Numbered from the stretch's first letter, positions 1 to 64,000 are shown. The stretch: 64,000 nt of DNA from Yuukianura sp. NJ FZ-2021 (GCA_046563655.1 CM102284.1:7192001-7256000), one strand, 5' to 3'. The notes: generated by a model from the sequence alone, not told the origin. Numbers and translations: made by a program.

Positions 1-3000
1 GAGCAACAGCTTTCCCTCAGGAGAAAGTGACTATTGCATAAAACTGAGCGGAAATCATTTTCGTAATTAGTCTTCAACTTTTTTTTCAAATTAACTTTAC
101 TACTTTCTCTCTAGCAATAATCGAACTCAAATCAGGAAATTGTTACGAATGCCAATTATTTTCTTTCTAACTGATTGATGGACGAAATTTCCAAAAACAC
201 GCAACTAGTGGTCATTCCCCTCTACCAAAATAAACTCAAACAACGAAAAAACCAAAACTTTCATGTTTTAGAAATAAAAAAAAACTCTTTCCAAAAAATT
301 TCTCTCTACAACACATGTCCCAAAATCAAAATCGTTCCCATTTTTCTCAGAACTATTTTTGTTTCAAAGTCTTGACTTTCCCAAGCGACATTAACATTTC
401 AGTAGTTTCCATTTCCAAATCTAATCCTACCTGCACAACTGCCACATCACCAGTGCAAAATCAATATTAACGTCATCTTCAAAAGCATCTCAACCTGAGA
501 AGAAAAGACAAAGAAAAGCAAGAGTCTCTTCTATAATAGGAATATGATGGAACAATTTCCCACCGAAATCACAGTTATGTAAATGCAAGAAGAGGCGGGC
601 GGAGAAGAGTCAACATCATGTAACTTCCACCACTACGACTTTCCTCCCAAATTGCTTTCACCCACAACCACACCAAAGAACTTTTCCTAAGGTAAAACCT
701 AGCCTAACCACCTTATTTCCAGGACCTGTCTTCAACCTGATACGGAGTCTCTGTTACTATCCCTAGTCAAATATAATTAGCGTACCTCCTCCAACCACAC
801 CAAATCCACTTTCTTCACTCCACTTTCAAAATGTCTTTGAAATTTTGGCAATAACGAAAAACGATCACCAACCAGCCTCCTCCACACTCCTGTCTCTCTT
901 CCAAATCAGAGAAGGAGACGAAGAAAGCTTTTGTGCATAATATTTTATACTGGATTAAGTTTCTCTTCTGTTCCATCTGCTCACAGTTTCCAGTGTTCAC
1001 TAATGGACCGGAGGAGACAGAAGCCAAGAGCTTATGCATAAAAACAGTCACACTCAGGGAACTTAAGCTCATGTGAAAGTAAACAATATTTCTTCAACGT
1101 AAAAAGAGGTGTGACGGTGCAAGACTTTGTTGCAGAAGGGGACAGAAGACATAACAAAACATAGGTGGCCGCTATTAGCAATGAGGATATCCTCAAAAAA
1201 GAGAAAAAGCGTTTTCGACCAATTTTTACCTGCTCTCACCTCGCTTTCCTAAAAAAAAGTCAGGTTCGGCCAAGCAAAATTTAATCTCTTTTCTTCGAAA
1301 AATCCTCATTTGAGTCCTCTATCCTCAAAATGTCGCGGAACTATGCATGACAAAGTTAATTTTTCTCCCTTCTTCAATTCCTTTTCATTTGATCCTTGTA
1401 CAGCCGTGGGCTTAGCGACATTCCCACTCTAATAAATGAGACAAGGAAGGGAGGGGGTTGAATTGAAAAGAAAAAAAGTTTGGCAAGGTGACACTTTTCT
1501 CCAATTTATTTCCTCACACCCCCGCCTTTCCTTCTTAATGAATTTATACACAACAAACACGATTCTTCTAGCATAAAAACAAAAAACAACAAAAACCCAT
1601 TTTCCTATGCACCACGCTTCAAAATACTTTTCAAACTCCACGTTTTCTATTTCCTTAGATTTTTTCCAAGCCTCGGCTACAAACAACACAGAATGCGAGA
1701 TTTATTTTTATTGGAAATCTGCATTTTTACGTCCTGTTCAAAGTGACAAGACTGAATCAGTTTACAAAACACAAAACTGTAACACAAAAACAGTTCTAGT
1801 GGCAGTAGTCAAATAAATAAAAGACAGTCGACACAGATCAGATGCATTTTGAGAGCGACAAGCCGTAAAATACTCCAAAAGCTTCAAAAAACAGTCGTGT
1901 AGACACCGTTTGAATAACAAACGAAAAAAAAAATCAAGTTCCACCGCCATAAAATCCACAAACCGCATCCACATCTTTGTTATAATATTTACAACTTCAA
2001 ACTTCTATTTTTGGCGGGACTTTCAAACTGTAATTTCCGTTTCTTTTCAAATTGGCACGAACAATACCGTACCGTTGACACTTTAACGCTTCTCCGCTCA
2101 CAATCCAGTTGGGGGTCATAAAAAATTACAATTTCAAAAATCAAAAACTTTTTTTTCATCTAAAATTTTCACTGTGAGTCTTTCTCAGCCGACTTTCACT
2201 CGGTCCATTTCGAAATAACTTACTTTTTCTTCATCTTTTTCTTTTTCCAAAAAAAAAGTGAACCTACATCTTGAAATTTCTGTAATTGAAATTTAATATT
2301 CCAACACCATTATCTCCAAAAGTCAAAACCATTACGCAACGTTAAGCCTCACAAACAATTTCCCGTCGTTCAGAAATTACGTCATCCGCTTCTCACCCTT
2401 TTACGTCAAGAGAGCCTCACCCTGTCAAGTTGCGAACAAAAGATCATGAAATCCGAGTTACCATTAAAGGGAAAATCCCCTCTCATCTTCTCACTTTGAC
2501 AGAAACTCCGTCAGAACGAGACTCCAGCACAACTTCAACGTTCTCCAGAAGTGGAAAAACATGGCTCAGGTAACAAAATTAAATTGAAGTGGATGTCGAC
2601 ATTTCCTCTACAACCAAAAAGTAATACTTGAAGAAGACCTAAGTTACAAATGAAACACAGACTTCCACAGAGTGGTTCCACTAAAGTTATCCGAAATTGG
2701 AAACCAAATGCCAGACTCCCAAAAAACAGCATTTTAGGCTCACTTTAAAAGCCAAACACTTCACAGCATTCTTCCCTCTTTTCTACACATCACTTTCCCC
2801 AATTCCAGCTTTCTTCCGCTTCAGAACCCCCTTTTGAAATAGAGTTCTTTCCATTTTGTTGCTAATTCTTCAATTATCAAGGTTAACCTATCCAAAATCC
2901 ACAAATCACACAAAACTTTTTAATAGCAAAAAATCACAATCTTCCATCAAAAAAGTTTGGCCATCTGAGTCCAAATTAGTCCAACGCTGTCATCAATTTT

Positions 3001-4908
3001 AATACTTTGTAGATTAGTTAAAGTTTAGTTTAGTTACAAAAAGTAGTTTGAAGTTGACAAGACCAAGATTTGGTGTGTCTTCCTTTCTCTCAAAGTGAAA
3101 CCTCAAAAAAGACATTATCTCCTGCCTGTCTCTCACCATCTTCTTGGTCTTCCTGAAAACTGTCGTCCAAAAAAGAAAAAGTGCGCCAGAAAACAAAGTT
3201 TTATAATAAAAGAAAACCATTTGTGAGGGGTTTATGTCGTCCAGATGAGCTCAATCTCAGTTGGAGATTGTTATTAGAAGACACGTAGACCATATCATGA
3301 AAAAGAAAAGAAAGTTGAGTCCTCTGACGTTCCCATCTAATACTTTTCTCTCTTACTTATCCAACTGTCACATGGACTCAGAGAGGAGAAATTCACCGCC
3401 GTAAGTCAACAAAGACTAACGGAACAAAGAATTGGCCAGAAGTTAGGCCAACCTAACCATTCTTTCAGACCAATGACATGTTGTGCCTCCAGAAAACAGA
3501 AAGGTACATACAATGGTCTTCCATGTCAACTTGTGATCTTTGCCAAAATTATCCAATTCCAAAATGCCACAACTGTCACACTCACAAATTCCAAACAAAC
3601 TTCAATACAACAACCTTGTTTACAAAAATTGTTTAAAAAATTGTCGAAAACTCAAGAAAATTACCTAAGCAAAAATGCTAGGCAGCCCGAATTTCAGAAA
3701 AAGTTCAAAAAACCAATCGATAAAACTTTCGCCTTTGGACTCACTCATTCTCCTGCAATTTCATTTTTATTAAAAGCAAGTGTGACCTTGGTTTCTACCT
3801 TGATGATTTACATAAGAAATTGTCACGCAAGTTGACATTTGACTTTCACTTCAAATTTTCAAAAAAAAAATCAATCAACCAGAAAACTTTATTGTGGCGA
3901 ATTGTCATCAGCTTGTTCAAGAAATTTCGAACAATTCAAACTCAATTCTCAATTTCGGCACCTAAAACTTAACATTTGAATTTTTTGGCTTTCCAAATCA
4001 GTCGAACTTTTGCCGTCGATGCTTCATCCGTTGAACTTTTTCCTCTTCACGTCCCTGCTAAAATGCCATTTAAGCAACACAACAGACGCAAGACAAAGCG
4101 CGTTTTAGTTCCCGCGGCTCCAGTTACAACGGAAAGTGAAAAGAGACAAACTTTCTCTCGTCCTGTAACCATGATACCCTACCGCTTCCATACTCAGCCT
4201 TCCCGCTGCCTAACGTCGAGACACCGAGTACAGCCCCTACCCTAACTTTCTCCCTCACCAAATCATTATCAAGCACAATGTTCAAGCAAGGAGCTCAAGC
4301 AACATGCTGTGCACAAAGAAAATGAAACCCAAACCCCAACGCACATCTATTTTCCACCATCTTCCAAGACACAAAGTGTATCAAAGTCCCTCCCTCCTCA
4401 TGTAACACATCCATAAAACATCTCCAACAACTCACCAAGCCCAAGCACCCATTACCCACTTCCATCACCCAACACTTCCTTATTAGACCAAAAACTCCAA
4501 TTACATCACAAACTCACACTTTCATCAGTTGCATTTAACATGAAAATAAGATGCACAACCCATATTTACATTCACATTTTACATTTATTATTATTACACA
4601 CTCAACTCTTAACTTTACTCTGCGTATGTCGTTGCATGAGCATCTGCATCTCTCAAAAAAACAAGCATCCGCTGTTCAGCCTTGATTTTCAAAATATTTT
4701 AACATTTTTCGGTCTTCCCCCTCAAAATTTCTGAGCACTTCAAAGGAAAAAGTGATACTTAGAAAAATGATTGGAAAACACATTAGCATCCCCATCCACA
4801 AAACCAACCCCAACAAAACGCAGTGAGACATTTTGGAATTTAAATGCAGTTTATTTTATCATTAGCGATAGGATAAGAGTTAAGAAGTTTAATGTTTTGA
4901 AGTTATGT

Positions 4909-5203
4909 TCAATTGCAGTAAGCTGAAGTACGAATGCAGTATCCGCCGCTGTAGCCATGAGACTGACAGCATTGAGAGACTTCCGCTGCAGTACGGCTGC
5001 AGTCAACACTACACGGTCCGCTGTAGGTTTGGGCCTCAGTGACTCCTGCAAATATTGGAAAATTTTTTGTATTTTAAATACCGTTTCTAGAATTAGAGAT
5101 TTGAAATTTGAAATTTAGCTAAGTGTATACAAAGTTACTTACCAATGGCCACAACAGCAACGCAGACCAAGACAGCCAAGAAGACGAAAAGTTTTGAAGC
5201 CAT
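4909..5203 (-). CDS. Diapausin-like secreted cysteine-rich antifungal peptide precursor (65 aa), nested in a large intron
   Basis: Exon 5203-5143 (ATG...ATTG|GTAAGT), 97-nt intron, exon 5045-4909 (TTGCAG|GA...TGA). Translation: MASKLFVFLAVLVCVAVVAIGVTEA-QTYSGPCSVDCSRTAAEVSQCCQSHGYSGGYCIRTSAYCN*. It has a signal peptide and a 40-aa mature peptide with C-x3-C-x9-CC-x2-HG-x-SG-x2-C-x6-C-N, matching the diapausin pattern (GPC...CC..HG.SG..C...YCN). AATAAA lies at 4855-4850. Confidence 0.9.
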
Positions 5204-5266
5204 TCTGTTGAAGTGGACGCGAGTTTTGGTTTTTCAGAGAAGTTTGGTTTTCGAAAGTAATTTTCG

Positions 5267-5394
5267 TACTGATTTACCTGGCTCGAAGTCGGTGGTTTTA
5301 TACCAATTCGACAGATGCTTGGGCCTACAGTTTTTGATTAATTTTGAAAGGAAACCGCCTCCTTCTCTAAAAATTTCTTGGAGTGGAAACCTCC
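5267..5394 (-). promoter_or_regulatory. Core promoter of the diapausin-like gene: TATA box, initiator, two kB-like motifs
   Basis: On the minus strand, TATAAAA (5302-5296) lies ~32 nt upstream of Inr-like TCAGTA (5272-5267). GGCGGTTTCC (5359-5350) and GGAGGTTTCC (5394-5385) resemble NF-kB/Rel sites. Confidence 0.65.
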
Positions 5395-8300
5395 AAAATT
5401 CAGAATTTAAAAAACAGGTTTTCCTTGTGTGCGTCACACCTAGCAATGTTTTTAATTTTTTGAATTGTCAGTACTATATTTGACACAAAATCGAGTTTTT
5501 GCCATTGAGTTGTATGGAAGTCTCAGTAATTATAGGCGTCAAACTAGTATATTCCAATTACCAATCTTGTTTAGTTACATTAATGATGATGGCGTTCATC
5601 ACTGAAGACGTCAACAACTAACCTTACGTTAATGTCATTAGTAAAACTGGTTGTCACCTAATGCAATGCTAACTAGCTCAAGATCTCTCCAAACTGGTAC
5701 ACAACAGTTCGTAGGAACTCGTTTTAAATGTTGTTTTTCAAAATTGGCATTTTCAAATTGCAAATTACCTTTTCCAAATATTTTTTTATCCTGCCATTTT
5801 AAATTGTTTTGTATTTGAGAGTTTTTGTTTATGTTATTCTAGATCCAACTTATGACTGAAATTTTGGTATACTGAAAGAGTTGTTCTAAACAAGGCCATT
5901 TGGCTGGCACAATGGAAGCAAATTATAAGAAGTCGTTTGCTTATCCCCGTGTTCGTAATTGAGGAGAAAGTAAAGATTATCCTCTAAAGTTTCTTATTTT
6001 GGTTTCTGAATTGTCAAATTTATGAAATTTTCCGTACCATGGAATGATATTTTTTTATGTGCTTTTTTATGCGCAATGTGCTTGTAACCAATCAACAAAT
6101 CATCATCATGGAAATTTTTCAAAACCGTAATACCGAAACCACAAAACCAATACAAATCTGTACAGTTCCACAACAGTTTTTTCTGGCAACCACTTTAAAA
6201 AAAAATCACTAAGTCTAACACTTTCTACATTCTTGTTGACATTTTAAATACTGCCAAAACTGGAATAATCAACAGCATGAGATTTTAATTTTAACTTTCC
6301 CTCCACAATTCTCTTGGTCCTCCTGACACTAAGGATGACAAAGTGAAATGAAAGCAACAAAAAAAAAGAACTAAGTCAGAAAACGCCCACTTTCCTTGTC
6401 AAATTACTCTCCCGTAGTTTCCTGTAGCTTCTCTTAGTCGAACCTACCCAAGCCAAGCCCGGATGAAATGAGGAGAGAAAGTAGCATATTAATTTCTCTG
6501 TCTGCTCTTTCCCCTTGGGAATAAACAATTTTACTTTGACAAACAGCAGGAGTAGGACCTTCTGTTTTAAGGAAATTAATTGAGCATTAACTGCATTAAT
6601 TATTCAGGGCACAAGTTGACAAGATCCGCTCCCTTGACACTCTGCCCTTCTCAGTTCAAAGTCCTCTTCCCTTAATATCTTTTGCACAAGAAACATTCAT
6701 ACAAAAGGAGTGAAAGTTCATGCCGCCCGATTTCTACACTCCACTTCCCTCGTCTTGAATATTTCATTAAAAGAGAAAGACATTAAAGAAACAAAAAATG
6801 AAATCCAGAAAATCAAGAATCTTTATGAAAACGGTCCCCTAACGCTCCGAATTTCCAAGGAAAGACGTCACAAGTGCAGACTCCGAAAAAATGAGTAACA
6901 GCTGGGGAATGCAGGGGATGAAGAAATAGAGAAAGCATGGGAAACTCCCATTTCTCAATCCAGATGAATCTGAGTCAACTGAAGTCAATCAGCTTCCGAA
7001 TGACAAAACGCACTTTGGCGCGAAACAAAATTTCGAGAAACTTTTTACTGAATTCAACAATTATTCAAGTCTCTGACAGCAGAAAACCCAACGGAAAACA
7101 ACTACGGAAAAATGATAAAGCGAACTTAAAATTCACAATTTTAGCCAACAACGAGAAAAAAAAATATCCACTGGCGCTAAATTCCTACATAACAATTTTT
7201 AAAAAATTCAAAACAAAATTACCGAGTTGCAGACTATTCGGCGTGCCAACTATTTGAAAAACAACGTAATTTTCACCAAAATTTGATCTCAAGCTCTCTC
7301 TCTCTCCATCTGACTTTCGCCATCTCCAACAGTCGAATTTTGAAAACAGTCCATTTCTCTCGTCCCCCGCGAGAAAGCGCTTCAACAACTTTGACTTTCT
7401 CCACAAACATTCAAAAGTTCCCGCTTTCTCCGCCAGAAAGCGCCAACTTTCTCCTTTTCAAATTCACGCTTATTTTCCCTCCAAAACGCCATCTCGCGCC
7501 ACTTTCTCTATTCTTACAGGCAAAAACCTCTCCAATCGACGTCATTTTCCATCTCTTTTGTCATCTTTCCTAGAAAAAAAAAGTTTTGGATGGAATTTCA
7601 TTTCATTTCAAATTCCCCGCCCTAACTTCGTTTTCGAATGGAAATATAGGCACTTTCTCCACTTTCTTTTTATAATTTCCCGTCTCTGCTGAATCCTCTT
7701 AAGGGCTAATTAATGCTATTAAGCTTCCTCCACTCCCTTTGTGCATCTCCAAAAATCCACATGCTCCCGTTCCCGCCTTTCTTCTCATTTTTAAAATGCG
7801 GCTCATGGGGACTTTTCTTTTGCCGCTTCCTATTTATTCACAGTATTCCAAAATCCGCCTTTCCACAAATTGAATGATGAAAATTCTAAGACGACCATCA
7901 TCATTTCACAACCAAAGGGAATTCTCACAAAGACGGAATTCAGTTTCATCCTTCACAAACTTTCAATCTGTTCTTCCGCTTTCTCTATCATAAACTCCAT
8001 AGAGAATATCCCTTTAGCGTTATGTTGTGTCTAGCCTAACCTAACTTTGCTTTCCCCAATGCAATAAGGGAGCAAGCGCCTCTAAAGAGAGAAAGATGAG
8101 CCTTCCAAAATTACTTTATTGAATAACTCCTCATCATAAACAGGCGACTCGGGCAGTATTGAGCGCTCAAACTCCTAGTTTGTTAGTAGCTTCAGCCTGA
8201 TGTTGGCAGCATGCTAGGATCAACCGAGAGAGATTGGCTTCTAGTTTTTACTAGATCCTTGCTCCCCATGGTGATGACAGGGGAGGATTAGAGTTCATCT

Positions 8301-11300
8301 AACTCGTTTTATGGCAAAGCATCTTGTCCAACATGTCACGCCGTTAAGAGACTCAAGTCTACTTCCAGGAAGTGTGACAGGACAGGAGATGAGCTCTCAC
8401 GATACCACTGCTAGGAGTTTCCTCAATTTACACACACTCATCAGCTCACAAACATCAATTTTCAACACTTTAGCACCTTGCGAAAACCAAATGGCTCTTA
8501 AGACACTTCCCACAAATCCAATAACCATCATTTATTTTTTATTCCTCCGAAATTCGAAAAAAAAAACTCCAAAACCAAACCCAAAATCTCTCGGAATTTC
8601 CCTTCTCACGAAAATAAATTTCTCCAATAAAGTTTTCCCTGTCAAAAAAGATTCTGCATAAGGAGTCGTTTTCCTAATCCAACCGAATTCCCTAAGCTCC
8701 TCGAAAAAAAAAACTTATCCACACTTTCTCCTCAGTTCCATTTCTCTTCTCGCTTCTTCCCCAGTTTTAGCTCGTTAGAAAACTTTTTTTGTCTAGTGCT
8801 CGTACTACAACACTTGCATAACTACTAACTACCACTAGGCTTTTCGATAAAGAAAAAAAAACAGGTTAGGTTAGTTTCACCTAACTTTAGAGAAAGCGTC
8901 CAAGAAAAAGTCTTTTACAATAACACCCTACGGCCCATTTTCTTTCTCGCCAAAAACAAAAAACTTGGAAACCCAAGAGCCTTGTGTAACTCTTTTTCTT
9001 CTCCCGAAAGTTGTATATTTCACAACTCCGTTTTCTAGCCTCACAAAACAGGCTAGAAAACTAGTAGTAGGTTTAGAATTCATCGAACTTTGGAAGCAAC
9101 CCAAGAGACAATCCACTTTGGTCTAAAAAACACAGTTTCCTCTCAGCAAAAACACTCCACTTTCCATAATTACATGGGAAAAAATTAATTGAAAATTAAG
9201 CTCCCCCAACTCTCAAACTATTCCTTCTCCAACATTCAACACTTTAAGCACAAAACCTAACTTGAAAAACATTATGCGACACACAACAAAGCCCGGGAAA
9301 ACTGCCGTGCGAATTGTATTTTCACTCACTTTCACTCCCGTCCGATACTCCCGCAATCATTTTTCAATTTTCTTCCTTTCTCTTCCTCCATATAATTTCC
9401 TGTAGCTCCAGAAAACTTTTTCTTCCACTTTCACATTTTTTCTTTACTTTCTCCATGTCCCCGTTTCTCTTGGCTCCAAAATTCGAAAAAGAGAACGTTA
9501 GGCAGGAGAGAGACACTTCAGCTACTAAATGATGGATGAGCAGAAGAATAGAACCCAAAACCAATCTGACACGAACCACACCTTTCCCTTCAGCCTTACA
9601 TACCAACTTTCTCGAATAAGTCCGCCAGTTCGAATCCAGCCAGCCCCTTTACCAGTAAAAAACTTACTAAAAGAGAAAGTAGATATTCCAGAATCTGTCT
9701 CTTCCATCACTTCCAATACGAGTTCTGTTTTTCACTTTTATATAAGAAAAAGCTCCAAGGAAAAGTAAATAAAACGGGCCTTACTCTGTTCATTTCGTAT
9801 TGAAAAATCTTCTACATTCAGAAAAGACATAGACATTGTTCCATTTCTATCAATTCAACTTTCTCTCTATTTTTTGCCCATAAATAATAAATCTCTCAAG
9901 CAAATAAGGACATGTGGAACTTTACTAGCTCAGAAAATAAAATAAAAGGAAAGTTAGAACTTAATGCCACACGCTGCCTGTCTCTGCCAGTCATTTTCTC
10001 TCCATCTGTGCCTGACACAAAAGAATTGCATTGATTCTCCTTAAACATAAACAAATTCACAACGTATGCTTCCTAGCACAATCCCTTTTTCCGCTTCAAA
10101 CGCCTTCTAAAGCGCTTCTTCATCCGTTTGAGCACTACTGCTCAAACACTATCGAAACCTCTACGCTCCATGACTTTCCAAATTCCAGTATTCCACAATT
10201 TACAATTTTCGATTTTGCAATAATCAGTTTTCCATCTTAAAAGTCCAATTTTCATAAATTTTATCTCAGTCTTACTGTTTTGAAACAACTACAGTAAAAA
10301 AAAAACAAAGTTCGATGACCTGAAACAAAAAAAAAGTCAACGATTTCTCATCTTGCCTGTCTTTTCCCAACTTTCACCACAAAAAACGGCGTCCCAGAAT
10401 CAAAAAATAGCAAAAGTCAGCAAACGAAAGAAACCAAAATTCGATTTAGATTTTGTTGGAAGAAAGCACAAAATTCGATTGATTATTGAACCGTATCCTC
10501 CTCCTTTCTCCTCCCAGCCGGTTTTGCTCGCAGTTAATAGGAAATGAAAGCGAAATTCCGCATCTCCCTGACAATTGAATAAATTATACTAATTCATCAG
10601 ATCAAAACCACAGAGTGATCTCATCAGTCAACCACATCTCTTCTCCTGATCACTCTCTCCAATTCATGACACAGCCATTTCTCCATTTCAGGATTCTTAA
10701 TAGAGTCAAACCCAAGGACTGTCACTCCACTTTTAGTACAAAGGGCTCCCACCACCACAACAAAGGCCTCTCTCGCCACAAAAAAGAGAAAACCACTTCA
10801 ATTCCACCCAAAACTACAATGTCAAAGGGCCTTTCCTTTTTTTCTTCTGAAACCAATCAACTGAGACCATGTTCCACCAGTCACTTTCTAGACATCGACC
10901 AAGCGTTACCACATCCATCACTAAACCTCGCCTAACCTAAAGCACCCACAAAGTTAAACTTTCCTGCCACAAACATCAACGTCACCTCCTCACACTTCCA
11001 GGTCACTTTTCCCAGAAAAGCCTTTACAGGTCAACTTTCTCCCTCCAAAAAAAAAGTTAAACTGCCTAACCCTCTTGACATTTATCTCGCTTTCACTTTA
11101 CTTTCAAACTTTCTCGTGTCCAGTCACTCTAACCAAACTTGGTCAACAACCCCCACAGCTAAAGTATCTAAAAAATTCAAAGCTCTAATCTTCCGAGACC
11201 TTAGACCAGCAGCTCTACGCACGATGTGACTAGAATTCCTTCAATTCTTTGCCCCAAACAAATAAAACCAAAAACTCAAAGAAAAAAGTCAATTGGAGAA

Positions 11301-14300
11301 AACAATGCCTTATAAAAATCCAAGAACAAAACATGTACCATCCAGGCCAAAAAACCTAACATCCATAGGGTAAAAATCTTACAATTGTGCACTAGTCTAG
11401 AAGTTGAGAGCACGAAAAAAGATAGGGATCAGAGCCAAGGAAGTCAAGCGTAATAAAATCCCTTGTACAAGACTTGAGAAAGCCAATTCCCCCTGCACGC
11501 TGCCACCATCTTCGCCCTTTCTCAGCAGCCAAGACGAAACAAATTCAAAAAAAGTAGAAAAAAGTGTAAGAAGAAGAAAAACGCGGGCTGCCGAATTCCT
11601 TGGGAAAAGCCAAGTTTCAAAACAGAACAAAACAACCAAAAAATGTTCGTAAAGGAAAATCCCAGGAAAGTCAAATGGTGAAAATCAAACGGACTGAATA
11701 TAATTCGAAGGAATGGGAATGGATTCATGTTTTCTCTTTCGTTTTTTCAAAAAAGGGCTTCCACAGCCAAAGATTTACCGTAGTAGCAGGAGCAAGCATC
11801 TTCCATTTGAGATTTATTCCTCCATTCTCTTTCAGTTCTTAATCCTCAATACAATTGACTGCCTCAATTCAAAAACTTACTTTCTCCGCCTAGTTTCTTT
11901 AGAACTTCAATTCCTTTCAGCTTAAGTCCAACCAATTCCAACCGAAATTTGGAATTTCGATTCCATAACTCTCTTCCTCGTAACAAAATTCATACTAAGA
12001 TCTCTTCGTCGCTTCTCCTTTTCGTTCAAGATCAATTGTAGTCTTATCCGAAAATAAATACTGAACGTCAAGAAAAAGCAAGAGACTGGATACTTTCTCT
12101 GCCAAAATCCTATTCTTTGTAGTTAATTTACCATGAAAGACGTCAGCCTACTCTGCCGCGCTCTCAAAGTCCAGATTCATCGCAGTTGCTAAAAGCCAGG
12201 AATCACAACTCCTTCCACGCTAAAAGCAAAATCACAATATATTTCATGTTATAGACTTCAGGGGTTTCCAATTACGAATTCTTCGAGTCGTTTTAGTTTC
12301 CTTCTCGTTTCTCAAACCGAATTTTTAAAATTTTGAATTTCTCAAAAAATTCAGTGAACATACGAAAAACCTGCCCAAAGTTTCCAATTTTCGCTTTAGA
12401 ATTGACTGGCAATTTTCTCCTTCCAAAAAAAAATCCAAGAAAAAAACTGTTCCATTTAGCACAAAACGAATCTCCGGCTACAGTTTCCACAATCGCCACA
12501 ATAGCTCAAAATCTGAGTCCTTTCTCCATTGTTTCAAGCCTATTCTGTCCAAATTGGAACAAGTATCAAATTCTCATTAGCCATTTTCCTACCGTTTCCT
12601 TTTGTCTTCTCATGCATTAGGAGCCAACAGTAAAGTTTCTAGCCCAGCTTTTGTTCCGATCCTTTTAAAATGTCAAGGTTAGTTTCGTTTTCAAATTCAA
12701 CAAAAAGCTCTCCGCTGGTGCCAAACCTTACAGAAATGCTGGCGCACCTAACGAAAAACCTTTTCATTTCAGAATTAGCTTTTCCCCAACTTCAGTTCGC
12801 CACCAGCAGTGTTTCTGTGGCTTCCAAGGCTTAGTTGCAAGACAGACGTCTAAAGATGGAAAGAAGGGGAGAAAGAAGAATGGTTTGGTTAGTTAGCAAC
12901 CAAAATCCCATTCTCTCCCTCTCCCTTCTTATTCCAAGTAGCACTGTCTGTATCCATCTCTCCATTTCCTACCAAAATGTTAGGCTAGGCTACCCTAACC
13001 TAACGAAAAAGAAAGCATCAAAGCATAAGGGGATGGCAGAACTGGAGAAAGTTAGGGTTCGTTGCCCTGGACAACCGTCTTCTTAAACATGCCAGTCGAC
13101 GACAGAAAAGTAATCAATGATAAAATCTACCCAGAAGCACTTCCTCTCTCTTCTTAAGAAAATTTCACCCTATTTCATCAATACTTTCTCAACATTTCTT
13201 CTGCTTTCACTTCAATTTCAAAGTAAGGCCAAACTAATCCAACCTTCCGTAGCCCCTGATTATCCCACGATTCTACTCTCAATTTTTCCTTTCAAATCTT
13301 TCAAAAAACTTCCAAAAAAAATCTTTTATGAAAAATTTTACGAACATGCACAGACCAAAGAGAAAGTAAATTACCTTCCACATTTGTGCCGAAACGCAAA
13401 GTGCTCAACCAAACATCACCTCCCTTTGATTTCCTCTCACCTCCATCCACGTCACTTTCACTTTGGCGGCAAAAGTACTTTCAAAATTTCCAAAAACCAA
13501 GAGAGCTTTTCCTATATCTAGCCTGTCACCTCCTAGATCCAACTTTTCTTTCAGATTAGCCTTGTGCTTAGAGCTCTACTCTTACCAAAAACTAACTTAA
13601 CCAAAAAACTGAGAAAGCTTATAAAAATTTCAAGCCACCAGAATCACAGTTGGTGTGAAAACTCGGTAAGAGGCTTCTTATCACTTCCAGTTCTGCTGGA
13701 ACCACCCGTATAAGACACATATGTATGAAATACACTAACACGTCCGCAGCATACGTTGCACAACTAACATTTCCATAAGGAACAAAGGAAATCATAAGCT
13801 CAGAGAAAGCGAATGAAAAAAAAGTAAGAAAAATGAAAAGAATAAGTAAATAAATAAAAACGCTTTCCAAGAAATGTCAAAAACCTAGGTTTCGCCTCTA
13901 CCTTCCAAGGTTCTGTTTTTGCTTTCAAAATGGCTTTTGCCTTCATTGTTACTTGAATTCAGGAAGTCATTGTTCGTTTGTTCCCTTCTGCTTCCTCTTT
14001 TCTTCCAAAACCACAAAAACTTAGAAAAAAAAACTTGAGCAGAGTCAGGAAATGCTGTTTGCAAGAACACAAAAAAGCTCAGACAAAAGAGAAAGTTGCA
14101 GATGACAACAAGGAGCATGAGACTTGGAAAACTTATTCAAAATCTTATAACGAACGGAACGAGGGCAAACCAACTCTGGTATATCCAATTTGAATAGATT
14201 TTTGGAGCCTTCCGGGTGCACAGGACGTTGAAAACGTGATGACTTCAGCAGCCACGTCGACTTTCATAACAAAATTTTACCGCTAAAACTTAAATTTCAA

Positions 14301-17300
14301 CCCAAAAGCTTAGTGACATCACACTTTCACTTATTACTCAACACATTACAATAACACTAGAGAAAAGATACAGTATTAGCACAGCACAGCACTATTTTCT
14401 ACTTTCCCCAAATACTCATTACTGTTATCTCGTTCAGCCGACTTTCACGGGCGCCAAATTTTCACCAAAATTGGGACAATTTACAGCAAAATTCCCAACA
14501 CTACCACAAAAAAAACTAATTTCATCTTACCAAAATTTTTAGATAACACCAATTCTCTCGACAAATTTTTTTTTCATAAAATGTTTGCGTTCCACTGCAC
14601 ATGAGCCACAAAGTGAAAGTTGCTTTAACAAAAACTGTCCAAAATTTACCACAAACTCCACACCACAAGAGACTCTTAATAACTCCAGCCCCACCCACCG
14701 CAAATAAATTCCAACGAATGGACACTTTGTAACCAGCCTCTTTAAACTCTTTTAGACAACACAAAAACTAGTTTTCACGAAAGTGAAACAAATTCAAATT
14801 ACTTTCTTTTCACGTCATCTCCTTTCTCCACTTGTGTTCACAACTTTCCAGCGCTTTTGACCTGCTTTCTCCTTCCAGCATTTTCCACCAACACAGAAAA
14901 CTGTTTACTCCACCGCCCTAAGGCGAAACTGGAAAGTCCTCCACCAAGCTTAACTTAACACAACATCCCAAATCTTTTCTTCCCGTTGCCTCCAAAGGGC
15001 ATGTCGTACATAGTTCCACATCCAGGGCGGATCCAATTTAGTTAACAAGGAAGGAATGAACGGAAATGAAATCACCCCGAAAATTTATCAAAGGCCACCA
15101 GAGTTCTCCCAACACTCACAGTATCTCCTCTCCTGCCTCGCTCGCTTTTTAGAAAGTCCAAAAAAACACTAAAGAATTGAGGCCACGACTAACCTAACGT
15201 CGTCCTGCTCTTTTCCTTGTGCCTTCAGCATCATCAATTCCCCTTATCTCCCCCAACAGAACCATCATAACCTTCCATTATTTATTAATCAAAATAACTC
15301 TCAAGATGATAGAGCAAAGAGAAAGTCCTGAATTCAAAATTACCAAAAAATGATGTTTCCCGCCACAAACTCTCCTACCTAATAACCACAGAAGATAAAT
15401 CAGAGCAGAGTCAGGCCAATGCAGATGCTCCCATCCAATCTCAATCCCAAATTTCCTCTCCTTAATAACAGGACTAACCTCACCGAAGTGCATGTAACTT
15501 TCTCTTTCACAAGTCACAAAAGCCCGCCAAAACTTGGAACATGGTAACTTCATAGAACTGCAGGGAGACTTCAAATTTGAAAGTGGAACCATACCGAGAG
15601 ATCTGCCAGTAATTTATATCTTTTGATATCAAGGCTCCAATGCGTCATCTGGATTCCCCAGAACTAGACACACGGTTCAACATAACCTTACACAGCTCAA
15701 CTTACAAGACCAAGAGAAAAGGCTAACCCTACAACTTTCTCTTGCTCAGATTAACTTTCCCAGTTCAACCCAAACCTAACGCAAACTGTCCAAAGTTATA
15801 CTCAGAAGAGACAGTCATTCTCAAACATCTTTCTTCCAGGAACCTCTACAAAACGGTAATTCCCGTCCTGATTTACACAACTATTTTGAATTTCCGCTAC
15901 GCCAGCAACTTTGTTATTCCAACTTAAACTCCATTACAATCCCAGAAATTCCAAAAGTTATAACGTTAGGCAGGTCCCTGCATCTAAAAACATAATCATA
16001 TTTATTCCTCCTACTTTCCAATTACCTCACCTTTCTCCGTCAGGGTTCTAATTAACCTTAAGCTCACCCAGTCTAGTCCAAATTCACGAAATCACCCTAA
16101 CGTTTTCTACCCTAACACTAACATAGCCCATGTCTGTCGAAATTTCCAGCACCAAATAATTAAATATTCAGAATCCACGGCTAATTCCCTCCTCAAACTT
16201 GCTTTCTCCCACACCAGCGTCAGATTTTCCAAAAATTTTCGGGGAACATCCAAGAATATTCGTTTCATTCCAACACCGAAACAAACCAAATTTGTTTCTC
16301 TCAACAAAATGCTAAAGTTTTAGCACAACTTCAGCCAGAAGTTACACAATTGTCCCTGTCTCGTCCATTTCGAAACCCCCTTGGATAATTGAGTTCGTAA
16401 ATTCAAGTAGGAAAATGTCTCTCCTAAATTGTTGACCCCATCCTGCACCAGCTTGGTAAACTGACGTTTCAAATTACATTCCATTTCCAGCCTTCTTCGC
16501 ACCAGTCCCCTCCGGTGCGTTTAGTCCTCTTACGTAACCAGTTTCAGATTCTGCGCACTTCTCAAAACCCTCCACGCCCTTTTCCCAGACTATTTTCAAT
16601 TCCATTCTATCTTCTAATTCTCATCTATTTCACTCTCCCCAAAGACCATCATGCCATTGGAAAATGTCACAAGGATCCAATGGAGTCATTCCATCCCATC
16701 ACAAACCGGAGGCAGTATAACGGAAGCCGTCAATCCATCAACCTCTTCTCCCAGTACCGTAAAACTCACATTTTTTACCCCAAAAAACTCAATTTCAAAC
16801 TCGAAATCTTCTTTTTCAAAAATCGTTTCACCAAGCCTCACTTAACTGCAACCCAAGCTTCACTGCCAAAAAAATTCCCGATCGTAAAACCAAAACTTCA
16901 AATTCTGCCTGAACTCGAACCTGAAAAAAATTGGGTAAAGCAACTGCGTAAAGCACTGCTGCTTTTTCAAAATTCTGATAACTAAAAACAAAAAATATTA
17001 ATAAAATAATAAAAATAATAGAAATTGCAATAAAATTTCATTCCAGGAACCGTGTATCCAAAACTTTTCGCCTATACCAATTCCCATTTTACCCGGTTTT
17101 CTACCGGAACCATCATGGAAGAAGGGGAAACTTCGTCATTATTATGATGACATCTTTACAAATGTCAAAAACACACTTCTGCCTCCTTCCATTATGACAA
17201 CCAACCACTTCTTCCACACAACCAACAACATCCTTCACCAAGTCCAAATTGACATAAACTCCTCAAGTGCTTGTACTTCTCAAACCTTTCAATTTTCTCT

Positions 17301-20300
17301 CCCCCACCTAACCTTAACTTAACTCAGCCTAACAATTCAATTCAACTTAACACGCATTTCAACCAAAAACCAACACGCATTTCACCAATTTCACCAAAAT
17401 GCTTTGCCCCTGATCAATCCCTCTTCAATTTCCGTTTTGTTCCATTTCGCTCACAGCCAAAAAGTGACAAAAATTGAAAAAGAGAAAAAAACGAAGAAAA
17501 AAGTTAGTAACAAAATGACCCCCTCCAGTTGTTAAATTTGTCTCTCTGCTCCATTTCCTTGGCAAGACGTGTCCTCGTACTTGCAGGACAGACTAGTATT
17601 CGGAAATGGAATTTCTGTTTCAACACAACAGCAAAAAACAGCAAAAGGTTGTCACCACCCTTTCCAAAGCAAAAGCACCACTTTCAACTCTGAACAACAA
17701 AAAAATTCACTTTATGTCTAGTCCATTCCATTGTATTCAAAAAACTGTACCAGATTTCTTCATTTTTTTTCTTCTTCTAAGATTGAAAAACCTTGTTTGA
17801 AACTTAGAAGACAAGAACAAGGCAAAGAGCTTCTCTCAAGTCCTTTCATATCACAAATTCCTCGTTTCCTCCATGTTATTTTGTGCCTAAAGTCCATGCC
17901 TTTAAAAGGATTCAAGAACTGCTCCAAGACAAGAGAGCCAAAAGACCATGAAATATCCAAATAAAGTGGATCTTCACGCCGTTAGCCCCAAAAGGAAAAG
18001 AACAAATAACAAAAGGAGATCCAACTTCCCTTGGGCAGTGGACCACTCTAGCAAAAGTAGTTAACTGGAGATTCAACAAAAAATATCAAAAACCAGGACT
18101 GGAGAGGCAGGAAACGAGGAAAGTAGAAAATGCTTCAGGCTTTCCTTTTTCCAAAAACAGAAACGACGAGCTTTTTTGCTCAAATTTTGCAAGCATTAGG
18201 TTACTCTTCACCTGGAAAATAATTGTAATGAGGAATCAATAACATTGGAAGGCCATACTTCACCGCCTCCACTTTCCACTCCAAAATATTCATGTTTCAA
18301 AGTAACTATTATGACAAACGACTAAATAACCACTCCGCCCCACGTCCCAAAGGAAATTGAACTTCCCCTTGACTAACGTACCAAAATTCAACCAATTTCC
18401 ATTTTGAAATGACCAAAATTGGTACCATATTTATTTTTCATTAGAACAAGTTATCGAACTCCTATGCAAAATTACCAGCGACGACCCACTTTCACTTGTC
18501 CAATTTAACCTCTACGAAAAATCAATACACGAAACCTACACAAAATATTGACAACGAAACACTAAACTGAAAAACTAATTTTAATAGTCGACAAAATTTC
18601 CAATTTTAAAAAATTGGAATTGGATATTCAGAAATTGGAAAATACTCATTTCAATTTGCCAAAATTTCGTCAAATGAAACTTACAATTGTCAAAATTTGA
18701 TCAAACCCAGAAACTGCAATTTTCAAAACTTTCCCCAAAAAACTTCTTTCAAAGCTTTCTTTCAAAAACTTGGACCCATTTCACAATTCCCAGAACTCTG
18801 TTCGTAATTCACAAAGAAAACTGGTGGTGGGAGTAACTATGGAGAGCTCCCCGAAAGTCATAATATCCTTCATCCAGCATCCGGGAATTTATGAAGTGAA
18901 TGGAGATGAAAGATTTTGGCGCCTTATCAAGCAAAAACAAAAGAAAGTCCTTAGCACTTTCTCTTCAGTCAAATAACTGCTTTCCCTCAATGGATCACCA
19001 GAGAAATCCCAGTGATAATTTTCTCTTTCCTCTCCAACATAAAAGTCATTTCAACTCGAAATGGAGAAATTCTAACTCACTTTCTCCTCTTTCTCTCTCA
19101 AAAAGCTCAAAAACCTTCAATCCTCTCCTTTTGTAACTCAAATGAACTCTACAATTCTACCTATTTTCTTTCAAGTATAACCTGACTTTGTCTCAACTTG
19201 AAAGCACAGAGTAAGCTAACCTTACCAAAGCTAACTTACTTTCTAGCTTAGTACTTCTAGCATCTAGCTCTAGCCTCCATCTACATAATTCATAACAAGA
19301 AATTCAGGAATTCCGGCCTTTTCTCCTTTCCCGTGTTGCGACTAATTCCTTTTAAGTGTATTCCTGCCTCTCCTTCGTCCGCACTTTCTCTGAATCCAAA
19401 GAACTCCATTTGCAATCCCAACATTCCCTATGTTAGGCTTACTTAACTCAAAATAGCTTATACACTTTCCCATTCCCACTCCACTTCTTCCCATTCCACA
19501 AGTTCCAAACAGGTTTGCAGCGTTCCTTTTGTTTCAAAAGCAAAAACATATGCCATAGGGCTCTTCTCAAAAATTCCAGTCATCCAAAAATTAAGCACAA
19601 ACTCTCCCCAAAAACGAAGAAAAGCACAAAGACAGTCTCAAAAAACTTTGTTCAAAAGAGAAGATTAGAAAAGACTTGAAATTCATCTCCAGGGAGTCGC
19701 CATTCAGAGAAAGCTTCATTCCAGCGCTCTTTCGAATGAGAACATAAGATCGACCAGCAAAAATTCCTTTTCACTTTCACAATTTCTTTTGACAGTCGAG
19801 CACACTTTAACGCAAGATTCCAAAGTCCACCCTACCAAAAAAGCTCAAAAATCAACAATTTAATACCAGTATGACATGACGTCAAGAAGGAAAATGTCGC
19901 GTGTCCTCAAGAATAAAAAGGCCTAAGCCTATTCTCCTTTAAAAAAAAGTCAAATTCTTCCAATTCTTTTCCTTTCGCCAGAGGCAAATAACTCAACTTT
20001 CTCCTTGCCTTTTCCAGGTCAGAAGACGTTCAAAATTGAAGTTTTTGTTCAAATACATCATAAAACCATGGTTAGAGACTATAACAAAGGAGAAGAGGAA
20101 GAAAGTACTATAAAAATAAAATATGACATGGGGAGGTTGAGCAACTAGCCTCAAATATTAACACTTTAACAACCTCTCTAGCTGTTTCCTCCTTCCAACA
20201 ACCACTTTCCCGGGGCTAAGCTCCACTAAAGTGAAGGGACAGGGGGCTTAAGTCCGCAGTTTCTTGTCAGAGGGTTCTCCTGAAAGTGGTTCCTCATTTG

Positions 20301-23300
20301 TCACCTCTCAACACACAAACTCCAATGCACACAACGACAATACAAAGAAAAATCTTTCTTAATCGAACTTTCTCCTTTCAAGACACTTACATCTCCAAAA
20401 TCCACAAAAATAAACATTTCTCAAGCATCGTATTTATTTTAACAGCTTCCTAAGCTTTTTACACGAATTCATTAGAAGTACCTAAGAAAAAAGTCTCGGC
20501 CAGAGTCCGGGTTTACTGCAAAAAAAACTCCCTCACCCTAACAAGCCAGTTTTAGATTTCTCAAATCCCCAAAAGTCTCTCAGCAGCCATTTCGCTCCAA
20601 ATAACTAGAAAAACCAATAATTTTTCGACCATTTGACACGACATTTATTGTCGTCAGTATCCTTTGCTCAAATGGAATCCATAACCCATGAGCAGACGCA
20701 GACCACGGACACACAGGAATAACAAGAATCATATTCCAAGTGACATAAAAGTTGAGAGCCTAACTGTAATGGAAGAGCCAAATAGCCCATTTTCCATCTG
20801 CCTCTCCCTTGTTTCAACAACCTCTCTATTAAAATTATAATTTAAACTCAAACTAAAAGAACAAGTTACAGTTAACCTCAACAACTTTCACCCTAACCCC
20901 CAATTTCCAACTTTCACCAACTATCTCTCCCAACTACAATTTAAAATATCCCGCGATTTAAAATCTTGTCAGAACATTTCTTTCCACATAATCTCACAAT
21001 CCTCTTCACATCTCCAACCTTTATGTTCCATCATTAGAAGTTAGACGGAATAATTTTCAAAAATGTACCATGAAACCCGTATTTGAGCCTAACACAAAAT
21101 CCTACCAAACCTAACATCTCATAGCTTCTACGGACTCATAACAATAAAACCCAGAGATTTCCCATTCCACTTTCTACTTCCATTTCTACTAAATCGGGTC
21201 GTAGCTCCTCACTTTGTTACACTCAGGTTTCACTTTTTTCTTTAACTTTCTCTTTCATTTTAGGGCAAACGCTCAGAGAAGTCAGTGTTTCAGCGTTTCC
21301 AGCTTCGAGAAACCTAAAGCTGGTAACCTAAGCTAAAAAAAATCTCATCGCTTTACCAAAAAACGTAACCAATTGCACTAGCACTTTCTAGCCAATCTCA
21401 ATTTCTCTATTTGAATACCATTAGAACTTCCTTTCCATTTGACTCCGCTACTTCCAGGAGCGTTCCATTTCCAAGAGAAAAAAAGCGAGAAGGTTCCGCT
21501 CTCTGAAAAAATACTTTCAATGCTAATCGAACTTTCGTGAAAGTCAAAGAGCGCCCTAAAATTCACTCCTTTCAGGGAAAAGTAGGAAGTAAAAGTCAGA
21601 GCCAAGAGTCCATTCCCTTGATTTGGTTTTCGTAACCTCAGAAAAACTCAATGTGGAGACATAAGCCATGTAAGTACGAACTACTACGACCCAAAAACCA
21701 TCGTCTTATGTTCACCCTTTACTTCCAAAAAATCTTCTCGAGCCACTGACTTACTCCCTTGACTTTGTGCTCCCTCCGTAAGAAAAAACGTGTAGTAAAG
21801 TTAGGAAAACCTATAGTAGAAAGTGCACTTAACTAAATATTGCCGCTCCGTATTACTTTCACCCTTCATTTCCTGAAGAAAAGGACGAATGAATGAGCAG
21901 GCAAACATCCATTTTATTTCCACTACGCACAAAAACCTCCACAGCCACAACTCTACTCTAACTTTCTCCACCTAAAAATGGTAGTAGAGCTCAATACATT
22001 AAACATGAAAAAAATTCTATCGATTCAAGTTTTTTTTCACAGAGTAAGGAAAGTCCCCGTGAGACTCCCGCTGCTTTCTCTCCTAAAGTTTCAAAACCGA
22101 GCAACCGCCTTTTTTAGAAAAACTGCACCAAAAAAGCATACAAAAAATCTCAATTTTTCTTCTTATTCGAATTTTTAACACTGTAGAAAACTATTTTCCC
22201 ACACCTGAGCAACGCCTGCTTTCTCCTTAAGAACTCCTGCTTACACAAAATAAAACTGGAATATTTTCTCCACCTCCAAATACCCAATTTTCCCTCTCTT
22301 TTTTATGGTTTCGTAAGAAACGTGAAAGTCGACTACGAAAAATCCAAGGTAAAGGTTTAGAACTCAAATTGAACTGTAGAGAATGCGGCGGAATTTTTTT
22401 TTCACACCTTAACCCACCTTAAAAGCAGAAGAAAAGAAAAAACCACTTTCTCTTTTCCTTTCTTTCTTTCTAAAAAATCTAATAATATTTCCACATCCAC
22501 ATTTCCTTCCCACCGCCATTTCCCGACTGCTAATAGTTCCACGGAATTTTTCCAAATGGTATTTTCATTATCGCTAACTGCTTTCTCCTCTTCTAGCTCC
22601 TGTCGATGATGTCTAAGGATTCAACTTTCTTCTTTTTCGAAAAAAAAAAGAAAGGAAAAAAGATTCCTACGTGCCAAAAGAACATTCAGAACTCATCATC
22701 TTTTTTTCTCAAAAAAAAAAGTTCCAAAAGAGCCCAATAGTAGAAGTTTTACTACACAAAAAAAAATCTCCTCACCAAAAATCATTATGATCGGCAGTCG
22801 GAATGAAATTGAAGGTATAGAGGGAACCAAAAAGTTGGAGAAAGTCAAAAATAGCATCAAGGGGAAAGTAGAATCAATACGATAGACGTAGGGCGAGCCT
22901 CACCCAAAGTACATAGCCTTTAAGTCCAAGTCCAACCTTGCTTTTTAAGGCTTTCCCCGTAGAACATACAGCACAAAAAGCTACCTTCTCCATTTTTTCA
23001 TACAAGCAGAAAAGCTTCTTCCTGGACGCAAAAGACTTTTAATAAGGAGGATCTCATCGGGATTTATTCTTTTTTCTTTGTATTCTTTTGGAAAAGACAA
23101 GTGGAAAAATCTTGAGCTCTGGCGAGTCTTTTGAAAAAAAGAGAAAGCATTCCCGCGCTTTCTCCCCGGTGAGACTTCTACTCTAGTCTTTTCAAATCCC
23201 GAGACCAACATTCACTTTTAATGAAACCCGAATAATGAGATCGATATAGCACGAGAGACCGTTCATCTGCCATAAGCCAGCGCACAGCAGGACGCCTCGT

Positions 23301-26300
23301 TCGATTTCACTTTCTAAAGGCTCCTCTCTCTGCCAACAAAACACACTCAACATCGCTGTTCCATTTTAAATCTCCCGCCACTGCCCGCCCATCGGATCAA
23401 TTTCCTTTTTATTCCTGCCTATTTGTATGATGGAATCGTCGTTTCCTCTCCATTAAAACTCTACTGGCTTCAAATACAAAAGAAAGATCAAAAATGCGTT
23501 CTAAATTCTTCAATTTCTCCTCCGTTCAAAGATTCCTCTCCTTTCTACTTTCTCTTTTTTTTCCGAAACGCCCTATAATCCTTTCTCCCTGGAATAATGC
23601 TGCCAGCATTGGCTGGAAAGTTCGAGTGCCCGGACGAAGGACGAAAGTCGAGAACTGGCGGGCGTGACAAGAAAATCAAGTGCCAAAATAAATGCTCCTG
23701 ACTCCTGGGCGATAATTACTTGGTCTTCGTGGCAGGGAGTCTCGAATGGAGAAAGGCTTTCCAGGACAAGAGCCATTTCCAACACCGTGGCTCCTGCCAC
23801 AACCCGCTGCTGCCTGCCACCGTCTTTTTCACTTCAAATACTGCCACCATCGTCCAGCAGTCAGCACAGGAGAAACAACAGTGCAAGTAAACCAAGTGAA
23901 CGAAAAAAGAATAATGGAATCTTGGGTTTTTGAAACCATTTCCCTCGTCTGACAGCTCTCTCCATTTGGCTAAGAACCAGAAAGAATAGAATCCAGGAAG
24001 TGCCATTTCCGTTTTGCAATTTGCAAAAAATCCCCACATATTCCTCAATCCACACCAAAGAAAAGTACAACTCAACTTGAAATAGATTCCAACACTCCAG
24101 AATTTCAAAAAAATACATTCAAGTTAGCAGTTTCAAGAAAAAAGTAACCTAACATGAACTTAAGTTCTCATCAAGCGAGATCCGGTTAGTCCGGATATTG
24201 CTGCTAAACGCTGCAAAACATTTTTTAAAAGCTTGAGTGCTCATTTACTTGCAAACTAAAAGTTGTAAATGCTGCACTTTAAAAAATTTGCACATTCCGC
24301 TTTTAGCTACCGAAAATAAAGTTTTCAGTGCCAATTTTGAGTTGTAATTTCTAAATGAATGAACTCTTGACAAAAATAAATTCACGCCGGTAATTGCATA
24401 AACTATTTTTCTAGAACAGAAAATAGGCTCTAATTAATGGCTCTGTCGTGATCATCAAGATGCAGACAGCGAATGGGAGCAGAAAAGAGAGCGAGAGATG
24501 CAGTAAACTATTTTGCAGACCCGTTTGCATGTGATTCTCGAATTAGTCATTCTACTGCATCAACGTAACTCTAGAACTAGAAACATTTTGGCCAAAAACC
24601 TCCAGAGACTTGACTTAAACTTACGTCGACCTCATTGGTACTTATGGAGCTTAGTCTACTCTGGACTAAAAGGACTAATGTTCAAGTCAAATTCTCTGAA
24701 AAACCGGAAAAGTCATTCCTCTTTTCACTTTTTCTAGCACTGTGCTGACATGTCAGGATAATTCATTTAATTTTCTTCAGCCTTAAAACTAAATTTAGAA
24801 GTGTGAATGACTTGTAATGAGCTGAATTGAGCTCCTGCTGTAACTCCCAGCTTAACTCTAATGTTATTTTCAAAACGACTTTCAAAGCTCCCTCGAGCAC
24901 CCTGAGCGTCCACAAAACCTTTCTCTTCTTGTTTCACTTTACAATTGACCAAAATTCTAGCAACCCCCCATTAACTTGTAGTCGATTTGTCTTGTTCTCA
25001 TGTTATCGCTGCTGGTTCCAGTGCCTTATCTTGTACTTTTACCCCCGTTTAGTCTCCAAAAGCACTTTGTGTGTGCAAATGTCCCATTTATTATAACCTC
25101 CTACACTACTATTGTAAAGTGTAACGGTAACCTCTTGAGACTAACTTTCACCAACCAGCAGAAAAGCGTTGCAAAAACTTCGCGCGATCTTTAATCCCTA
25201 GGCAATTGCCAAAAAGTTAGGCGGGCCCCTCTGGACCTTGCTCCAGAAGTTGACAACTTTCACTTTAGCGCCCACAAAGTTCATACTTAAAATCAAACTT
25301 TTGAACTTAACCAAATCATGCAATGCAATGTCCGGAAACTCAATTTCCAAGATAGACTTTACTTCTTATAGTAGTGCATAAACATCGCGCGGGAGCTTTT
25401 TGAACGCAATACGCAAAGCAAAAGAGTTTCTGTTTTTCCAAATTTAACAAAAGTTGCATGTCAAGCGAAAGTAAAGAAAGAGTAAACTGACCTTTGCGAG
25501 TTGTGGCAGCATTGTCGTCGTGCTGGCAGTAGGAGTAGTCGACACTAGGAGACAACTGAAACGAAGTGTTTCTGGGCGGTGACTGTCAGGAAATTAGATG
25601 AAGGTAGAAAATGGACGTCGACGACGGTAAACTTTGTTTCTTGTGATGATGGTGCTGCTGTAGCTTGGAGATGCGACGACAAAAGGGAAACCCAAGGAAC
25701 AAAGTCTTAATTTCCGTTCCTAACTTAAAAAAGTTTCAAGTCCCACTTTGAGTCTTCTTTTGGGCAGAAGTGTACACTGTGCTGCTTTTTGCTGCTTATT
25801 AAAAAAGTTCAAAGTTGAAGCACGCCAACGCCAAGGTTCATGTCATGATATGATTCAGGATATTATAAGTTCTTAAATGAGTTTTCTCCAGCAGCAGCAG
25901 TCTTCTCCAGGAGATTATTCTGATTTTGTTTTCAGTTTATAAGGTGAGGTGGTAACTTGGGAACTTCAGTTCGTAAAAGATGAAGATGAGAGCAGAGGGA
26001 GGAGAGTGATGAAAGATCAATTTGCACTTTGGTCTTCGTGCCAGAAGAGTTTTTCCATCATCAGACTGCTTGTAAGTTCTTGTAGTAGACTTGGTCTGGA
26101 GGAAGATGACATGAATTGAGGCTTACACGAAGACAGACGAAAGAGTTTCATCCAACAACTAATGTCCAAGTATTTTTCTTCGTTGGAACTGTAATAACTG
26201 GCACTGCTCCTGGTGATGGGTTTGAGTTCTTTATGTGTGGCAACGTCAACGTCCTTGCTCAATTCCTCTCGTCTGCACTTTACTTGTCATCTTCGTCACT

Positions 26301-28041
26301 CTGGGAATCGCTTGGTCATAAGAAGAATTTGTTTAACCACTAAAATGGATGATGGAAGTTATATGTTGAGAGAACTTTCTCAAATAACATTCATCCATTT
26401 CCTTTCCCAAAAAGTCAAACGACACAGGAAGGTGAGTAAATCAAGTGAAGAAGGATCGATGACTTGAGCTCAGCAACAGACGACCAGCAATATTTTGAAG
26501 TTTGGAGTGTTTTGAGAAGTCACTAATAAAAGCAACGACGACCGTTTCTTTGGATTATTATGGTTATAGTCTCGATCGTTGACAGTTAACTGCGTGTCAG
26601 TCGTCACCCTTGAGTTATTTGCTTTTGTGAACCAATTCCAACCAACTATTCGAAGTTCACTTGGTCTTGGTGGTGGAGCATCCAAATCGTAGTGGTATGG
26701 GTCTTGTCGATTGCGTAGTCAGCAGATTCCCTGGAATAGTAAAACAAGTTATGAGAAATTCAGAAGAATAAAAACCGAAGAAATTCAGTACTACTGATTA
26801 TTATTGTTAATCTGCCACAGTATGGTATTTAGCAATACGGCGTGGAAACAATAATGCGAACTTAATCACAGCGTTCTTAACTTCTTTACTAAACATTATG
26901 CAGTTTATCGAGAATTGATAAGGCTAAGAGCGTCTACTATAACTAAGTTCGTAAGCATGTCTTCCATTTCCCTTCACTTGTTTACTACAAAGTGCCAAAA
27001 CCCAATCTCAGTGAATGACCTTTAGCAAAGTGACGTGACCTTGATAAGAGTGATGAGAAAATATACTAGATGAGTATGCCCTCGATTGACCTCGTAGATG
27101 GCTACTGAACATAAATCTGCTCGAATATAAATCTGAAACCTTATCACAAAGACCCCACCATTACCGGTCACTTCCAGTGTTCATGTTCAATGTAACTTGT
27201 TCTTTGCCCAAAAACAAACGCTCCAATCACTGCTTAATTGCATAAACGCTTGACACAATATACCCACTAACCCAATGTAGGTTTATGATCAAACATTCAG
27301 TTTTTAAAAAAGTACAAAACAAGGAAACCTAAAACGAAAGCCGGTGACACCACAAGGAAATATTAACCACCGATTCGTTGGGATGACCATACTACTGCTA
27401 AAGTGACGATTGACGAGCGAGCAAATAACGTAAATACTAACCTCTGACTAATGAGAACGATACCTTCCTATGGTTAATTCAATGTTTACGTTGTTACGTT
27501 ACCTCTACCTCTTCTGGGTCTCTGACCGTGTTGGAGAACTGCTGAACTCACTGGCACTGGTACTGAACACTACTGTGTGCATTTGTAGTATCAGACACTA
27601 CAAAAGGGTAGTATTAGACAAATAATTATTAAGTTAACTGTGATAGAAAACTTATCAGATCAGATGATTAAATCACCTTACGAACTTTAGCAGCTGACTT
27701 GGACTTGAATTGACGTTTGACAGTGACATTCCACGATCTTAACTTTGGCGGTTTCTGTTAACCGGTAATTAGGTGCGGTTTGCCCCGTGCAATGACTCCG
27801 GAACCGCAATCAGGTGACTCAACTCTTATAAACATTGAGCACCCACAATACACATTGCAATGACGAACACAAAAACAATGTTTAGTACGAAATTCCACTC
27901 ACCCTCTGCTCTGGAATGCCGTTGCAAATTTACAATCCAACCTCCTAATCAACGACATTTAAACGTTTTTTTTTCGCACTGGAAAGGTCAGAGGATACTT
28001 CTGCCTTCTCTCCCTCTTTGTCTCTCAAAAATGTACACCGG

Positions 28042-28128
28042 GGCGGGAATTACGAAATAATTGCGGGAATTTCGAAACCAAAATTATTTCGGGAAATACG
28101 AAATTTTAGCGGGAAATACTAAATTATT
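28042..28128. repeat. Four imperfect ~20-27 nt tandem copies of GCGGGAAwTwCGAAAT (E2F-like cores)
   Basis: gcgggaattacgaaataatt / gcgggaatttcgaaacc / cgggaaatacgaaatttta / gcgggaaatactaaattatt, upstream of the inferred minus-strand TSS near 27.75 kb. Confidence 0.6.
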
Positions 28129-29105
28129 ACATGAATAATCGATTATAAATCGTAGTAATTCACCTTTACATCTCCAACGAAAACTCCTAACAACAACCAC
28201 CGAACTAAAATGTGGAATTCGAAATGTCAATCTTTTTAAAAGGGCAAAGGGAAGATGATTTTTTAAAGTGATACTTACTCGGTTCACACTTTTTTGCCAG
28301 CAGATTCCCAGTCACTTATAACATGATTCCGGCAACACCAAAAATTGCAGAGTTAACGATGTAGTTAACTTTAAATTTTAAGGAATTGGTAACTATACTG
28401 TTCTTCGTGTACCTTTTACACCAGTAGACACAGAGTGCACTGGAAGGGTGGAGTCCCAAGATGCACTTTTTAAGGGAGGGGAGAGAGGGAGAGAGATCTG
28501 TTAGATTGTTGTAACTTGTGCTGGCTGTTTGCCGATTGTTCCTACTGCAGTCTCTCCTGCTGCCCTTGGTGTGATCTTTGGGAAGATGAGGGAAGAAGAA
28601 TAAGTTGCATTGAAGTACTGTGAGAGAGAGATGCACTTGGAAAGAAGAAAAGGTTCCCCGACTAGGCAAATCCGTCCTCGTCTAACCGAAAATCCCGAAT
28701 GGAGGCACTGAGTTTCTCAACCTGGAGGCCACACACCGCTCGCTGCTGCCTGCCAAGACCGATACTCAAAACCCCACAGCTCCAGACCAAGGGGAAAGTA
28801 GATTCTCCCGGGTACGGGTAGTAGTTCAGCCCAGACACTTTACTACGAAAATACTATCGCTGCCCTTGTAGCTTGTAAGTACTGGAGCAGGAGCTTTACA
28901 GACGAAATGATGTGGATCTTTCTTGTGAAAAGCCTCCTAAGCACAACAAATACTGCTGCTTCCATAAACATCACGCCAGATGCATTTAACCAAATGATCC
29001 TTTGTTGTCACCTTCCAAATATTCCGAGAACAACAATAAAAATTAACCTAAAGAAATAATCAAATGAGGCTGCTTACTTTCAAACACAAAAGACGTGTAA
29101 ACACG

Positions 29106-30821
29106 TTAAGGCGATAAAATAAATCCAGCACGAACAAGAATCCGGATGAATTCGGCAACTCCTGCCCATTCAGCATGGCAGCTACTGCTGATCAAACATG
29201 AAACGTCGCTGTCCGTCTCACGGAGGGCCTGAAATACAATGATTAGCTTTAGTTTGTCTGCAAATGATAATAAAGTTAGCTTTAATTACCAGCATTACCT
29301 CAAAAGTTTTGCAATTAGGATCCTCAGCTCGTTGAAGAACAATTTTTTCGATTTCTTCCCGTCGAAATGGAAATCGAACGAAGCATGCTCCAAGCTCAAG
29401 CGTGGACCGATCTTCCAGGCCGTGCAAGTCGTCGTTGTTCTGGAGGTTGCCGTTGGCATCTAGCAGCTGCTTACCAATGTCTTGACGCAAGAAGATACAA
29501 ACTTGACGGAGCTTGAGAATATTTCTGTTCTTGTCGGTTATATACGACGCATGTTGAAAACGTTTCAGGAAACAGTCGTACTTGGACAATTCTTCAGCTG
29601 GAACTTCCTGTTTTTCTAGAGATGGCTTCAAAATCGACTGGAACAGCTTGAGTACGTTGATCATGTTTCCAAGGTCGTTGTTTTTAGTAAATACGTTCGT
29701 AACGTTCATCACGATTTGAAGTAACTTGAGACGAGAGATGAACTCTTGAGAAACCAGAACTGATAATCCGGACTTGTAGAAATGCCATAATGGGCTCGTG
29801 TCATCCAGTCCGACCAGAAGCTGGAAAATTGCGTACTCCAAAATGGTGGTCTCTGCTGCGTTGTTTTCATCCGCGTTAGTTTGTCCAATGATCAAGTCCA
29901 GAAATTCCTTGACTTCACGCAACAGGCAGGAGTCTTTGATTCTGACAGTGGTGTTAATCAAAGCCATGACAGCAGCTTTCGGGTTTTGGAAGGTCGTGAC
30001 GTAAACCTCGTCTAAAAACTGAAATCAACAAATTAAGATAAAAGTGATGGTAGTCAGTTCTGTTTTGTAGTTTTAGGGCATACCGCTTGCCGCTCCGATC
30101 CAGTCATGGTGGAAATAGACCTCATCCGCATGCGCAGGGAGCCAAGAATGCTGGACAAGTTATCTTTTTCGTAAGCAGTATGCAATCCATCAACGTAGGC
30201 TAGCTTCACGATATCGTTGCGTCGGGTTCGATGCGACTCCGAAGTCAAAACTGAAAAGTCCCCTTTCTTTAATTGTTCCAGCAGCTCCTCAGTCGTTACT
30301 TCAATTTCCTTCGGTTCAGCCTCTGGCAGTGGTGTAGCGATACATTCTTTCTGAATATACAGAAAGCCCGGTTCCAGTCTAAGCTTTGACACAAACCAAT
30401 CGTAATCTTCCTCGGAGATAGACGTATCAAAACAAGTTGGAGTAATTCTATCGAGGCACTCTTCGTCAAGCATTTCCTCAGCATCCGGATGACTGGAGTG
30501 AAGGAACAATGTTAAGTGAATTGCCATCCGTTCCTCGTTGCCACATTTTTGTAAAAGCATTGCTACAGCTTTTGCCACCTTCTCCTTGGATAACTTCCCG
30601 GAAACTAACAACCATTTCAATATTATAACTGTGTATATTTATTTATTAGTAAAAGTAATGCTGGCGTAAGCAGTGTTCTGGTCCTTACCAAGCTCCCTGA
30701 AATATCTTTTAGCCAATACAACGTTTACAGATGAAGCAGCCTCCCCCCAACTGCATTTGCTTTTGTTCTCTTGAAAGAATCTGAAAGCCGCAGATCGTTT
30801 ACGTTTGTCCGAAATGTCCAT
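29106..30821 (-). CDS. Uncharacterized ~500-aa Leu-rich, probably alpha-helical protein (4 coding exons; 3' end uncertain)
   Basis: ATG 30821 (MDISDKRKR...). ORFs 30639-30932, 30054-30620 and 29218-29967 join in frame through short GT-AG introns (TG|GTAAGG...ACACAG|, GCG|GTATGC...TTTCAG|, GAG|GTAATG...TTTCAG|). The last exon ALRETDSD...FILSP* stops at 29108-29106. A 5'UTR intron spans ~30978-30856. Confidence 0.75.
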
Positions 30822-32285
30822 TGTCTCAGCGAATCCGCATAAAGTCGGTCCTCTCCTACCCAACAAATATGTAAATGAATAGTAGTCAAGGATCAACGAC
30901 ATCGAGAACGGCACAGCAGTGCCAGTTGACAAGACAGAACCACCCTCTGGTGGACAGTCTTTTCATGTTTACTGTTTACCTGTATATCCGGTTCCGGAGC
31001 CGGACACTGAAAATTACTGCCAAATCAGCAACCTCCTTTCGCACTAATCAGAATCACTCACAACAGTACCACTACCGGTACTTAACGAAACAGTGTATCG
31101 TTAAATCCTCCGATAAATGAGCGAACGATGACAGCTGACACGCACAACAACACTTGAATGGAAGAACGATGATATGACGTTCACGTTTCTTGTTTCACTG
31201 GAATCCCAAGAATGTCACACATACGCAGTCACGTGATAAACCTGCTCCATATTTGTTCCATCATCATATAAACGTTTTTCTGACGTTATTAACTTCAATT
31301 ATAGGATCACAATCAATCCACTAAATATTTAGCACATTATATTATTGTTAGTTATACTATTTTAAGAAATAATAATCACATTTAAATACAATATTAATAA
31401 AATATAAAATTAAACCAAGAATAATACATTGCCCAAATCAGTGTGTGAGCTGTGCAATGTGCTGGGAGGCATTTTTTGTTTTACTTTGCAGCGCCAAAAT
31501 TCAAACTGGATTCCCTGAAAACTGACTGATCTCTCTTTTGTTTAATGCATAATTCTAAAAGTTTTCTAAACGGTCGAAGAAATCCCCGTCATTTATGGGC
31601 ACTTAAGATTTAAATTTATAAACATTTTATTCATAACTAATTAGTTACTGGCTTTTTTAACTTTAGTTAGTTACTTACAATTTCTAGATAATTAATTTAA
31701 TAGCAAGCATTCCAGCAAACATTTAAACCTTGAAGATATGTCATTTACGTTTTCTATCATTCGCTGTATGACCATGTGTGTTGATCTATCAAAACCGGTG
31801 GCGGTACGTGTGCGTAAATAACTTTCTGAGCAACTAGAAAAAAATATTGTAGCATTGATATTTTTTTTATGAATTTTCGCTTCCCGATTTGTCATCTCTC
31901 TCATCTGTCTTCTCTTTAATCTTTACGGACTTTGTGGTATCCTCAATCCTCATCCTGAACGATTACGAAGATTCTGGATAACTAGAATAGTGATTAGTCT
32001 AATTAACCAAATTTCGATTAATTTTATAGAATTCAGATCGAAAGTCGTTGGAACTACGTGGATTCAAGCCATAGAGAAGAGAAGGTGATTGACCGGGGTC
32101 ATCTGATGTCTCAGCTGTAGTCGAATGTTATCTCATTAGGGATTTTAGGTACGGAAGACCTGTTATAAATTATTGACGTTGTTAATAAGCTAACGATACA
32201 TACGATCCTCATTAATATTGACACTATTTTATTTCAGGCGTAGAAAGAAAAGGTAGTCAAAACGGTTCTCTAGTGAAACGCAAAA

Positions 32286-33767
32286 ATGAAGCAACCTGTA
32301 GCAATACTGCGATCTGCCAGAAGGAACTTTCCGTTTTTCCAAGAACAAATGAAAGCGTTAATTGGCAATGCCAGTGCTTTGGTGAAGTTTGTCTGCCTGA
32401 TTGTCATATGCTCGTACCTCCTGTCCTACTACCCACCAGCGATAGAGGAGTTAAGTGTCATTCCAGGACATCTTCTGCCTCCATCATTCCGAATCTGGAC
32501 ACTGTTCACACATCCGTTTTTGGAAATTCATTTGTGGGAAGTCGTTGTGGATATTATAACAGTTGGACTTTGTGGTAAGTACTACGTAGTAGAAAAATAC
32601 AACAAAAGGTCAAGCATCAATTAATTGAATTGTGTATTTCTCAATTTATAGGGAAACTGATTGAGCCGTTATGGGGAAGCCGTGAAATGTTTGTGTTCTT
32701 CGGAATAGTAAACCTGGCAGTCGTCCTGTTCTGTGTAGTTTACTATCTGCTGTTGTACGCAGTTACCTTCGATCCAAACATTTTATTTGAAGTCCGGATT
32801 CATGGGTTGTCGGGATACATCGCCGCTGTCTCTGTTGCCGTGAGGCAAATTATGCCAGATCATGTCATTGTTCGGACACCGCTTGGAAAAATTACCAATA
32901 GGTGAGAGCAATATTTGAATATAGCTCTAACAAGATATTATTGTTATATTTTCCTTGTTTCTTGCTAATGATTTCTTTACGTTTCAGAAACGTCCCGCTT
33001 TCAGTACTGGTGTTCTCAATCATCTTATGGGCAATTGGTTTGCTTGAAGGAACTTTTTGTACAATGTTCATGGCCGGAATACTTTCGTCTTGGGTTTACC
33101 TCAGGTTCTACCAGAGGCACTCCAATGGAACAATCGGAGACACAACTGACTTCTTCACATTTGCAAGGTAAGTTATTAACTTATGAACTTAAGTTATGCA
33201 AAATGTTGGATCTAGAAAATCTGCATCGGTTCGGATTCTGTATTATTCCTTATGTTATATCTTTAGCTTCTTCCCCAACGTTCTCCAACCTCCAATCTCT
33301 GTCGTATCAAATTCCATTTTCAAAATGCTGCGGAAGGCGGGACTGTTCAAAAATCGAGTGAGGACATTTGCTGATGCCAGTAGTGCTCCATCCTCAATCC
33401 AGATAAATATTAGTAGCCATCAATCCGACGCAGACAGGCGAAAGTGAGTCACCATCTCAATAATAATGTTTATAACTCGATTAATTAACTCAATTTGATT
33501 AATTGCAGACAGAAGGCCCTGAAATTACTAAATGAACGTCTGGGAATGAAAAAAAGTGAAGCAACAGTTCCTCTTCTTCAGTCAGAAAGTCCACTGGACG
33601 ACGAGCCGACTAGTATCTCTATTCCAGCATCGTCTGGTAGCAACGTCGGAATGCATCGAAGTCACAGTGCTGGATCAAATCTCGTCACATCCGTGTCAGC
33701 CTCTCCGAGTAGTAGTTACATTCAAACACCAGCGGCACGCGGTAGTCCTGGAACGCCCTTGTTATAA
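32286..33767 (+). CDS. TMEM115: Transmembrane protein 115 (rhomboid-like Golgi protein)
   Basis: Five exons (~32286-32574, 32652-32902, 32988-33167, 33267-33443, 33510-33767). Motifs IWTLFTHPFLEIHLWEVVVD, GKLIEPLWGS.EM..FF.IVN, RIHGLSGYIAA, SWVYLRFYQRHSNG..GD, SFFP..LQP and DADRRKQKALKLLNERL are typical of TMEM115. Confidence 0.92.
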
Positions 33768-35133
33768 TTCATTCGACTTGACCCCTCATCAGAAATCGAA
33801 ACACTTTCTCATACTGTTTGGACAGATTGAATACGGTTGGATGAAGACAAATCTCCATTTTAATTAATCCTTAAACTTACTCACAGATTACTCTGCATCT
33901 ATTTTGAGAAGGTTAACACCAAGCATTAAATTAATCCCGTTATTATCTGAAATTGTTTTGCAGAACTTCTTCATGCATCCTTCCGGAACCAAGCATGGAT
34001 AAGCCAAGGGCCCTCTCATTATACCGACGGAATGTGGAACATCTTTGTGCAATTTTTGGCAAACTTGCAATTCCTCATCTCCTCATTATCTTTGTGTACT
34101 CAACGATGGAGGGATTAGTCGTGTCAAATTTTGTGTTCAGATTGAAAGGTGTTCAAACTGTTTTGACAGCACCAGTTGCGTTCAATTACTCAACCAGTTC
34201 AGTCAAAATTGTCATCACAAAATCAATGACCTCCAGAGATGAGCAAAGTTGCGAAAAAAAAGACGTTTCATGTTACATAACCCTGCTCATCTCGAACACT
34301 TTAAATTCCGCCTCCGTCCCATGTCAAACTACTCACAACGTTTTTTTTTAATGGACATCTTTGGCTTGTTCCGTTTTTTAAACGTGCTTGGTTTGGTCCA
34401 AAAAATGTAAGATTTTGGAATTTTTCTGAGTCCGTGCGAAACGTGGAGTAGTAAAAAAAAACCGGGATCCAAAAATAGTGTCATGAAGATGATCACACTT
34501 GTAAAGTGTAAAAATCAGCGGATATTTTAAGCGAATTGGGATCTTCAACTTGAGAATTTGGCATTGACATTAATTTTATGGGGAGTGAGGAATGAAGAGA
34601 GACAATTTTAGGAGGATGACTTCATTTTCAAAAAAAGAAAATTAGAAAATGAAAGAAAGCATTTTTTTGATTTCCATCTTTCAACGAAATGAAAAAGAGG
34701 AAGGTTGTTATTAAGATCTCAAGAATATGAGTGGTGAGAGACGCTTTCAAACAGTTTAAGATCTTGTTTGAAATTTTTAGAACAAGGCAAATTGAAATCA
34801 GGTTATGCAGAGGTGGGTTTCGAAATTTTAGAAAATGGCAAGAGTCTTCCCACCTCTTTAAAAAGTGGAGATGGACTTTTGCCAAAATTTTCTATTTACG
34901 GTGACATCCACTTCTGCAAATTCCTTTGCACTGGAGCTCTCACTTTCGTTTTTGAACTGAAGTGGAGAAGATCTCTGAAGTGAAAGCTTTTGACTTCCTG
35001 TGAAAGTAAGGCAACGCTAATTTGTAATCTAAATTAATTCGAAATTAATTGATGAAAATTAAATCGTCAAAACTAATCTTCCGAATAATTTCAAATTCTA
35101 ATTTGATTTTAGAATCTCTAATCCAAAACCAAG

Positions 35134-35622
35134 ATGAGTTTGAAGAAGGAGTTGAAGAAAGCAATCGCTGATGTCCTCAGTAACAAGGGAATGCCTGCCT
35201 GCACTGACAGTAAGGATGCTGTTTGAAATATTATACATTAATTTTTAATTAATTATCAATTAAGTAATTAAAATCATCTTTAATTAAAATTTCAAATGTT
35301 TACAGAGTCCTTTTCGAGTATGTGGGAGAGCTTTGCCAAAACGCAGCCCAGCACTCTGAACACCTCGAGTAAGAATTTGTTTTAAAAAAGCTGGCAGTAC
35401 TTTTCCATTTTCTTGTAAATTTTTCAAAAATAATTTTTTTTTATGTAATTGTGGCTTCATTTCCTTTTAGCCAAATTCGACCCTGACATTTGGGGATCTC
35501 TGGCAAAGAACCTGGAGAAGTTCATAATGAAGCCAGAACATGCTGCTCTCGTTGTGCCCAAAGTTCGAAAAATCTTCGGAGAGAAACCGGAACCAGCAGA
35601 AATCAAGGGATTCATGCAATAA
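35134..35622 (+). CDS. Small 96-aa orphan protein (3 coding exons), not in the ORF track
   Basis: Exons 35134-35209, 35306-35368 and 35471-35622 with GTAAG donors and YAG acceptors, phases 1/1. Translation: MSLKKELKKAIADVLSNKGMPACTDKSFSSMWESFAKTQPSTLNTSTKFDPDIWGSLAKNLEKFIMKPEHAALVVPKVRKIFGEKPEPAEIKGFMQ*. There is an in-frame stop upstream of the ATG, a 5'UTR intron at ~35006-35112 and AATAAA at ~35777. Confidence 0.8.
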
Positions 35623-36195
35623 ATTCCATCAACATCATAACCTAACAATTCTTCAAACCAAACGCAAAACTACTGTCAACATAATGCTGTCATATTCTTC
35701 TAACTACTTTGGAAGGTCGCAAGGGGTCAAATTCCGATTCGAGTAAAACGTACATCTAAAATTACGAAGTTCAAAAATAAATCTCTTTTCAGTTCAGATC
35801 ATTTTCAGTTTTTTCCTCAGCAAACTTTCACTTTTTAGGCAAAGCACAAGAAAATCTGTGTTAATGATTTTAATGTCTGTTGAACGTGATGTTGCACTTG
35901 AACTTGGCACTCCTTTTCGGCAGAGGCTCAAGGAGAGAACAATAGAATTGCACAAGGTCAAACAAATGGATTTAACTAGGAACTTTAAATCGTAACTAAT
36001 TAAATCCTGAAGTAGGTCTGTTTGTCTGTGGTAATACTGCCGGCACTGTCTTTGAGATTTTTAAGATCCTATTCATGACGTAACTTAACTAAAAGTTAAA
36101 GAAAAAAACTTAATTTTCACCTAGTTTACTAAAGGGGAGTGTTTTTGTTTAAAAAGTTAAGCAAAACCTTGAGTTTTATAAATATTTTGAACAAA

Positions 36196-39100
36196 ATGCC
36201 TGTACGAAACAACATAAAAAGTGATTCTACGCAAGTATCAGTTGAGCTGTCTACATTTGGAAGAAAAGACGATCAGCCAATAGGAAAAGGACAAAGGAAT
36301 GTCGCTGGTCCGACTCACTTAGATGTCATGATGACCTCTGGCCTTAACTTGACCTCTGGCCTTAACTTGACCTCTGACATGTCTGCTGAATCCCATTGTC
36401 CACCAGTGTACAATTCTCTAAGTACTCCCTCCACAGTAAATGCTAATGGTCATCCAAATTCAAAAAGTTTTGGACAGAATCGTTTTAGTGAAGCGTCACC
36501 GTTGCGCTCAGAACCGAGCTTTGAAGAGGAACTTTTTCCGAGTCAAAATGCTTCCAAAAAGCGTCGAAATTATTTGTTTTGGACGCTGATTTTAGCTGGA
36601 AGGTAATCAAACCTTAGTTAATTGACTTTGCTGAGAATTTAAGTCGGTGATCTCGTGCGACCTTTATGGTTCTGCACTTTTAAAATCAAAATTAAATTTT
36701 AAACTTTAGATGCAAAAGTTAAAAGTTAAACGCCAGTCAAAATTCTCGTTTGTGTGACCTTGAAATATTTTTTAATCCTCACCAAACTAATTTTAATTTT
36801 TTTTTCAAATGGCGCAGCGGCATTGGAATTCTCCTTTCTTTTGGCTTAACTTACTTTCTCCACCCCGCTTTCACTTCCTGTGACCAAAATTCAACTTTTC
36901 AGAACTTGTCACTAATGGACATAAATCAAACCGAAAATTTTGAAGATACTGAACATGAAGAAGTCGTTCAACGGTTAGATCAAGGTCACGGCATCAACAC
37001 AACGATAGCATCTACGACCTTGGCTAGGACGGCATTTCCTATTCCAGGTAAGAACTTTCGAATTTCAATTTATACTGGAACTAAACTCCGAAATTCCATT
37101 TTCTTTTTTCATATTCTTTGACACGAACAAAATTTAAAAATTCAAACAAGAAAAAAAAATAACGGAATTATAGAAAAAGAGGATGTAAGAGTCAGTAAGG
37201 TTAAAGCGAGTGAAAAATTGCTAAAATTAGTCCAGAAAATGGTAAAACTTCGCAGTTTAGAGCATTTTCTAGTTGGTTGATCAACTCTGTGACTAATTGG
37301 AATTAGATTTGAAGAGTCGGCTTCAAGAAAATTTCAAAGTAGTTCTGCTCGGTACTTCCTCATCAATCATGACTCCGTCCAACTCCAATGGATCTCTGTC
37401 GTCACAGTTTGCTGCATCTTCTGCTGTTTACGAGTCAGCAGCAGCAATGCTTCCACCAATGGCAAATGCAACAGTTGTAACCGAAGCGATTCAAGCCGGA
37501 ACAGATGCTCTTTTAGCCCGTCATAAAACGGAGGAACGAATTGAAAAACTTGGGTTTCGTTTCGATTCCAAGGAAAACGGAACCCTGAAAACCGAAACTG
37601 CCGACGGCATAACGGAAGAAGGCGGAGGCCTTGGACGAACTAGCCAAACGAGGGGGCGGTTTGAGACGCTGAAGGACGCTGCGAAGACGGAAATCCACAA
37701 ATTGTCTTTAATCGGATTTTCAATGGAGAAAGCGTCACGAGTCATTGCCAAAAGGTGTGATTTATGAGCAGAGCTGTCAAAAATATTTCAATCTTCATGC
37801 CCTTAGTGCTATTCCAAAGAAAATAAATACTATTCAAGGTTTCAATTTTGGAAATATTTAGATTTTCAAATTTTTGGCATGTTTTTACGTTTTTGACCGT
37901 TCGGTTCTGTTAAAATTTTGGAAGTTGGCTTGTTCAAATGAGAGTTTTTTGAAATTTTGACTCAACAGGTTGAATTTGAGTAAAAGTGAGGCTGAAGATG
38001 GAATTGTGTTGGATCCCAAAGCCAAAATCGACCAGGGTCCTTGGTGTGCTGCCGAGATCGGTCATGTGCTGGACCGGAACTGTAATGTTACCGAAGCGTA
38101 CCGAACAGTATCCGGACGTTGTAATAATTTAAATCATCCGCAGTGGGGCATGGAACTGGAGAAGTATCGGAGAATTCTTCGCGCTGATTTCGATGATGGT
38201 AGTTTTAAAAGAAATTTTAAAAGAATTTTCAAAGTTTTTCAAAATTTCGGAAATTACTTAATCAAAATTCAAAATTTGGTTCAAAATTGGCAAAATTTTT
38301 AGGAATTTCGACTCCAAGGAGGTCAGCAGATCAACGCCCTTTGCCTAACCCACTGTACGTGAGCAGAATGATCTTTGCAGATCGTAATCTTAACGACTCC
38401 ACGCTCACTTCCTTGTTTCCGCTGTGGTCTGAGTTTATCGAGCGAGACATGGAAGAACCAGTTCCAAGTTTCGGTAAGATTTGAATTTTTTGTCACAAAT
38501 CGACCGAAATTTTAAGATACGGTTCTTATTTTTTGAAAAAAAAAATTCCCTAAACTATACAAAATGATGCGTTGCAAGATGAACAGACCAATGTGGAAGT
38601 AGAAGTCCAAAGTCCACTCAAAAGTGAAATTTTTATGAATTTGCAATTTTAAAACGCATAAAAAACTTAAAGAAAAATGAAATTTTTATTGCTACAACTA
38701 AACGCCACATGAAAAATAATTGTTTCCTTTGGTCATACCCAATATAAGGGAATGCGAAATAAGTGACGTCACAAAGTTAGAGTGAGTGACGTCACAAAAA
38801 AATTGAAAAAAGGCGGGAACCTTTTTGCTCCGCATAATCTCCGCATAGCATCCGGCCAAAATCGAGGATCCACTTTTTGGATAGCAGTCTGCACGACACG
38901 CAAAAATTCAACACAAATCACACTGTGAGTTTGCAGCAACCGACACTCACTGTTCTCCTATTCTGAATTAAATTATTATTTACATGGCGTACTACTTTAA
39001 CATTTAATTAACATTCCTTATTGTTTAGTAGCAAGAAGTTATGCTATTTTTGATTCATTTTATTATTTATTTTATTTATTATAATTTTTCTTGTTTTTAG

Positions 39101-41068
39101 GCGAAAATAATTCAGAAATTAATTGCTGTGAAGAGGATAAGCTTCTTGAGATTCAGCATCCAGAATGCTTCCCACTTTACATGAATCCAGAAGACGAATT
39201 TTATGAAAAATCAGAACAAAATTGCATTTCAATTGTTCGTTCAGCAGCTGCACCAACATGTTCCTTTGGTAAGTCATATTTTAAAATTTTACAAAATTGG
39301 AATTCTAAATTTTCAGCACAATAATTTTCTCAAACAATCAATGATGTTTCAATCTAATAAGGTCCACGAGAGCAGTTCAACTTAAATTCAGCTTTTATAG
39401 ATGGATCTACAATTTATGGCTCAATTTCATCTACTGATGGAGACATAGAAGACAAAATTGGACCAAACGGACAAATTCTGTCAGCCGAAAATAAATTTTG
39501 GACAAAACATCACAATTTTGTAGCTGAGCAATTGGCAACGATTAATCCACATTGGAAATGGCAGAATATTTTTGAAGAAGCTAAAAGAATCGTTGTAGCC
39601 CAAATTCAGCACATCACAATCAACGAATACTTGCCACTGCTCCTGGGACCAGCGCTGCTTCTGCGCAGTGGTCTCAAGGTTCAGGACAATGGGTACTACG
39701 AGGGATACGACAAAACAGTTGACCCAGGTCAGTAAGCGGGTTAAATCTACTCGTTTTCAGTACTCATCGAAAAGTCGAGTCAAGTTTTAGTTCTCGTTTT
39801 CAGTACGTACAAGAAGTCAAAACTGTAAAGTGTTTTTATTTTTGAACAGGAATCTCGAATGTATGTTCTGCAGCGGCGTCGAAATTCAGACTTTCCATGA
39901 CAGGTCAACTCCGTGCCACCGAAAGTTCAAAAGGTCACCGACCCAGCGATGACCAGATTTTGACCAATTTGTTCCTTTCTGTAACGAATGTCACAAGCGT
40001 CGATATACTTGACCTAGCTTTCAGTCAAGCTGGACTTGTTGACACGTCTTTCTCAAAATTTGTAAATTCCAAGAAGAAAACTTTGTAAAAATTCAAACTC
40101 AACCAAAGAATTTTAATTTTTCTTAGACTAAGAAAGAAAAAAGTCTAGTTTAAATTTAAAAGTCCAGAGGAAAACGTCGAAATCGCCTTTGACAACTCTC
40201 TGAACTCAACATTTCTGTTTTTGGAAGTTTCAGTTCAGTCCTGATTTCAATTCAAGTGAAAGCAAAAAGAAAGCAGCGTCAGGGTCTCCTAGCCACTTGG
40301 CAGCGATTGTGATTCAGCGTGGGAGAGATCACGGACTCTCAGCGTATCCAAAATGGAGAAAACTCTGTGGGTTGAAGGAAGTCCAAAATTTTTCGGATTT
40401 AGAAGGAATTTGGACAAAAGATGACATTTCGCGGATCCAAAATATTTACAAGTAAGGAAAAATTTTCGAAAATAAAATTCAGTTAAAACATTAGCACTAG
40501 CGCAACAGCTAAATGAACAACATCTCCTTCGATTATCTAATTCAACTTATTCAAAATTTTCACATTATGCCTTAAGATTTTTGAGCGATGTTGACCTCTA
40601 TGTCGGTGGACTTGCAGAAATCCGCGAGCCGGGTAGCGCCGTCGGTCCGACTTTTGCTTGTCTCTTGGCAGATCAGTTTTCAAGAATAAGAAAAGGAGAT
40701 CGTTTTTGGTACGATGGCGACATTCAAATCAAGGCATTCACCCTCGGTACATTTCAAATTTTCGAAATTTGAAAACTTTCAGGTTTCAAAGAATTTCAAC
40801 TTTAAAATTTCCTTCCTTTTCATGTTTCTATATTCCAGATCAACTAACTTCTATTCGAAACGTAACTTTAGCAAGTCTCCTTTGCAGCGTTTTTGACACG
40901 CTAGGAGCAATTCAAACGCATGTTCTTCGTGTTGTCGCAGAAGACAATCCGATTGTACCATGCTCAACACTTTTAGGATCAAGTAGGTTCAACTTCAGTT
41001 TGTGGAAGGAAGACAAACCAATTCCAGGGATTCAACTGGTCTTAACCGACCAAACGGCTATGATCTAA
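36196..41068 (+). CDS. Animal heme peroxidase family protein (chorion peroxidase/cardinal-like), type II membrane anchor, catalytic residues absent
   Basis: Multi-exon gene with an N-terminal TM (NYLFWTLILAGSGIGILLSFGLTYFL). Family motifs: YRTVSGRCNNLNHPQWG, LPNPLYVSR, HPECFP, GPREQFN...IDGSTIYGS, IFEEAKRIVVAQIQHITINEYLP, IQRGRDHGL, DVDLYVGGLAE, GPTFACLLADQFSRIRKGDRFWYD. Confidence 0.9.
36332..36377 (+). repeat. In-frame 18-nt tandem repeat (~2.5 copies; TSGLNL-TSGLNL-TSD) in peroxidase exon 1
   Basis: tgacctctggccttaact tgacctctggccttaact tgacctctga. Confidence 0.8.
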
Positions 41069-41258
41069 ACTTTTAGCGTTTATAAAATTTCAATGTTAAT
41101 TTCAATAAAAAAGCAGTTTTAGTCGGTCATTAAATCATTAGGGTTAACGTTTTAGTCGTTAGCTGATAACTCGCGGTTTCCGTACACAATTTTGCAAATT
41201 CAAGACCACAAGTACTCCATTTGGTTTTCATTCTTCATTTACACACTGGCTAAAGTTC

Positions 41259-41600
41259 TAGGCTCATCGTGGATGTAATTTTGTGGACGGCTCATTGTCC
41301 ATGGACGAAATTTTCATGGACGATGGACATTTATCCGTGGACGTAAATTTTATCAACGATGGAATAAATCGTTGTTTTTATGGACTACGTTTGTAGCCCT
41401 GTGTGACGCTGACTCAGCCAATGGACGGAAGTCGTCCATCACGCGTCCATTCAGACATAAGTTACGTCCAGGCACGTGACCTGTCCAGCAATCTCCGGAC
41501 ATTCCAGTCCCATGACGCTTAAAGATTAGTTCGTCTCATTGATAGTTTAGGAAGTGACACATTTTAAGCTTCTTGGACGTGACACTTCTAAAATGTTGTC
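41259..41600. repeat. Cluster of TGGAC/GTCCA short repeats, possible degenerate DNA-transposon remnant
   Basis: About eight (A/G)TGGAC(G) copies at 41283-41427, then inverted CGTCCA/TGTCCA copies at 41433-41488. TGTAGCCCTG at 41392-41401 resembles a hAT-type end. Confidence 0.35.
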
Positions 41601-42003
41601 CTTCTGGACATAAGTAGTAAAGTTAGTTATGAAAAACCTACAGTTAAATTATCTATTTTAATTAAATCCACTTATGAGGCTCTTGTGGATTTGGATTTTA
41701 TGGGGAAGTGCTCGAGAAATTCATGATGGGGGTCAATCCAAAACAACTATTAAGCTTAAACCACAAACATTTTAATCTCGCAAAAGCCTTGACAAGACGA
41801 GGGTCTTATGCAGAAAACAAACAGACTCTCATCTTTGTCCGCAATTGGAATACTAAACACTTGAGGCATTTTGTTGGAACGTTTAAACTTCCAACAAAAA
41901 TAAACAAATCATTTGTTCGAGGTGTGAAAACTTTCTTTTGGTGAAATTTTTTAAAAAATAGATCGTTTAGAACAAGATTTTAGAAAATTCGAACAGAAGA
42001 ACA

Positions 42004-44904
42004 ATGGGAGTGATCCAGAGACGGCGTCTCAGGCTCTACTGCATCACATTTGGCTTTGTCTTATTTCTAAAGTAAATCTTTCACCGCTTCATCAAATTTA
42101 TTTTTTCAAAAAATTCTGAATTCTGAAATTTTCAAAGCAATCTGGTATATTTTATTTTTAAAAAGTGGACTTAGCACTGGATGTTCAACGTTTATAATGA
42201 AAGGAGACACGGATGAAGGTGGAAGTGTGTTGCAGAGAAGCAAGAGAAACATAGACATCCCTGCGAATTACAGTGCTTACACAATACCCCCAACTTCGTC
42301 TGGTATTTTTTTTTTAATTTCTGAAAAACAATTTCGAAAAACAAGAATTTTTTCAAAATTTTCAGTTTAAAACAAAATGAATTCGAATTTTTTAAAGGTG
42401 GTCCTCTGAATGTGAAGATGTCTGTGGTGATCATGAATATACGAGATATTAAAGAGATTGGAGAGGTACAATTCTGAAAAAATTTGTTTTTCGAATTTTT
42501 ATTTTCAAAATTCTAAATTTCAGGAAATTGCAGTTGAGTTAAATATTCGAATTTATTGGAAAGATCCTAGACTTTCTCATCTTGTGCAACACCTAGTCAA
42601 CTCTCCGTCTACTTCTGAAGAAGCGGAATTTGTACTTCTACCGCCGTCACTAATCAACTCAATTTGGTCTCCTGATCTATTCATTGGTAATTAATTAATT
42701 ACTAATTTTAATTAAATAATTAATGAAAATCAAAGTTAGTTTTGAATATTTTCAGATCATGTCAAGAAAGTAGAGCACCCTACAATACTGTCGCAAACGG
42801 CGTCACTGCGCATGTACCCCGACAATACATTTAGATACTCCGAAAGGTCAGTGACCTCTGACCTTTGACTTAAACAAACAGACTTGCTTATGATTTCTAA
42901 AAAAATTTGTTTTTTTTTAGACTAACTATTACTATAGCCTGTCCTATGGACTTCCACTATTACCCCGCAGACACGCAAAGGTAAATTGTATATGTTTGTT
43001 TTAGCGAAAAATTTCAAAATTTTGGCTAAGAATGACCTACATAATTTTCATTTTGGATTTTTAAAAGGTGTCATTTTGATGTCAAAAGTTGTAAGTCACT
43101 CACAAAAATTTAGGCCAAACAAATACTTTAATTTTGAAGCATTGCAAGCTTTTCCGCCGAACAGAAAAAACAATTTACTTCCCGGAAGTAGTTTCAAACC
43201 GTTTAGAAAGTTCAGAGGCTGCCCAAACCAAAATTATTTTCAAAATTTTGATTTGAATTTTGAAAGAATTTCTTTTTGCGTTTAGACGCCTATAGTGATA
43301 GCAAAATTATGCTGGCTTGGAGGGATAAATTTGGAGCAGTTTTTGGGGAGGCTATGAGCATGTCAAACTTTTTCGTTGGGCTGGACAACCCCGAAACTTT
43401 CAGTCAAAAGACACATACAGGTAACTAACTTAAGTAGTTTCTTAACCTTGAATTTGAATATAATAGTATATAAATTAATAAAATATAATAATATATAAAT
43501 TAATATAAAACTGAATGAAACCGAAGTAGCAAGCGTGGGGGATGATGGAGCTTTTGATTTTGTAGGTAATTCCTATTCGGGACTCCGTTTTACCTTTTAC
43601 GATTCTACTCACGCGGAAGTTGAGCTACCACCTCATGGTACTTTTCTAATGAATTATTATATTTTATAATTAATTATATTTTAATTGTAATTAACTTTTT
43701 CAGCAAACGTACCTGCCTTCTGTAATTCTGGTAATTGTTTCCTGGCTTTCTTTTCTTATAAGTTCGGATTCAGTTCCAGGAAGAATGACTTTGCTCATGA
43801 CTTGCCTCCTCACGCTCATCGCCATGTTCACTGCAGTTAGGTAAGCAATAATAATACAATTCCAATTATTTGTATAAAAATATATAATATAATGTAAGTA
43901 AATCATTATAATAAAAGAAAATTTATAATAATCCGTCTGATTCGCTTTCAGGCACGCCACACCAAACGTCTCTTATGTCAAATTCATCGATTTGTAAGAT
44001 TCAGAAATTCAAATTGTTCAAAATTTCTTTTCAATTCCAATTATTGCAAATTCGTTTGGTGTTAAATTAATTTTTGGTGTATTTTGTTCAGTTGGATGGT
44101 CGTCTGCGTCTTTTTCGTTTTTCTGGCGCTCATGGAATTTACTTTAGTGTTGAAGTAAGTAAACGCCGGACAAATATTTAATCATTTCAAGTTTCGAAGA
44201 AAAAATCAATATTTTGAAGGTTGAAGGTGTGCGTATGTCTTGAAAGATTTGTGTTTTTCATGATTTCTTTTTGAAAGAATTAAGACAATGAAATTCAAAA
44301 AGAAGGAAGTCTTAGCTCCAAGAGATTCCATGAAAAGTGGTCGTGGCACCGTGACCCCAATTTATTATCCGAATTCAATTCCCGCTGTGGTAAGCCTCAA
44401 CTTAAAAAAATTGCAAAAAGCCGCAACTCAAAAGTTTCAAAATTGATTTTGTTTACTTTTTAGCATCGACGTGCGTCTAATCCACCTAAGTTAGGTCATG
44501 GACAAGCGATAGAAGAGGAAGAAGAACCGGAATTTGTTGAATACGGAACACCATCATGGAGACATTTACCTTCAACTGACTTTCCCATGAACACTTTCAG
44601 CGAACCAGTACCACGACGAGCGACATTTGGGTTCCCGGGTGACATTGGTTCTGGAAGAGGCACAGCAGGCATAAAACACTATCAAAATGTATCTAAAGTG
44701 CCCACCATCCCTGACCCACCGTCGCCTCCCCCACCACCACCAGTATCAACTCCTAAACCACCAGCAGTGTCCAGAAACGAACAAATTATAGCCAAAGTGG
44801 AACTGTTTGCTTCTATCGTCATCCCTTTCCTGTTCTTCTGCTTCTGCAGTCTCTACTGGCCGTGGCTCATCGTCACTTCTGAGTACTTGGAAATGAATTT
44901 TTGA
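42004..44904 (+). CDS. Cys-loop ligand-gated anion channel subunit (GlyR/GluCl/pHCl-like), apparent frameshift at ~43588-43601
   Basis: Many short exons. Signal-like N-terminus, YWKDPRL, IWSPDLFI, Cys loop CPMDFHYYPADTQRC, M1 QTYLPSVILVIVSWLSFLI, M2 SVPGRMTLLMTCLLTLIAMF, PNVSYVKFID.W, M3, Pro-rich intracellular loop, M4 ASIVIPFLFFCFCSLYW. The 72-nt exon 43566-43637 breaks the frame. Confidence 0.88.
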
Positions 44905-45147
44905 AATTTTGAAAAATGAAAATTTAAAAAAGTTCAAAATGTCGTTTGAACAGAGACGCATACACAAACAGGGCAAGCATTACAACTTTTCGAGTTTAGA
45001 TTGGTAGTGCGGCTGTTGATTTATTTGACTTGAGTATTGATTATTTATAGACATATTGCAAATTTTTGTATAAGTAAAAGTTCTTAAAAGAAGCTTCGTA
45101 TTTTTTTTTGTTTGTGTTTGAGTTGAGTTTTGTTCTGAAATTTCGGT

Positions 45148-46678
45148 TTAGTCCAAAAATGGGATTTTAGCCATGAACCAGAAGCTGTTGTACAGAAAAG
45201 CGGCAACAGATCGTAATGCACTTCGTGGCGGAGTGCGGTAAATTGGAAAGTAGTCTGTCATGGACATGAGCATTTCAAGTGCAATGTCATGCGAGGTCAC
45301 GTAGAGCCCTTGAAGTCGCACCGGAAAGAGCTGACAAATTGCCGATTTTGCAAGAAATTCAATCAGGATTCCTTGGTCAACAAACATGGCTCCAACGGTC
45401 ACCAAGCATCCGAAGACCAAGAACGCACCGACACCGGATTTGAGAGAAACTGCAAAAACAAGAAAAAAAAATGTAGAATTTCGAAAAAGCCATTTTTTTG
45501 GTAATTTGAACAATTTTGAAAACTTACGCATTGAAATCTTGTGAAGCGACCAAGCATCCTCAACACTTGACTCCTGAGATTCAGATTCTTCGATCTCTGA
45601 ATCGACGCGAGGAGGATCATCGGCTTCAATCTGCGTGAGATCCATACATGACAGTTGACGTTCAAAACTTGGCGAAGCTGCAAACCAAACGAATTCCAGT
45701 TTTCAAAATTTTGAAACAAGTTTTTGAAAAAGTTCATAATTTGAGGCTAACCTTCGATTCGGATGTCATTTGAGCTGTAGATATCCGTTGGATCGAATTC
45801 ACCTGACTGGAAAAGTTCACTTTCAAGGAGTTCCTGCAATGTCAACGCTGGATTCTCACGCTGTGCCGGTTCAGCATCGTCGGCTGCTGCGGCGACATTT
45901 TCTGGAGCAGCGATTGGTTGAATACGGGACGACGGCGTTGGTGAAATTGTGTTGAGACTCTTTGGTTTTCTTGGAGATGCGCTGAAGATAGACGATCGTT
46001 GGGAAAGGACTGAAACGAGAGAAAAGTGAGAAGTTAAAATAATTAAAAATCTTTAGTTACGAATTAATTAAAATAATTTAGTAAAATTGAAATTTAAGTA
46101 CTCTTCGTAGGATGCTGTCCATCGCCATGACGAAGTGCAAGTTGAAGTGCCACGCAGAAGTACGCAAAAGTACTGCAACCATCGGGACTCCAGTCCTCTT
46201 CAGGGTTGCATAACGTGAGCAGTTGCTCATTCAGCGGATTACCCACCATGTTAAGGTAATCCAGGTCGCTCAAGTTTCCAAAAGACATTGGAAGGTGAGT
46301 GATCTGGAAAAACAAAAAATTTGAAATTTGTGAAACCAGAAGTTTGAAAGCAATTTAGAATTTTACCCGGTTGAAGGCAAGACAAACGAACTTGAGTCGA
46401 GTCAGTTTGCCAAAGTTTTCTGGGAGACTTTCCAACTTGTTCCTGGCGACACTCAGTTCTTCCAGCACTGGAAAGTGCTTTGCGATACTTTCCGGGAGAC
46501 TTCTGAGTTTATTGTCATCCAGCTCCAGGACCTTGACATTGGCGTAGACTGGTAACTTTGGTAACTCTGTCCAGTAGTGTGCATTCCAGCAGCAGATTTC
46601 AGTCGGAGGAGGTCTGGAAGTCGCCTGAGCTTGGACCTTAGCTTCCGGATTTTGTTCCGTTTTCAAACATGTAGCCAT
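45148..46678 (-). CDS. Leucine-rich repeat protein with C-terminal transmembrane segment (LRRC59-like topology)
   Basis: ATG 46678. LRRs: VKVLELDDNKLRSLPESI, LEELSVARNKLESLPENFG, LKFVCLAFNRITHLPMSFG, LDYLNMVGNPL. An acidic linker and hydrophobic GVGAFLVFGCLVTVGAMFV follow. Five exons join in frame to the stop at 45148. Confidence 0.82.
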
Positions 46679-46900
46679 TGTGAATTGCTCAAGATCAAAA
46701 TTACAGAATTGTTGCCACCAAAGTTTGTCCAAAATGAATTTGGAACGTTTCCGTTCTTCAACTATTCCGGAGAAAGACGGATGTTGTAAGTAAAAGTAAA
46801 ATTTTACTGCGATGTTCAAACAACGAATCCACATTCGTAAAATAACGCTGAATTTTGATGAAGAATTTTAGGTAACAAATACTTTACTTGACAACGCTGC

Positions 46901-46915
46901 GTTGCCACAGGCAAC
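46901..46915. promoter_or_regulatory. X-box (RFX-binding) motif
   Basis: GTTGCC-ACA-GGCAAC, a perfect palindromic match to GTNRCC-N0-3-RGYAAC, ~225 nt upstream of the LRR gene ATG. Confidence 0.55.
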
Positions 46916-47968
46916 CCCTTGCGTGTTGCAATTGCAGGTTATTCAATTTATTCAGTCTCTCCTGTTATTACATGCAATTTTTTTAATCTTTCGTAAAAAA
47001 TGAAATTTATTATACATATTAATAATAAGTAGTATGTAATACTTCAAATCTTTCCAAAGTTCAATTTTAATGTTAATGAACTTGGATGTTAGCGTCGTTT
47101 TTGTTAAGCGCACGGACACGTTCTGTCATCTGGTGTAGAGCAGCACGATTAACTGTTCCCGCTTATGGTCTATTGGTTTTGATTTCTGAAATTTGAAATT
47201 TCAAAACCAAAAAAACAACAAACATAACATTGGACATACTAGACCGTTCAGTAGTAAACTACAAGAAATTTGTAAACAAAGCGGTGAGAGTGAGGGGACC
47301 CACCTCACCCGAAGTTCACCCGATAGGAAATCATAAATCAGAGTTGGACAAATGAGCTAATTTAAAAACATTTCATTTTGTTTTTGTTGAAACAGTTTGT
47401 TTGGTTTGATTTTCAAAAAATCGCTACAAAAATTTAAAAATAACCAATTTCTGCAGTAACTGGAATGAATTTATTCAATTTTCATGATTAATTTGTAGTG
47501 TCAAGCATCTTATAGTCAAGGAATGTAATCAGTAGACAACAAATGTAGCAGATCAAAACTAAAACATAAGTAACGATTTTTTTTATAAACAATGCTAGCG
47601 GTTGGTTCTTCTTGTCCATGGGGTACACCGCCTTGCTCCATTTTGTCCTTATCAGTTGACAGGCAAGGGTTGACTTTAGTTGGACGAGAAGCGGACCATA
47701 TTTTGATTTCGCCCTTGATGTTTCGGTGTAGGTATTACGTCCACGTCGGTTATGACCAATTTGCGCAAAAACACTTCCCACCCTAAGGTAGTAAACAAGA
47801 AAAATTTGTTTTTAAAAAAAAGGCTAACGTTGATTTTCAAAATTTAGGCAAATTTACATAAAATTTTGAAAAACAACAACGTACCCAACATTCAGTTGTT
47901 TGGTCAGTGTGCGCAGAGGGATTTGAGGGTTATCGGTAACCAATGTGCTTGTTGAGGTATGTAAAGCC

Positions 47969-48570
47969 ATGGAAGTTTTGGCGCGTGCCGATCAACTTTC
48001 TCCCGGGGAAATTATGCACAAAACGTCGGACCTCTTCACCCAATTTTTGTTGGAAGCCATGAATCGCAATGCGGATCAACGCAAGTACCTGACTTTGGCC
48101 AGTAAGTCATTACTACATATGTAACGCCCTCCCATGAATTAACGCCCTTAACTTTATTTTCAGGCTACGATGAAGCTAACAACCTAAAACGCCTACGCCT
48201 TGGCGAGCAAGATGAGAATCGTTGTTACTTGTGCCCACGCCGAGCACAAAACGCACCTACCGATGCGGGATTGTATCCCTCCTTTGGCATACAGGGCTAC
48301 AAAAGCCGACACAGGATCCTATTCCATTCATTGGCTGGCGGTTCGTACAGGTGCATGCATCCAGATTGTGAAGAGGTCCGCGATGCCAACGAATATTCGC
48401 ATGCTACCGCTAATACGCATTACAGCCAACAACACCGTGGAGTTGGCAACCCACATCCGGATGATGAAGAGAACCGTTTGATTGACCAAAAAGTGGATGA
48501 GTTTAGTGGAAACGCTCCAGCTGCCGTCGCAAGTACGGCACAACGCCCTAGCAAACGTCGTCGCAACTAA
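47969..48570 (+). CDS. Small atypical C2H2 zinc-finger protein (~179 aa; true start uncertain)
   Basis: Exons 47969-48101 (|GTAAGT) and 48164-48570. Fingers CYLC-x~22-HRILFH and CMHPDC...HYSQQH, and a C-terminal NLS-like RPSKRRRN. Confidence 0.65.
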
Positions 48571-48759
48571 AGCACAACCCTACTCAATTCAACTCATTTA
48601 TTCTCAATATAATCAATTAGTAGCTAAAAACAAGAGAAAAATTTGTGGGCGTCATTTTTATGTCCATTTTATTGTACAAACAATTTAATACAAAGAATAA
48701 AATTTTTGAAACAGAATACTATTTCATTGTTGAATATGTATTTCATTGTTGGATTTCAG

Positions 48760-49119
48760 TTAGTTACAATTTTTAAGGTGGCGTTCGAAAAGATCCTTCC
48801 GGGCACTACGATACTGGCATTTTCCGCAACGGTAAGAATTGATATCGTCAGTATGAAAATCCGCGAAATGTCTTGCGATGTCAAACCTGCGCCCACATGT
48901 TTCGCCACATTGCAGACATAAGAAAGCCTGTCCCTTTTTCTCAGGGTGTTTGAAGAGGGCAATGTAGTCAAAATTCTTCAAGTACTCCTCTGATAACGCT
49001 GGTCGTCTTGCTGCAGCGATAGGATTCCGGCTCGTAGATGTTGTTGATGGCCTGGGCGCTGATTTAGCCTCCATGTCCGCAGATGCTTCCTTCCTTCCAG
49101 AAACCAGCCTCTTTGGCAT
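48760..49119 (-). CDS. Small two-finger zinc-finger protein (119 aa)
   Basis: FLCLQCGETCGRRFDIARHFADFH (C2H2) and YRCGKCQYRSARKDLFERHLKNC (C2HC). A 5'UTR intron spans ~49236-49133 (GTAAGT...TTTTGCAG). Confidence 0.82.
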   Translation of the reverse strand: MPKRLVSGRKEASADMEAKSAPRPSTTSTSRNPIAAARRPALSEEYLKNFDYIALFKHPEKKGQAFLCLQCGETCGRRFDIARHFADFHTDDINSYRCGKCQYRSARKDLFERHLKNCN

Positions 49120-49341
49120 GATCGATTAATGCCTGCAAAAAAAATAACTTGAATCAGTGCATGCTTAAATTGGTTAACTTCAAATACTTATTGGTTATTT
49201 TTACTAAGAATACAAATCCATCCAAAAGTGACTTACCTTAATTATTGGTCAATTTCACGTTTGATTTGATTGCTTCAGTCAATCGGTTTTAATTACAAAA
49301 CTAGTTGCACTTTCAGAATTAACTTAAGCAAAATAGTTATC

Positions 49342-49435
49342 CTGGAGGGAACAGTAAGAGAGCAAAAGTAATTCTGGAGGGAAGAGTTTTTTAGAGAACA
49401 AAAGTATTTTTGGAGGGAAGAGTAGTTTTGGCGGG
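49342..49435. repeat. Imperfect ~33-nt tandem repeat (3 copies, core TGGAGGGAA.AGT) in a divergent promoter
   Basis: ctggagggaacagtaagagagcaaaagtaatt / ctggagggaagagttttttagagaacaaaagtattt / tggagggaagagtagtttt. Confidence 0.6.
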
Positions 49436-49837
49436 TGAGAGGGGGATGTGCGACTTTTTGGAGGAGATTTTACACTCACCACCAAAACCCAAAAATTTCT
49501 TGTAGTTTACTACTGAACGGCCGACCTAAAAAGTCAAACGTTAAAATACCATAAGTACCTAATTAATTAATATTATTAGCACTAATTACTTAGTTGATCA
49601 GTGACTGTCGATCCGTAATTCGTTGCTTTTTATTTCCGGGGAAATACATCTACATCAATCTTAATCTTGGTATCCTATCCATCTGCTCGTATTATAAGAA
49701 CCTGTTGATTCTGATTTTTCGAAAATCGTCCACTTTCATCGTTCTAAAGGTAACAACACGATAAAGGCCAAGAGAGAGGTCACAATCGCAATTTCCATGC
49801 TAATGCTATGTTTTTTTTTGTAGAACCGATCGCTCAA

Positions 49838-52572
49838 ATGGAGAACGAAAGTCACGGACGCGAGTGGCTATCCGTTAATGTACAAAGGCGGCCAACCCCA
49901 TCATCAAATACTGTAAAGGTTGCTGAAAGTCAAGACAAAGAAGGTAACGAAACACTTGACCTGTCTGGAGAACGTTCTCGGCTTGGCAGCGAAGGGGAAG
50001 CAAGTACATCTTCCAGTGCATTTCATACTCCAGGGAGTGGCAGCAGCAACGAAAGTATAACCGAAACTGGCTTTCTTACACCACTTCCAACCGGATCGGT
50101 ATCGACTTCGCAACGAACCTGTAAAATGGTCGAGGATGTATTTTCTAAGGAACTGGAAACGCAGAGCCATGTCACCAAGCGACCCCTTCGACAAAATTTG
50201 GCGAACTGGAGGGAGAACAGTGAAGACCAAAACGTGCCTTCAAAAGTTAAATCATCAGAAGTTCGAGTAACTGGCGAGACTCATCTGCATTCAGCTATCC
50301 GAGATTTGGGTATCGCGGATCAGCGTGACCTTTTCAGACGCTTGGGCATTGACATCGGACCGCGTTCAGGACCTCAAACATCCAGTACTACCAATACGTC
50401 TCAAAATACCACCGCTACTGAGACCTCGGTGCCAAAATGGAAGCCTTCGTCAGTGTCCCGAATGAAACCACCAACTTCGTCATCTTCATTGGAAGTGCAT
50501 AAAGAAAAAAGTAGTTCTCCCTCAGGTCTGTCACAGTCGTCTGTGGTCTCTGGTATGGAATGGGACCCTTCTGCCGATGTCGAACTTGGAACTACTCATT
50601 ACGAACAGGTTCCTCCACCTCCGTCGAACAAATCCGAAAGCTTGTCACTGGGCACAATTCCTCCGAATTCTGAAAGATCAGGATCGCATCGCATATCTAG
50701 CGAGGTACGCCAATTACTTTACTCTACTATTGAAGTAAATCAAGGTATTTTATTGAAACATCTGACTTTACAGGATCATGGTTCGGGATTATCAGAACTG
50801 GACACTTCCAGACAAGTTCCTGGAGCATCAAGTTGGAAAGATTCTGTATCCATTGAGATCAACTTGGATCCAAAGAAAAGAACGACACAACCACGATCCA
50901 AAAGCGAACTTGGGAATAATGCTGTCCTAGTCGTTGATCGAAGTGTTCAGGCCGATTCATCAATACTCAAATCTAGCACAAGCCTAAGCAACGGATCAGC
51001 TTCTCTTCCCGTGGACAAATCGTATGATTCAAGGGGATCCAAATCGCACAGTAACCGAAACCGTTCTTCTAAGGCAAGTTCTCATTCACGAGTTGGCGCT
51101 TTACGGCATGCGGGTAGAGAAGTGAGCAGTAGCGGAGAAATGTCTTCTGAACTAACTCCTACCTGCAGCTTCATAAAACAATTGACAAGCTCTGGTGTGC
51201 CAATCAAGGATGCCAATTTTCTGCAAGCAATTTACACTCACAGGCAAGAACACATTGGAAATGTGAAGCGAGAACTGAAACGGATTCAAGTATTGAGCCA
51301 GTAAGTCATAAAATCAAACACTGTTTTACATCTTAAGTACTAGAAATAGTAATGTTTTGTCTTTCTAGAATTCTTTGCGGAAGATCAAATGAAGACTCGA
51401 CTTCTCTGTCCCTTTCCAGTTCCAGTTCTAAAGAACACAGTCCAGCCACCAATACAACGAGTTCAAAGAAGCTAGTTCAAGAATCTCGGGCCTCTCGTTC
51501 TCGACAACCAATAAGCCCTGAGCGAAGAAAACGCTGTGAATGTACAAAACAAAACAGAGATGTGCCTAAAACCGCAAATACTCAACCCGTTTCCAAAAAT
51601 GTCAGTGTCATTGCGGAACAAACAGAAAACGACAAGGTGGAAGAGATCATGACAGCATTTCGTCAGTTACTGGAAAACTTTGTTCCTGGAGGAACGAAAA
51701 CTCAAAGCTCGTCTTCAGATGTCGTTTTTCTTCCGGATTTTAACAAAGAAGCTGAAAAGATATCAAAGTCGAAAGTAGTTGGGAAAGTAAAGTCAAAGTC
51801 TGCTCCAGTGAAACCTCCAGTTAGCTACTTCTTGCCAGTGCCATCAGGAAGACAACGATATGGATTTCCTACAAAATATGAACGTTCACGTTCTTCTAGT
51901 GACAAAGAAAATGAAGGTGAAATGGATGGCCTTGAGTCGTCTCCCGCCAATATCAATATACAGGTTTGTAAACATGAAACACAACATTTTACATTTAGTT
52001 GTTGAAACAGCTGTTTCTTAACTTTCAGAAAGTACTTGCCGAAAATCATCCAGAATTTGTGAAGAAGGCAAACGAAAGAAGAGCGTTGTTAGCTGGTGTG
52101 AGAGATGTTCGACAAAAGAGAGCTCAACTCACACGAAACTGGATTGCCACTTATGGGACAGACGACTTGTCAGCCTTGGAGTCCGCTCTACCAACCAAAG
52201 GTTCCTGAGCATAAAATTCGATGGAAATTGCTTAAAGCTCGTTGTCTGGTTGTTGTCGCTTAACATTATTCTAATATTTCGTAGGTCCTCGGCTGATGTC
52301 GACAAAGGAAATGAGAAAACAGGCAGTCGAGAAGTATCGAACTCTTCCGGAGATTCAAGAAAAGAAATTGCAACGTAAAGTCCAGAAAGAAAAGGAAACT
52401 AATCGCCTCCTTTCCTCATACTTCTCGGGGGTAAGTTTTCACTAAAAAAAATAATACTTTCTTTTTTTTACAATTTTAGAAAATCGTTTGAATTTCGTTT
52501 TAGAAACTGCGACAAGGCGTTCTGAAGGGCAGAGTAAACGTGGATCTGAACCGCAGTGTCATCCGGAAATAA
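49838..52572 (+). CDS. ALMS1: ALMS-motif centrosomal/basal body protein (ALMS1-like)
   Basis: Exons 49838-51300, 51369-51963, 52029-52200, 52285-52430 and 52504-52572. Ser-rich disordered body containing MEWDP. The C-terminus LAENHPEFVKKANERR...RLMSTKEMRKQAVEKYRTLPEIQEKKLQRKVQKEKETNRLLSSYFSGKLRQGVLKGRV resembles the ALMS motif. Confidence 0.72.
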
Positions 52573-53220
52573 TTTGCCAAACGAAAAGGCTTCCACCACA
52601 CGTCAGAGTGTCTTCGATACTTGCCAATCGGGCTTTTTTCACTTCCAGATTCTGAATTGCAATCTGAGGCTCTGAGGGACCACTCACTAACTGTAAATCA
52701 ACATAATACGTATAATTTTAATTTTTAGCACTAATTTCATAATTTCAGTCTCAACAAGGACTGCACAGAAGTCTTTCTTTAATGCTAAAGCAAAAGGTCC
52801 AAGAATTCCCACTCAAATTCAATTATTCTTGGACTTATTTTTTGTAAGTCATTTTATAATTAACTAATCTACACTTATTTTCAACCTTAATTAAAACGTA
52901 ATGTATTTTTCAGCACAATCATAGCCGGTAGAGGTTGTGCGTTTCTTTTTTCAACGATAACTTAGATAACTTGCAATTCACGTAAGATAACGTACTTTAC
53001 GTGAATTGCACGTAAAACGTTGAAATTCAAAGTTTGCATTTGCATCACTTCATAGCCTTGGAAACTAATTTATAACGATTATGTATTTCTTGATAACGAT
53101 CTGTTAAAACAGCTAAGCCAGAACCATTACCCTCCAAATAGGTTTTGATTACGAATTATTATAATGACGTTTTTGTAGCTTTTTCAAAATTTTGTTGTGA
53201 AATATTGCCAACATCATGTG

Positions 53221-55374
53221 ATGGGGAGTCCAGCAGCCCGTTTTTGGGATGTCGCCGGAGTAAGTCGTACTTTTAATCCAAAATTTTGAATTTCATGCTG
53301 CAATTGGTTTGTTTTACATTTTCAGGGAAATGTCAAGGAGAGGATATTTAGACACTTGAATTTCACTGACTTGAAGATCTGTCGCTTCGTTTGCAAATCT
53401 TGGAACGCTGTCGTCGTGTCATCATCCCCCTTCAAATCTTCAGTTCTCTACGTCTCCCTTGGTCCAAACAGTCAAAATATATTGGAAACAACAAAAGTAC
53501 ACTGGAACCACATTCGGTTTGAACTGTTCGATGCCTCCACCTGTCCAGAACTACTTTGGAAACAACTCCAATCAACAGCTAGCGCGTTCTCGTACATTCA
53601 AATCTTAGAATTCAAGCAATGTTTCATCAGTTGGCAACTTTTTAAGAAACTGATCACGCTCACCTCTTCGTCTCTGCGTGACCTGACATTTCAACGATCA
53701 ATTTTCAAAGATGCTGAGCACTTGCCACCACAAGCGTCACAATGTCCCACTCTCAGACTCAATCATCGCGAGCACGAACAATTCTTACGAAGAATTTCAA
53801 ACATCCAAGCACTAAGTGTTTCAGAAGTTGGAGAATTGACTGGAATTGTTGAAATTTTGGAAAAGATGATCCTGTACTCAGCATCTACGCTGATTACACT
53901 CAAGATTGAATACAAAACTTCGCAATGTCTTCGACCTACTGACATTGTACGGTTCCTGCAAGTACTTTCAGAACTAATCGTTGGGAACAAAGTGACACTT
54001 AAGAATTTGATTCTTAATATCTGGAATCATGAAATCCTGGAAGATTTTCTGCCGTTTGTCCTTGCACCGATGGAATCTTGTTCACCGCATTTGAATTTGA
54101 GAGTTTTCAAATTGGCTCAACCAATTCCGGACAATGCTAATGTTACGATCAACGTCAACTCGAGTCGCTTTCTGCTTCATTTGGCCGAATTCCTCCGAAC
54201 GCAACGACAGCTACAGACTCTAGCGTTTCCAAATCTAATTGGTTTTGGAGTTTTTGAAACCAGGAGATGGTCGGTTCTGGACAGCACGACTAAGCATTTG
54301 AAGGAACTGCACGTTCCAGGTACCCACTTTTCAAAAAATGAAAAATTTTCAAAAAATAGAAGTTTTTTGAAAATACTTGACATGTTTTTGTTTTGTTTTT
54401 AGGAGCGATGTACCTCAGGCGAAACACATTCAAGTCCTTCCAGTGCCTGAAAACGCTTTTCATTGGAGAGAAATTTCTTGGAAAAAACTCCGGAACGTTT
54501 CTGCATCCAACGAAATTCAATCTAGATCGCGCTGGAATTGCAAAGAAAAACATGACCAAGATCCACTCACTGTCAGTTTATGCTCCGATTGTCTACGAAA
54601 GTGGAAACATGTTTCACGTTCTAGAAAAACTGCCAAATCTGACCACTTTTGAGTTCAATGGCCTCCGACCTGTGTTCAACGACAAGGATGTCCAAGCTGT
54701 TATCAAGTATCTCCCAAAGTTAAGGCATTTGACCATCGTCCACTGTGACTTGATCACGGACGTCGGAGTTACTGGAATTCCTCTAAAAATTTGTGAGGAT
54801 ATGATTCGATACGGAACGCTTTATCTTGACGATATCAAAGGCAGGAAGAAGCTAGGAAAAGCCGGATCAGCGCCATTATCGGATCTCCGAAGTCTCCTTT
54901 CCCTTGAATTGGTTGGAAATTCTCAAATCACGGATGTTGGCATAAAATTTGGATTGGAATTTCAAGATTTACGCAAAATTCAGTTACCGTTTTGCGAAAA
55001 AGTAAGTAAAAAGATGCTGTTTGAAACAAAACTTTTTCAATTCAGCTGAAAAAATCATACTCTTCCATGTTAATTGACTTTTTTAGGTAACTTCGTGGGG
55101 AATCGAGCAACTTGGACTCCAGAACGTGTGTCTGGAATCGCTGATTCTAACTGGAGCTACTGCGGAAACGGCTATCGGTCTAACAAAAGTTACTGCAGTT
55201 CACAACCGACTTGTGAAAGATCAATGCAAAGTTCAAGTAATTAGAACCAAAGCTCATCATAATTTTTTAAAAACTTTACAAATTGGTGTTCTGTTGCAGA
55301 CGATAAGGAAAACGGAAAGAAATCTGATTCTCCCTACACTTTTACATGCGATTCTGTGGACCAATGGTAATTGA
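53221..55374 (+). CDS. F-box/LRR-repeat protein
   Basis: Exon 53221-53259 splices to 53326, giving F-box VKERIFRHLNFTDLKICRFVCKSWN. C-terminal cysteine-containing LRRs: LRHLTIVHCDLITDVGV, LELVGNSQITDVGI, LPFCEKVTSWGI. The 3' end is uncertain. Confidence 0.85.
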
Positions 55375-55570
55375 TTTCTATAAGTTTCTTTAAAGTTCTT
55401 GGTTTGCTGAAGTAAAGATGAAATTTAAAGCATAAGTAAAGAAAATACTGAAAATGATATGTAACACATTTCCAATTTAATATTTTCAAGTTGATTTTAA
55501 AGAGACTTAAAAAACCAGAGGGAGAAACTAGGATTAAATTATTATAAGTTTGATTTTTTTACGATTGAAT

Positions 55571-57465
<1,895 letters not shown>

Positions 57466-60247
57466 GATTTAATTCCTCCGGTCAATTAATACGGCTTTAA
57501 TCGATTAATAACTAACGTCAAAAATCACAAAGAGTTCAATGAATTTGCTAATTTTTGAGAAAGATTTGATTTTTTTTCGACTTTTCCCAAAAAAAAGTAA
57601 AATTTGAATTTTGTCAACTCATTCCGATTTAGCGCCTTTTCTGAAAATTTGGTGTTCTCAAATTTGCCACACGTAACGACTTGTCACTTGTTATGTTAAA
57701 ACAATAAGAAAATTCAAAATTCAGGAGAAAGTTGTCAAAATATTCACTTCCGGTTTAAACTTTTCCAAATTAATTCTATTGTAAAACCTCATCAGTTAAC
57801 TGGAAACTTATTGTGTAATTAAGTTTAGGAGGTCGGATTTTGATGGCATTATGTGTTATCAGTGCTCTAGTTTTCGTTATTTAGTTCACCGCTTCCTTTT
57901 CACGCTCTTTTAAACAGGAAAATGGTACACCTTTTACCGTGGTTTTCAATTGAACTCGAGTTTTAACACAGAAAACCGTATTTTAAAAAAGTTAACCCGA
58001 ATTTTCTCTTTTATTTTTCAAAAGAGAAAATTTCTTTCACCACCAAGCCAATAAGAACCGTGGCGCCAATTACTTTCTTTCCTAATGAATTATTCACGTC
58101 AATTACTCCTAATTATCCAACTCCGGTACTAACGTCAATCATTTCCTTCTCCTTAAAGCCCGGACCAGGTCACCGGAGAGATTTCAGAGGTCAAGGGCCC
58201 TGTGTGGATCCTTTACGGTACTGTTTGTGTGTGCATTAAGCCTGGTTGAATGGAGGTCATGGCTCATGTGCGAAGGACTTGGAAGGATGAAAGTGCTCTG
58301 GGCGTGGGTTGTGTATAGATGGGCACAGAAGGGAGAAAAGCCTAACTTGTCTCAGTACATCAACCTTACGAGAGGAGCCACCAGCTAAAGTAAAGAGTCC
58401 ATAGTAAGTTCCACTATCTGTTGTGAACTTATAGGAGCCAGGGAGGGCATAGGACACATTACAGTAGTCTCTCATCTCAGAAAGTGGCAGAAAGAGGGAA
58501 GAAAGCTCAGTGAAGAAATAAGAAGATGCAAGTAAGGACGTAATTTACACTTTACTTAATTACTCTCACATCGGTGTCACCATTCATACAGAAGAGAAGA
58601 ACAGTCATTTCGAATCCAAGGGGAAAGGTGGTCCAACTTGGGATTCGAACTGGGGCTGAACTTGAATCAAGACGACGAAAAGACGAAATCTGGTAGTAAT
58701 CTCTGAAATCAAGTGTGTATCTGTTTTGTTACTCGTTTACCGTTCATCAACAGTACATTTGTTTTCATCCGGGGAGTATAACTTCGAGCACCGTGCGTAG
58801 TGCGTAAACGGCGGCTCTACGCTGGTGGCTGGTGCTGGCCGTACTGCAGTCGCAAAAATCGATTTACGAATTACGATTGGAGTGTGCCGTGTATCTGTGT
58901 GGTGAAAACAAACTCCGAGAGCGGAGATTGTATACGAGAAAGGTAAGAAAAAGTGTCTCTGATTACTACTTTTAGTTTAAGTATTCAATTGATTGTTATT
59001 AAGATGTTATAATAGTAAGTAATTAACATGTTTAAGTAAAGGGTTAGCTTATTGGCTGTGACCTTTGCCAACTTTGCGCCTTAGGTTGACTTTCACGAAA
59101 AATTACATGAGCTATATCATATCCGTCAACACAGCATTACGTCTTTCTAGGCTAAACAAACCAAAAACAATAGATTTAAATTGAAACCTGTTATTTTCGT
59201 TGTGCGCGATTGATGGATGAAGTAAGCAATTCATCGACAAGCCGTTAACGTTTTACTCACGTTTTATTTAAAGAAACATTGGATCCCTTTCGATACCGAT
59301 CATAAATTTCTAACCGGACTCAACGTTTAGGAGACAGTGACAGTATTAAGTTAAAGGTCAAATCAAATCAGCCAATCAGTTACAATAGTAATTTATTTGA
59401 GGTAATGCTTGACTACGGTCAAGTATGTTTAGGCTGTTAGCGTAGTAATCCTAATCGTTACGTAAATCGTTACAACGCACTTTTCATGATGTTTCATACG
59501 ATGCGGTAAAAGTGGAGACAAGACAAAGTATTTTCGTTGGAGCAGAATTGTTAACGTTATGATTTAGCAATGAAATTCGGAGAGTTCAGAGTCTGAGAAA
59601 TACCACAATCAGTGTTTCTAGGTTCTAATTTAACTGACTCATTGGTAAATGGTTGATAAGGTTCTGGCACTTGGAGTTTGTTCGTGTTTAAAAAGTGCTG
59701 AGAACGGCGAAGTTCAGTGTTAATGTTTGTTTAGAAGTGGTTTCGGATGACAACTTCGACTGTGTCTCTATCAGTCTCCGTACATTTTCATTTTCCAGGA
59801 CTCAAGTTCTGGTCCTTGGTCTGGATTAAAACCTCCCTTTAGTTTTTAGTTTCTTATTAAACCATCCATGACTCCAAATTCCGCTTAAATCTCTAATTTA
59901 AAATAACTTTTCGTTTTACTCCCGTGACAGATTTGAACCAACGTATCGTCGAATCCTGCCGGGCCTTACACTACACCGACGAAACGAAGCCTCCTCTTCT
60001 TGTCACGCTGACTTTTCCGTAGACCACAAATTGCCTTCTTCTAAAAACGTCAATTTGCGTGTGCAAGGGAAGAAGTTTTTTGAGGGCGATCGATAGCATT
60101 TTGTAAAGTTGAAGCTATCTCATCCACTATTCCTCCCGGGAAATGAAGAAAGTCTTCCTTCGTCTTCATTCGCCAATTCAGATCCTTCCGACAACTGAGG
60201 ACCATTAATCAGTCTCCCTCAATCACTCAGTCACTCCTCGGCAGACA

Positions 60248-61606
60248 ATGGGCAAGGCAAAGGCAACCACTTCCAAAAAGAACTCTCCCCTCAAGATTTC
60301 TGCTTCACTGTTTACAAAGCGGAAGGCTAAACAGTCAAGCAGTGATTCCTCGTCGGCTGAAGACTCTTCTCCAGTGCCCTCTCCGCAAGTGACCAAAAAG
60401 AAGCCACTCAAGGCTCCACCAAAGTCAAAAACCAAAGGAACTCCAACTTCCAAGTCTCCTGCATCGACAAAGTCAAAAGCCGCTGCGTCCCAGAAGGGTG
60501 AAAGCAAAAAGAAAGTCGGGGCCAAGAAAACTCCAGTGAAGAAAAATGAGGCTGACAACAAAGGAACCAAGGGGACACAAGGAACAAAAATGACCAAGAA
60601 TAAAGAGAAAGTCGCTGCTGGAAGCGCCAAGACGAAAAAAGAGAAAGTAACACCAAAAGGCAAACGAAAAACGAACGTTCGGAGTCGGACGAGGAGTCCA
60701 AGCACGAGCAATTCCGACACATCATCGTCTTCTGACGACACTTCATCATCTTCTCCACGGTCACGAAGTCCACCAGTACGACGAGCAGCATCCAGCAGTT
60801 CAAATGCTAAAAAGGGCCCTGTCAAGAAAACTCCCGCCAAAAAAGTACTTCGGAAAGACGATGACAAGAAACAAACCAAAACGTCCGCAAAAGACAAGGG
60901 GAAAGCGGCCAAGAAAATTGCAGCGGCAAAACTCAGTTTGGCCAAGAAAGGCTCTCCGGTCAAATCTAAAGGAAAACAGACCAAACCAAAAGCAAAACTG
61001 AAACGAATGGCTTCACTCAATGCAAAAGCAATGCTAGAAGCAACTTTTAGTTTTGAAAGTGCCGAGAAACGGAAGTCACCCGCTGGAACTCCAATTAAAT
61101 CACCTTCCAAATCTACCGCCACGACATCAACTCAGGACGGCCTGTCGTCGTCTATATCCACAGGAACTGATCTTGAATCGCTGCAGAATCCATCAGCCTT
61201 TAAGCCTTTGACGCTTTTATTTGCCTCAGAAACGGACTTTCCAAAAGAGTCAAAGAGTCCAAAAGCCAGCGGAGAGAGGAAGAGAAAGTCAACTTCAAAG
61301 GGTGGCGAAAGTCCTGGGAGGCGGGAAAGTACAACGAGCAATGGCAGCTTGAATTTGGGAAGTCGGAGCAGTGGAGGTGACGATACTGGCAGTATTGGTG
61401 CTCTTTTAAAAACGGAAAAAGAGAAAAGTAAAAGTCCCGCACCGAGAAAGAAACCAAAAGTAACGTCTTCTTCAGTCTCGACGTCAACTTCGCCATTTGA
61501 CTCTGGAGAAGAAACGAAATGCTTGCAGCATGGAGGCATGGATGACCTTACATACGATCAGCATCTCGGCATGATCAGAGATCTTGGTTTGCAGCAGCAG
61601 CATCAA
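60248..61606 (+). CDS. BAHD1: First coding exon of a Lys/Ser-rich nuclear protein, BAHD1-like (partial; continues beyond window)
   Basis: Low-complexity K/S/T/P-rich ORF containing LKRMASLNAKAML, a motif I associate with BAHD1 family N-termini. Donor CAA|GTGAGT at 61606. The 5'UTR has an exon ending at 58942 (AAG|GTAAGA) and an acceptor at ~59930. The BAH domain itself is not in the window. Confidence 0.55.
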
Positions 61607-64000
61607 GTGAGTTTCAAATTTTTATAAATTCTTTGCTTTCTAGATTAGAAACTCTACTTTTTTAAAGTTGAAGTGTTTTTCAAAATCATGAAAATCAGAC
61701 TTTCGAAGTCGTTTTTGACACGGAACTGAGCTTTTTCTGAGTTTTCTAAGCTTGGGCTGCCTAAAAGTTCGTTTCACTCCATCTTGAAGTTGACACGTAA
61801 TGAGAATTTAATGAAGCCGTGCCAAGGTGGTTACTGGTTTTGTTTGCTTTTGCCTAAAGAAGTGATGGGTCTCAAGGGAAATGAGGTCAGGAGAGAACAG
61901 GAAACTGTTGAAATTTAGACGTTGAGAAGCTTAAGGGCTCCTCCCGGGAACAATTAGGTTTAAAACTTATTTTCCAAGGTGTTAGAGCAGCCATTAGAGC
62001 TAAACCTGCCACTTCGTTCAGTTCAAGTGGATTATTGATTCTTGCGACGCCTTTTTAGACTGAGTCGAAAGTGGAAAGTCGAATGGAAAGTGTTACATGG
62101 AGGAAGAGAAAGTGAGTCAGGGTGAAAGTCTGGGGAGTTTGGAAACTTAAACTGAAAAGTAAATGTATTTTCCCTGGCGTCTTTTTCAATTTTTTCAAGT
62201 GGAGACTGGAAAATTTTGAATTTGTCATCAAAATTTCCCGAAAAGGAAACTTAGAAAGTTGAGCTGCTTTCACTTTTTGTTTAAAAGCTAGATGCCGGAT
62301 GCGTTTTTATTTTTTCGAGTTGTGGGTAGAAAAGTGTGAATTTAGTTGAAAAATTGGCTTGCTGTTTAACGTTTTGTGTTGGAATGAACGAAAATTTTTG
62401 TGACTTTGTATATTTTTCCGGATTTTTTGGTTTTTGTTTCATCCCCAGTGTGTAAAGGGGATGCTGGCAACACGAGTTAATTGGTGTACGGTGAAAGTCT
62501 GTTTTTTGAAACTTTTTTTTGGAAAGTTTTTCATTGCTTTCTCCGCAACGGCGGAGGGGGAAGGTGAGGAATTTGGGAATCCCACGGGCAGTATTTTTTT
62601 CCCGTTGCTTCAGTTTTTCTCGCTGGGAGTGGAGGTGGGTAGTGGGAAAGAGGAGTGTGATTTGTACTGAATAATTTATTCATTTTCTACTCCCTAGCTG
62701 TTCTTCTCCTCCTTGTTTGTATTTCTCTATTTCTGTTTCTTCTCCTGAAATTGTTGTACCCTTAAGGTTTTCTTTTCCTTTCTACAAAGGGACGATTTTC
62801 TTTGAAAATCTTGTTCGAGAGTTTTGGCCCTCCTCCCTGCTACTATTTTTCCCCTGCCCTGTGATGTTTAAGCCGAAGGGAGGAAGGTGGATTTTTTTTA
62901 ACGAAAATTGTACTCGGAAAGGTACGATTTTGAAAATTTCTCTCTCTCCCGCTTACCGTATGGTTCTTCCGAGTTCGGTTTAGGTTTGGGCAGAACTCTT
63001 CTCTTTACTAGCCGAGTGCTACTAAAAGTTATAAAACGGCGGTGGATGAAGGGAAAAACTTGAAAAACGACTCTCACATGTCTTATAATTTCCCTACCTT
63101 ACCTTCTTCCCTTCCTGGGAAATTGAAATGGTAAAGAAAGCGGCGATTATAACAGGAAATGAAAGTTTTTTTTCTGAAAGTTTTGTTCCGTCCGGTTTTT
63201 ATTATTTTTCTGGTGGAGTAATTTTGATTTTTTTGAAGTTTTGAATGAGGAGTGTCTTACAGCAAAATAAAAAAAAAACAACAAAAAAACAAAAAAGAAA
63301 AAACAAAACTGAACGCAGAAGTGAAACTTTGAGACATTGAAACTTTGAAATGGTATTTTTTAGGACTTTCTACCCAAACGAGATTTTATTCAAACTGTTT
63401 CGGAAGATTCTGAATTTTGCAGTTGATGGTCAAAATTTTAGGTGGAGTTCAAGATGTTAAACATCTTTCGTTTTTATTGATATATTTTCCTATGGTTTTA
63501 TGTTGTTTTTTTTTACGTTTTTGTGGCTAAAAGTAATTTGAAGTAATAGTATTACTGCCTTTCCTTTGCAGAGTTAAGGGATTGCGAAGAGGAAGTTTGA
63601 AATTGTGCTGAAGTGGCTGGTTGGCTGGCAACTCTCTCTTTTTTTGAGGAGATTATTGACCTTTTCTCACTCCCATTGTTCTGTAGTAGGGAGAGATAGT
63701 GTTAGGATGTGTTTGGCTCCTTCAACAAGTGGCAATTCCTCTTTCCAAGTCTCTGTTTCACTTCCTTGCTTTACTTATGCTCCCTACAGCTAGTGGCTAA
63801 CTTAGTTAGTCTTACAAACTACTCAATTCTGATGCTTTTCCCTCTGAAATGAAGGCACAGGAGCTCCCTGCCTTTCTAAACCAGTAAAAACCTACTTTAC
63901 TTTGGGATATAACCATTTTAACTTAAGCAAAACCCAGCCAAACGTAACGGTACAATTCTCCTTTTTTCACAACTTTCTAATCCTCTGGTTTCAACTGTTG

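Follow-up and report, generated by a model that had tools for sequence, protein, structure and literature searches.

A compact two-exon gene predicted to encode a divergent diapausin-family peptide in a springtail-like genome

Results

Within the stretch of DNA that we analyzed (64,000 nucleotides; here called the window), the minus strand carries what is, in our assessment, very probably an intact, stand-alone two-exon gene of a springtail-like genome, whose 65-amino-acid (aa) product would be the precursor of a secreted, cysteine-stabilized defense peptide of the diapausin family. The meeting at one site of a signal-like exon, in-frame splicing at consensus sites, promoter and polyadenylation signals, and the six-cysteine motif of that family is no chance arrangement.

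Gene structure and regulatory signals

Positions 5302-4850, read on the minus strand as the coding strand, span the complete anatomy of a small eukaryotic gene. A first-pass annotation of the same DNA had proposed a two-exon gene at this site, comprising a signal peptide, a 40-aa mature peptide with six cysteines, a TATA box, an initiator (Inr), and a polyadenylation signal, and had attributed its absence from the open reading frame (ORF) track to a phase-1 intron; the strand of the gene was left unstated. Our analysis arrived at the same two-exon model, and every coordinate given for it proved correct. The features are as follows, ordered along the direction of transcription.

5385-5394, minus strand: GGAGGTTTCC, the distal of two related motifs, some 115-124 nt ahead of the initiator A; also fits GGRRNNYYCC
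5350-5359, minus strand: GGCGGTTTCC, the proximal motif, some 80-89 nt ahead of the initiator A
5296-5302, minus strand: TATA box TATAAAA, 32 to 26 nt upstream of the initiator A
5268-5272, minus strand: initiator-like TCAGT, with the putative transcription start at the A at 5270
5204-5270, minus strand: predicted 5' untranslated leader (67 nt from the putative start site), with no upstream ATG
5143-5203, minus strand: coding part of exon 1, with Met and the hydrophobic core of the signal peptide (20 codons plus the first base of a Gly codon)
5046-5142, minus strand: intron of 97 nt, phase 1, GT..AG, 24% GC
4909-5045, minus strand: coding part of exon 2, which completes the signal/pro region (G-V-T-E-A) and encodes the 40-aa mature peptide up to the TGA
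4912-5031, minus strand: 40-aa mature peptide predicted for this diapausin-family gene, with Gln at its N-terminus and cysteines at positions 7, 11, 21, 22, 32, and 39
4850-4855, minus strand: polyadenylation signal AATAAA, 54 nt past the stop

Translation of exon 1 opens at an ATG (5203-5201) and yields M-A-S-K followed by 16 hydrophobic residues. The exon ends at a canonical donor (G/GTAAGT at 5143/5142), and exon 2 begins behind an equally canonical acceptor (TTTGCAG/G at 5046/5045). If the sequence is read unspliced, the frame is closed by a stop codon two codons past the donor, inside the intron. The intron is of phase 1, as proposed, and the gene is of the kind, short, two-exon, and peptide-encoding, that ORF-based views overlook. 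The GC content of the intron (24%) is less than half that of the coding sequence (52%). Spliced, the coding sequence totals 198 nt, i.e., 65 codons plus the TGA stop at 4911-4909. Downstream, the AATAAA at 4855-4850 is the sole copy within 4780-4910, and an ATTAAA is also present at 4893-4888.

With respect to the promoter, the composite formed by a TATA box, a gap, and TCAGT occurs twice in the 64-kb window, compared with 0.17 occurrences expected from shuffles. Further upstream lie the two copies of GGMGGTTTCC, a pattern picked post hoc, after the sequence had been viewed; they are the only two in the whole window (0.21 expected), and both fall 80-124 nt upstream of the initiator. The more generic GGRRNNYYCC is by itself unenriched across the window (12 found, 9.3 expected). 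That generic form is a kappaB-type consensus and resembles the kappaB sites of insect immune genes. A TATA and Inr core with two upstream GGMGGTTTCC motifs suggests that transcription of the gene may be regulated, and possibly immune- or stress-inducible. As an observation in its own right, we note the paired upstream motif as a lead toward inducibility that falls below the status of a finding.

Family membership

We assessed membership in the diapausin family by profile, motif, and pairwise comparison, and the identification made in the first-pass annotation held on each. More specifically, the Pfam profile PF08036 (Antimicrobial_6, "Diapausin family of antimicrobial peptide") scored the exon-2 product at 28.9 bits and the mature peptide at 29.3 bits, i.e., about 4 bits above its curated gathering cutoff of 25 bits, and the exon-2 product covered profile positions 4-39 of 39. 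For collembolan diapausins, the motif and length ranges printed in the survey by Pradhan and Engsontia (2023; PMC10051947) are C-X3-C-X9-14-CC-X9-11-C-X6-9-C, a precursor of 63-85 aa, and a mature peptide of 39-64 aa. The cysteine spacing at our locus, C-X3-C-X9-CC-X9-C-X6-C (gaps of 3, 9, 0, 9, and 6), fits that motif, and its precursor of 65 aa and mature peptide of 40 aa lie inside both ranges. Across all six frames of the window, the published six-cysteine motif matched once, at the gene itself, and it matched in none of 50 shuffles.

Consistently, the best match among all PDB sequences was 2e2f_A, entitled "Diapausin" (E 7.1e-5, 26.2 bits; query 9-45 against chain 4-41). All six cysteines align, as do the flanking elements G-P-C, C-C-x-x-H-G-x-S-G, and the terminal Y-C-N. 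A full HMMER pass over 1.84 billion representative proteins returned two matches at E<=0.001, both of them PF08036 proteins, with a best identity of 50%: a Logan-assembly protein of 124 aa with two domains (P0003; PF08036, 69.8 bits) and a protein of 88 aa from the tardigrade Hypsibius exemplaris, annotated as hypothetical (OWA50848.1; PF08036, 34.6 bits), with which BLASTP found 17/31 identities. In a three-way alignment with these two proteins, P6, C7, C11, R13, E17, C21, C22, H25, G26, S28, G30, C32, and C39 are invariant. A word-based homologue search of the exon-2 product against a set of 5.8 billion clusters gave no candidate with shared words. As judged from its sequence, the gene is a new, divergent diapausin, and the protein collections searched contain neither the peptide itself nor a close relative.

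Signal peptide, amino terminus, and charge

As in the first-pass annotation, the precursor divides into a signal-like exon 1 with its extension and a 40-aa mature peptide with six cysteines. The signal peptide was judged by inspection, from its hydrophobic core and from the sequence G-V-T-E-A, which places small residues at -3 and -1. Cleavage after V-T-E-A is supported by the alignment with 2e2f, residue 1 of whose chain pairs with the Gln that follows. Given such cleavage, the Gln-first mature peptide that had been proposed is real; its conversion to pyroglutamate would be plausible chemistry. The mass of the mature peptide is about 4.24 kDa before disulfides and any pyroglutamate are taken into account.

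The near-neutral charge claimed for the mature peptide is likewise correct (net charge 0, pI 6.7; two K or R, two D or E, and one His), so that it lacks the net positive charge that defines a cationic antimicrobial peptide (AMP). As a special trait, however, this neutrality does not stand, since the closest relatives share it: the tardigrade domain has a net charge of 0 and both domains of P0003 have -2. With the closest PF08036 relatives at these values, a neutral charge has no bearing on diapausin membership.

Probable springtail placement of the locus

Elsewhere in the window, at 32579-32905, lies an exon of TMEM115 (DUF1751), and a search with this exon returned 68 proteins. The best named match was that of the springtail Orchesella cincta (68%). 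Values of 89% and 74% came from unnamed metatranscriptome proteins, and values of 53 to 66% from crustaceans and insects. A tree was built from 22 of the 68 matches, namely the top four unnamed proteins, O. cincta, and 17 other named ones. In it, the exon from the window groups with O. cincta and the unnamed four as a clade of six rows (support 99/88), from which the 17 insect and crustacean rows are set apart; the long branch of the window's own row arises because its ORF was taken from stop to stop and includes non-exon residues. On this placement, from one 108-aa TMEM115 exon, the host of the gene is most likely a collembolan.

Diapausins are reported from all five springtails covered by the survey cited above, Holacanthella duospinosa, Orchesella cincta, Sminthurus viridis, Sinella curviseta, and Anurida maritima, with 23 genes in total and 1-10 per species (PMC10051947). 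Thus, the description of the gene as a new family member is right insofar as it is a new and divergent one, but it overstates the novelty, since the taxon is known to carry the family. By the same token, the locus raises no argument about patchy distribution or horizontal transfer: going by that survey's account, springtails (five of five) already carry diapausins.

Position of the gene in the surrounding region

The first-pass annotation had also placed the gene inside a giant intron of a host gene on the same strand, and this part could not be sustained, there being no recognizable host exon on either side within the window, in 1-4850 or in 5400-29000. Such nesting, with the gene transcribed within, and perhaps competing with, a host transcription unit, is unlikely. 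It would accord with the roughly 29 kb (1-29 kb) around the gene that hold no other recognizable coding sequence, and with the presence of a minus-strand gene upstream at 29.1-30.96 kb; host exons may also lie past the left end of the window. The gene has, however, its own TATA and Inr promoter and its own poly(A) signal, and downstream of it (1-4850) the minus strand offers no candidate host exon: two ORFs in that interval and on that strand measure 90 aa or more, and neither matched a Pfam family above cutoff or reached the codon-bias threshold. More broadly, Pfam searches of 16 ORFs in 1-29 kb yielded no family above cutoff (one sub-threshold match, 14.7 bits against 27), and a codon-bias scan trained on the clear exons of the window gave weak, strand-ambiguous signals only over the same 29 kb.

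The nearest minus-strand gene upstream is represented by ORFs at 29218-30962 with one or more short introns and an in-frame last exon of 40 aa that closes with a TAA. It appears from this arrangement to end near 29.1 kb; with its last exon terminating there, it need not extend 24 kb further. Its 268-aa ORF found no homologue, and its three ORFs had no Pfam match; as a side observation, Atlas returned weak importin/exportin-like leads for this gene (score 0.92, recognition 1102). No repeat of at least 40 nt was found in 1-29 kb, and Rfam had no matches across the window. The repeat scan detected three short tandem arrays.

Variation and related copies

Contigs from four DNA runs (two studies) cover the locus. 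Exon 2 is identical throughout, and variation is found in the flanks and the intron. Five variants fall in the coding part of exon 1, four of them synonymous and one V15F, which lies in the hydrophobic core. The contigs run across the intron without joints; being DNA, they are uninformative on splicing. Across the part of exon 2 that encodes the mature peptide (4917-5010), summed contig depth, which does not equal copy number, is close to that of the flanks. It rises several-fold at 5011-5057, 5105-5292, and 5387-5433, where short variant contigs are numerous. This pattern of depth and variant contigs suggests, as a lead, that the genome may hold other copies with the same signal exon, leader, and promoter and a different mature exon.

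In the window itself, a tblastn search with the spliced product matched the gene alone; the next match (E 0.16) was to an ORF without cysteines. Among metagenome contigs, an alignment-based pattern scan gave 66 pattern matches and the exact 24-base exon-1 pattern gave none; among viral contigs, the pattern scan gave 14. None of the 66 or the 14 was confirmed.

In families of this kind, some members are usually dead. At exon 1 and the promoter, contig depth and the many variant contigs hint that the genome holds more than one related copy, which raises the question of whether the present gene is an unexpressed or decaying one, i.e., a recent diapausin duplicate still intact in appearance. We consider this very unlikely, as the ORF runs without interruption and retains all six cysteines, both splice sites are perfect, and promoter and poly(A) signals alike are intact; moreover, exon 2 is identical in the contigs of both studies, and most variants in exon 1 are synonymous. 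An intact gene thus remains the preferred reading.

Predicted fold

An AlphaFold2 model of the 40-residue peptide, built from a three-row alignment, had a mean pLDDT of 77.8 and consisted of one helix (15-24) and a two-stranded hairpin (30-33/36-39); the diapausin fold combines helices with a triple-stranded sheet. With a model from so shallow an alignment, Foldseek found nothing in the PDB at E<=0.001 (best E 0.096); the leading rows were CS-alpha-beta scorpion toxins and defensins, and 2e2f was absent among the matches listed. For so short a peptide and so few aligned rows, we take this outcome to reflect low power and not to speak against membership. A different assignment, to the CS-alpha-beta defensins, the gamma-thionins, or another group of small disulfide-rich peptides resembling scorpion toxins, with the Pfam match produced by cysteine spacing alone, is extremely improbable: the Gamma-thionin match (15 bits, E 0.032, cutoff 25.1) and the CS-alpha-beta toxins and defensins that lead the Foldseek rows (E>=0.096) all lie below significance, the adjacent CC pair and the missing C-x-C element do not fit the CS-alpha-beta pattern, and the sharing exceeds cysteines, extending to G-P-C, C-C-x-x-H-G-x-S-G, and Y-C-N with 2e2f and to P6, R13, E17, H25, G26, S28, and G30 with the two PF08036 proteins.

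Discussion

If this diapausin gene is expressed, exon 1 would supply a cleavable signal peptide that takes the precursor into the secretory pathway, and cleavage past V-T-E-A would free the 40-aa peptide with Gln first. Its six cysteines would form three disulfides, presumably in the pattern of the family (C1-C3, C2-C5, C4-C6). The peptide could then reach the hemolymph or gut and, by analogy with characterized diapausins, act extracellularly on fungi, probably by binding one particular target, for example a Ca2+ channel; a net charge of about zero would favor binding to a target over charge-driven membrane lysis.

These expectations draw on characterized members of the family. The Gastrophysa atrocyanea peptide combines a Ca2+-channel block with antifungal action, as cited in PMC3175473 and PMC4987106, and a Manduca diapausin is active against yeasts and Beauveria, as cited in PMC10051947. 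In the account given with the O. cincta genome, diapausins are an expanded lineage-specific family, connected with cadmium tolerance via a proposed block of Ca2+ channels (PMC4987106).

The locus can also be read more boldly, in a way that we hold to be rather unlikely. Here, the gene would encode a functionally diverged, charge-neutral, pyroglutamate-capped diapausin, one of a set of family members sharing signal exon, leader, and promoter and having unrelated mature exons; its role would lie in ion-channel action or metal tolerance rather than in classical antifungal defense, and the family would have an old ecdysozoan origin with many losses instead of an insect-to-nematode or virus-borne transfer. 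A shared signal exon with unrelated mature exons is the accelerated-evolution pattern of toxin and AMP families. That PF08036 proteins are found in nematodes and hexapods as well as a tardigrade would, combined with the present locus, favor such an old origin. Transfer from insects, possibly through an iridovirus, is argued in the discussion of Pristionchus diapausins (PMC3175473).

Returning to the preferred reading, a stand-alone diapausin gene, the locus adds one more divergent, uncharged member to a small antifungal family, which holds some interest as a source of antifungal leads and in the debate on diapausin transfer; springtails already being known carriers, the locus leaves the current picture unchanged. 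A family-wide study could make use of the signal exon and promoter that copies may have in common beside a mature exon unique to this one, of the paired upstream motif, and of the tardigrade member.

Comparison with known diapausins

Besides springtails, diapausins have been reported in nematodes, beetles, and moths. The collembolan peptides are the nearest by taxon: compared through the printed motif and length ranges, the present gene resembles them in its six-cysteine motif, its precursor and mature lengths, its signal peptide, and, through the TMEM115 placement, its likely host. In contrast to its net charge of 0, collembolan AMPs are described in the survey as cationic (PMC10051947).

The best match of solved structure is the diapausin (diapause-specific peptide) of the leaf beetle Gastrophysa atrocyanea (2e2f), with which the predicted peptide is co-linear from G-P-C to the C-terminal Y-C-N. 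The six cysteines correspond, and the predicted mature N-terminus coincides with the first residue of the chain. Outside the cysteines, residues are shared only in part: the beetle peptide reads CCRAHG, whereas ours reads CCQSHG, and the C4-C5 loop is one residue shorter here.

Nematode diapausins, of which 116 genes are described from certain free-living clades, namely Diplogasteroidea, Mesorhabditis belari, Oscheius tipulae, and Acrobeloides nanus, some of them with two domains (PMC10506718), share the Pfam family and the cysteine motif with our gene and, like springtail diapausins, form multi-gene families in soil animals; P0003, the Logan protein, is likewise a two-domain member. They differ in belonging to another phylum and in that transfer has been argued for them in the literature cited above, whereas at the present locus it is uncalled for. 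Finally, the closest named sequence is the H. exemplaris protein OWA50848.1, which has a signal-like N-terminus and a net charge of 0, as has our peptide; it differs in its annotated length of 88 aa and in having one residue more in the last loop, and it is itself an uncharacterized protein of the family.

Contig depth differs between the two parts of the diapausin-family peptide gene

Summing the depth of DNA contigs from four runs, we found it raised several-fold at 5011-5057, 5105-5292 and 5387-5433, stretches that correspond to the signal exon, the leader and the core promoter of the peptide gene, together with one patch further upstream. Short variant contigs were numerous over these same parts in the four DNA runs. 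In contrast, summed depth stayed at the flanking level across 4917-5010, where exon 2 encodes the mature peptide. This contrast between exon 1 and promoter on the one hand and the mature exon on the other is a hint that the genome may contain paralogues at other loci that have exon 1 and the promoter in common but carry different mature exons.

Immediately upstream of the TATA box of the peptide gene lie two GGMGGTTTCC decamers, spaced 35 nt apart. These are the only copies of the pattern in the window, and the two may form a paired regulatory element; the pattern was picked post hoc.

Surroundings of the peptide gene

Apart from the peptide gene, nothing recognisable as coding was found in the ~29 kb of positions 1-29000, nor any long repeats or Rfam RNAs, whereas genes are densely packed in the right half of the window.

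Features in the window
5350-5359, minus strand: GGMGGTTTCC decamer (pattern picked post hoc)
5385-5394, minus strand: GGMGGTTTCC decamer (pattern picked post hoc)
29088-30962, minus strand: gene without a Pfam family
31403-31442, plus strand: TATAAAA-gap-TCAGT composite, second in the window
39361-39735, plus strand: animal haem peroxidase exon
46355-46867, minus strand: LRR protein
53290-55049, plus strand: F-box protein, long ORFs
60209-61627, plus strand: Lys/Ser-rich ORF of 472 aa, no Pfam family

The minus-strand gene at 29088-30962 matched no Pfam family, nor was a homologue found among longer proteins; its last exon appears to encode 40 aa, followed by TAA, near 29.1 kb. A protein-language-model look-up of this gene pointed weakly to repeats of the importin/exportin type, at a score of 0.92 and with low recognition. 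The second TATA-initiator composite is located upstream of a TMEM115-like (DUF1751) gene, with an exon at 32579-32905.

Relatives in a tardigrade and in a two-domain protein

Within the literature searched, a single paper contains both "diapausin" and "Hypsibius", and it names diapausin just once, in a passage on Pfam domains of nematodes; tardigrade diapausins may therefore be undescribed within that literature. One of two relatives, the tardigrade protein Hypsibius exemplaris OWA50848.1 (P0004), scores 34.6 bits as a diapausin of PF08036, although its annotation reads "hypothetical protein". The other, P0003, an unnamed Logan protein of 124 aa, carries two diapausin domains (69.8 bits).
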